From: Botryllus schlosseri | Lineage: Eukaryota | DNA: 64,000 bases | Direction: 5' to 3' | NCBI GenBank assembly: GCA_051294905.1 | Contig: CM119372.1 | Location: 29,018,001-29,082,000 of the forward strand | Part shown: positions 1 through 64,000 of the stretch, piece after piece | Layout of the letters: each line of letters opens with the position of its first letter | Numbering within the stretch: position 1 is the first letter of the stretch | Notes under the pieces: generated by a model | Database searches by the model: none | Told to the model about the DNA's origin: nothing | Seen by the model: the letters and a program-made list of their open reading frames with translations, nothing else | Translations under genes and position numbers: made by a program

Positions 1-497
1 TTATTTATCGCGCTTCTGGTAGGATCAGAGGGTTCTAAAGGTGAAAATGGGTAACATTTGAAGCAATCAATTTCCATATCGAGTAAATCAGATTCTCACG
101 TCTGGTTACGTTTATTTTTGAATTATAACGGCTACTGTGAAAGCACATCCGTTACGGCTGTCAGTTCTATATTACACCCTTCCACGTACTATTCAAAAAT
201 TGGAACTAGGTTCAGTCAGTTCCGTATAACCTACCTTTGTCGTGAATGAGCCGAGGTCGAAGAACTCACCCTTTCCGTCACAAATTACTAAGCCTTTTAC
301 GTATCAATTTTCGATGGCAAGAGATACAACTTATGAAACTCACGTACACGTTTACATATTATTCAATGAGTTTTGATTTTGGCTGCTTCCGCCTCTACTG
401 TTCGATATCTCAAGCTATGGTTTTCGTTGTAGAAAGTATAGATTATTTACAGCTTCATTGCCAGCAAATCGATTCATCTCGGGTGAATAGAACTTAC

Positions 498-613
498 CTA
501 CAAAGCAAATGAATGGGAGAATGCGCCCGCAATCGATGTCATTCCAACTGTTTTGTGGCCACTCTAAGGCGGCACAATCCTCCTTCCTATGATCATCCGG
601 CTGACCCGGTCCC
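498..613 (-). CDS. C-type lectin gene copy 1, coding exon 4 (QPD/WND sugar-binding site); gene continues beyond window start
   Basis: tttttgcag acceptor, GTAAGT donor, 116 nt, phase 2 to 1: GPGQPDDHRKEDCAALEWPQNSWNDIDCGRILPFICFV. No stop before the donor, so further exons follow. Confidence 0.93.
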
Positions 614-658
614 CTGCAAAAAATATGACATCGCAAACATATGTTTGTTGATCTAGTC

Positions 659-2762
659 CAGTGGTTCTCAACCTTTTTCACCTCGCGGCACCCTTTGGAA
701 ATGAAAAATAGTTCGCGGCACACCATCACAGGAGTTCTGAACTTTTTCGGCTTACAGCAACTATAAACTAACAGAATACTAATTAGCACCAAATAGTAAC
801 GCTGACTAATGTGACCTCCTCTGCAGTCAATCCAACAATGCCTCTGCACTTCCTTTCTTTTAAAATAAACTTCTCCATTTCAATATTTCTATAAATAAAC
901 TTTTGTACGTATAGCGTCCTGAATATAGCTTACTAAGCCGTGATAGAAAGTCGTCGTCTTCCTCGGGCCAGAATATCGTTCCTTCGTGATTACAACAAAT
1001 AGTACGTATTCAGACCTAAGTAAAAGTGGTCATTTTGATGTACGGCTGCACAGAAACTATAGATAGCCTACTATTTCCTAAGATTTGTTTGACCATAAAT
1101 CTGCCCATTGCCGCATTGGGTCGAAGAGGTCAAGCACGATCGCCGCTAGCGAATACGGAGGCGTAGAGGTGTAAGCCATACCAGGCTATACAATGCATTT
1201 CCACGCAAATCATGTAGCACAAGGGCCGCCAATCTTTCGTATGCAGCGTGACAAAATATCAAAAATTATAAAATATTACCAACTGGCGTGCCAACCATTT
1301 TTAAATTTGTCATATTTAGCGTTTCAAGCAAGGAATCACACCAACCCCCCATCTGTAGCTGGCAACGCCATCGGTTACGTCAGTGATTCTAGCAGTATTG
1401 GTCGCGGAGGGTATAAATCTTGGTCGCTACTAAACTAGTCCTACCGACCAATGTACGCAATGTGTGCAGACTGTGCACCATTTAAATTTAGGCGCGTAAT
1501 GATCCATCTTATGTGGTTGCCTTGATCGTTTCCAAGTGTACTGTGTTCGGTACCATAGCCAATAACTGACAGGTCCATCAAAGATTTTATGAGGAGATGG
1601 CCTGATGATAAAAATATGCCAAACCCTGCAAATTGTTTTGGCAACGCACACAGCGCATGGAGTCGCATGTTTCTGAACGTTAGTCTCATATCGTGAAAAT
1701 GCCCTGGGCCAAAATGCTGGTTCCTATAAAATATTCGCAATATGCATATGCAATATGCATGGTGCACATGCACATTCCTAGACTAAAGATTCCGAACGAT
1801 TTCATACGATATTTGGTTGCCGTATATATAGTTACCCAAAATGAAGACATCAGGTCACGGTAAAACGCGCGGAGCGCGAAAAACTATGTCTAGGATAACC
1901 AAAATCTGCCCCCAAAGACTCTGTATTATGTTGATTTATCAAATAATTTTAGCTTTTTCCGTTTTTACAACTTATGTGACATGTTTTGCAACAAACATGG
2001 TTATAATATGCCGTTTTCGTCAAATCATTTGGCGTGCCATGAAAACTCATATCACGTGCCACAAATGGCACGCGTGCCGCGGTTTGCCGACCCCTGGTTT
2101 AGCATACAGGAAGATGCGAAAGCCATACCTCAATAGCTCTACTGGCACTCACCCGCAGTTCAATTACACTTCCAACAGACCAAGCTTATTACCTCAGCGG
2201 CGAAGAGGTTTGTTGACTGATATAATTTGATCTACCTTACTTCTAAATTCTCATATTCGTCGACAGTAACACAACGTTGTGCTACAAGCCTAATTTTAAC
2301 GGAACTTCCGGCACGATACCTAACAATCGCAATGTGGATTGACGTATTTGTAATTCGAATTTGTAAAGGCGAACGTCAATTCCGAAGCAGTTAATTTCTC
2401 GCTTGTGATTGGGGAGACAATGAGGATTAGAAAACTGGATTGTCAATGTCATACAGGCGTCGCTATGTCGGCTCTCCTCAGCGATCAATAGACGTATTGT
2501 GCAAAACTGAATGAAGCCTTCATGGCACACGGCATGTCTGGTAAAGCGAATTCGAGGGGGTTATTGATTGAGGGCATAACATAACTTTTAATTGCCAAAT
2601 GTACAAACTTCACATCAAACTCGATTTAGACTATTGATCGTTTGCTATAGACTAGAATTATTTTGCGCATAATTTCAAAATTCCGAACAAATCGCTCGCG
2701 GAAGACTTGCGAGACGTAAAAGGCACACTAGTGTGCCGCGGCACACCAGTTGAGAACCACTG
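659..2762. mobile_element. Non-autonomous hAT (Buster/Charlie-like) element in lectin copy 1 intron
   Basis: TIR CAGTGGTTCTCAAC / GTTGAGAACCACTG, perfect 8-bp TSD ATCTAGTC (651-658, 2763-2770); absent from the homologous intron of copy 2. Confidence 0.9.
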
Positions 2763-3055
2763 ATCTAGTCATTCTAAAGACATAAAATGGCACTCGAAAG
2801 ATTCGGCACTTAGGTGGGATGGGACACTGGCAGCGACACCGGCAGCGACCACAATACATATATCCATTATACGTTGTAAAAAGGTGGTTCGGAAAACTAC
2901 TAAATACAACATATTTCGTCATGGGGTATGACATGACGACTTCATTTGCACCCAAGGCTTTGGGGAAACCTCACTTTTTGTTTTCGCTGTAACTGTAAAG
3001 CTGATCACGAAACTGCTGCGTAAGGCTTCGGCTTCGATTTTATATAACAAACACT

Positions 3056-3231
3056 GACCGAGGTCGACTCCAGAATTCCATTCTAAGTGTTGAAGGTTTA
3101 TCTAGGCTCCTCTTCGCCATCTCATCCGCGTTAGCGGTGTCTTATAAAAAGCTTAGAAGTGGGCCGTGCTACAATTTGGCAGATACGGAATAAAAATGAA
3201 GAAAATTTGCCTGGTGTAAATGAACATAGTA
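3056..3231 (+). mobile_element. tRNA-derived SINE family A, truncated copy
   Basis: Aligns to the body of the 8840-9102 copy (GACCGAGGTCGACTC...AGAAGTGGGCCGTGCTA...CCTGGTGTAAATGAACATAGTA). Confidence 0.8.
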
Positions 3232-3380
3232 AACAACGCTGCGATGAAAATATGACAAATCCACGTGTTTCGTTGTCAATGTAGGTATCAGCAAATTTTA
3301 CAAAGTCACACATAATATTGACCCCACATATCGATCCGATCTATATTTTTGTAATACACAGCTTGCAAAACCGTACTCAC

Positions 3381-3479
3381 CAATTTGTATATTTAGAGAC
3401 GGGAGTGCCGTCATTCCAGACCCACTTGTTTTCATTTGCGAGATCAGTCATGCCGATTATGGGGCTCCAATAGTTATGT
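3381..3479 (-). CDS. C-type lectin gene copy 1, coding exon 3 (WIGL-equivalent / WxWxDG)
   Basis: ttttcag acceptor, GTGAGT donor, 99 nt, phase 2-2: HNYWSPIIGMTDLANENKWVWNDGTPVSKYTN-W (split codon). Confidence 0.92.
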
Positions 3480-4835
3480 CTGAAAATGTAAACACTCTTT
3501 CAGGGTATTGATGATGCGGAAAACACATAACTGAAAATATGAGATTTATTTCTTCTGGCTATCATAGGCCATACACGTGCGGGGGCGTTTGGTCAAACGG
3601 CTTGGTAGTAATGACAAACCCAAAATGGTACTGTTTACACGGGAGCAGTATTAGGTGAGCATCTGAAGTTGCAATTTGTCATCAATGAAGAACCCGCAGT
3701 CAAAAACGTAAACCAAGGCACTAATCAGCCAGAGGCCTACTGGATACTGGACGCACGTCAGCCAAGCTAAGACGGCCTTTATGGTTACTAGCTGGTCATA
3801 TGAGCTCAAGGTTTATCGAAATATGTATCAAATGGAAACTCTCAAGCTACTCTCGCACTGATCCAGGGAATGAAAGTTGTATTCTAGCCGAAAATCAGGC
3901 GATAGAAGTAGACAAAAACTGACATATTCTGTTTTGCAATAATGCTATAATACCTAAAGATAGGGCGCCAACTAGGCTGGAGGTATTCAAAACAAATATC
4001 AATTTAAAACAAGCCTGTTTAAAACATGGACATTGTTTAAAACATGTTTTGTTTATTTTCCACATAGCGCATAAGTCCGTTAAGCGGATATTATATCTTC
4101 TTTCAAATAAGAAGCCACTATAAATTACAACGTACTTTATTTCAAAATTGAAAATCATTCCATTCTCAAGAGCTTACATCATCGCTTGAGGTCTTGTTAG
4201 CGAACCAAAACACGAATACATCAAAATACCACTGTGTGTATGGCTAAAAATAAACCGATATTTCCAACTTTCTTTTATGGTTTGATCAAATTATTCTCGT
4301 TTTCATGAATGTTGACCCATGAGTCGAAATCAGTGTGGCAAGGCTTAACTGCTGTGATTTACACTTTTTAGATAAGCGGTTATTGCGGCTCCACTCGATT
4401 TGTTCGGGAATTATCACAAAAATTAAGTAGTTGCACGCAATTTATACACATTAGGAGTCACCAATTGGATCTCCTGCATGAAGCCAGAAAACGTGACGGT
4501 TCTTCGCTGGAGATAATTATCATTGCCTGGTAGTGATACATTTTACGAAGTAGCATAGACCAAGGCTAAGTTGTATACTTACTATAGTAAGCAGGGAAGA
4601 TAACTGAAACGTATCGAGCTCGTCATGCGTTACTCAAAGCACCACGAAAATATAGCAGGATATGGTCTGAACGGGAATCAATACGAAACGCCCATGCAAA
4701 TGTCTGGCAAGCTGATCTCGATTACAGATATATTTGTCCTAAAATGACGTCACTGGCATTTTTCGAATTTTCATGCCTGTAATGTCATAGAGAGAGATAT
4801 GATATTCTTTTCCGCCTGCACCATCGAGATGCTTT

Positions 4836-5040
4836 GACGACGGAGTTGCGATACGGCCCCATGAGGTCATCTAGTCTGCGCCCCCGTTTTTTTTCTCCTC
4901 CATGCTATCCGTGATTGCTGAGCGCCTAGCAGGATAGCTGTGGATACCAATTTTCGAGTCTTTGGTATGACCCGGCCGGGGATCGAACCCACGACCTACC
5001 GCTCGAGAAGCCGGACGCATAACCATTACACTATCTCGTC
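4836..5040 (-). mobile_element. tRNA-derived SINE family B (MetaSINE-like core)
   Basis: A box TAGTGTAATGG and B box GGTTCGATCCC, followed by GGTCATACCAAAGACTCGAAAATTGGTATCCACAGCTATCCTGCTAGGCGCTCAGCA, which resembles the Meta core as recalled. Confidence 0.7.
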
Positions 5041-5710
5041 ATATTTGGTGATACGATTGGTTAATGGTTTAATATACAATGTTCTTCTTAATTGTCTAGT
5101 TGATGCTGACGATTAGAACTGACGAATGTTCTGTTTTATCTCAATATGAATATATTATTATTAAGTATAATTGTCAGTTCTCTCGGTATCTCGAGTTACC
5201 CCGTTAGTAGAGCGAATCGAGTAGCGAGAGACCATATATTCCCATATAGAAGTTGTTCGCTTCTTTTTTCACTGGGAGCCATATTTTTTCGCAAAGAGGA
5301 CGCCTTGAAACCTCAATTGGTCGTTCAACAGCTTTCAATACATGCAGGACAAAGCTACGCATGTTAGTGAAGATGACATTTCTGGGTTAAGCAATGATCA
5401 ACCAACAGTATTGTCACGCAGCACAATGAAATAAATATGATCAATAAAAATCCCAAATTATATTGATGTTGTGTAGAACTGGCAATATTTTCTTTATTGT
5501 CACATAAAAGAAACATATTTAAGCTTCCCACATCATCCATGATGCTATGATTCATAATGAGCGATGTGTAGTGAGCTTCGTTTTCGTGAAACCATGACGT
5601 CACAGAACTCTAATTGAGAATAGATAGTCCTAATAGGGCTCCTTCGACGGAGAAGGTTTCCGACTCCTGAACTAAGCGATATCAGAATACAAAAGAAAAT
5701 GTCAACTTAC

Positions 5711-5900
5711 GTGCCGAGACCGTCATACATCAGGTCACTAACTTCTCCTGTGATGACGCTGGTAGTTATGAACACTAAATTTAACCATCCCAAGTCTTTG
5801 CATCTCTGTGTTGCGCCTCCCCACATTTGGTCATTACCCGAATAGAATCCGTATATATTACCAGTTGTTTGACCTAGTGACCAGTAGACGTATTCATCCG
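5711..5900 (-). CDS. C-type lectin gene copy 1, coding exon 2 (N-terminal CTLD)
   Basis: ttttacag acceptor, GTAAGT donor, 190 nt, phase 1 to 2, open: DEYVYWSLGQTTGNIYGFYSGNDQMWGGATQRCKDLGWLNLVFITTSVITGEVSDLMYDGLG, matching the CTLD W-x2-A-x3-C-x3-G...LV-x-I pattern. Confidence 0.88.
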
Positions 5901-6322
5901 CTGTAAAATTAATTCAGCATTAGAAGGGCGTGTTTTACATTGTTACGTCTCTGATATCGTAACGATTGGATCAGGGGTCAGCAACGCGGTGCCCACGGGT
6001 CAAGAAGTCAGTCAAGAGGTTGTTGTTGTTTATTGAACAATTTTTTGGCGCTCATCGCCTATTCAGGCCATTTCCCCCCTCTTTTCCTCTATCCTCTCTC
6101 TTTAACTTTCACTCCAAAAATCACTACTTCTACGTGTACTTAAGCAAAACTAGTTCTACTTGTGTACCAACTCTACCTGTAAGCTGCAAGAAGTATCTCA
6201 ATATTCGGCGTATAGCAGTGGCAGAATATAGTTCTCTGTCTTGTGCTGCCACATTGTGACATCGTGAAATGCTGATATTTTTTGACCTCTAACATCCAAT
6301 ACCGATATTACCTTCAAAGTGT

Positions 6323-6470
6323 CATCCGCGTCAGCGGTGTCTTACAAAAGCCTAGAGGTGGGCCGTGCTGTAAGTCGGCAGTTACGGAAAATATGAAGAA
6401 TATCGGCCTGGTGTAAATGACCATAGCAGTCGACAAACACCATGAATACCCCAAAACAAACAAACAAAAA
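6323..6470 (+). mobile_element. SINE family A, 5'-truncated copy with TSD
   Basis: 3' half of SINE A ending in (CAAA)n; 13-bp TSD ACCTTCAAAGTGT at 6310-6322 and 6471-6483. Confidence 0.85.
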
Positions 6471-6689
6471 ACCTTCAAAGTGTGATGTCGACTCGATATT
6501 CTCGTCTAATTGGTTATCGGTCGGGCTCTGGTATACACTTGATATTAAGATTCCGCGCCAGATGTGGATTTAGTAATTTGGCAGAAATATATTTTGATTC
6601 TGATTTTAGCGTGAAAATATGAATTCTTGGGAATTTCCGTCTCATCCAAGCGAATATGAGCCGGTGAATTACATAATATAGATTTCACT

Positions 6690-7320
6690 CTGGTCATAAA
6701 AAGATATATATTGTACGATTCAGATTTCGAATTTTATGCTCGCATTTGCGAGTTCTGCAGTTGCATTTCTTGAAATACGTGGTCGTTTTCTTGAAAATCC
6801 GCGCATATGATTTTATATGAACGAGTGCCGAAAATTTATTCCCACAAAGATCTGTGGTGGCGAATGGTATAATAACGGCCAACTCTTCTGACGACTCTTT
6901 TGGGTATGATCGCAACATATATACGGCCAAAATTGAGACACATAATTTTCATTGAACATATAACGTCCATCCCGGTCATTTTTATCTAGCAGCTCATATT
7001 GCAGTTGTTCTGCAATAGTGGTTATTTACATCACAGGAATAATTGAAGATTTGAAGTCACGCTGATTGACCATACTGTTCCGACTTATTTATTTTTTCCA
7101 CAATCCGAAACATCTCTGTACAGCAATATGTTTGTATCAGTAGGCTATTGGGAATTCAGCAATTAAAATGAGTTTGCACCGTAGGATATTTCATCTCAGA
7201 AGGTCAGTCTGTTGATACGAGTCATGAAGGTACGGCAGTCATGAAGTGAAACTGCCGCGTAATTTCCCCATTTTAAAATAAAATAAAAATTGTGTTATCA
7301 ATCACTTTGCAAATTCAAAG
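6690..7320 (-). pseudogene. Decayed Buster-type hAT transposase C-terminal fragment
   Basis: YPKESSEELAVIIPFATTDLCGNKFSALVHIKS resembles the hAT dimerisation motif (PFATTYLCE-x-GFS); related to elements at 54023 and 55167. Confidence 0.7.
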
Positions 7321-7622
7321 GCTTTGAGCACTGCCGGTTCAGAACGACTGTATTAGGCTGACAGGGCCAGGCCAATATTTCTTCATATCATTTTAGAGCT
7401 ATCGACAACTTTCGTAGGCTACTTGGCGTTCGTTGAACACCGCTTCTGCTGATTTGATGGCGATGAAGAACGGACATAAATTTGTATCAGTTAGGACATG
7501 ATTCATAAGTCGAACTCTGTCGGACTTCAACTCATGACAAATTATTGGTGCAGCGCTGAGACATACGACGTACCAGTTCACAGCTATAGTCACCAAAGGT
7601 ATATAAGAAAATTCATACATAC

Positions 7623-7674
7623 CTTGAGCCATGTTGGCTCCGAAGAGGAGAACTGCACTCAGTATCAATATCAT
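7623..7674 (-). CDS. C-type lectin gene copy 1, coding exon 1 (signal peptide)
   Basis: ATG at 7674; MILILSAVLLFGANMAQ+G is a hydrophobic signal peptide; donor GTATGT at 7622 (phase 1); upstream acceptor ttacag at 7696-7698. Joins in frame to the 5711-5900 exon (AQA/DEY cleavage-like site). Confidence 0.85.
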
Positions 7675-8839
7675 CGTTCGTTTGGATTATTTATTCTGTA
7701 ACGAGTCAAGGAAATGAAATCATAATTTGGGTATAATGAGACGGTCGCGAGTCAACGCCGCTACATTTCGGAAGAAATGTATAGACCTGCAATTTGATTA
7801 CGATATTTCGGTGTACGAAAAGCTCATTTTCATCGTTCAGATCACAAATGAAAGGATCTAGTAATGCGTAATTTAAATAGTGTTTCGGATTTTAGCTCCT
7901 AATCATTGTCCAAATCGTAATTCTTAATTCATCCACGTCCCACATCAAAATCAAATTTCAATCGCAAAGGGCACGAAAATTATTAATAAATAATTAATAA
8001 ATCATTACAAATTTCAGGTCCAAGTCCATATCGAACAGATTCGCCATGATCAATAATTCAAATCAGTCCTCTCATTTCCGGAATGACTGCATCGTGCATA
8101 TACTTATTGAAGTGCCATAGATTAACCGATTCCAACTGTAAACTTAGGTAAGTCGAGAACATTAGTCTTTTGCGTAACGACAGAAAGAGTGATTTATCGA
8201 CCTGAGCGCAGTTTGTTACGGACTGGAGAAATGGTAATGAGTCTCCATCCTCACATCTATTCTTCTTACTAGTGAAACGCTCGGAAAGGTTAGCAAAACC
8301 TCATCATGTCGCAATATTGACGAGAGGCTGCATATCTTACCAAGCTGAATCGATATCACGCATCAAGCGGTTATTTTAATAATGTGACTTCCCAAATGGC
8401 CATTACTATACTTGCAAATTATAAGGAAATGAATTGCATTTCCAACAGTCGCAATTCGATACCGCCGAATGGGTCTGGCTGGTAGCTAATGTCCACAGCT
8501 GCATTTATATAGAAAATAGGTTATTTGTTGAGACTATGATCCCATTTGCTATCTTTTGGAATTGTCACATGTCACTTCCATATGGTGGTTCACGTAGTTA
8601 TCAGAATATGCGAAGTTTAGCAATAAAAGAAATTCTATCGGTATACAATTTGACGATTGCACCTAGTAAAATACTCGACGCTTTTAGACCAGTAATACCC
8701 AACCGGAGTGTCGCAGAAATTTAGAATGCTCGAAAGTGCTGCAAGATTACGAGATATCGCAAAAGGCTGCTATGTTCATTCACTTGGCCCAGCTCAGAGG
8801 ATATAAAATGGCGTCCGCGGTCCTTTTAATACAATTTTA

Positions 8840-9102
8840 CGTGGATAGATAGCGTAGTGGTTGCGGCACCAATGAATGGGTTGCGGGTTCGAGTCCGACC
8901 GAGGTCGACTCTGGAATTCCTACCAAATTGTTGGAGGTTTAGCTAGGCTCTTCCTCGCCATCTCATCCGTGGAAGCTGGGTCTTATAAACGCCTAGAAGT
9001 GGGCCGTGCTACAAGTCGGCGGCTACGGAATAAATACTGACGAAAATCAGCCTGGTGTAAATGAACATAGTAGTCGACAAACAACATGAATACCACAAAC
9101 AA
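8840..9102 (+). mobile_element. tRNA-derived SINE family A, full-length
   Basis: Pol III A box TAGCGTAGTGG, B box GGTTCGAGTCC, conserved body, CAAA tail; at least seven copies in the window. Confidence 0.85.
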
Positions 9103-11666
9103 AGAAGATAATTTTATGGGACCACGAAGCACCTTCCAAAAAATAAAATGCGGCATACAAAATCTTTCACTCTAATTTTGCAACTAAACTCGAAGCACGA
9201 TGGAGGCTTAAAATTACTTCCTTAATAAGCATAAAGTAAAGTATTTTAGGCAGATTTATTCAACTGGAATTTTTCTTCCGAGGTTGGCGTGATTAATGTC
9301 ACTATATTTATTGATTTCATAATAATAAGCACAATTTACAGAAATGAGTCTGTAAACGCGATTATCAGGAAACGATGAGTTTCTGACATCTCTTGGAAAC
9401 GATGGGATAGTGTAGTTCTGGAGTGTGCAGCCTGTGGATGCGAAACGTTTAGGTATCGACATTCTGGCTCCGGCCCTTTTCCGCCCCAACACACACAAAT
9501 ATATAAGTGGATTTGTCCAACATGCCAGGCCACGAAGTGTGCCAAAAAGATCAGAGGCGATATAAAGGGGGCCAAAATATGACCACCGCATGTTGACCGA
9601 AACCTTCGATATCGATACGTTCTGGTGCCTGTTCTGCAATTTGAGCACCCCGGTATAAATGCGGCTCGTGATGGAAAATAATGCACCACGTGAAAGAATG
9701 CGAAATCAGGATCGTATGTGTTTCACGAAATAAGTTATTCTGTTAGTTTGGTCTGGTATGTGTGAGCGATTCCATTATCTTTTGAGTAGCGACAATCATT
9801 AAGTAAATTGACGGAATAAGATCACCCATGCTTCATCAAAGTAATTATTAGCAATACGTCGCCTGACGATAACATTCGTAAACCTGATCCGAATCTGATT
9901 GGTTGTAACTAGGACTGTATTCAAAACAGAAATCACTGGAAAACAATTATTTAAAAAGCATAGATCTTGTTTAAAACGTGTTCTAATTGAAATTTTGTGC
10001 CATGATTCGTTCAAGACGAAAACTATAACATCTGGAATTACAATATAGTGTTTCTCGCGGGTGCTCGGCATGGAATGCTGGAATGTGATATAGGCTACTT
10101 GCATTCAAGAAACGCGAAAAAATCATTCCAGTCCAAGGCATACTGTGCTGCATGAAACAACAACTGCTTGACCTTTCCCACATTGTCGACGATGCTTTTT
10201 ATAAATAGGTCATCCTTTGCAACGGAGGCATTTTCAAAATCGTCCCACTCGTATAGTGATTAAAGGCACTATGCAGAAGACTCATACGTCGCCGGACATT
10301 ACCCAACGCCGATTCCCTTTGGTACGTATTCAGGGTTTCATCAATATTTCATCAGATTCGTCCTCTTCAGTAATAATTCGAGTTGATTTCATTGGAAATT
10401 CTCGCAGTTTCTGAGTGCTACTCTTTTCAAGTGGATAGCGGCCATTGCCAAGAACGTGACCATCAAACACATAAAACATGGTGGCCTACACACGACGAAT
10501 CTCATGGAGTGAACTTCGAATTTGTCCCCGTATGACGTTGGTTGTCATTTTTATATGACTCCTTGGGAACTAAAATTAAACACATATGGTCAATATGGCG
10601 CATTTAACGAAGAAAGTTGCCGACCACTGTCCTGCATGGACCAATGATATCTTTGACCAGCACTACGTCATCATACCCCGCTTTTGCGTTCGGCAGTCAT
10701 CATCATCAGAACATTCATTCATTTCAAGTGATATGTGAACCACCGACGGTGTTGAGGTCCAAATCAACGCAATATCGCATACCTCCACAATATCTGGGGC
10801 CAGTCATCGGAAGGTTCATACTACATGTTTTTTCGTAGGTATTACATAATTATGACATAATAATACTATTAAACAAATTTAGTTCAATTGGCATTTGTTT
10901 GAAACAGTGTTTGAATTAAGTGAACACGTGGGCTGAAAGAGCATCAAAAACTTCATCCTATATACAAATAACAATACTATTGACAAAATTAATTGATGCA
11001 TTGCCTTTAAAAAATACACGCTGGTTTTCGTAACATTAACGCGTGTGATATTGATGAGTGTAGTGAGCCGACCGAAATCAATATAGATAGGTCTTGCATT
11101 AAACTTTAGCTATTCAGGCTCGATCGTAAATCGCGTAAAATCCCGACAAAATGAATGATGTTTCTGTCCATCGGAGATATAAAGAGCAGTGTTGATATTT
11201 CCAGCTGACGAAAGTGGGGTCTTGGGAGTGAAGCTCTCAGAGGTGTATTGTTATGAACGATATGTCTCATAATGATACCAAACGTAGCCGAGCTCTTACT
11301 AAGGAAGTAGGTCCACCCGTCCTATTGATGCCGTAAAAACCAGCGTGTTGTTTTGTGTTTATTTATGTTGGTTTTTCGTAAGATTATGAGCCATTTATAA
11401 AAATGCAAGGAGACGGCTTCGCAATTCTTTGGGAAAAGTTTTAGATCCACTCGTTCATCCTCATCTTGTTAGATCCAGCCTTCATATACAGTCGACACCT
11501 TCGTTCCGCTCACTTTTGGTTGAATTACACGAAGAAAACAGCTTTGTCCCAATAAAACGGAATATAAATTGTTCGTCACATATCATGCGTAAAGACAGAC
11601 AGCGCATCGAAATAACTGTTTTGTTGCATACCTCCGCTACCGTACCGTCCGTACCATACTCTTTAG

Positions 11667-13525
11667 CAGGACCGTAACAGCACTTCGTCTGCCCCCCCCC
11701 AAAAAAAAACGTTGGGCGTGGGCTCCCCACAAGGTAATAAACCAAATTTATTGGGGGGGGGCTTCGCACCACAGACCCCCCCCCAATTTCCGGACACCTC
11801 TTTACCGCTGCTTCTTAGCGAAATTTGTTGTACTCACTTTAGTTATTCGGCTTGTTTCGAATAAAAACGCGCGAAACGAGAAATATTTGTATACTTCATC
11901 ATTGAATCGACCAATTTTCATCGATAATTGCATATATATTGCTGTTAATTTTTTATCCTCTCTATGCTCATGTAATCAGACTTACCGGTACAGCTGAGTG
12001 AGGTGTCGTGGAAAATGTATGGCCCGTAAATGATAATTAAACATATTCGGGGGAACCCGTTGGTATAATGCAGTGGTTCCCAACCTGTGGTACGCGTACC
12101 ACTAGTGGTACGCGAAGGTCTTCCAGGTGGTACGCGAGTAGATTCTGCTTTTTTTTCGACCGACGGTAGTTATTAGTTAAGGTGGGGTTGAACACAAAGA
12201 TTGTTCTCCAATACACTTCAGGCTTAGCATGGCCTCCTCGTACTAGACTCTAGCTTCTCACGCTATTCCCCAGCTGCTAATTTCCCCTTCTACGTGGGAG
12301 CGCGAGCAAGGATTTTTATCTCTGATGACTATCAAGTCGAAGAAACGAAACCGACTAGTTGCGCCCATGCAGGACTTTCGATGCGCTGTGAGCAAACATA
12401 TGCCCCGCATCGACCAACTAGTGCAGTGGTTCTCAAACTAGGGGTGGTGGTGAAAACATCTGAAGGGTGGCGCGAAGCTGAAGCCAACTGAAAAAAAGTT
12501 TTCGCGCTTCGCGCGATTTACCCCTATCCAATCACATTGTTTTTGCTCTGTGTGTAGTTCTGATTGCATATTTGAGAATTCTATCATCAACTGTCATAAC
12601 CTTCCATGCCATCTAATTATTAGTTGGGATTGCTAGCATTCTGGTTGCATTTTGTGATATGACGATTAGGGGGAGGGGGCGAAATTTTTCTCTATCATAA
12701 ACGGGGGCGTGTCTATAAAAGTTTGATAACCGCTGAGCTAGTGGAAAATTAGCTAATGCAGCCATCGCATAAAAAACAATTTCATGCATCCCATTAACCC
12801 TGGCTGATAATGCCTAGTTTATTAGTATTTGCTATTACGCCTCGCATGGGTGAAATACGTCGTTATGACGTCATAAATGACGGAAACATTTTTGACCGCC
12901 TTCAGCGCGCGTAACTTATGTAGGTGGTACGCGAGCACTGCATAAAACCTCGAAATGGTACGTGGGTGAAAAAAGGTTGGGAACCACTGGTATAATGACT
13001 TCGTTACGTGATGGTATTTCGTGGCCTGTCTGCTATGTCAATATTGAAATCGCCCTGGCAAATTAAAAGACGCACATGATTTCAAATTGGTATTTCTACA
13101 CTGGCAAATAATTTTTCTCTGTGGGATGGCATTTGTTTTGTGGGGTTCCGATTTCCAGAACGAAGTTTTTGGTCAGCATAAGGGCAGTCCTTTTCCGCCA
13201 AGGTTTTCTCGTTCTGGCACACTTCTCGGAGTCGCATGTTACATGGCCTGAAACTTCATGTCTTGCTAAGTCGTGGCGTGATAATGGCCGACGCCGGAAT
13301 GCTCATTTCTATAACTTATGCTTATTTTTTCTTGGCGGACGAGTACCCAATAATCAATAATTTTGACACCAATAAATCACGCGCAGCGCGAAAATTTTTT
13401 CAAAAAGTTTCATATGTTTCCAAAAAAATACAATATAATTAATGTTAATTCACGCGATAATTTTGGGCCTCCTTCGAGCTCGGCCCCCCAATTGAGAGGT
13501 TTTGGGTGCGGCAGTTACGGTCCTG
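11667..13525. mobile_element. Non-autonomous hAT element with two nested hAT MITEs
   Basis: TIR CAGGACCGTAAC, TSD CTCTTTAG/CTCTCTAG; contains 12071-12989 (TIR CAGTGGTTCCCAACC, TSD GTATAATG), which contains 12424-12735 (TSD AACTAGTG/AGCTAGTG). Confidence 0.85.
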
Positions 13526-16381
13526 CTCTCTAGTACTTGGGTGGCCAAACCTGTTTGGTCAAAGAGCCACTTCCGGTTTTTCGAACCATTGCGCTGACCA
13601 CTTGAGTGTTAATGCCCTTTTTTAGGAGCGAGCCGGTTCAAGCCGGGAATACACGATTCGTAAACGCCTCAAGTATGTTTCTTTCATATCTTCTCAAACG
13701 GACGCGATGCGACAGAGGAGAGGGACGAGGAAAAAAGAGGTGCAGAAAGAGCAAGAGTGTGAAAAGTCGCATCCATATTCGCCTTCATGCCTATTTTCAT
13801 ATGTTAAGCGCTATGTCGTGGACGGAAAAACTGATGCGACGTTGGGTTGGCGCTAATTCAGGTTGCAGTGGTTGAACGCGCGGCTATATATATTCTGTAT
13901 GTCGCAATACAATAGGTTCGTTGCCAGCAGATATGAAAATTGATCATGAAAAGCTTATTTGTTCGTTGCCATGGGTTTGGTAGGCCTGTATGCACTATTT
14001 ACCACTTCCTAATGGCCATTTTCACGGTTTCTGCTCTCGCGTCGCTTCAAGAAACAACACACGCTACTATTCGAATACAATCAAATGTCATAGTCAGGTA
14101 AATATCACAGTAGCATAAGTTTTCGTCTTCTCCGATGACGCAATCATACTACTATCACTGAAATGGAAAAACGGGACATTTCAGCATGCGTTCCCGACAG
14201 ATCGTGTGTTCCAGCCTTTACGTAACGATGAACGGAAGGCTTATCATACTACTTACCGAAATTACTGACAATTATATCATGAAAAACCAGTGTGTGTTCT
14301 TGATCTAGCCGCGCGAGGCGCGAAAATAATTAATGAATGCGGTCTATATATTTGGTATTTTCATATAATGGGGTTGCATTTGTACCTGGGTGCTCAGATC
14401 GCAAGTACAGCAGTTCTCGTCGCCTGGACATGTCAAGGGCAAACGTTTCGGTCAACACACGTCGAAAATTTGTTGCCAAGGTTTAAAAGCCTAAAATCAT
14501 TCTGGGAGCTCACTCGTGAACTCATATTTTGATCGACTTGTTATAAATCATGATGTTTTATGGCACCGCGAGATTACAGGCGCAGAAATGCTAGTCACAT
14601 CACTAGACTAATGCATATCAGCATCCTTGATCGATATGCCGGCAATTATTGCGAATACAGTTACGGTAGACTGAGTTCTATAAATTACGGCCTATTATTG
14701 CATTGTTGTTTTGTAGGAGAGGTACTAAATGTAAGAGATGCTTATGCATTAAATCACTCCAGGCGAGATGAACATATTCAACATATATCTGCCGCGCAAT
14801 ACTGTACTTTGAGAAAAATAACTAGAGATTGCTGAGGTATAGCGGGTTGGCTTCTGGCATGAGCATGGCATGAATACGACATTGCGTCGAAAATCTTTTA
14901 TAACAATCCAAATTCTGCGGTGATGCTACTACCAGTGGCGGCTCGTCCTATAGGGCAACTGGGGCATTGCCCCACCTAAAATTCTGTTCAATAACAATTT
15001 AACCATTTATAGACGCACAGCAATCAATATATACCGGGATCACAGCGAAACCCGCGTTCTTGTGCTTTCGCTTGCAAATGCCCATACATAGCGAAGTTTC
15101 TGCGAAAATCGAATTCTCTTCTGTGTTTTCGCTTTGCGAATGCCTAGCCGGGGCTTGCCCCGGTAGCGCTCATAACAAGCTTTCACTATCTATTCTCTCA
15201 AAGCCGCGCACAATAAAGAAACGGTGATTTACTCTCTCCTATTCGTAAAATGGCCGAGCAAGCGGGGCAAATATGCCTGTTTGCCCCTAAGGTGTGATGT
15301 AACAATCGTATCTATATCTGAACTCGGTTACCGTAATATGCGTTGAGTCGACCTTTGCTGGTATAGGTCGATTTTGACGGTGTTTCGCACCATGATAATT
15401 CTTGAAACTTGGTATGATATGTCGTGAAGGTAGTATTTAACACTGCTCCAAGTTTCAGGCTTGCTACTTAAAGATAAGGGTAGTGATTTCGTTTCCGAAG
15501 TTCAGTGTGTGCTGATCTATCATGTATACATTGTACACATGTACAGCAAACAGATTTTACTCAAAAGCCGGTATTGGTCTCCATTCATTTTGACGATGTT
15601 CCATACCGAGATCGGTCATGAAATTTGGCACGGTTAGTCTTAATGTTAGTATCAAACGCTGTACCAAGTTTTAAGTTTGTCACTGAACTATGTTAGTGGT
15701 AATTTCCAAAGTCGAGTGAGAGCTGACTCTTCATTTATCGCTAACAGATTTACGCAAAAGCCGTTAATGGTCTCTATTGATTTTAACGATGTTCCATACC
15801 TAGATCTGTCATGAGCTTTTGCACGGTATGTCTTGATTTTAGTATCGAACGCGGTGCCAAGTCATCTCGATGATCACATGAAACAGCTAACTAAGATTCT
15901 CGATTTGCATTCAAATATTCACATAATTTTATGTTCGCCAATGTCCATTTCACTGTGAAATTGTGGCCTTCAAACCATTTGCTTACAATCCCCAGTCAAA
16001 TGAGATAGCTATTTCATTTTCGATGTCGGCTAACAGCTGATCATTCGATCAGCCTATTCCTCGATCTATTTTACTCAAAGTTCGGTGTTCGTCTGTTTGT
16101 ATTGATTTTGACAGTGTACCATGCCGGAATGAGTTATGGGATTGCGTATGCTACTTCTCGATGATTTCTTGTAACAGTATACTAAGTTTACGGCTTAATT
16201 TCATTCATGTATTTATTGACTAATATATTTTCCAACGGCGATTTCGCAGCAGACTTGTAGACAGTAAGCCGTATGTGTTGTGTCACAGTCTCCAGTTTCA
16301 GGGCCAAAATGTCCTATGTGGTTGCGAGGCTGCTGTCCTTAGTTCTTCAAAGACCATTCAAACTGATGTTCTGGATTCAAT

Positions 16382-17438
16382 CAGAGATGCCACTGAGATA
16401 TTTTGGAAAAACCCAGATTTGGACGTTGAAAAATCCCAGAAAAACCCAGATCCTATATTTCACTCAAATTTATATGATATATATAGCTGCAAAACAGTGA
16501 CTGAGAGTCATCAATGACAGTTATACGGACATAGAATAAGTTTTAGCCCTTGATATTGAAATCCCAACTGTTCATTTTCATACTTTACATTTTGCTCAGT
16601 TAAATGAGCAAATCCATCGAAATATGATGCTTTCCTCTCGACACATTGCTACGGGCATTCGGTATGGAGGGGGGGGGGGTCAATACGTAGTTTATTATAC
16701 ATTCGTAATGTTTGTCACAATGCTAATCCCCATCTGTGATGAGGATGATTTTAGGGTAGTTCCAGTGACTGTGAGCTGTCCAGCAGATAGATTAAAAATA
16801 GCTTTCGATTCATTAAACCTGGGACAAACACTTTTATCTGGGATGTTTAGTCGCAAAAGAAACTGCCAGATCATGAAAATAAGGGTACATTTGAATTTGA
16901 CAAACCCCCCTCCCTCTGAATAACTTGCCTGTGTGCCCAAACTGTCTCTTTGAGTGTCCCTGTTGAAAGTGAATATACTCTGATGTCAACATGGTAAATT
17001 AGTTAGATCAACATTTGGCCTTTCCATGTGCATTAATTGCATACTTTACAGCAGTTACATACTATTTACTGACACACAACAAATTCGTTGCAGTGCTAGC
17101 ATTCAAGTCCTAAATCGCTTGGAATTGCAAAACAAATGCTCCAGAGTTGCCTTGTGAAAATGAAATTCTGCGACCTAGTAGTCAGTATTCAATTAAGCTC
17201 TCTCATCACGATAAGACCTCTCATTTTAATAGTAAATGGGTCTCTTTAGACTCAATCACAGTAGAATCCGTCGATATTATAAGATCTTACTAAGCTAATA
17301 TTCAATTTTGCGCCGTAAAATGGACCTGACAAACATGATGTTGAAAAAAAACAGATTTCAAGCACAAAAACCCAGAAACCCAGGTGATGCTCGAAAAACC
17401 CAGATCTGGGTGGAAAAAAACCAGGAGTGGCATCTCTG
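16382..17438. mobile_element. MITE with 8-bp TSD nested in the outer hAT
   Basis: TIR CAGAGATGCCACT, TSD GATTCAAT on both sides; the empty site is visible in the inner copy near 19097. Confidence 0.88.
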
Positions 17439-17705
17439 GATTCAATATGACAGGCCAAATCTATTAGATAACAATTGCGTAGGTCTCCGAACTCGTTGAA
17501 CTTTCCAGTTAGGCTTACGCAATCTCTCGAGTTGTAGTCATTGGAATTAGTCAGGTCAAGTCAAGTGCGAACATGAATCGTATTGAATCTTTGCTCCGTA
17601 CGTAGTTTACGCAGTTGCCTTTAGAGCGAAAATTAAAGATCTAGAAGTTGTCCAGTCCATTGATCTAATCGTAAGCCGGGTGCCTCCGCTTTTGTTACCT
17701 ATCAC

Positions 17706-20700
17706 CAGTGGCGGCTCGTCCTATAGGGCAACTGGGGCATTGCCCCACCTAAAATTCTGTTCAATAACAATTTAACCATTTATAGACGCACAGCGCTCAA
17801 TATATATCGAGATCACAGCGAAACCCGCGTTCTTCTTGTGCTTTCGCTTGCAAATGCCCATACATAGCGAAGTCTCCGCGAAAATCGAATTCTCTTCTGT
17901 GTTTTCGCTTTGTGAATGCCTAGCCGGGGCTTGCCCCGGTAGCGCTCATAACAAGCTTTCACTATCTATTCTCTCAAAGCTGCGCACAATTAAGAAACGT
18001 TGCTTTACTCTCTCCTATTCGTAAAATGGCCGAGCAACCGGGGCAAATATGCTTGCTCGCCCCTAAGGTGTGATGTAACAATCCTATCTATATCTGAACT
18101 CGGATACCGTGATATGCGTTGAGTCGACCGTTGCTGGTACAGGTCGATTTTGATGGTGTTTCACACCATGATAATTCTTGAAACTTGGTATGTCATGTCG
18201 TGATGGTGGTATTTAACACTGTCCTAAGTTTCAGGGTTTCTACTCAAAGTTTAGGGTAGTGATTCCGTTTCCAAAGTCGAGTGTGTGCTGATCGGTCATG
18301 TATCGCAAACATATTTCACGCAAAGCCGGTATTGGTCTCCATTGATTTTAACGATGCTCCTTAGCTAGATCCGTCATGAACTTTTACATGGTATGTCTTG
18401 ATTTTAGTATCGAACGCTGTGCCAAGTCTCAAGGTTGACACTCAATGATTAGGGCAGCAATTTCGTTATTAAGTTCGAGTATGGTAGAGATGTGCGCTGA
18501 TCTGACACTTAGCCTACCTAACGCATTGTGGATTTCACGCAAAAGCCGGTGTATCTGTGTTCCATACTGAGATAGGTGATGAGATGATGATATCATGAAA
18601 CAGTTTACTAACATCCTCGGTTTGCATTCAAATATTTAGTTATATTTTATATTCTCCAATGTCAATTTCACCGTGGAATGGTGGCCTTCGGGCCATTTGC
18701 TCACAATTACAACCCCTGTCAAGCGCGATAGCTGTTTCGTTTTCGATGGCGGCTAACAGCTGATCGCTTGATCAGCCGATTCCTCAGTAAATATTACGCA
18801 AAATTCGGCGTTGATCTGTTCGTATTAATTTTGACAGTGTACCATACCGAAAACGGTCATGAGGCTATACTTCTCGATGATTTCATGTAACAGTGTACCA
18901 AGTTTTCGGCTTTCATCCACGTATTTATTCGGTAATATATTTTCCGAAGGCGATTTTGCAGCAGACATATAGACACTATAGACCGTAAGCCGTATGTGTC
19001 GTGTGACAGTCTCCAGCCTCAAGGCCAGAATCTCCCAAGCTGTACCGGGACCGAATTTCCGAGGCTGCTATCCGTAGTTCTTCAGAATGATGTTTTGGAT
19101 TCAATATGACATTTCCTTGTCCATCTATGAGATAACAATTGCGTATGTGTCCGAACTCGTTGACCTTTCCAGTTAGGCATACGCAATCTCTCGATTTATA
19201 GTCATTTCCATTTCAAGTGCGAACATGAATCGTGTTGAATCTTTGCTCCGTACGCCGTTTAGCCAGCTGCCTTTAGAGCAAAAATTAGAGGTAAAGCGAC
19301 TAGGTCCGTATCAGCCTAGAAATTGCCCATTGATCCAATCGTACGCCGGAGGAAAGCGCACTCGTGCCTTTTCTTCAGCGCATTTCGATAAAAATGAATG
19401 GCTTACTTATGGCGAGGATAAAAACGCCTTGTTTTGCTTTTACTGTCTTTTATTCGACAGTGCCGGTACCGGAAGCAGTGGCTCTTGTTGGAACAAAATT
19501 GGTTATCGCGATCTGAAGCCTTTGTCAGAGCGTCTGAAAACGCACCAAAAATCCCAAGTGCACATGGCTAGTGCAGTTAAATATAAATTGTTTGGCAGAG
19601 TAAATGTAATGTCGCAGCTCAATGAAAGTTATCGCGTATCAGTCTGCAAGCACAATGAGCTTGTAGATAAGAATAGGCATGTTCTCTCTCGGGTGATTGA
19701 TGCCATTAAATTTATTGGAGTTCATGAATTGCCCCTTCGAGGCCACGATGAGAAGGAATGCTCTCTCAATAGGGGGGTATTTTTGGATCTAATTAAATAC
19801 ACGGCTTCCATTGATAGCATTTTGCGCGAACATCTCGACACCGCGACAGTAGCTAAGGGTACCTCAAAGACTATTCAAAATGATGTGCTTGATTCGATAT
19901 ATCACATCTATCTACAGCATTTGTTTACCGAGATTGTTGACGCTGAATTTCTATCTATTCAGTCTGACGAAACAACTGACATTACGTGTTTGTCACAACT
20001 AGTCGTGATTTTTCGGTTCACGAAATTTGGTATGCCAGTCGAACGATTCCACAGCTTTGTGGCTGTTGACGATCGCACTGCTGTCGGAATTTCTTACGTA
20101 TTAAAAAAAACATTACAGCCCTATTCAGTTGAGTCGAAACTTATTGCGCAAACCTACGACGGCGCAGCAGTCATGAGCGGATCGCGACATAGCGTACAAG
20201 TTTTAATGAAAGAAGTTTACCCGCATGCGCATTTTTTGCATTGCTACGCGCATCAGCTCAATCTTGTAGTGAAAAAATGTGCTTAGGAATATCTTCTGTC
20301 AAGATATTCTTTGCAAATCTTTCAGGGTTCTCCTCCTTTTTCTCTGTTTCGCCAAAGCGATCTGATCTATTGCGCGACATATGCAAGCACCGGTTACCTA
20401 GATGCGTATCAACACGGTGGAACTTCCAATCCAGAGTTGTGCAACGAGTGTCAGAGAGTAGGGTGGAGCTTCTGGAATGCTTGTCAGTGATTGAGAGCTC
20501 TCCTGTCTGGGATGATACTTCCATACGTGAAGCGGCGGGGCTTAAACGACTCCTGGAAGACGAAGAATTTTTGTTCTTTTTGAAGCTTTTTTGTGACATC
20601 TTCATGCACGTCGATACACTGTACAGCACTTTTCAGTCGCGTATGGCCGATGGTACTACTGCGCAATTGTGTATTGCACATTTTTGTGAGGCAATTTCGC

Positions 20701-22241
20701 ATATCCGGGCGAATGTACACTTCGCTGGTGACACAGCGCTTTTACGTCGTGGGATAAGTGTGCAAAACCTGCTTTTTGCGGCTTACGAATGTTGCGATAT
20801 ACTGATGTCCCAAATCCAACATCGTCTGAATAGTGACCAGTTGGTTACTTTCGCCCTGTTAAATCCGAGAAATTTCCCTGCCTACAAAATTCATTTTCCT
20901 TCTGGACTACTGCGCAGCGTGCCTCGTTATTACCCGATGATCGACATTGCTCGGTTGGAGAGCGAGTTGACTTGTTTGTATTCTAACACATCCTTTTCGG
21001 AAATTAAAACCACTAGTGAACTTTCAAAATTCCTAGTTGAAAATTCGCTTTCGATCAACTTTGCTACAGTAACTAGCTTTCTGAATATCATTTTGACCAC
21101 CCCGAGTTCATCCGCGGAATCCGAGCGCAGTTTCAGCACATTGAAACGTATCAAGACCTTTCTCAGAAACAGGATGGGCCAAGATAGGCTTAATGCGTTG
21201 GCTGTTCTCTCGATTCACAACGACGTGGTTCTGGGAATTCCAGATTTCAATAAACTCGTTATTGAACATTTTGCTAATAAGAAATCACGTCGCGCACAAT
21301 ACTTATACAAGACATAAATTAATGCTGGTGGGCGGACGACTGTACACATCATGTTCTTTCCGAATAATTTCAATCAAGTGAGCCCAGGTAACTCAACCAT
21401 GTCTATGGCTAAGGAAAAGTGAGTGGTTTTCATCCTTATTACTCGAGGCACACTGACAGTTAATTTACCGATATATTTTGTTATGGCTATGGAAAAAAAG
21501 TGAAAAATTCATCAAGATGAAATAATTTATTCATGAAATTGTTTAATGCGATATGTGCTCGCATTTCAATTTAACACAATGCTTTGATTCCTGCTTGAAT
21601 GATGGCAGGCAGACTCGTAATTAATCTTCCATGGATAACAGCTGGCTTTTTATAATGTTTTACGTTTATGGGTGCCACCGCTTTGATTGCCTATCCCCTG
21701 GTCGTAACGCATCAGGATCGTGTACCAAACACTTTCGGACGAGGGCAAATCGATTTGACTCGCTTTCGGGACGAGAATCCATATACAAATCGGGTCGGAG
21801 GCGCTGCAGCACTTTACAGAATTGCTGAGCATGGAACGATTAAAACACCACAAGGTGTCATGCGAATGCTCTTTGTAGGTAGTTGGTCTGTGTATTTTTG
21901 GTATAGTCTTACTCGGCGCTTGCGTAATCTCTACCACGAAATCATAACGCATGCTACTAAGGATAACCTGATGATTGATCCGTGGCATGGGAACGATTCT
22001 TAGTTCGCGTACATTTTGTAAAATAATCATTTGAATAAAAAACAATGAATAAAACATTTGTTACCGCACTTCAAGTCACGCCACCGGCAAACCTCTCGCG
22101 GCACCTACGTTAAAAATCATTGTTTACGGGAAATTCATGTGGCCATCATGAACGTTGAAAAACGCTACTGTGACGTCATATTGATAACAAGTCGCTTGCG
22201 GCCCTTGCCCCACCACCCGATATTGTCACGAGCCGCCACTG
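17706..22241 (+). mobile_element. Full-length hAT transposon (Tip100 / ZMYM1-like clade), inner element
   Basis: TIR CAGTGGCGGCTCGT, perfect TSD CCTATCAC (17698-17705, 22242-22249); encloses the transposase ORFs. Confidence 0.95.
19225..21317 (+). CDS. hAT transposase (~697 aa once a single frameshift in the A6 run at 20272-20277 is repaired)
   Basis: TTF-type Zn finger (WL...FCFYC...W...H), LPLRGHDE, IQND, DETTD, YDGAAVMSG, HCYAHQLNL, TRW, SAESERSFSTLKRIKTFLRNRMGQDRL; DDE triad present. Confidence 0.92.
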
Positions 22242-23149
22242 CCTATCACCTGGTCGTAACCACCAGCTCAGTGGTCGTAACACACCAGGATCGTGTACGA
22301 AATACTTTCGGACGGGCTTAGAAAAATTAGGGCCTATCGATATGCGTAATCTCTAACTCTACCATGAAATCATAACGCATGCTACTAAGAATGACCTGAT
22401 AATTGATTCGTGGCATAGGGACGATTCTTAGTTCACGTACATTTTGTAGAATAATCCTTTGATTAAAAAAAAATGAATAAAACATTTGTTACCACACTTC
22501 AAGTCACGGCTCACCGGCAAACCTCTCGCGGGAAATTCATGTGACCATCATAAAGTTACTTTTTTACGTTGGAAAACGCCATTGTGACGTCATGTTGATA
22601 AAAGTCGCTCGCAGCCCTTGCCCCACCACCCGATATTGTCACGAGCCGCCACTGGCTACTACTATTATTGGTTGACCATGCGAGTTCACAATAAATTATG
22701 TGGGCGAACAATTCTTTGATATTGTAGCTTTTTTATAGAAAATGACAGCGTCGGCTACGTGTTGGTCACCCCTGCTCAACTAGATATTATATATACTCAT
22801 GACGTTGATGCTAATATATTTTTGAATTTGTTTCCCTAACAAACATATTGAAAAACTGTGACACTTTGGAGTGCCTCGGCACCCGATGATACTTCTGGGA
22901 ACGTAGTAAAGTAGCCTGTGCCTGACAGCATGGTATCCAGAAACACGAAACATCTTACTTGTAGGCTACTTGTAACCATTCGTAATGATAGTTCTTTTTA
23001 CCTGAGATGTGATAGTATAGGAATAGGGCGTTGTACATATTTGTCCTTGATGTTTTTCTCATATACATAGACTCATGATATACATAGGCACGATTCAGTG
23101 TATATGCATACCATGAGTGCATGATGTGCAAGGCAAGTAGTCACGAAAT

Positions 23150-24560
23150 ATCCAGGCTATCTGACAATGTACACCGACGTATCCAAGACTAAGAACGGTG
23201 TTGGCAACGGTCTTTTTATTCCTGTCCACTCGGTTCAGCTATCTAAAACGTTACCGGAAGAATACTGCAGTTTTCCGCCGAATTGAGCGTCTTTCTTCAT
23301 GCCTTGAAGTGGATTACAGCTCATTGCTCATACACTCCCGGCATAGTGTCCTATATGGCGTGGAAACAGCGGGATTGAACGGATCACTGCATTTGGGTTA
23401 CGTCATACTTTCCATTTGAAAAAAGGCAACTTTACGGCTATTTTTGACCGGCTTGCCGAACGTTAAATTCTGTAAAACGGACATCAATCAAAAGCTGCTG
23501 CTGTACTGATTACGAAAACATATATTTTATTCTGCTCATCTCGCTGGAACCCCCCAACATCAGTCTCGAATTGTGCATTGTGATCGAGTTGGGCATTGTG
23601 ACGCAACAATTCTTTCTGGCAAAACGAGACTGAAGCAAAGAAGAAACAGCCAGACAGCATCGTTGCGTTGCAACGTAAAACTTGATCACAATGCAAAATT
23701 TGAAACTGATTTTGAGGGGCTCCAGCGCGATGAGCAGAAAAAAATTTATGTTTTCTTAATCAGTACAGCAGTAGCTTTCAATCTCACTGTGTCTACACCA
23801 TATAGGACACTATATGCTCCCAGTATATTATTCTGTCAGATTGTCTCAGAGACCGCAAATCTATTTCAACAGTATCGCGAATAAAGCTAGCATGCAGTGC
23901 CATCACTATTTTACTAAATATTTTCGAAAATTTACTGCAGGTAATCAATCAGCACCTTCATGCAACTGTGGATTTGATCCCCGGACACATTGGGATCCGG
24001 GAAATATTCAAGCCGATGAACGTGCAAAGACGGTATAGTTCGGTCCTCAACCAACTGCTGCACGGACAGTGTCAATTTCTTGAAGCCAAGGCCGTAATCA
24101 GATTGACAAGACCAATGGCAAGACCAATATCGTTCTTCGGAAACCGAGTCGCACTATCATGAATTCAGAGAAAAAATGCTCACCCGCCAATGCTCACCAA
24201 TCATCTCTCCAATTCCATTATGTTTTGGCTCCACACTGAACACTGCAAGCTGAAGAGTCATCTGTTTAAAATCGGTTGTGTATCATTTCATTATTGTCTG
24301 TCCGTATTATTAATTTCATCGCAAATTTCTGCGCGATGAATATACAAGGCTCAATCTACATTTTAACACTGTTTGATGTGTTATCTAACCCCGCCTTATC
24401 GTCCCCGGTAGTTGATTTTGTTCTCTCTTACAGTACATTCATTTGATTACCCATTGCCTGAATTTGTTTGCGTTGTAGTCCGTGTCACACAAGACCTTAA
24501 ACCATAACAGGTTACAAGTGCCACCCTAAACTTATAATATTAATGATAATATTAATAATA
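23150..24560 (+). pseudogene. Decayed 3' end of an RNase H-bearing LINE, interrupted by a MITE
   Basis: Remnants MYTDVSK, IPGHIGI/PGNIQADERAK and LHTEHCKLKSHLFKIGC align to the RNase H/CCHC region of 34822-37748; similar 3' UTR and TAA-rich tail. Confidence 0.8.
23346..23810. mobile_element. Palindromic MITE flanked by TA
   Basis: TIR GTGTCCTATATGG...CCATATAGGACAC, internal ~120-bp inverted repeat (23486-23610 vs 23660-23780); homologous to the element end at 32952. Confidence 0.8.
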
Positions 24561-24972
24561 ACTGGACCGTAAGTCTTATCGCCCAATCTCACTCACAAGT
24601 TAGACTACATATGTAAAATTGTGGAAATATAGTGGTTTCAAACTGATTGAGGTGGTTCTCAAAATATAAAAGTATCATAGATCGATGTCAATTAGGTCTT
24701 AGTCATGGTCGAAGCACGTTTTGAGATTTCATGACACTGTTTATAAAGCATTACATAATCGAAGGTCACGCAAAACGCCCAGGCGCTCCTCATCTATATA
24801 AATGCAACGATTCCTAGTACTCGAATCCTTGTATTAATTGTAATGATTCGAGTTGAATAGAGAGCGTAGATGTTTTAAAGTACCAAAATATGCGCCTTCA
24901 TGTCAGAAGTAATATTAAGTAATGATATTATTTACTAAGGAGGACGATTTCATTCGATACTACTCTTTTGAC

Positions 24973-26131
24973 CAGGGGCGGCCAACCCGTGGCCCACAGG
25001 TCAAGTGTGGCCCGCAAGAAGGTTTTGAGTGGTCCGCGATACGATTCTCAAAATTAGTTATGATATCACAAAATATAAATTACCCAGGAAAGTTATTGTG
25101 GACTTTGAAGGCCAACGAAAATTTGATTAACCTAACCGCAAAATGTGGATAATTGATGACTAAAATATCGGTTCCGACGCATTGTTGTAGCCAGGGGCCA
25201 GCCTCATTTTTCGTAGAGCTTCGTATCTCATCGCGATTACAACCTTCATGAAAATGAAATGCGAAATATGGGAATGGAAAAAAACGCTTGATATTAAAAA
25301 TGAATATGCCGAAGATATCAATTCAAAAACCGACGAAATCAGAAGAAAATTACGCAAACCAGTGAGAAGACAATGGGATAGAGGGTGAAACGCGAAGCAG
25401 ACCTGATGAAAAATTGAAATCGACCACGCGCGCGCAAACGCTAATACCGAAATACATAGATAATATGCATAACGCAATATTTAAGCGATTTAAGCACTTG
25501 ACTAGTTCCTGTAGAACCTATAATACTTAACGCACTGTTATTTTGACATTCATCCTGAAATCAACCGTAAAAAATGATATATTCAGACAATATACTTACT
25601 GACCATGCCACCGCTAAACGAAAGATGAATGTCATCTTATGCAACATCAACACCCCACGCTTACCTGTATTGTCCTTTTCTACTATGCATTTCTTTTATA
25701 TTTATGTGTGTATTACATTTTGAAATAAAATCACTGAAAAGTTTCGTATATGACCACAAAGTAGAATATTTTGCCGATAAATCCCGTCCTTGCAAAATTA
25801 GCCCAACGGAATATAGAGGCGACCCGCAGTACATGCAAGTAACATTCTTTTTGACCGAATTCATTCACTACCTTTGAAAATATTTAGCGCTTCGCGCGGC
25901 TAGGGTATGAATGCACAATGCACATGTACACTTGTACAGTTGCTCACAGACTTTTCACGTTATAGTTCTTATCGATTTTGATGCGTAGTGATACAAGTCG
26001 TATTTTCACCGTTACCTCATCTGGTTCGCTACTTCCCGACGACTGAAAAAATGTCATCAACATTCAAGTGGCCCGCGTAATGATTCGTATATCTCACGTG
26101 GTCTTTTGGCCGAAAAGATTGGCCACCCCTG
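24973..26131. mobile_element. Non-autonomous hAT element
   Basis: TIR CAGGGG(C/T)GGCCAA, perfect TSD CTTTTGAC. Confidence 0.88.
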
Positions 26132-27849
26132 CTTTTGACTATCTGGAGTTATCCAATACAGTAAATAGAAAGAGCTTATCTCTTGTTAGGTAGCTCAGTC
26201 GAATGTAGATTTTAAGTGACAGATTAGAATTGATATACTATGGTGCAAAGGCAAACTTGCATCAATATTTGACACTCGATATGTTAATATTTTGTCAATT
26301 GGCACACTACATATGAACGGTTGTCGACTTCAGATGTAGACCAGGTAATACATGCGTTGGCATCCATTTTAGATGACGACGCGCTGGTTGTAAAACTGAT
26401 AAAAAGAGTTGGGGGTTAGAAGAGGAAATCTGATTATTTAATCCGTGTCTGTGTCATTGGGAAAACAACATGCCTAATGTCTAACGTTGAGTCATCGGAG
26501 TCCGACCACGTTGGCCGTGAGCTTCGTGAAGTATAGCCTAATATTTCAGTGCTGGTACCAAAGGTTAATCCATTGCCTCCGTGTTTACAATACCTTGTTC
26601 TTGCAGTTCTGCAAACACAGCGGATAAATTGAGTCGCCTATCATGCCTTGTCACGGGAATCTGACAGATGTCGATTAGCAATGTTCCTATTGTAAGTGCG
26701 TTGAAGTACTATACCAAACACGTATCGCAGTGTCATGGTAAAAATGAACATTGTAATTTGAGGAAACGCATCAGCTGTCAGACGAGAAGCCTACGAAGAT
26801 ATGAATCGGGTAATAAACTATTGCACTGTCAATCTTCTTCAACATCTGAGCACAATGCGCTGTTATTCTTTGTTAAAACTATTATATGGTGAAATTACTT
26901 CGTATCTGCTCTGGAATGATGGTGGAAGACTTGCAATCCACTTTATACGGAAGGTTACCCGACATCTTGGCGTGCGAGAAAGTGAAACACAACACTTGAG
27001 CACGCGACACATGAGCAATTGAGCATGTAACTTTATTCCAGTGTTCCAAGCGCCGAAATCACATACTCAATCGTCGCTTGGTCATTATGTCAACGGATCA
27101 ATACGTATATTCCGAGCCTCCGTTGCGAGAAACAAAAAGGAACAACTCGACCTCCTTTTCAACGACTTATTTAAACAGCCGCTCAATTGTAATAATCTTA
27201 TACTTCAAATGTAGAGTGTGAAAGTTCAAGATGTACAATCGGTTGAGCAGGGCATTTGTCCAGTTCGCATATCAGTAACGTTCAATCTGAGTTTACCTTG
27301 TTAGCACAACCAGACGTTTGAGTACATTACCGATTGTGTCGACATGTAAGCCTACTATTCGAAAAAGTTTCCATCAAAGCATGGTGCTGGTGCTTGTCGT
27401 TGTTCTTTTTCGAGGTAGCGGTGCATGTTGGTAACCAGAATCATCGTACAGTAGTGATTTCCCCACTCATACTGACTGCAGAACAGATCTGGACATTTTA
27501 CTACCCGCTGGCCAAATCCGCGACGCGATCCTGACCGACCCCCGAAAAGTTTCTTGGAATTAATAACACAAAAACTACTTTTGAATGTTATTGTGAAATG
27601 CGATTACTTTGAAATTTCTTTATTTATAGACCGTGATTACGTAGCTTAGGTAAATCGTATCCGTATAATCCAGATTAAAAATATCGTCAATATAAAAAGT
27701 ATGCCATGACAATTGAAGTCACAAGTCACTGTTTCTAAACAGTATATTGCTTCAAATTTCAACAAATCCAAATTCCCAATTCGCAAAACAAGTCAATCAG
27801 TGCACGTTATTACCAGTAAGCATCACCTATAGACGATGAACGGCCATGT

Positions 27850-28145
27850 CAATAACGGAAAGTTGAGGGCTGAAGGCCGGAATTTCAAGAAAAGTATTTG
27901 TTTACTAAAGTCAGAGGTCAACCCGTCCTTTTAGTTAGGGTGATCAGGGTGCATGTCGCCGTGTTCAAAAAGTATAATTTGAGTCGGCAATATGAGAAAG
28001 AACACGCAGACAGACACTCCGCTGAGGCTGAGAGAGCGCGAATCTCGCTAGACCTGTTAGCGAAGATAGTAAAGCAACAAGTCTATTTTATTAAGCTACA
28101 CAATGATAGGGATGGAGCGAACAAAACCAGCTTTGCAGTATCCCA
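27850..28145 (+). pseudogene. Decayed SPIN/Charlie (GTF2IRD2-like) hAT transposase N-terminus
   Basis: RKVEG..RNFK...YLFTKVRGQPV...VAVFKKYNLSRQYEKEH resembles the BED-finger region of this family. Confidence 0.7.
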
Positions 28146-28364
28146 AGTACATTTTATGTATTGATAGAAACCGAGTGTCGGGGTAATAAAAGAGTTTACC
28201 ATTGTTGTGAAAAAAGACGGCAAATAAAGATTACGTTTTGTTAATAAACCCTCACTTTCTCATTACCTAATATCAACACATCCACTGAGCGGCAGCAATC
28301 AACAACGTGATTAACTGCTTACCCCGCGGAGTATCCAGTTGGGAAAATGAATACAAGTCCCCGC

Positions 28365-28632
28365 TGTTGTTGTTGGTTATGATATACATGGTGTTTCGAC
28401 TACGTTTGTTATTTTACACCAGGCTGATATTCCTCACTATGATTCCGTAACACCGACTTCTAGCACGGCCCAATTCTATGCTTTTTTAAACAAGCGATTC
28501 ACGTAGCGAGGAGCCTAGATAAACCTCCAACACTTGGGTAGGAATTCTGGAGTCGATCTCGGTCGGATTCGAACCCACAGCCCATGGGTCTTGAGGCTGT
28601 TGGACGTACCACTACTCTACTTCGCCACGGGC
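28365..28632 (-). mobile_element. SINE family A, full-length reverse copy
   Basis: Reverse complement has A box TAGAGTAGTGG, B box GGTTCGAATCC and the SINE A body. Confidence 0.82.
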
Positions 28633-29035
28633 AAGCCCCTGCTCTAGAACAACGAACATGGAATGTCTACCGACTATACGCGACTATGCAAGTGGTAGAA
28701 AACTCGTTTCGATGATATGCTTGTGACGTAATATTGAACAACGAGGGTAACGACTTCATCATTTCTTTTGTCATTATGATACTATTTCTTCTTCAGTTTA
28801 TTCCATAATACTTGCAAAACTCATTTCATGCGATTATCAATAGTCCATGTATAGCACTAAAAAGTTGTGTAATCGTCCCATTTCCAAGCAAACGAATGTA
28901 ACGCAATCAACTACGATTACTTCGAGTTTATTTTCAACGCAATCGGATACGATAACGAATACTTACAATATTGTTTTATATACGTAATAGATAATGCATT
29001 ACGGATGCAATCGTGAATACCCCATGTATGGATAC

Positions 29036-30681
29036 TAGGGTTGTCCAAAATTTCAAAAATCTTACAAATCCTCCGTTGTAATGTCTTATTCTATAGATTA
29101 TTGATAAAAAACGACACTGAACCTAAAAGAAACTTACAGGAAGGCCGTTAAGATTTCGTGCAAAGCGTTTGAAAGTAGCTGCCGAAGAATGGGCGTGCCA
29201 CCGACCATAGAACGGCGAGAAGCCTAGTAATCACGAAACCACGGCTCTTGATTGGCTAATCGGCTATGCTTCAATGACCACGAAAGCAGCAGCTTGATGA
29301 TGAGGTGATCAAGGAGTCTGCTACCGGCGGCGATTCTGATACCCCATTGTATGTAGGTTGACTGATAATGACTTAGGATTGTTTAGGGTATGTTGAGGTA
29401 CGAAATACATGATGTACAAACAACTGCTGCTTCACAAAAACGTCCAAAGCATGACTGCTTTATTGTGAAAGAAACCGCCTTAGCTGATATGCCTTGTTTT
29501 CAACGAGGGAAAGCATAGGCGCTTATGCAAGTGGCGACGGATTCCTAGTTTCAGAAAGGATCTATCATTATTGAATACAAATATAAAGCTTAACAATGAC
29601 ACTACTTTGTCTGTGTGAGCTTATAGGGCTCAGGTTGTAGTACATAGTTGAAGTTGTGAAAGCTCCAAGGATCGGCTGAATCAGCGGGTTAGCTTGGCAC
29701 TTATCAGATGCTTTTACATCAAATTGTATTCACTTGCAAGTGTTGTCAAAGACCTTGATGCTGGTGCAGAAAAGAGGTGTAAAAGTAAGCACATACTATG
29801 CTGGATATGATATGCCAAAGGCCTTGATAATCGTGCATAAAAGGGGTGTAAGGGAAAGCACAGACAATGCTGCATAGTGCATAGTATCCAGCATAGTGTT
29901 TATATAATATCAAGCATAGTCCGTGCTTACATTTACACCTCGTCTCTGCGGCATCATTAGGGACTTTGAAAACACTTACAAGTGAGAATTCAATTTGCTG
30001 TAGACATCTGATAAGTGCCAAGCCTAACCGTCTGATTCAACCGATCCCTAGATCATTCAAAACTTCAACTACGTACTACAACCTGAGCCCAATAAGATCA
30101 CACAAATTGAAGTGTCATTGTTAGGCTTTATATTTGTATTCAATAATGATATAGCCTTTCTGAAACAATAAGGAATCCGTCGCCACTTGCATAAGCGCCT
30201 ATGCTTTCCCTCGTTGAAAACAAGACATATAGGCTACTGCGGTTTCCTACACAATAAAGCAGTCATAATTTAGACGTTTTTGTGAAGCAGTTGTTGTTTT
30301 TACATCATGTATTTCGTACCTCAACATACCCTAAACAATCCTAAGTCATTTTCAGTCAACCTACATGCAATGCGGTTTCAGAATCGCCGCCGGTAGCAGA
30401 CTCCTTGATCACCTCATCATCAAGCTGCTGCTGTCGTGGTCATTGAAGCATAGCCGATTAGCCAATCAAGAGCCGTGGTTTCGTGATTACTAGGCTTCTC
30501 GCCGTTCTATGGTCGGTGGCACGCCCATTCTTGGGCAGCTACTTTCAAACGCTTTGCACGAAATCTTAACGGCCTTCCTGTGAGCTTCTTTTAGGCCCAG
30601 TGTCGTTTTTTATCAACAATCTATAGAATAAGACATTACAACGGAAGATTTGTAAGATTTTCCAAATTTTGGACAACCCTA
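29036..30681. mobile_element. Foldback element with ~680-bp inverted arms
   Basis: Termini TAGGGTTGTCCAAAATTT / AAATTTTGGACAACCCTA, perfect 8-bp TSD ATGGATAC; arms ~29036-29712 and ~30001-30681 align over their whole length. Confidence 0.93.
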
Positions 30682-30975
30682 ATGGATACTGGCAATGTAT
30701 TTCGGTGTTCTCGCCCAGTTACTGGCGACTGGTCGTTAGCCTCAAAAGCAAATTTAGATTCGTGCTCGATTTCGGTTAATTTCCTGCTATTTCCCTACAT
30801 ACAATGGGCCTACTCGTGAATTCCTTTTGAAGTGTTGTAGGTTTATCCACGCTTCTCTCCACGTGATCCGTGTAATCGGTGTCTTATAAAAGCCTAGAAG
30901 TGGGCCGTGCTACATGTCGGTAAATAGGGAATTAAAAATTATAATAGTATCGGCTTGGTGTAAAATGACCAAGGG

Positions 30976-31413
30976 TAGGGTTACCATATTTTAAGATCCG
31001 AGAAAAAGGACACTTTTCAAAAATTCTGAAAGCTCTAAGAAAACTGATAATTTTGAGAATTTTTCGATCAATAGTAGTGTGTCGACTAAAATATTAAAAA
31101 AGGTCATCACTTTGACTCGATTCCCGAATGATCCGTATTTTGCGTTACTTTTGTGGTGTTGACTAAAAGAAAAGTAATCTTTCCCATCTCCACTCCCGAA
31201 ATACCCGTCGCGCCGTATTTTTCGTCGATTGTCTTGCCAACTTTGTCGTTCGCTGCGTCGGAGTCGAGGTTCTGATCGCATTTTATAACTTTCTTTTTAT
31301 AAAAAGACGACAAATTTCTAAAAAAGAGGACATTTAGGCGTTTTTCGAGGACACTTTCAATTTATTGAAAAAAGAGGACAAATCCTCTTAAAAGAAGACA
31401 TATGGTAACCCTA
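30976..31413. mobile_element. MITE (TIR TAGGGTTACCATAT) inserted in a SINE A copy
   Basis: Imperfect 8-bp TSD ACCAAGGG/ACCAATGT; splits SINE A (~30815-30975 and 31414-31462); related ends at 42996 and 57677. Confidence 0.8.
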
Positions 31414-32495
31414 ACCAATGTAGCGGAAACACCATGAATATCAAACAAACAAACAAAACAAAGAATGATGGGCGTACTATAACCGGGTATACTGCGAGGG
31501 CTTCCTAACTTGCCTAGACAGACTGCGCATCCAGACTTAAACAACGTTAGACTAATTAGGGAAAACAGTGCGTGTCTGGTAGTTAACTTTACAACTATAT
31601 ATGTTTTGTATAGCTTATAGCTGCGTGTTTTTAGCAACAATTTTAATTTTTAATATTACTCACTATTATAATATGGAGCTACATATTAACATGACATACT
31701 CTCCACAAGAATTTGAATTGAACCTTGATTCAAGTGATTGAGCCGAAGATGAAAAAAACTACAAAATCAGAACTAAGCAACTGCTAGAATCACTATACGC
31801 CCTTACTTTGAGCTTGTCGTTTTTGGGAATACAATAGTTCCAAGTCGAATCTAATTTGGAAACAAAAATGTGTTGTCGTAATTCTTATCCTAATATAAGT
31901 TGTAAAACACTGTGTAGCTGTAATTCTAATTCTAATATAATTCCAAAAAGCAGAAAATTTTCTAGTTTCCATGTTTTCGCACATCGCATATCCTTGCACG
32001 AAAACATACCAAGGAAATTTTGTAAGCCTACTTGAATATCGCCGTGCCATCATATTCTATTTAACCACGATTTACGATCTGAATGGCCTCACCTCGTTCA
32101 GACTCCTCTAGTGTAGGGATTGAGATGCGGCTTTTACGTCCCTGGATAAGAATATATATTTGGAGTCTGGATGCGTGTCTAAACAATTTATCGTGATACG
32201 CGTCGTTATGCTTAGCTCAATGGGAACGAGCATATGGAGATTGTCGTGCCAACAAAGGAAAGGCGATCTATCTTCCTATTCATTTATTTTCACTGCTAAT
32301 GCCAACTCTGTGCGACAGTATTGTCATAATGACGTAGCGGACCGAATCCAGCGTAATGCACCATTCTGATGTCGCGAGGATGTGAATTGGCTCAAGGAGA
32401 AATTGAGGACAGAGCAGTGGCACCTTTTGTCCCGCAGGCGACATCAGTCATCACACGTTTCATGAATGATTCTAAGGGGTTATGTACTAATACCG

Positions 32496-32610
32496 AGAAT
32501 GTTAATTCCGAGAATGCACATCATCGAGAATGTACATAACCTAGCATGGCATTACCGAGAAAAGCACGACCGAGAATGGACATTACCGAGAAGGACGTTA
32601 CCGAGAATGA
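32496..32610 (+). repeat. Degenerate ~15-bp tandem repeat (ACCGAGAATGGACATT-like)
   Basis: About seven CCGAGAA-containing units in tandem. Confidence 0.75.
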
Positions 32611-32723
32611 CGTCTATTCGTCAGATTTGACGCCGAATGTACACACATATGGTTTCAGTAATCTCAACATCTGTGGTTCCTTAAATTTCAACTTACTGTC
32701 AATATCTGGGCCATGGTTATAGG

Positions 32724-34039
32724 CAGGCCGTGTTATTTTTGGCATTTCAGGAGCCAGATGCCAAAACTGCCAAAAATAAAAATTTGAAAATGCCAAAAAT
32801 AAGCAATTTTTGGCATATGCCAAAAACAACACGGCCTGCCAATAGCGTAGTTCGTTCATGGTGTTATGTTAACGGGGCCGCGATACAAGCGAGAAGAGCG
32901 TGTCTGAAGGGCAGGTTTCGGTCCAGCCCACTCATTAGGGGTGAAAGCATGGTGTCCTAAATGATGTGGGCACAGCGAGATTGAGCGGCTGACTGCATTT
33001 GGTTTTCATCATACTTTCCATTTGTCCAAAGGCAATTTTACGACGATTTTTGACCCGCTTGCCGAGCGCTAAATTTGATAAAACGGGTATCAATGGAAAG
33101 CTGCCGCTGTACTGATTACTAAAATATTAATTGTATTCTGCTCATGGATCTGGAACCTCCAAAATCAACCACGATTTTTGCATTGTGATCGAGTTGAACA
33201 TTGTGACACAACAAACTGTCTGGCTATTCTGAGCTGCAGTCTCGTTTTGCCAGATAGTGTCTTGTTGCGTCAATGTTCTTAAACAAGCTAACACTCCCAG
33301 GACTCTTCCATGTGACTTGGTAATACTAAAGCCACCTGAAGTGACAAAAGTCCTCCGAAAATATCTCGATAGACTGAAGGAGATGGGATGGTCGGGCTAC
33401 AAAATAGAATGTGTTGAGAGACAACACAGGAAACTCCCGGAAAAGTATTGTGAAGAAAATTCTTTCCGCGATGAGATCGATGGCACTAGCGAAGTGATTT
33501 CTTTTCATGATGCTTGGAAGCCGGTTCGGCTCTCCGAAAATTTTGAAGCTCTGAAAACCTGTTAGGAGGACTGGCTACATTCTTTCCCTGAACGGCTACT
33601 GTTGAATCCGATATTTCCCAGATTCGACCTGCGTATGGAAGCACTGTTACAGTGCAAACAATATGAGTCTATTCAACAGCTATAGCAATCAGGTGGTGAG
33701 CGTGTTTGTTAGGCTTCTCTTTCTTTTTGCCTATTGGTACCGATTCCGAGATGATACTGCAAATTTTGTGTTTTCGTTTGATATGATTAACCTATGAAAT
33801 CGCTAGGTTTTTTCTTCTTCTTATTGTTTGTTGGCACTGATTATAAGTGTAGGCCTATGCTGTACATTTTGTGGTTTCTTTTGATAAACTGACCCAAATA
33901 AAGCGTTTCTATGACTAATTCGAGTCTGAAACTATCTATTTAGAGGACGATGCCAAAATTGCCAAAAATAAAAATTGAAAAATGCCAAAAATAAGCTATT
34001 TTTGGCAGTTTTGGCATATGCCAAAAATAACACGGCCTG
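32724..34039. mobile_element. Composite hAT-type MITE carrying a foreign transposon fragment
   Basis: TIR CAGGCCGTGTTATT, perfect TSD GTTATAGG (32716-32723, 34040-34047); an internal right end at 32838 lacks the TSD. Confidence 0.85.
33285..33675 (+). pseudogene. C-terminal fragment of an atypical hAT-like transposase
   Basis: PRTLPCDLV...RL...W...IECVERQHRKL...Y...IDG...SFHDAW...FEALK, then (frameshift) GGLATFFP*TATVESDIS and DLRMEALLQCKQY; resembles a P-x-T-A-x-VE-x-x-FS dimerisation motif. Confidence 0.65.
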
Positions 34040-34821
34040 GTTATAGGTGTCGGATGCTAATTCTCCGTAGGTATGTGCGGGTTCATAAACGTCACAAAGG
34101 TATGACGTCATCATGTGATATAATTAATAACCAATCTAAATGCAAAATATCTACTATTATAGCGCCTCGTGAGCGTTTTTATCGCCAATTACTTAGTGCC
34201 TTGTATATGGTGACAAAATTACCATACTATCAAGCAGGCGCGTACGGCGTATCCAGCCGAAAAAGAGCGGAGTTGAAAACACGCGGCAGGTCTGAAAATT
34301 TTACAAATTTAAATAAACAAGCCTTCGTTTGTGACTGCGGTTGCTATTTTTTGTTCTTTATTTGATGATGCGACTCATGGTTTTAGGGAATCAGTTTGCA
34401 AGTCACCTGTCCTTCATTTTTATTTTGTTTTCTAATCGTTTCTATTGTTCGATATTAGTGATTAGATCGTTTTTTTAATGTTTAATTGTCCTTTCGCTGG
34501 CCTATATATTTTCCTCGTTGCTGTTGTATCATTTTGCATTCTATCGAGCATCGGACGAGCAATCACTATTGGGAATCTCCCGCTTATAGGCCTACATCTT
34601 CATAACGAAAGCATGAATCTACGATTCTACGTTGTTGTTCAATTTGGAATTCTTGGTTGTGTTAGATTGAATAAAAGACCGATATTCAACGTTTGTCGAG
34701 TCCATATTAGAAAACTCTGAACTGAATGTGGAATTTTTGCCTTCTTAGAATGTTGCGTCAATGTTAAATTGTTATTGATGGATACTTTAGTAACAACTTA
34801 ACACTGCCGACAGGTGGTTAT

Positions 34822-37748
34822 TGCAATTACGAAAGACACCGGGAAGACCCCAATTCCGTGGTGGACTCAAGAATGTGATCGGGCTATACGACGGAAGCGC
34901 GCGTCATTCCTCAAAATGCGACGTAGCTTCCACATCGACGATATCATACGATACAAGCATATGAGGTCTCAGTGCCGACGTACCATCTTGAAAGCGAAGT
35001 GTATCTGCTGGGAGAAATTTTGTGGGACCTTGAATAAAAATACAGGAATTTCTAGAGTTTGGAGTACAATACCGGCGCTTTCAGGAACGCGAAAGTTACC
35101 CACCATACCACCCCTCGAGCTACACAACGGTACAATCACTGACGACAGAGAGAAAGCAAATGCAATGGCGGCAGAGTTTTCCTCAGCAGTTCAGGGAACT
35201 ACCGAACCGAATTCGTACGAATCAAGCATAATCTCGAACGGCAATTCTCTGTACCCCGCCTTCTATGTACCAATGACCCTATAAACAAACCGTTCAGTAT
35301 GGAAGAGCTCAAATACGCCATGTCATCACGCAAAAACACTGCTCCAGGCGAGGATTCAATTTGCTATTTGATGTTGAAAAACCTCTCGCACTTGGCACTA
35401 CAGAAATTACTGAATCTGTTTAATCAGTCCTGGACAAGTGGCGACCTTCCATATGATTGGCAGCATTCGTTGGTCATACCGATCTTGAAAAAAGACAAAA
35501 ACCCTTCTAATACGACGTCGTACCGCCCTATCGCACTTACTGGTCATGTGTGTAAGATTATGGAGTGTATGGTGAGTCAACGACTACGCAGGTACCTAGA
35601 ATCGAATGACTTACTGAATAGGTCTCAATCGGATTTTCGTAATGGACGCAGTACTCTCGATCATATACTACGACTTCACGATGAAGCATACAAGGCTATT
35701 CACAACCAGCGAACTGTCGTTGCAGTTTTTTTGGACATTAAAAGCGCATACGACATGGTGTGGCGCAACGGGCTTCTATATAAACTTGATCAATTAGGTA
35801 TAAAAGGTCAAATGTTATCCTGGATCGCTGGCTTTCTTTCAAATAGATCATTCCAAGTTAGAGTGGGAAATAGCCTATCTGAAAAGCAAGTTCTCGAGAA
35901 TGGTATTCCACAGGGAAGTACTATTTCACCTCTACTCTTCACAGTTATGATCAACGACTTACCCTCGGTCATAGGTTGTGAGAATTCTCTTTTCGCGGAT
36001 GATTGTGCCATATGGCAAAGTGGTCTCAACGTAATATCGCTAATTTCAGAGGTACAAATGTCCTTGGATGCAATCGAGCGCTATTGTTTACAATGGGGCT
36101 TCATACTATCGAAATCAAAAAACGTAGCAATGTATTTTACTAAGAAGCGCTCGCTCCGGGTTACATTTGATAAAAAACTATCGTATAAACATCATATAGA
36201 GGAAATAAGTGCTAAATGCAGCAGGAGATTGAATATGCTCCGCCTCCTCACAGGTACCACATGGGGTGCCGGTAAAGAAACTCTACTGATCGTGTACAGA
36301 ACGTTTATCCGGTCACTTATTGACTATGCACTGCCCGCGTATTGTTTCGCTCCTAAATGCCACCTACAGCGGCTCCAGACGATACAAAACACAGCGCTAC
36401 GGATCTGCTGTGGAGCTATGCGTAGCACACCCGTCTGCGTATTGCAAGCAGCGTGCGGCGAAATGCCCTTACACATACGACACAAGTATCTAAGCATGAA
36501 CTACCGATGCCAATTACTTGGACAACAACCGTCTCGACATCCTTATCTTAACGTAATAGAAGACTCATGGCATGAAATATACTGCATCACAAAACCGAAT
36601 TTTAAAACTTTTAACATCATTTCACGATCGCATATTCTCGACAGCGTGACTGTTGAGACACAACAGTGGTTAACCACACCACCATGGACAATACCGATCC
36701 CCGTCGCAGACCTGGATCTACTTAAATACACTTCGAAATGCGAAATACTGGAAAACATCAAATCCATATGCCTAGATTTCATGTTTGAACGATATTGGGG
36801 CAGTGTGGCAATCTACACAGACGGCTCCAAAAATTCCAATGGCGCTGGTTACGGGGTCTATATCTTCCTGTACATGATATCGCAATCTCTCGTACCTGCT
36901 CACCGATATCATCAGCCTTTACAGTGGAATTGAAGGCGATTCAGCATGCATTATTTTGGATACTCGACCACGGCACGCGAAACCACAGTTACGTCATCTT
37001 CTCAGATTGCCTATCCGCATTAACGGCGGTTTCTAGACCTCTGAACCGACCATCAAATAACGTGATTGCATCCATATTGGAAATATTTAAACATATCCAT
37101 GATTCCGCTATAACTGTTGAATTTTCTTGGGTTCCAGGACACGCAGGAATTCCAGGTAACGAACAGGCAGACGAATTAGCCCGAGTAGGCTCGTCAACGC
37201 AAGATCGATCGAGCCATACTCCAATCATTACCGTGCCAGACGCCAAAGCCGCGATGAAGAGAGTTATCCAGGAGATCTGGCAATGCGAATACTCTGCCGA
37301 TGAACGGGGATCACACCACAAGCAATTCCACAGCACACTCACCACAGGACCCGAGAAAAACGGCAGTCGCCATATCGAACGCCTGATATTTCGATTACGG
37401 TCAGGACACTGTGGAGTAGCATCCCACTTATTCAGAATCGGCTGCCCGGACTCTTCAATGTGCGAAGAATGCGATGTCATCGAAACAGTCGAACACTTTT
37501 TAATATCATGCATTAAATACGACTTTCATCGATCGTTTTTAATAACCTATTGCAATCAGTTACATATGCCGTTCACCATACGCAACCTACTCTCGTTATC
37601 GCAATTGTCCACCGCCGTCGCCGAGTTTGTGATAAGTTGTAATAAGTTCATTTAGTTACTGGTTGATTTGAATTTCCTGATGACCGTGGCGCACAAGGCC
37701 ATAAATGGCGAAAAGCACCACTCATATTTGTAATAATAATAGTAATAA
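34822..37748 (+). mobile_element. 5'-truncated non-LTR retrotransposon with RT + RNase H + CCHC (I/Nimb-like), (TAA)n tail
   Basis: PWW, APGED, YRPIAL, FLDIKSAYD, GIPQGS, LFADD, YTDGSK, WVPGHAGIPGNEQAD, C-x2-C-x7-H-x4-C; two frameshifts and a small deletion after the RT core; left TSD 34810-34821. Confidence 0.92.
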
Positions 37749-40700
37749 GTATTTGGTATTTGGAGTATTTGGTTGTATTAAGAATTAATTAATAATTAAT
37801 TAATTACTTTAACTTAACCTAACTTCTGAACTGACGCATCACTGCTGTGAATGCCTGCGAAACGATCTGGATATATCGCACCTGGACGTACCCGCCGTGG
37901 GACCAAGCGGATGACCCCAGAGGACTCGTCAACTCCGACCACACAGGAACACCAAAGAGAAGATATTTCTCAACATGGCGCCTGTGCAACACCGAACTGT
38001 GGCTCACAAAACAGCTCTGCTGCAAAAGAAAAAAAGAAGAGACACAGATGGAGTAAAGAAGAGTATAAAGAAATAATGAGATGTTACTTCTTAGCTAAAT
38101 TTGAAAACTCGGCAGGAGTAACCGAAGGAACTTTTCAAAAATGGAGAGAGAGAACGAGCAACTCTCCATCCATGACTGCCAATACCCTGGCAACAATGAG
38201 ACGTTGTGTAATAAAAAATAAAAAATTATCTGAACAAGAACTCGCAGAAATCGAGGGAGAAATGTGTAACAAAAACATAGAAAACTCTGAGGCAATGGAA
38301 CTGCAATTCGGCCAAGATGACCTGAACCCACAACAATCACTTGATGACCCGAACATCGCAGAAGTAGAATTACAAAATACCACCGGGCACCCGAATGAAT
38401 CAACAACACCTAACGATGGCGACATAGACACGGAATTAGAATTGGAGATCAAAAATCAAATCATCGACCGCATGAAATCCACATTGAATGTAAATGACAG
38501 AGTGCAGTTACCTGACTTACAAATTACAAAGAAACTGAAAACTGATATTGCAGTAGCGAACAAAATTTTGACAGAAACCATACTACCTGCAACTCTAAAT
38601 GACAAAAAAGGAGAAAGACCACAATGTCCCTTGACAACAATCAACAACCTCATTTACAGCACTGCGGCAGTTATCTCAGAAAGGCACTGCAAAATACCAA
38701 GAACTGTCAACAAAAAAAGGGGAAGGTATACGCCAGCTTGGCAACGCAGAACTGAAAACAAAATCGCAAAACTAAGGTGTGACGTTGCGATACTCTCAGA
38801 ACTAAAAAAAGGAAATGTTTCCCGCAAAGTAAAAAATAAAGTAAAAAGAATAGAACTGGAGCACCAAACCAAACTGCAGTCAACAGAAAAAGTGACAATG
38901 TTGCAAGAAGAATTAAAAATGAGAATATGCGCCAAAGCACAACGATTGAAACGATATAAAAAACGAGAAACACAATATCGCCAAAATTTGTTATTTGTTC
39001 GCAAACCTGGACAATTTTTTCGAATGATGAAACAAAAGTCAAATCAAAAAATTACCAGCAGCAAAATACCAGCCATTGCAGATGTGGAATCATTTTGGAA
39101 GAAAATATGGGAAACCAAAAAATTGCACAACTCAAATGCAAATTGGATACAAGACCTCCACACTGACCATCTACAAACACCAGAACAACAATGGTCAGAA
39201 ATCACAAAACAAGAAATCAAGGAGGCCCTAAAGAGTTCACTGAACTGGAAAGCAGCTGGTCCTGACCAGATCAAAAACTTTTGTCTAAAAAAAAACTAAC
39301 TGCAACACATAATTACCTAGCGGTGACCTACAATGAGCTTTTATCCTCAACCAGCTCGCACGAGATCCCAGCCTGGTTCACACAAGGGATCACCTATCTT
39401 ATTCCAAAAAATGAAAACACCATGGACCCCAAGAACTACAGGCCAATAACATGCCTGACAACCATGTACAAAACACTGACCAAAATCCTGGCAAAACGAA
39501 GCTACAAACACCTAGAAAATCTTCTACCGCCTGAGCAGAAAGGATGCAAGGAAGGCGCCCTTGGCTGTAAGGACCACCTGCTCCTTGACAAAACCATTCT
39601 TGAAAACTGCAAGAGGAGACACACTAACCTCAGCATGGCATGGATAGATTACAAAAAAGCTTTCGATTCAGTCCCTCACACGTGGATACTGAAAACAATG
39701 CGTATGTACAAAATGAATCCGATCATCATCAGATTTATTGAAAATTCAATGAAAAATTGGCATACAAAACTGTTGATCAAACATGACCAAGGTGAAACAG
39801 AAACCTGTTCAATTCAGATATGCAATGGTATTTTCCAAGGCGACTCATTCTCACCACTTCTATTCTGCCTCAGCTTAGCTCCACTCAGTGAGTTGCTGAG
39901 AAAAAATGAAACAGGATACGTGATGAAAAAAGCAGCAAATTCTGAAGGTCAAAAGATTCATCACCTTTTGTTCATGGATGATCTGAAACTGTATGCGAAA
40001 TCCGACACGGACCTGAATAACCAAATGAAAATTGTTCATGAGTTTTCGGAAGATATAAAAATGAAATTTGGCTTGGATAAATGCTCAAAACTTACCATAC
40101 GACGCGGAAGAGCCACCAGCACTGGCGACATGAACTTCAAAATGGACGAAACCATAACAGAATTGAATGCCGAAGATCACTATAAATATCTAGGGATCTG
40201 TGAAAGCGACAACATTAAACATGCTGCAATGAAATCAAGTCTAAAAAAAGAATACATCAGCAGGCTCAAGTCAATTCTCAAAACTGAACTCAATTCCAAA
40301 AACAAAATCAATGCCATAAACAGTCTTGCAGTGCCTGTCTTGAGATATAGCTTTGGTGTGGTGAACTGGCGTAAAGATGAAATTAAAAAATTGGACACAA
40401 AGACGAGAAAACTGATGACAATGCACCACATGCATCACCCAAAATCTGATACACAAAGACTGTACATCCCCAGAAAAAAGGGTGGTCGAGGACTACAAGA
40501 AATTGAACAAACCTTCAAAACAGAAATCATCGGCTTGTCACAGTACATCAACAACAGCGATAACATTTACTGCAAACTCATTGCACAGGAAGACAAACAG
40601 CGCAAAACAAAATCTCTGAGCTATCGTCACGACAAGTACGCCAGAGAAGTCAACTTGGAAACAGCTAACCTGTACACTGCAGAAAACACTGTTGCTAAAC

Positions 40701-41809
40701 CCACAACAATAGCAAAAGCAGCACGAGTCCGATGCAAAAATGCAACGCTGAAAATGAGAGAAACGATATGGGAGTCGATGCCTCTTCATGGACAGCACAA
40801 GAAGTTAACTTCACAGCCCCATGTAGACGAGCTTTCATGGACCTGGCTATCCAGCTCTGGCCTGAAACCGGCAAGCGAAGGATTCATTTTCGCAGCACAA
40901 GACCAATCGCTTCCTACAAAATACTATCGCAAAAGAATTCTGAAGCAAAACACGGACGGCAAATGCAGAATGTGCCACAACCAAAATGAAACTGTAGCAC
41001 ATCTCATGTCCGGCTGTGGTGCACTTGCAGCTACCGAATACACATGGAGACACAATAGGATTGGTCACTACATTCATCTTGAATTATGCAAACATTTTAA
41101 CATCACCACTTCGACAAAAAATTGGTACGATTACAGCCCAGCACCAGTGACAGAAAACGAACAAGTAAAAATTCTGTGGGATGTACCAGTTATAACTGAC
41201 CGCGAAATCAGGAGCAACCGCCCGGATATAATCGTCAAACTAAAAAAGAAAAGAGAATGCTTATTCATTGAACTGGCTGTCCCAGCTGATCACAACCTAC
41301 TGCAAAAAGAATCAGAAAAATACTCCAAATACGCAGATCTCAAAATGGAATGTGAGAAAATGTGGCGATGCAAAATAAACATTGTACCGATAGTCATTGG
41401 TGCTACAGGGGTCGTGAGCAAAAAACTCATGAGACATATCCAACAAATTCTAGGTAACGTTCGATTCGACATGATCCAAAAGATCACATTATTGGGCACT
41501 GTGCACATTCTTCGGAAGGCCTTGAATGCACCACTGGACTAAAATTACGCTTGTGAATCACAGCATAATTTCTGTAATTTCGATTCTTCATCTTCAATCA
41601 TCTCTACCTCTGCTCTGCAACCCTTGCCAATTCTTCATCTGCTGCAATTCTGTAATCTGACTTCTCCGTGTATTGCATTGTATTGTATAACAATTTGAAT
41701 GTATTACTGAAATTTTAAAAATTTACTCCAATCTCGCCATTTTCCTTTGGGGGCAGGTTGCTCCCCGGATTATGTGTGTATCTACCAGTTTTACTGTGAA
41801 TAAAGAATA
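37749..41809 (+). mobile_element. Near-full-length R4/Dong-clade non-LTR retrotransposon (RLE type)
   Basis: Flanked on both sides by TAA repeats; single long ORF with RT and a C-terminal restriction-like endonuclease. Confidence 0.92.
37851..41542 (+). CDS. R4/Dong polyprotein (~1230 aa; one frameshift in the A9 run at 39287-39295)
   Basis: WKAAGPD, YRPITCL, WIDYKKAFDS, GIFQGDSFSP, LFMDD, YKYLG; CRMC...HLMSGC, RHN, RPD, IELAVP, EKYSKY (RLE). Confidence 0.92.
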
Positions 41810-42388
41810 TAATAATAATAAAACAGGTGGTTATAATGTGGCTTATGAACAATGAACATGTTCGACATTAGTGTCTTTGGAAATTATTTACGTCAAAGTA
41901 TTTACTACTAAAGACCTCAACTTTTGAGAGAAATGTGCTGGATATTGCAATAATTTTTCTCATTACTCAGAATTGCCTCGCGGGTCGGATTAAATCGTCT
42001 GGCGGACCGGATGTTTGACACCCCTGATCCAGAGCTAATTAATGCCTGTGATGTCATTTTTATGAGCAATGATGTTCATGAGTCCGACAATTCTTCTGTC
42101 AGTATGATATGTATCCCATTATTCCTTGTTTAATGTAGGGCTATGTCTTGTTCAACTCAGGTTTTACCATAGTCAATAGTTCATGTAAACCTGAAATAGT
42201 TGAGTTACCGTCCCTTTTCGCAGCAATCGACTATATTTGCAAAACAATCGATTACGATTAATTTGTATTAATTTTCAAATGCAATCGATTACGATGATAA
42301 ATACATATAAATGTTGTTACGCCATAGTCTATAGTCGATATGTTTCAATGTTATCGCTTAATCTGGTACTTACAGTCACGATTTAGAG

Positions 42389-45300
42389 CAGGGGCGGGCA
42401 ACATACGGCCCGCGGACAGTTTGCCGTCTTACATGATAATTTGGCCCGCGGCCGCGGTTTGCCGAGATTCCGCACTACTTGCTTTACGATACTTTGGAAC
42501 AGGAATATCTAGACTAGTCTAGATATCCCTGCTTTGGAAATTCAAAAAGAGGATTTTAAAACTTGCAAAACCGGAGGAATATCCTGAAAAAATGGTAAAT
42601 TTTTCACACGTCGTGGTCAGTTGACTAAAAAAAAGGTCAAGTTTCTCACTCAGCGCCCAAAATACAGTTTTTCTTTCACATTATCAGGTGGTTGACTATA
42701 TAAAAAGGGTCAACTTTCTCGTTCAGCGCCCAAAATACAGTTTTTCTTTCAAGTTATCAGGCGGTTGACTAAAAAAAGGTCAACTTTCCGGCCCAGCTGC
42801 CGAAATAGTCGCCGGGGCGTTACTACAGTGCTGACTTATTGTGTATCAGTCGAATTTGGCCCTATATCTAACCAAAATTCCCAAAAAAGAGGACAAAATC
42901 TCAAAAAAGAATACATTTGGAGGTCCTCTGAGGACACTTTCAGAAAAGTTAAAAAAGAGAACAAATCCTCTTAAAAGAGGGCGTATGGTAACCCTACCTA
43001 AACGTCAGATTTTAGTGACTGTATGTTATTACATACGTGTGTGCGTGCACACTGCGCAGCGTGAGAGAGTAGAGCGAGAAGGCTTGCATTATCGGCATTT
43101 ACCATGCACTCAACCCAGATGAATTGATATATTCGTAAATTTGGGGTACCGGGTTTATCGAACGCCTGGAAATCTAAATTATGGATTGCACCGTGTATTA
43201 ATTCAGTGCTCTTCAACCTTTTTCGACGTGGTACACCCTTTAAACTCGTACACCCCTGTTCATATAAAACACCGAAGTCGGTAATGGGCCTAGTTATTAT
43301 AGCAAGCTATAGGAACTGCTAAATACTAATTAGTGCTCGAGATTGCCGTACTATCTAATATATCGATAAAACGTAACGACACATGTCTGTTCTGTCACTG
43401 TTGTACGTGTTTTTTTACCTAAATTGTCTAGGCTGCGCTATCAATTCGCGAGTTCGAGATCTACGGTAATACGAAACGTATTCACTATTCGCCAATGCCC
43501 TGACCGGGGCATTAGCGGTTCTCAATCACTCCATTTCGCGAACAAATAAGTACACCACCTCCGCGATGGCGGATCATTTTCACGAATCAAAATTTCTGTT
43601 TGGCAATTCTCGCTACTTCAGATGATTCAGATATTTCCCATCTTTTGATATCTCGACCCTTGACACACCTATTCTGATCTCTATGTTTAAGTAATAGCTC
43701 AAATCAAGTATGGTATTCAGAGTCTATTCGGAGCCAGTTAGGCCGCCCGCCACGCAAATTGGAATTTATTTCGTGTCAGCCCCACAACAGCATGACATTA
43801 CGAACATTAATCAACCTAAATGTAACAGTATTGGGGAAAGAGTAGGTAAAGCAACCTGCTGCAGAAGCGGTAATTCAGACCAGCGATGATAGCAGGCGTA
43901 CCAGCCTACTGCGTGTCAGGCCTGCCCCACACACAGTCGATAGTAGCACACGGGATGCAAGAGATGTCAGTAACCTCAGATCGTATGCCGTTTTACACAG
44001 TCGATTGTCGCTAATTTGCATCACTAATAACAAAATACTAACTTGCAAATGTATGGCGAAATATTGGACGTAAAATCGGCATTTCAAAACAATAGGGTTT
44101 CGATTTTAACATGGCTGTTTCGCCCCTGGCTGGCTACGTCACTTCATTGATGTGCATTGCGGTATTTATTACCGTCGGGTAGGAAGTACCGATTCAAGAA
44201 GTCTGAGCTATCGCGGCGGTTTCCCAAGAATCACTAAAAGACAAATCGCTAGCTGAACACATGTTTGTTAACTGCATCCTTTCCAACACCAACGAAACCA
44301 TTGGTCCACTGCCGACGGCTAAATGAATAGGAGAAATATTTGCTTATGACATCACAATCTAGCGGTGTACTGTATTACACTCGAGATAAACATTGTACCA
44401 TATTGCTCATTAAACTGTGCGTCAACCTGTACTGACGCATAAACCTGCATTTGTGATAGCTAGCCATCGGCTCATTGTAATTCGGATCTGGTACACCCCT
44501 ATACACCCCATCCGAGTGGTACACCCTTTGCAAATTCTGGTACACCCTAGGGCAGGGGCGGGCAACATACGGCCCACGGGCCGGATCCGGCCTGCGAAGG
44601 GATTTTGTCCGGCCCGCCGAGAGTTTTTACTCTGAAATTTCGTTGTGAATGCATTGAAAAATTTTATGCGTCACAGAATGAATCCAAGATTGCGAACCTG
44701 AGTAAGATGGACATTAAACTACTTGCTCGGTTCGGGTCTACTTACATTTTCTACCATGAACCAGTGTTGGGATGACTCGAGTCATCTTTTTCGTATGACT
44801 TGACTTGACTCGAGTCACCTTCGAAAAATGACCTGACTTGACTCGACACTTCAGAAATGTAGATTGACTCATGACTCGAAGCAAAATTTACTAGTCAATT
44901 TAAAGTCATCAAGTAATTGATGACGACTAAATCGCTGTATCTTGTATAAGTTCGCCAAACCTCAATTGTTATACCACAAATAAATTGATCGCAAACGCAA
45001 TGATTGGAGCTTATACAACAGATGACGTTGTCGTAAACTCGCTCACCTCAACTAGCCCTCTTGTATATAATTTAAATCAAACGAATATCGGTCATAGATT
45101 TATGATTGTATATCCTTGATAAGTAGGTGGGTAGGGTATTGAACTATATCATTTTTAAACTTTCTGAGGTTTCGTCTGCTATCCTGTATTTTGGCTGATA
45201 TTTAAAGACTGAGGCTACACCGCTATACTTGCGTAGTTGAGCAGTTCTGCGTATGCGTGAGCGATACAGCGCCTTTTGCGAGTAAAATCAACTCTTCATT

Positions 45301-46405
45301 CCATTACTCCTCGCAATTTAGTCCGCGTAAGCGGTGTCTTACACAAAGCCTAGAAGTGGGCCGTGCTATAAGTCGGCAGTTGAGGAATAAATATGAAGAA
45401 TATTGGCCTGGTGTAAATGACCGTAGTAGTCGACAAACATCATGAATATCTCAAAACAAACAAAATGTATATTCGTTCATCGATTCCGAATAAATGGGTA
45501 CTTCATCTGTATTTAAAACAGCTAGCAAAATGTGATGACTTTGAATCATGTCTAGTACTTTGAAATTTCAACTTGGCTTGACTCGTGACTTGACTTGACT
45601 TGACTTGACTTGACTAGAGTGACCTACAAAACTCGAGTGACTTGACTTGACCCGAGTCACCTTTGAAAATCAGGTGACTTGACTTGACTTGACTCGAGTC
45701 GAAATGTGCAATGACTCGAGATGACTTGTGACTCGAAGGTAGTGACTTGATCCCAACACTGCCACGAACATTAACGAGGAAGGCCGTGTTCCAGTATAAC
45801 TGATATTCGCGTGCAGTTTTTAGTAAGGGTTCCGCATACAACATGCAACCAGAGTTCAAAAAACTAGTTGACAATATTGAACGACCACAGATCTCTGATT
45901 GACTTCAATAGCTGCTGTAAATAAATTCAATAAACACTGTTTTTAGACTCCATGCTTTAAACTTGAAGCTTACATTAAATACAATGGATTCCTTGTATAT
46001 GTGGATAAATACGCGATTGAGGTATAATGTATATATTCTGTAATCCGGCCCGCCAAGTGCTTCATTTTCCCTTATCCGGCCCGCCGACCGGAGAAGTTGC
46101 CCGCCCCTGCCCTAGGGTGTACGAAAACCCCAGTTGAAGAGCACTGTATTAATTGATCAGAGAGAAGCAGACATAGCGGCGGCTGTATGACAATGCTGCT
46201 CTCAAATCCAGATTGTCTTCGTCATTATCGGCGAGAAATGGCTTTGAAATGACATTGCCGTCGTTAAAATACATTCATTAAATACGATTTATTCCTTCTA
46301 TATGTGGATAAATGGACGAATAATGTATCGATTCAGCAATCCGGCCCGCCAAGTACTCAACTTTCCTATATCCGGCCCTCCGACTGGAGAAGATGTCCGC
46401 CTCTG
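42389..46405. mobile_element. Five-level nest of non-autonomous hAT elements plus a SINE
   Basis: 42389-46405 (TSD ATTTAGAG/GTTTAGAG) > 43204-46146 (TATTAATT) > 44553-46109 (CCCTAGGG) > 44762-45761 (CCATGAAC/CCACGAAC, GACTT repeats) > SINE A fragment ~45305-45465. Confidence 0.87.
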
Positions 46406-48699
46406 GTTTAGAGTAAGGTGGGGCACAATGGAAACAGGGGCACGATGGTACATCGCGAATATTTTTAAAGCCCGTCAGAAAGAATATACATCGCCTCGAT
46501 GATTTAGTACTGTCATTTCAGCCGTAACTCTGATGTGGTTTGATTTCGACAGTGTCGCTGCCGTTGTCAGAAAATGGCAAGTTCTTTAATTTTGCTAACC
46601 TGCGTAAATTTACACCGCTACCTTTCGATCGTGTTTTAGGAGGGTATATGTCGTTTGTTTTGTTTGAAATTGGTACACAGCTTAGTCATTGCACTTATTA
46701 GCCGCCCTGTATGCTATTTTAGGCGCAGGATTGCAATTTTAACATTTTTTGCACTGAAGAAGTGCTGTGGGGCATCTTGGGACAATTTGCTTGGGGCACA
46801 ATGGTCCATTGATATCATATCCAAAGGCAGATTCCACAAAATATACAGAAATCGCAAAAAGAGTGCGCAGAAACAAGACCGTCACCAACACTTCCTTAAA
46901 ATCCTCTATTGAAGTGTCACGCAATAAATCGAGCGCTATAAGGTTATTTTACCACCCCTTATAATGAATGTGGATCGACAAGCCGGCAGCGATCTTCATG
47001 CAAGTTTCATTACGATTCCAAACTTCGGGATGTAAATTAAAACTGGTCTTGGACATCTGCTGATCCATCATTTTCTTCAGCAGTTCTCAGTTTCTTGATA
47101 ACTGATGCGGTGTTAATATATTGATTATCGTCCCATTTTCCTCCACCGCTTGTCCCATTGTACCCCGCCTATGAGCCATAATGGGACAAAAAAGATACGT
47201 TTTTCAAGTGGCTCTGCTTTTGGTATTTCTTCGTATTTTCTAATCATTTTACTTTTGAAATATGCGATTCATGTTCATCTATTGTTTTGCTCAAGTGCAA
47301 ATTGCAGTTTGGTGTCTCTGGCTGTTAATAGGGTCCGAGAGATCTATTAGTTCTTACTCGTGTACTTGCGTACAGTAAAGAATTCCCAGCCATCCTATAC
47401 TGATTAGGAATCCCCAATCCTGAATAAATTGAGAAGAAGGGGTAATGGCACACATTTATCAAACTCTCCAGCACCAACATTGACTCGTTGTTATTAGATT
47501 ATCGTGGATCCGTTTCCGCGGCCAAAAACATATTAGTTTGCATTTGTCTCTATTAGGCGATTTTGACTGACTAAAAATAGTATAAATTTTTCGGGAACCC
47601 ATTCTCTCTAGGGCAATGATTGCACATCTCACAATAGAATTATGCGTATTCAAACTAGAATCAGCTTAAGCCCTATCAGGGGACGGAAAGAAATTGACAA
47701 AATCTGTATGAATTCTGACTAGACATACGTGTTTCACAACCATTCTGGAAAGACGATTGTTGAAGATGAAACTTATTTCGTATTCAAGAAAGCTCGCCAA
47801 ATTCAAACTCCAGCAGTCGCGCTCAACGGAATATAAACTGATTTCAACTTCATTTGAGCAAATTTTTGATGTTTTTTTTTAGATTTAGAGCAATTACCAC
47901 GTGAAAGTCATTCATTACTCATTAGCTTTGGCAGTAGCCTAAAGCTCGGTGCGCTGGGTAGCTGTTGTTAATAGCTGGCGAACTGCACTGCTTAAGAAAG
48001 ACTTAGATACAATATAGGTTGCCCGGTTTCGCCCTCGATTAGGCTACCCTAAATCAAACAATTTAATTCAATTCCAAAACTGATCAAATTTACCATGGCA
48101 GTACAGAACGACGCCGTGTTCTCTGTAGTCACTACCAGCATTAGCCTCAGTGCGAGCTACCTTGAAATAAATTGATGTCCTGTTCAATGGCTATTTTCAA
48201 ACAAGTTTAGGGAAATTTGTCAGAAATGTTGAAGACTCAACAAATGGAATGCGGATTCAAACTTGGCGTAAGATATACCATATGTATGCTATCAGATCAG
48301 GGATAGGCAACCTGCGGCCGTAGAATGGAATTTGTGCGGCCATCGACACAAATTCAATTAGTATGTGTTAGCGGCCTTCGATATGCAAATTGAAATTACG
48401 AATTCCCTCACGAATTTTGGAGTGATTTTAATTAATGTTGAATTGTTTTTCGCGCTCCGCACAATTCAATATTCACTGGCGTAGCAGCATGTGCTGCCGC
48501 CTCTGGCTCTCGCTTAAAATGCCTCCCCCCCAGTAGACCGCAGCATATTTCGACATAGATTCGTGTTCAAGCAATCTTGTCAATAAAAATAATTACAAAT
48601 AATATGCCTGGTCTCAGCCCCACCGTCTCAACGTTAATATAAAGCCAAAACAATAAAGACAAGAAATAGCAAACGAATGTATTGTGCAAATAGAAAATC

Positions 48700-49014
48700 A
48701 ATAGCCGCCTCAAAGCAAAATCAGCGATAATATGTTTCCTCAAATTCAAGTTTTTGAACGTAGTCTTTTTCTATAGACAGAATGGATATAACTGATAGCC
48801 GATCATCATTCATGGTAGAACGTAAATAAGACTTAATCAGTTTGAGCTTTGAGAAGCTCCTCACACAGCTCGCAATTGAAACACCGATGGTCAGATAAAG
48901 TTTCAGACACGAGCATAAATATGGTATCGAATCAAGTAGCTTTGCATTAACTAACCGCTGTAAAACATCAAACGCTGTTGCACTACGATCAAACGTGGTT
49001 TCACTGCTCCGCAC
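48700..49014 (-). pseudogene. Decayed Tip100-type hAT transposase dimerisation domain
   Basis: LKLYLTIGVSIASCVRSFSKLKLIKSYLRSTMNDDRLSVISILSIE. Confidence 0.85.
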
Positions 49015-49354
49015 CAGTCTCTTAACCCTTTTAAAATCTCAAGTTGAACAACTTCATATATGATCATATCTTAATTTGTGTTCGTCCTAGAGGCCTCATA
49101 TTCGTTTGTACGAAAAGCTAGCAATCTTCTGATTTATATTGTCCCTAAGTCGGAGGTATGGCATGACAATTTTCGCAGTTAACTCCAAAAAGTCCACCTC
49201 GTCGTCATAAGTGCTTCTAAAAGCGCTGGTGAAGAAATTGTGACTTTCGCTTTGCAGCAGCGCGTGGGAATTGGAGGGAGTGGACAACTTTACCGGTGAA
49301 CTGATCACATGGGTTGAGAAAGGGTAAATATTTGATAGTAATATGTGATACTGC

Positions 49355-50221
49355 CAATGTTTGGATCAAGTCACTACCCTCGAGTCACGAGTCACTTCGA
49401 CTCATTGCACATTTTGACTCGAGTCAAGTCAAGTCACTCGATTTTTGGAAGTGACTCGAGTCAAGTCGAGTCAAGTCAAGTAGCCTTTTCGAAGTATGAG
49501 GCATGATTGCGCCATTGTATTTTGCTAGCTGTCTGAAATACAGATTAGGTGTTCATTGATTCTGAACGAATATAGACTTTAAAACACGCAAGAAGGCGCT
49601 GTATCGCTCGCAAATACGAAGAGCTGCTAAACTACTTGAGTAATTGCATAGCCTCAGTTTATAGTAACCAGCTAAAATAGAGAATAGAGAAAAGAATTTA
49701 TAAGATGCAATACTTTACCCAGTTACAAATTGATATGATACAATCGGAGCCTGCGCCAATGGTTGAGGACTGTATAAACTATATTCGAACTCAATTTCAA
49801 TAAAACAAAGAGATCTGGTTAAGGTATGAGCAGAGAAAATAAATAGACATTTTGCTAATAAATTACTTTACTATACTAGTTTACGACAACGTAAGCTGTA
49901 AGCTTCGATCACTCCGTTTGCGGTCTATTTACTTGTGAGAGAACTATGGAGGCTCAGTATAACGCACGATCATTGATGATTGGTCGCTCTCACGGGTAAC
50001 TCCAGCGTTTCACCAACAATCCGGCCACATGCAAAATACAGTAGTTTTTATCGACACCGATTACTTGATGACTTGAAATTGACTCGTGAATTTTGCTCAC
50101 GAGTCACGAGTCAATCCACATTTCTGATACTTCGAGTCAAGTCAAGTCAAGTCATTTTAGCAAAGTGACTCTAGTCAAGTCAAGTCATACGAAAAGGGTT
50201 ACTCGAGTTATCCCAACACTG
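49355..50221. mobile_element. hAT-type MITE with (AGTCA)n subterminal repeats
   Basis: Reverse-orientation relative of 44762-45761; TSD GATACTGC/CATACTGC. Confidence 0.82.
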
Positions 50222-52802
50222 CATACTGCTACTATTAATTACGGTATTCATTCATGGATCTGAAAAATTTTATCGCTCCGCACCACAATATGCAATTTCA
50301 GCAACTATTCATAACATTGGCACTCGCGATTTCGGTGCGTACAATAGGCCGCTGTGTAAAATAGAATGGTCCGGAGTTCACCGGGAATGGATATGGACAG
50401 ATTAACATAGGTAGGCTATTTTGCGTCCAGTTAGTTCATTACGGCTATGCCCTGGAATAAGACCTTAGGCTACATAAGCAATTGAAATGCGGCCGTGATT
50501 AGCAAAAAGTTGCCCATCACTATATTAGATGATGTGCTCTTTTTGACATGGCGATAAGTGCAGGGGGTGGTCAGGGGGGCGCAAATTTTTTGACCATCGC
50601 TAAGGGGGCGCATGTCCAAAAAGGTTGAGAACCGAAGTTTTAGAACAATGCACATGAATCGTGGCCCTTGCCCATAGGCACCGCGTGACACAGCTAAGTG
50701 TCCAGAACATGAGTTTTTAATCCTTCATCCTTTAGCACCCTCTTCAGAATCTTTCATGGTCTTGTGCTCTCATATATTGTGGATTTCACGAAATGCGATT
50801 GGATAGAAGTCGTTGCCTGGTCGGACTTTTCGAATTCGTACCTGACTATTGAAAGTATTCATATCTTTTCGGGCTCGGAATGAACTAACGTTGGAAATAC
50901 CATGCATGCACGGAAATCAATGGGTACCCACTTTTAAAATGTTCGACAACCCTGCCATAAGCTTGCCTTATCTTTTCTGTGACTACCGATCTAAGCCAAC
51001 CTAAATTCGTACCTAAACTAACCCCCTTAAACTAAAATACCATAAAAATTAACCCAACCCTAAACCACCCCTCCATTATCAAACTAATTCACAATGCCCG
51101 TGTGCCGAACGATCGGTAATAAAAGTTACATTCTCCAATTTACACCCTCCTGCATTTTACAACAATATTAAAAAATGGCTAACGAGTCCATGCATGTCGA
51201 TTTATTCCTAGAGAATTATTCATTAGGAAGATGCGCCTTTGATTAAAGATCATTAATTCTCAATAAAATTTTGAATTGCAGGTAAAGCTGAGAAGTCCGA
51301 TATCTGATTTGGTTCGTCACGGCGACATGGCGTCTTTTATTGCTTCGGGATGAACTAAAAAGGATTGAAAAGACGGTTATGGGTGAAGAATATGAACACT
51401 GGATATCTACTAAACGTCGATTCGATGGAGCGATGATATTTTCAATTGAAATAAAAGAAATGAATTATTGCCTTCGTGTTTCATCGACATTGTGGTGGGG
51501 TGGAGAAAGAGACTCTTTCGACCTCTGCTGTTTGTGGGCTTTACACGGCGGATCACTGCTCAATGATTCGCAAGATGATTTTATTCCGGATCACCTTCAT
51601 GCTGCAAACCGAACATCGTCCAACCCGGCTTGGGTCCGGCACTGTTTTGCTCGCCACCGGCAAGTATGCAGAGAAGACAGCCATTGAGGTGTAACTACTA
51701 AGGTCGCTCTTGCTATTCTTTAGTCGAATTGCATTTTGGTTCTCGGGTAACGAGTATGGATAATATGATACATCTGAATATTTGACCTATTGGACTCATC
51801 TGACCGACCGGTAAGCTCCGTAGCTAGTTTTAGTCACGCCGAAATCATCCCATAAATCGCTCATAGGACTCTTAACCCGCCATCACTAAGATCTTGACCG
51901 AACAAACATGTGAGCCATTTTCAATGAAAAGTCGGATTTTTCCTGCCAGAGATGTAATCCGACCTTGTGTTATTCACTGTCAATCGGCATCATCCAAAAT
52001 AGCTGATTGGCGCTAACATCTCGTCGGCATCAGCAATATATTGCACATGATTAGAATTTCGAATGAGAGACGGCAGGACTTGTTCTTTTTATTCGTGTTT
52101 CGATCTCCTCGATTTCGTCTATTTATGACTCCTGTGGCGATTTTATACCATGTGAATTCAGCGCGGCGTGAACGGCTTCAGATCTCTTCTACTCTCTGCA
52201 CTGGGTCACTGCCATTCTAGGTGTGCTACTAATTTACGTCGTCCGATGAAACTTATTTTAGTTTTTTCTATCAAATGTGATATGGATATGGCGTCCATAT
52301 AAAGTTCATATAGAGTTTAGCCTTCACCAATCGACATTTCTAGGCATTTGGTCGCTCACCATACTGCAGATCAAGACATATTTGCGGAAGTATAGAATCT
52401 TCCGCTTATAACTCTAACTATTAGCACTTCTATATCGCGTTTGCATGTCGCGCCTCGTCATCTTGGCAACATGAATACAAATCTAGGTAGGTCATCTGTA
52501 AGCATTGAAAATATCAGGAATAAAGATACACGCACATGAGCGGCCAGGAAGTTAGACCAAATGCGTCGGATACACAGCGTCATTGAAGGATATGCCCACG
52601 TATCTGTAGGTTTTATTGCTAAACAGAGATTGTGGTAGTGTGACACAGACGAGTCTTGAATTTTACCATTTCGTGACGTCATTTTGAAAGGTCGCAATTG
52701 AATTGTGTTGTCGCCATTATTGCCCAACCTCGGTATATACTCCTGGGACGATCGCGAATTTAAATTTGAAAATACATTATACTGATTCCAAGACTTATTT
52801 GC

Positions 52803-52906
52803 TTATAGCGGACTCGGATTCTTGGTTATTGCGAGACTGTACCCTGATTTGCATTTATTCATGGCATTTACACCTATTTTAAATTTTCTTGCGACCTTGA
52901 CATGAA
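52803..52906 (-). CDS. Candidate terminal exon of lectin-Ig copy 2
   Basis: ccttgtag acceptor, phase-1 frame (V)HVKVARKFKIGVNAMNKCKSGYSLAITKNPSPL-stop; AATAAA about 190 nt downstream. A second acceptor (tgcttacag near 52497, DDLPRFVFMLPR-stop) is equally possible. Confidence 0.3.
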
Positions 52907-53186
52907 CTACAAGGCGGTAAGATTTGGAGTTGGATGTTATGGCTATATATTTCGAAATGAAGCCGAGATTGAGGTTTGATAATGCATTCTAATCTCAAAA
53001 TTGGCAGAGGATATGAGCTAAGACGGTGATTAGGAATAAATGATTGAATGGACTGTGATTGCGGATGTAACCGTACAGGTTCGTGTTCACAAATGAATTA
53101 TAAGATAAGTTCCAAGTGTACACAGACGTATATTTCATGTGTTATTTTACCATTCAATATTTGCCGAAATATACTAATAGATTTAC

Positions 53187-53474
53187 CTGTTATGTTAATA
53201 GAGGTGACATATCCTCTCGACGGGCTGAAAATGTCATTGGCGGCGGAACATTTATACTTTGCAGAGTCTTCCAGGGTGGCGCTTTTGATGATTAGTGTTG
53301 CCTTTCCTGGTTCAATTTTTTGAAGAGGTTCATTCCAAATATTGTCCGTGGGTACGCCGTCCTGTCTCTGCCATTTGACGTTGACAGTCGAAACTCCAGA
53401 TCCAGCACATTCGATCTCAATCGTATTTCCAACTGTGTAATCCTCTCTACTGTTCGACAGAACGAGAGGGAAAA
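53187..53474 (-). CDS. Immunoglobulin (I-set/C2-like) domain exon of lectin gene copy 2
   Basis: ttccacgcag acceptor, GTAAAT donor, 288 nt, phase 1-1, open: FPLVLSNSREDYTVGNTIEIECAGSGVSTVNVKWQRQDGVPTDNIWNEPLQKIEPGKATLIIKSATLEDSAKYKCSAANDIFSPSRGYVTSINIT. Has B-strand Cys, C-strand Trp, E-strand Leu and DxAxYxCxAxN. Confidence 0.9.
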
Positions 53475-53700
53475 CTGCGTGGAATTGAGAACAATATGTT
53501 AAGAAGCGTCATAAAGCCAAGTAGGTATATGTGATTGACCGAGAGAAACCATCGATACTGGTAATCGGCGTGTTTATCACAGAACTTCCAAATTTTCAAA
53601 ACCAGACCTGTTACCTAGTTGAAGTATTCAGATAGATTTTGTCGTCATGACACACTTGCTTACTAACGAAGCCTGCATATCTCTTCAACATACTCTAGAG

Positions 53701-54007
53701 CAGTGGTTCCCAACCTTTTTTTAGACACGCCCCCCTTTATGATAGTGAAAAATTTCGCGCCCCCTTATCGTCATATCACAAAATCCAACCTGTATGCTAG
53801 CAACCTCAACAGATTGGTTGATGGCATGGACGGTTATGACTGTTGATGAGAGAATTAAAAAAATGGAAATTCGGTCTATATAGAGAAACACGCGTGAATT
53901 GGAGGTAAAATTTTTCAGTTGACCGCTTCTTCGCGCCCCCTTCAGATGCTTTCACGCGCGCCCCCTTGGGGACTTGGGGGGCACGCGCCCCAGGTTGGGA
54001 ACCACTT
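53701..54007. mobile_element. hAT MITE in the lectin-Ig intron
   Basis: TIR CAGTGGTTCCCAACC, TSD CTCTAGAG; same family as 12424-12735; a truncated Buster-derived element starts immediately after at 54023. Confidence 0.85.
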
Positions 54008-54749
54008 CTCTAGAGTCTAGACCAGTGGTTATCAACCTGTTTGTCTTCGCACACCTCCTTTGGACCGTCACGGAACCCCGCGGACCCTCCAAATTTAACC
54101 ATGTTACCGTGCAACCGTCATATGTCATGTGCAAATATTGACCGTAGGCTAGTGATAAAGAGCAATAAAATGACATTTCTTGAAATTAACATCATACTAT
54201 AGTAGTAGTAGTATAATATATTTTCGTAGAAATTGGGCATACGTTTATTATTTCAATGCGAGTTCTGTAGCAGCAATTCTTGAATTACACTGCAATGTCT
54301 CGAAAATCCGCGCCGTCGGAATGACTTGAACGAGTGCGAAAAATCGATTAATTTCCACAAATATAGGTGATGGTGAAGGTAATAATAACGCGTAACGCTT
54401 CAGATGACACTTTTGGATCTGATAACAGCATGCATGGGACAAATACAACGTCCAGCCCAGTCATTTCTATGTAACAGCTCAATTATTCTGGAATAGCGGT
54501 TATGTATATCACAGAAGATTATGAATATTTTTGCAAGCGAATTTATTCCGAAACCCCAACAAAACATCTCTAAACAGCAATATGTTTGTATCAGTAAGCT
54601 ATTGACATTTAGGCGATAACAATAAGTTTGCACAGTAGACAATTTCATCTCAGAGACGATCATTCTGTTTACGCAATTCCTTGAGTTTCAGTAGTTATGA
54701 AGTGAAACTACTTCGTGATTTCTCTCACGAAAGAAATTTGTTTATGGCA

Positions 54750-57176
54750 GGAGAGATATGGTACCGATGGATCACTGGGACCGAAATTACTTGAAACATT
54801 ATCCATGATAATTTCATGATTACACTCCATGAATTTATCTGCAATTGCATGTTGGCAGAATCTTCCCTCGCATACAAAAAATTTCCACGTGCGCGAGTTA
54901 TTGGGTCTCTGACAGATGTTTTCTGTTTTTGGGGTGTAAAATAAATTTGGATCCACATGTACATTTTTCTTTGTAACCTTGAACACGAACAAACCAACAG
55001 TCATTTTTAATGTGATGTATAGGGCTTGTGTCAGGCTATATAATGGCACATATTGTTTTACTCAATAACTTCCTTGAGTGGAATTTTTTTCGATTCATTC
55101 ACAAAATTCATAGGTTGGGAACCGATGATACAATAGCCAAAATCAAACAAAATAGATGCCCTAGCTCAGTGGTTCTCAACCTTTTTGGCTTCGCGGACCC
55201 CTTTTGACCGTCACGGACCCTCGCGGACCCCCTCAAGTTTTAGTTCAATTTCATCGCTTTTATGGTGCAACCTTCATGTCTTGTGCAAATATGAACTGTA
55301 GGCTTGTGATAAACAGCAAAATAATGATTTTTCTTGAAAATAACATCATACTATTTATGTAGAAATTGGTAGACTTTTACTATTTCAAAGCTAATTTTGC
55401 AGCTGTGTTTCTTGAAGTACGTGGTCTAATCCTGACAATCCACGTCTTCGTTTTGATATGAACGAGGAGTGCCAAAAACCATTTCCGCTAAGCTAGATGG
55501 AGGCTAATGCAATGTTAACGCATAACGCATCCGACGATACTTTTGGTGTGATCGCAACATTTATAGCACCAAAATGAAAAAACATCTATTTTATGAACAT
55601 ATCATGTCCAGCATCTAGCGTAGGGACGGGCAACATACGGACCACGGGCCGGATTCGGCCCGTGATGGCATTTTGATCGGCCCGCAGAGAGTTTCTATCG
55701 TCAAAGTGAAATCCTAATCTAAAAGTATATCGACAAATTTTATGCGCCAAAGAATGGATCGAAGTTTTCCAACCTAAGAAACACTATCATGAAACCACTT
55801 GTTCTGTTCGGGTTTACATATAAATTTACGAGCAAACATTTTCGACCATCAACAATTGAACATTAACAAGACAAGGCTGCATACCAATATAACTGGTGAT
55901 ATGAATTTCAGAGTTTGAGCTTAATACTTTGATAGCAGCGAAACACTCCTTTTTCATCAAAAAACTAGCCTTGTCGATAGGGCATCCGCAATAAGAATGC
56001 GCCAAATATGATAGCCGAGCTTTAAGAGCAGGTATATCATTGTCCGATTTATGACGAGTGTAAGCCAAAAATTTTGGGTTCATTTCAATATGAATATACT
56101 ATTCAATTGTATATTGAAGTTCTGTACCTCCAAGAAGCTGTTCAAATACTAGTTATGTATATCACAGGATAAAGTGGATTAGTGGCGAGGTTTCAATCAC
56201 TGCATTGGGACAATTTAGGGAAATACTTCGGAAATTTTTATTTCAAACGACTGTACGTACACTAATTTGATGAGACTGACAACTTCAAGTCGAGAAGGTT
56301 TCGCAGACATTACGAAGTCACCTTGATTGACGTTACTATCTCCATATTTTTATTTTTTCCACAAACCCCAACACAACGTTCTTAAACAGCAATATGTTTG
56401 TATCAGCAGGTTAATGGAAAATTAGCAATGAAAATGAATTTCCACACTATACGATAGTTCATGTCAGACGATTATTCTGATGATATGAGTCATGAGGTTT
56501 TAGCAGTTGTGGTGCGAAACTGCCTCATACTTTCTCAAATTAAAAAAATAAAATAAAAATTAGATTTTCAACCATTTTAAAAATTTAGAGGTCTCGCGGA
56601 CCCCCTGAAATTGCTTCGCGGACACCCGGTTGAGAACCGCTGCACTAGCTAATCATTCAACTACTGAAAGTTGCCTACATACAGTACCTCTTTATGTAAT
56701 AATTGCCTCCGATGTTTTATCGCTATAACGAGGTGTCTGTAAGACAAAATGTCGATGAACGAGCAGTACGTGTGTACCCTCTAATTTATAAGTTGGCGCA
56801 TAAATCGAAACGTGATTTTATGGCAACATTTGAGTTAATGTTATTTCTATTTTTTGACGATTGCGACCATACATTCTTCTGCTGTAGCTCATATTATATT
56901 ACACAGCAAGAAAATATGTTACATCTGAGTTTTCGAGAATATGTCTCACAGGTCCCCGGTCGTGTGCCTTTGGACCCACCGGGTGGGGACCGATGATGCG
57001 TTCGAGCAACAAATTTAAAACGTTCATAAATGTTTTTTGATATTCATGTATATATGCGCGATAAGAAAAGCTTGTATCAAAGTTTTGAGCCAGCAAAAGA
57101 TTTGCTGTTTTCGGCTGAATATTTTTGGGCCAGAGGTCATTTTCCAATTTTTGATCCGTCGGTACCACATCTTCCC
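54750..57176. mobile_element. TA-target MITE interrupted by a Buster-derived hAT element (55167-56642)
   Basis: Colinear with 59222-60182 once 55167-56642 (TSD CCCTAGCT/CACTAGCT) is removed. Confidence 0.85.
55895..56075 (-). pseudogene. Penelope-like element fragment (region just upstream of the RT DKG motif)
   Basis: LKARLSYLAHSYCGCPIDKASFLMKKECFAAIKVLSSNSEIHIT, truncated where KPDKG would be expected. Confidence 0.6.
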
Positions 57177-58231
57177 TACATTTGGGTGATTTCCATACAT
57201 TTCCACTATTTCCACTACCGATACATTCGATAATCCTGATTGGGGGTCAAGAAATAACAGCACGCAACAAAGCGACTAATAACAATTAGCCCACCCGAAG
57301 ATGCATCATCATCTATAACTTTCCCTAAATCTTCGAAAGCACTCCCTCCATAAACTCTACCGGTTAATCTGATCACATGGGGGCGCATGTCCAAAAAGTT
57401 GAGAACCTCTGGATTAGAGTGAAAATGGGCATAAATGACGCTTAATAGGAAATTCTTGGTTCGAATGAAAGTGACGACTTTTTTGAAGTCAACCAACGTA
57501 AAGTGTGAAAGTAAAACTGTATTTCTGGAGTTGTGCCGGAAAGTTGACCTCTTTTTAGTCAACTGACCACGAAGTGGGAAAAATTTCCCATTTTGTCAGG
57601 ATTTTGCTCCGGTATTCTAAGTTTGAAAATTTTGAAAAAGTATCCTCCTTTCCCGATTCCAAAATATGGTAACCCTACCTTGTGATTTTGATTTGAATAT
57701 GATTAGTAAGAGAAAAAATGCACGTATTTAGAGAGATAAACATATCGGCGCCGGTGATTACCAACGCATCGAACAATAGTAGGATACGAGATGGGCCACA
57801 GAACATTTTCAAACCGAGAAATGGGCAAAAAGAGGTTGAGAACACCTGAACTAGATTCGCAGGTAAGGTATCGTCGGGCATATTCATTCATTTGCTTTGT
57901 TTTCTTCTATTTCCAGTATCTATGTTTTTATGAAACCGGAGAACCTACACTTTATGTTACAAATTATCATGCCTACATGTAAAAAAAGTAGTTCAATGCA
58001 TCATTATTTACAATAAAGTCTATCAAATCCAGTTGCTATGTCGAGAGATTTTGGGACTCATGTGGATTTTCTCTACTATTGCAAATTATTCAAAGAGGTT
58101 AGTTTTCGGGCTTCTTCCACGTCTACTGCTTCATGCTCATTTTTCACGCTCTAGGTTTGCTGAGTAGGAAGTATTATAGCTTACTGCGTCATTTCCAGCA
58201 AATCGATCCTCCTCGAGCGAATATAATTTAC

Positions 58232-58347
58232 CTTGAAAGCAAATGAAGGGGAGAACATTCCCGCAATCGATATCATTCCACATGTCGAATGGCCACTCTA
58301 AGGCGGCACAATCTTCCTTTCTATGGTCATCCGGCTGACCCGCTCCC
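58232..58347 (-). CDS. C-type lectin gene copy 2, QPD/WND exon
   Basis: ttttgcag acceptor, GTAAAT donor, 116 nt, same phases as 498-613: GAGQPDDHRKEDCAALEWPFDMWNDIDCGNVLPFICFQ; 98/116 nt identical by manual alignment; flanking introns also alignable. Confidence 0.92.
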
Positions 58348-58484
58348 CTGCAAAATGGAACATCGCAAACGATTTTGTTGCTCCATTTTTGTAGGATTTG
58401 AGAATATGGGTACATTAACTAAAATGGGACTTTTGCGACGCCACAGGGATGGGACCATGTTATCGAAAACAATACATATTACCA

Positions 58485-58735
58485 CTAACGCAGCGGTATG
58501 TTGTACAGCTGCAACACCCATGGTTAGCGAACTCGAGTACGACCGTGTTGGACTCCAGAACTCCTACCTCAGTGTTGGAGGTTTACCTATAGGCTCCTGC
58601 TCGCTCGGTGGTCTGCGCAATCGGTTTCTTACAAACGCCCAGTACGAACGTAGACCGTGTTATAAGTCGGCAGATCAGGAATTATAATAAGAAATATCAG
58701 CCTAGTGTGAATGACCATGAATACCGAAAACAACC
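58485..58735 (+). mobile_element. SINE family A, degenerate copy
   Basis: GACTCCAGAACTCCTACC...GTTGGAGGTTTA...CCGTGTTATAAGTCGGCAG...CAGCCTAGTGTGAATGACCAT. Confidence 0.7.
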
Positions 58736-59221
58736 ACTTCAAAAGGTGATTCGAGAAAATACAACATGTTTTGCCATAGGCGTATGCCATCACAATGTAT
58801 CACGGGCTTGATTTGCACGCAGCGGCTTGGGGAATTCCTCGCTTTTCGTTTTCGCTGTCTGCTAACTTCTCATTACAAAATTGCCAAGTAAGACTTCAGA
58901 TTTCAATACCACACTGCCTACGTTTTTCGTTGCGATATGTATCCAAACCAAAATAACACTACCAGCCGGTATTTTAAGAATCCACATCACGCCAGTGATA
59001 TGTAATCATAAGAGCTAGTGTAGATTCACCTCATATAGCCCTTAACTGATATGGGAGTTTTGAGGCAGGAAATGAGAAAGACTTTATTTGTAGAGAGGTA
59101 TATGATGAAAACACGATCAATCCACGTTTTTTGTTTACAATATGGATTCGGAGCAAATTCCTACAATCTCATGCACAGTATTGACCATGCACTCAGGTCG
59201 ATCTATAGAGCCTGAGTAGTA

Positions 59222-60182
59222 GGGGAGATGTGGTACCGATGGATCACTGGGACCGAAAATACTTTGAAAATTCTCGATGATAATTCCATGATTACACTCC
59301 GTGAACTTGTCTACGATTGCATGCTGGCAAAATCTTTCCTCACATACAAAAAAAATCGACGTGCGCGAGCAATGGGGTCTCTCACATATGATTTTTGTTT
59401 TAAGGGGTGTAAACTAAATTTAGATCGACATATACATTTTTCTTTGTAACCTTCGACACGAACAAACCAGCAATCATTTTTATTGTGAAGTGTAGGGCTT
59501 GTATCAGGCTATATAATGGCACCTATTATTTTTTTCAGTACTTTCCTTGAGTGGACTTTTTTACGATTCATGTATAAAATTCGTAGGGTGGGGACCGATG
59601 ATACAATAGCCAAATCAAGCAAAATAATCAAGCATACTAATCATGAAACAAATGAAACATGTCTACGTACAGAAAATCTTTATGTAATAATTGCATATGA
59701 TGTTTTATCGCTATAACGAGGTATTTGGAAGTCACACTGTCGATTTTCGGACAATATGTATGTACACTCAAATTTATAAGCTCGAGCCTAAATCGAAACC
59801 TGATTTTATGACAACATTTGAGTTAATATTTATTCTATTTTTAGACAGTTGCGACCAAACATTCTTCTTCGACTTGCTGTAGCTTAGATTATAATACTGA
59901 GCAAGAAAAGTAGTCACATTTGAGTTTTTTAGGGTATATGTGTCATAGGTCCCGGGTAGTGTGTCATTGGACCCACCGGGTGGGGACCGATGACACGTTC
60001 GAGCGACAAATTTTGAACGCCCATCAATATTTTTTGAAAAGACGGATATTCATGTATATGTGCGCGATAGGTAGAGCTTGTATCAAAGTGCTGAGACAGC
60101 AAAAGACCTGCTGTTTTCGTCTGAACATTTCAGGGCCAGCGATCATTTTCCGATTTTTGATCCATCGGTACCACATCTCCCC
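59222..60182. mobile_element. Intact 961-bp MITE with TA TSD (Tc1/mariner-pogo-like)
   Basis: 25-bp perfect TIR GGGGAGATGTGGTACCGATGGATCA, TA on both sides. Confidence 0.9.
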
Positions 60183-60232
60183 TATAGTAGATCGGTCGTG
60201 AGGTGGTCTTTTTTTGCATGGGCTCTTATGGG

Positions 60233-61030
60233 CCCGCTGGTGACTCGTATTGAAAACTCGTGTTGGTGACTCGTACTTTCAGATCCCCCTTCCGCTGGTG
60301 ACTCGTACTTTCAGACCCCCCTTCCGCTGGTGACTCGTACTTTCAGACCCCCCTCTCGCTCGTGATTCGTAATGTGTTCTTATGGGTGTGTTGGTGATTC
60401 GTACTTTCGGGTATAGGCTGCGGCGATGACTCGTATTGAAAACTCGTGTTGGTGACTCGTACTTTCGGGTATAGGCTGCGTCGGTGACTCGTATTGAAAA
60501 CTCGTGTTGGTGACTCGTACTTTTTTACTATAGGTGGTGACGGTGATTCACCTGCCGTGTATTCTTACGGGATATGTGGTGACCCGCCATGTGTTCTTAT
60601 GGGTGCGGTCGCATGCGGCTATTGCGTCTTATGGCGGGGGTGGCGAGCGGCTATTGCGTCTTATGGGTGCGGTCGCATGCGGCTATTGTGTCTTATGGGT
60701 GCGGTCGTGAATCGTACTTTCGGGTATATGCATCTCTCGCACGGTGTTGAATATGTATCAAGTTGGTAAATAGTCACGTGATTGGTCCTAAGTTAATGTG
60801 TATATCGCAAATTATTAAATATGACCGAATCCAGGTAATCCTAACGTTTACGGTGAGTACGACAATGATATATCGTTATTCTTATGGACGCGGCGGTGAT
60901 TCGTACTTTCCCGTATAGGCTGTGGTGGTGACTCGCCATGTGTTCTTATGGATGCGTCGGCATATCGTACTTTCGGGTATAGGAATCTCTCACACGGTGT
61001 TGAATATGTATCAAGTAAATAGTCACGAGT
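60233..61030 (+). repeat. Complex tandem repeat array with core GGTGA(C/T)TCGTA
   Basis: More than ten copies of the core in 25-57-bp higher-order units, three GGCTATTG(C/T)GTCTTATGG units, and a ~65-bp direct repeat (~60711 and ~60965). Confidence 0.9.
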
Positions 61031-64000
61031 ATCACTAAACAGGAAATTCACTAAACCGCAGTGCATTGTGCGATTTTGAAAACAGATGTTTGCGCTTGCG
61101 TTTTGATATGTCTGACCTACTAAATACGTCCGTTTTGCGAACACGGTTTGTTGTGAGGATTACGCAGCGCGTGCGGCCTACATTTCGAATGACCTGTGTG
61201 CTGAATTGTTTCCCGTCCAACCGTGTGCTACTATCGATTATTACGCTAGTCCAGTCAGTGCGAAATAGTTTGCTAAATCTAAGAATCAGTCGCATGGTGT
61301 TACTTTAGTAATTAGTTTACCATAGAGCCGGCGTAGCCGGTGATTCGAATACCGACAAATTTTCACTTATTTCTGACCCAACCCTAATCCTCTGTGAAGT
61401 TGACGCTTATTCAAAAAGGTGTGAAATAATTGTAAAATCCTAATCCGAAACCGATTATTTCGACTTTGGCGTAGTGCGCATTGAAATAGGATTGACAAAC
61501 ATGACTACCAACTTCCCCCACAGTCCCGTTTCGATATTATACACACATTGATTTGAAACAAGTAATGTAACATTACAACTCTATTACCGATCCAGCTTTC
61601 CGTTTGTCAAAGAGACATTTTAACATCTTACCATACTCAAAAGAATTATTCACAACATTAACAAGTGTTTAAAATCTACTTTTCACTTACTTGGCTATAT
61701 CACTACAACTCGCAAACTTGAATTAATTCATCCTTGTGGTATTCGTATGACAGATAATTTTTATTCAACTGTAAAAGTCGTTACTAATCTATAACACAAA
61801 GTAATCACTACTCGGGAAATCTAGTTTTCACTTACTTGATTATATCACTACAACTCATAAATTTGAATTAATTCATCCTGGTTGTACTCGTATGATCGGT
61901 CTTTTTTTATTCGATTGTAATGGTCGTTACTATTCTGAAGACAAAGTATTTACTAATCGGTGCATATACGATTTGACTTGAACATATTATATTTTGAGTA
62001 TACGAGATTTGAATGTCTGAACAATAACTGAGAAATAATTTATCACAATTATATCCGTATATTACAGCGTAAAAGATATTTGAATGTCAGCAACTCGGTA
62101 AGGTCATAGTTACTACCACATTACCTAATTTTCCCGACCAACTCGTCATGATCATTCCCGAAATCAACACAAACATGACTACTGACTTGAGTTAACCACA
62201 AAACAGCATCAAGTTTTAAATCTACTTGTAGCTTACGGCTTATTCGAATGCGGGTTATGTTTTGTTGTAATTGAGTGTACGGAAATAGTATTACGTCTCG
62301 ACATCTCACCACCTTACCATATTCAAAGAGTCAACCACGAAAACATTGTCAAGTAAATCCGTTTGTAACTTACCCGACCAACTCAAACAGTATCAGTATG
62401 AAAAACAGCCAAACATACACGAATCCATACAATCACTAAAACCTAAAATCCATAACAAGCTTGGTTGTATTCATATCCCTACACATCTTTTTTATTCAAC
62501 TTGAAAAGTCGTTACTATTCTGTAAGATAGAGGAATTACTACGCGGTATATTTTGCAAGACAAACTAATTACTACTCGGTATATTTTGTAAGACAAAAGT
62601 AATTACTTCTCAGTGTCGGCGACTTGAGATTAACATAATATGTTTGAGTATACGAGATTTGAAAGTCCGACCAACGTAGTTGAGAATTCATTTCTTACAA
62701 TCGAACGATGGTGTTATATTCAAAGTTATCATGCTGTGAACATAAGGATTGACACATTGATTTGACATATGAGATTTTGTAATAGTTGATCATTACTTTA
62801 TTATTAAATTATTTGCGTTAATTAGACCCGGCGTTGTGTTAAATGTTATGACAACAACAAACTTTTCAGTACCAATGTTATTAACATATTAAGCTGTAAA
62901 ACTATGTGTGTCTGAAATGTTCTTGATAGGAAAATTACTCCACCTTGGTAAAAATCACTCTGCGTATCGCGGATATCAGAAAATATTTCCAGTAACCAAG
63001 ACTAAAGATGCAACGGCAATATCGGTATTATTACATTCAACAATCAGTACAATTATTAAAATCTATCGTTTGCGATAAACAGCACTAAAGATGTAATAAT
63101 TCCAGTATTCATACATTGAACATCCGATACAAAATGCTTTATTATCCCGATTCCTAACGGGTAATTGAAACGACTAAGTGTAGAATCAGTATATCACAAT
63201 ATCGTTACTATTGAATCCGACGATTTATTGTCGGAATTTGTGACAGAGAATTGAAACATATGCACTTTACAGAGTGAGAAAATATCACTTTGAGCATCGA
63301 GTACCGTTCGAAGCTAGCGATCAATTCTTAATCATTTCAGTAACTCCCCATTGTGCGTGCTAAATGTAAAATATCGCGAGGTTATACACTCTAAGACTTT
63401 GATTATTGCAAAAGTAAATTGTGATATGTTTGTTAGATGCATCCAATTCAACTAGAAATGTCTAGTGCCCAACACTCGTAATATCGAAAAAGTACTTGCT
63501 ACATTGTTATTTGCTAAACGTGTTTTGCATTGTTGTTCATTTCTAGTATTGATTGAAATCGTTCTTGAACCCTCAAATAATAATTCCCGACATGAAACCA
63601 AGCCGCTGAAAGTCGTTACCATGACGAAGAAACAATGTGTACGATGTTTATCAAATGTGTCCTACCTGGCCAACAGAAAACAATTTTCACTCACTCGAAA
63701 TGAAACCAATGGGATGGTCTCCATTCGATATTTTGTTTGTGTCAAATACTTTGCAATGAACACATTTGCGTGGTTGAGCTTTACATCATCAAGCTGTTAT
63801 TTGTAAATCAAGATTTCGGTAAACTTATAAATGTATCATTTAACTAACCGACATTTAGTGATTGGGGAACATACCAAACGATACACATCCATCTCCGAAA
63901 TACTGCATTGATCTTAATTTCCATCATCGTGATAATCGAAGTACATTTCTTTCGAATTCGTAACAACCGGTGTTTCTACGACACGATAAATTTTTGACAA

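Follow-up and report, generated by a model that had tools for sequence, protein, structure and literature searches.

The window, which is the whole 64-kb stretch of DNA analyzed here, carries on its minus strand the last CTLD exon of a C-type lectin gene (copy A), an Ig exon downstream of it and, in four further exons, a paralogue, B (Table 1). The first two exons had been proposed by an earlier sequence-only reading, and both were found at the positions it had given, with proper splice signals and phases; the profiles that it had named (Lectin_C and I-set/Ig_3) all matched them. The DNA anatomy of both exons is confirmed, and the splice that would join them is a prediction.

Table 1. Features of the C-type lectin locus, in window coordinates
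Feature	Position	Strand	Description
Copy A last CTLD exon	58232..58347	minus	116 nt, phase 2-1; carries QPD, EDC, WND and the three final Cys
Predicted GT-AG intron	53475..58231	minus	4,757 nt, rich in repeats; contains no candidate phase 1-1 exon
I-set Ig exon	53187..53474	minus	288 nt, 95 whole codons, phase 1-1, stop-free
Intron segment matching B intron 3 (2902-3029)	58757..58897	minus	70% identity; unmatched elsewhere in the window
Intron stretch homologous to 5' end of B intron 3	59104..59207	minus	the match runs out 35 nt before the expected donor of exon 3
MITE-like element	59220..60184		perfect inverted ends (27-nt match), TA at both borders
B exon 1	7623..7674	minus	ATG plus hydrophobic segment resembling a signal peptide; donor in phase 1, upstream in-frame stop
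B exon 2	5711..5900	minus	phase 1-2; N-terminal CTLD part with first Cys, by frame and position; alone no Pfam match
B exon 3	3381..3479	minus	phase 2-2; CTLD middle; Lectin_C E 0.04, below cut-off
B exon 4	498..613	minus	last CTLD exon, QPD and WND; phase-1 donor TAG/GTAAGT

The motifs QPD, E-D-C and WND and the final three cysteines of the domain are encoded by the CTLD exon of copy A (58347-58232), which is bounded by the acceptor TTTTGCAG and the donor AAG/GTAAAT. In a Pfam profile search, Lectin_C (PF00059; curated cut-off 22.6 bits) matched this exon with 28 bits (E 4e-6) and its counterpart in B with 26.8 bits. Copy A has Q, D, E, N and D at its Ca2+ site, and the Ca2+ site 2 set (QPD, a downstream Glu, WND and the following Asp) is complete in both copies, with ligands numbered after MBP-A. 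Of the CTLD of copy A, the window contains the last exon only. Among PDB entries the best sequence matches were aggrecan (1tdq), scavenger receptor C-type lectin (2ox8), tetranectin (1tn3) and Endo180 (5ao5). QPD, E-x-C and W-x-D/N of these vertebrate QPD structures line up with the exon, but their domain contexts are different and the matches are weak (E 1e-5 to 0.1). Leads from the ESM Atlas were likewise weak and lay under the recognition threshold. Homologue searches returned no candidate for this exon and three for B exon 2, none of them significant, both weak negatives.

The combination of QPD and WND in copy A suggests galactose-type binding. The sequence-only reading had called Gal/GalNAc specificity established; it is better regarded as predicted, given that the motif rule is described as simplified in a review on lectins of bivalves, and the QPD rule is unreliable for invertebrates (PMC12842671). 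In MBP-A, the changes E185Q/N187D are reported to convert a preference for mannose to one for galactose (PMC3293724). QPD is also present in domains such as that of tetranectin, and the motif alone is no proof of galactose binding.

The Ig exon (53474-53187; acceptor CCACGCAG, donor CAG/GTAAAT) matched Ig_3 with an E value of 3e-11 and I-set with 5e-10. The I-set score (39.8 bits) exceeded its cut-off, whereas the V-set score (21.8 bits) fell below its own. The expected residues of an I-set domain (Cys, Trp and D-x-G/A-x-Y-x-C) occur as Cys22 of the B-strand, Trp34 of the C-strand and D-x-A-x-Y-x-Cys75. No other Ig exon was detected in the window. ESM Atlas searches gave generic I-set/Ig_3 clusters, and AlphaFold, run on the single exon sequence, produced an all-beta model (pLDDT 55) too poor for a fold search. 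A search for homologues among longer proteins gave 0 significant candidates of 55, a weak negative. With phmmer, against 1.84 billion representatives, the matches listed included generic multi-Ig proteins (25-41% identity), and a CTLD-like match was found in none of 150 multi-Ig proteins among them. Neither BSCLT nor any CTLD-Ig relative was returned by the homologue searches, this one included. A metagenome scan reduced 213 pattern matches to one locus, which was dropped because the match, 22 residues long and within a bacterial ORF that we take, from its sequence, to be gyrase-B-like, was due to chance.

Paralogue B, absent from the sequence-only reading, supplies a signal peptide and a whole CTLD in four exons (7674-498) of the same window. 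Together these form 152 codons with no stop and with the four core cysteines, and exon 4 shares 31 of 37 amino acids with the last CTLD exon of copy A. Anything 3' of B exon 4 would fall outside the window. The signal peptide and CTLD of B, followed by a phase-1 donor that is strong and coincides in codon position with that of copy A, support a secreted lectin that runs into another exon. It is solely by analogy with B, through its signal-peptide exon, that secretion of the copy A product is supported.

Removal of the predicted intron would join the CTLD and Ig exons of copy A in a frame of 134 codons with no stops, and the order in the genomic DNA would place the CTLD N-terminal to a single Ig domain. 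Between 58232 and 53474 no competing phase 1-1 exon was found; in 20 Markov-resampled 64-kb strands, used as a control, two phase 1-1 candidates (250-330 nt) appeared in total, neither with the Ig pattern. The donors of both copy A exons rank in the top 1% of GT sites on the strand, and that of the CTLD exon lies at an identical codon in A and B (99.0th and 99.9th percentile, as ranks among the strand's GT sites by a generic weight table). A scan for signal-peptide exons gave four candidates strand-wide, all elsewhere; given that nothing convincing lies within the intron, the Ig exon would have no start of its own. The CTLD-to-Ig join is thus supported as the simplest reading, on the basis of compatible phases, a lone Ig exon, the absence of a competing 1-1 exon and a donor conserved in B. 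Provided that copy A is active, a splice from 58232 to 53474 is highly probable, and the two exons are most likely parts of one secreted protein. A search of sequencing runs for 52400-53500 listed no RNA run, and the 5-9% of 118 words shared by 11 of its 24 rows carry no weight as evidence. The claim of a spliced CTLD-Ig gene is partly supported: phase, frame and the lone Ig exon agree with it, but counterparts of B exons 1-3 were not found in 58348-64000.

These features can be explained by the following model. Of two C-type lectin genes in tandem, one would be represented by copy A, which forms its 3' half, with exons 1-3 (signal peptide and CTLD front, as in B) lying outside the window, displaced by repeat insertions. 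The last CTLD exon would join the Ig exon in phase 1, and a short unrecognized exon or read-through after the Ig domain would end the protein. The predicted product is a secreted protein of about 250-300 amino acids, with a CTLD, hardly any linker and one I-set Ig domain. The CTLD would bind Ca2+, its sugar ligands being probably of the terminal galactose type, the Ig domain may bind a protein on the host-cell surface, and the molecule may act as an opsonin, a bridge between glycosylated particles or microbes and blood cells. Taken as a whole, from tandem pair to glycan-binding opsonin, this model is put forward tentatively, with slightly less than an even chance of being right in all its parts.

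The locus is a probable member of the rare CTLD-then-Ig design known since 1997. As the sequence-only reading had it, BSCLT of Botryllus schlosseri (Pancer et al. 1997, PMID 9212174, as cited in PMC4944128, PMC7916673 and PMC5465252) is the precedent: these accounts describe a putatively soluble protein with an N-terminal CTLD and one C-terminal intermediate-type (I-set) Ig domain, the order predicted for copy A. The likeness is one of domain order, and the present locus differs in having a paralogue in tandem and a mapped set of exons, with a junction and protein ends that are putative. The same reading was also right that the order is reversed in gastropod CREPs. These and BgSel combine Ig and CTLD in one protein, as predicted for copy A, but carry the Ig first and are reportedly restricted to Heterobranchia (PMC4944128, PMC8878817); at this locus, the Ig is not N-terminal to the CTLD. 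As the CTLD-then-Ig architecture was published in 1997, no new kind of system is seen here. Nothing further on other tunicate CTLD-Ig genes or on contactin was found among papers available without subscription.

The opsonin role is inferred from PcLec3 of the crayfish Procambarus clarkii, a secreted protein of 252 amino acids with one Ig domain and one CTLD, which serves as the functional model for copy A. Its Ig domain is reported to determine hemocyte binding, and phagocytosis to be promoted by the full-length protein only (PMC4944128). The likeness is in domain content, PcLec3 being an arthropod protein with IG and CTLD in tandem. The same secreted protein could instead have a non-immune role, as an extracellular-matrix, adhesion or growth-regulating lectin comparable to tunicate TC14 in budding. 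TC14-1 and TC14-3 are described as galactose-binding tunicate C-type lectins that affect cell growth and differentiation (PMC3293724), and the best solved-structure matches of the Ig exon are cell-adhesion or structural I-set domains (DSCAM, titin and contactin); the sub-threshold V-set score also fits such a role. The TC14 lectins of Polyandrocarpa misakiensis resemble the predicted product as secreted, Ca2+-dependent, galactose-binding CTLDs with several close paralogues, but are single-domain proteins without Ig, and loop 3 reads W-A-P-G-E-P or W-S-P-D-E-P rather than QPD (PMC3293724). No TC14 entry appeared among the 25 PDB matches of the last CTLD exon. Given that ascidian humoral lectins are described as mostly opsonins (PMC5465252) and that the one functionally tested CTLD-Ig protein in the literature covered, PcLec3, is an opsonin, a non-immune role is unlikely.

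A 5'-truncated or recently inactivated copy A, silent beside a working B and with the CTLD-Ig join ancestral, has a similarly small chance of being correct. Exons 1-3 of copy A were not found in the 5.6 kb upstream (58348-64000), even though B intron 3 spans only 2.8 kb: B exons 1-3, aligned with 58400-64000, scored 23, 25 and 29, whereas shuffles reached up to 30, 36 and 40 and a control exon scored 160. Homology between A and B breaks at the MITE-like element, beside the expected site of exon 3, and the DNA beyond is unrelated and repeat-rich; LINE-type and hAT elements also occupy the 45 kb separating A and B. Stacked insertions would account for the gap equally well, however, and both exons with all four splice sites are intact, so that any loss would be recent. 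In simulations of neutral decay, with assumed indel rates, both exons and their splice sites survived in 0.15-2% of runs at 10-15% substitution, in 10% at 5% and in 45% at 2%; the rarity of intact survival at 10-15% implies that copy A is still active or was inactivated only a short time ago. An intact 5' end outside the window is considered likely. A 52-nt ATG-to-donor stretch (62176-62125) was rejected as copy A exon 1: its donor is weak (95.7th percentile), its DNA does not resemble B exon 1, and it is not followed by exons 2-3.

Should the CTLD exon be terminal, through a read-through tail of about 30 amino acids or a short last exon, the product would be a single-domain lectin and the Ig exon an orphan or part of another gene. 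The frame stays open past the donor in both paralogues (31 and 28 codons), and an AATAAA lies about 300 nt beyond the read-through stop of B. Between A and B, dN/dS was 0.34 in the last exon (not significant; Fisher p 0.085) and 0.40 in the first 21 read-through codons (p 0.17), so that exon and read-through are not told apart by selection. Against this arrangement, both donors are strong, A/B identity drops from 98/116 in the exon to 109/158 columns downstream, with indels, no AATAAA or ATTAAA occurs in about 730 nt below the donor of A, and no other exon of an Ig host gene was found on the minus strand of the window. It is therefore decidedly unlikely.

The product had also been proposed to be soluble, an idea to be qualified in that the Ig exon closes with a strong phase-1 donor (99.4th percentile) and the window scan recognized no following exon. 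A cell-surface CTLD-Ig receptor, running on into a membrane anchor or further modules, would fit that donor, a published Drosophila protein in which a CTLD occurs with several Ig and FN3 domains (PMC4944128) and a phase-1 candidate exon at 52618 whose end is mildly hydrophobic (mean hydropathy 1.5 over 19 residues), but is very unlikely. Of the 160 candidate phase-1 acceptors that lie between B and the Ig donor, 6 exceeded a hydropathy of 1.8; five of these run antisense to ORFs of LINE type and the sixth (25440) lacks a supporting feature, so that no credible transmembrane or module exon was found 3' of the Ig exon in the window, and a query set of 150 multi-domain proteins detected no second Ig or other module downstream on the strand. 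The copy A product probably has no membrane anchor.

Proteins of CTLD and Ig only are rare and little studied, the functional data found here being those on the crayfish protein. The intron-exon map and tandem paralogue make this locus a tractable case in which shuffling of symmetric phase-1 exons would have linked a glycan sensor to an Ig adaptor. An improbable extension of this idea is a lineage-specific tandem CTLD-Ig family that arose by such shuffling independently of BSCLT and is possibly membrane-anchored, its paralogues holding the Ca2+ ligands and varying the residues that flank WND, as a small germ-line repertoire of glycan sensors with an Ig adaptor in an invertebrate chordate. Five of the seven A/B differences in the last exon form two clusters on either side of WND, and A and B constitute a natural variant pair for specificity assays.

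Both exons of copy A, the gene under study, were found on the DNA exactly where the sequence-only reading had placed them. Its assignment of the second as an Ig exon was borne out by profile scores of 43.9 bits for Ig_3 and 39.8 bits for I-set; V-set, at 21.8 bits, fell below the cut-off. This exon carries Cys22, Trp34 and Cys75, and ESM Atlas and PDB comparisons concordantly indicate a generic I-set domain. When joined on paper across a predicted GT-AG intron of 4,757 nt, the CTLD (C-type lectin domain) and Ig exons maintain an open frame of 134 codons. Given that 20 resampled 64-kb strands gave two phase 1-1 candidates of Ig-exon size and none with the Ig pattern, chance does not explain the exon observation. 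The CTLD-to-Ig junction itself is predicted from sequence. In its favor, the Ig exon is the sole one detected in 64 kb, and comparison of 2,163 six-frame peptides with 150 multi-domain proteins gave no match to any other module. Furthermore, no phase 1-1 candidate was found between the two exons, where just two weak exon candidates of other phases occur. Copy A is probably a CTLD-Ig gene of a design that is rare but already published, and belongs to a tandem group of at least two paralogues.

Features of the two lectin genes and of the repeats around them
Feature	Position	Strand	Description
Copy A, last CTLD exon	58347-58232	minus	
Copy A, Ig exon	53474-53187	minus	288 nt, phase 1-1
Paralogue B, exon 1	7674-7623	minus	ATG, hydrophobic signal-peptide-like stretch; in-frame stop upstream
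Paralogue B, exon 2	5900-5711	minus	
Paralogue B, exon 3	3479-3381	minus	
Paralogue B, exon 4	613-498	minus	31/37 residues shared with CTLD exon of A; phase-1 donor
Acceptor-like site	7695	minus	good; pyrimidine-rich, TTACAG, 21 nt upstream of B's ATG
MITE-like element	59220-60184		965 nt; inverted ends match perfectly, TA on either side
Repeat clusters	60234-61027, 61672-62701		26-58-nt and 145-nt tandem-like repeats, AT-rich; upstream of A's intron-3 break
Non-LTR retroelement	37851-41542	plus	nearly intact; 482-aa ORF, then 758-aa ORF in a different frame (RVT_1, zf-RVT, weak C-terminal endonuclease-like match)
Second LINE-type element	34802-37655	plus	RVT_1 and RNase H, spread across three frames
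hAT-type transposase	19177-21317	plus	DUF4371 and Dimer_Tnp_hAT, two overlapping frames
Second hAT fragment	48721-49038	minus	
Local duplication	14931-16349, 17437-19084		77-89% identity; adjoins hAT ORFs
ACTTG/GACTC-unit repeats	45571-45689, 44762-44947, 49352-49580, 50029-50221		one family, inverted copies

A second C-type lectin gene, paralogue B, was overlooked in the sequence-only reading; it shares A's strand and occupies the opposite end of the window. Its exon 1 is the top of four signal-peptide-like candidates on the strand, and exons 1-4 join into 152 stop-free codons with four cysteines. The phase-1 donor falls at the same codon in A and B, two residues past the last Cys, and on a generic weight table all six donors rank at the 98.9-99.9th percentile among GT sites. 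Given the signal-peptide exon of B and these conserved, strong phase-1 donors, the family would be secreted and the CTLD appears to continue into a further exon in both copies; any next exon of B would fall outside the window. The acceptor-like site upstream of B's ATG may mark either a 5' UTR intron or, should the source be an ascidian, a spliced-leader acceptor. Between the last exons (58232-58347 and 498-613), five of seven amino-acid differences cluster near the sugar site, immediately before WND and immediately after the next Cys.

According to PMC4944128 and PMC7916673, the CTLD of Botryllus schlosseri BSCLT is N-terminal and its Ig domain, of the intermediate type, C-terminal; the protein is described as soluble. 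CREPs (also PMC8878817) have the reverse order. Both points agree with the sequence-only reading. On paper, the present locus would work in the manner of BSCLT. Given that searches with the locus returned neither BSCLT nor any close relative, albeit as weak negatives, there is a hint that it may be a diverged or independent gene. No further CTLD-Ig gene appeared in literature searches or in passages of PMC2248247, PMC10433773 and PMC514892; supplementary gene lists could name the family.

The residues of the Ca2+ site occur in this lectin and line up with solved domains that carry QPD, from aggrecan, scavenger receptor C-type lectin and tetranectin. The high Gal/GalNAc selectivity of vertebrate receptors depends on an extra Trp and a Gly-rich loop, neither of which is present in this CTLD. 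In mannose-binding protein A, QPD substitution shifts binding to galactose (PMC3293724); a bivalve lectin review (PMC12842671) terms the motif-to-sugar rule simplified and also lists a QPD/WND lectin that does bind GalNAc. Copy A would encode a secreted chain of ~250-300 aa with next to no linker between the last strand of the CTLD and the first of the Ig domain. An intact, opsonin-like CTLD-Ig protein of this kind is the favored reading, tentatively and at somewhat less than even chance. PMC5465252 gives opsonin as the main role of ascidian humoral lectins. The only functionally tested analogue found in the literature covered is crayfish PcLec3, whose Ig domain governs attachment to cells and which promotes phagocytosis only at full length (PMC4944128). 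The same secreted protein might instead serve a non-immune role, as TC14 lectins do in regulating growth during budding (PMC3293724), but this is unlikely.

Truncation of copy A, also unlikely, would account for the lack of A counterparts of B exons 1-3 in 58400-64000, where these exons scored 23, 25 and 29 (shuffled maxima, 30, 36 and 40) and a control exon scored 160. A's upstream intron contains two stretches homologous to intron 3 of B and to nothing else in the window; the match stops 35 nt short of B's exon-3 donor position and 13 nt before the MITE-like element, beyond which lie unrelated repeats. Partial copies of this element, 80-85% identical, sit in the long intron of A. The 5' exons were either displaced past 64000 by stacked insertions or lost. 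In neutral-decay simulations with assumed indel rates, both exons and their splice sites stayed intact in 0.15% of runs at 15% substitution, 2% at 10%, 10% at 5% and 45% at 2%. On these figures, copy A is either active or only recently dead.

A stand-alone lectin, which could end in read-through of the unspliced CTLD donor, is rather improbable. The read-through frame is open in both paralogues (31 and 28 codons) and AATAAA lies ~300 nt beyond the read-through stop of B, both of which count against the Ig join; the join is favored by the lack of a poly(A) signal within ~730 nt below the CTLD donor of A and of a signal-peptide-like first exon inside its 4,757-nt intron. Selection does not discriminate exon from read-through, given that dN/dS over 21 read-through codons (0.40, p 0.17) resembles that of the last CTLD exon (0.34, p 0.085), although identity between A and B drops from 98/116 in the exon to 109/158 columns downstream, with indels.

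Least probable is a membrane receptor. The Ig exon has a strong donor, and no following exon could be named in the downstream search; the interval from the Ig exon to B has 160 phase-1 acceptor candidates, of which six contain a stretch resembling a transmembrane segment, and five of these six run antisense to LINE-type ORFs. This interval holds two LINE-type elements and the remains of hAT transposase.
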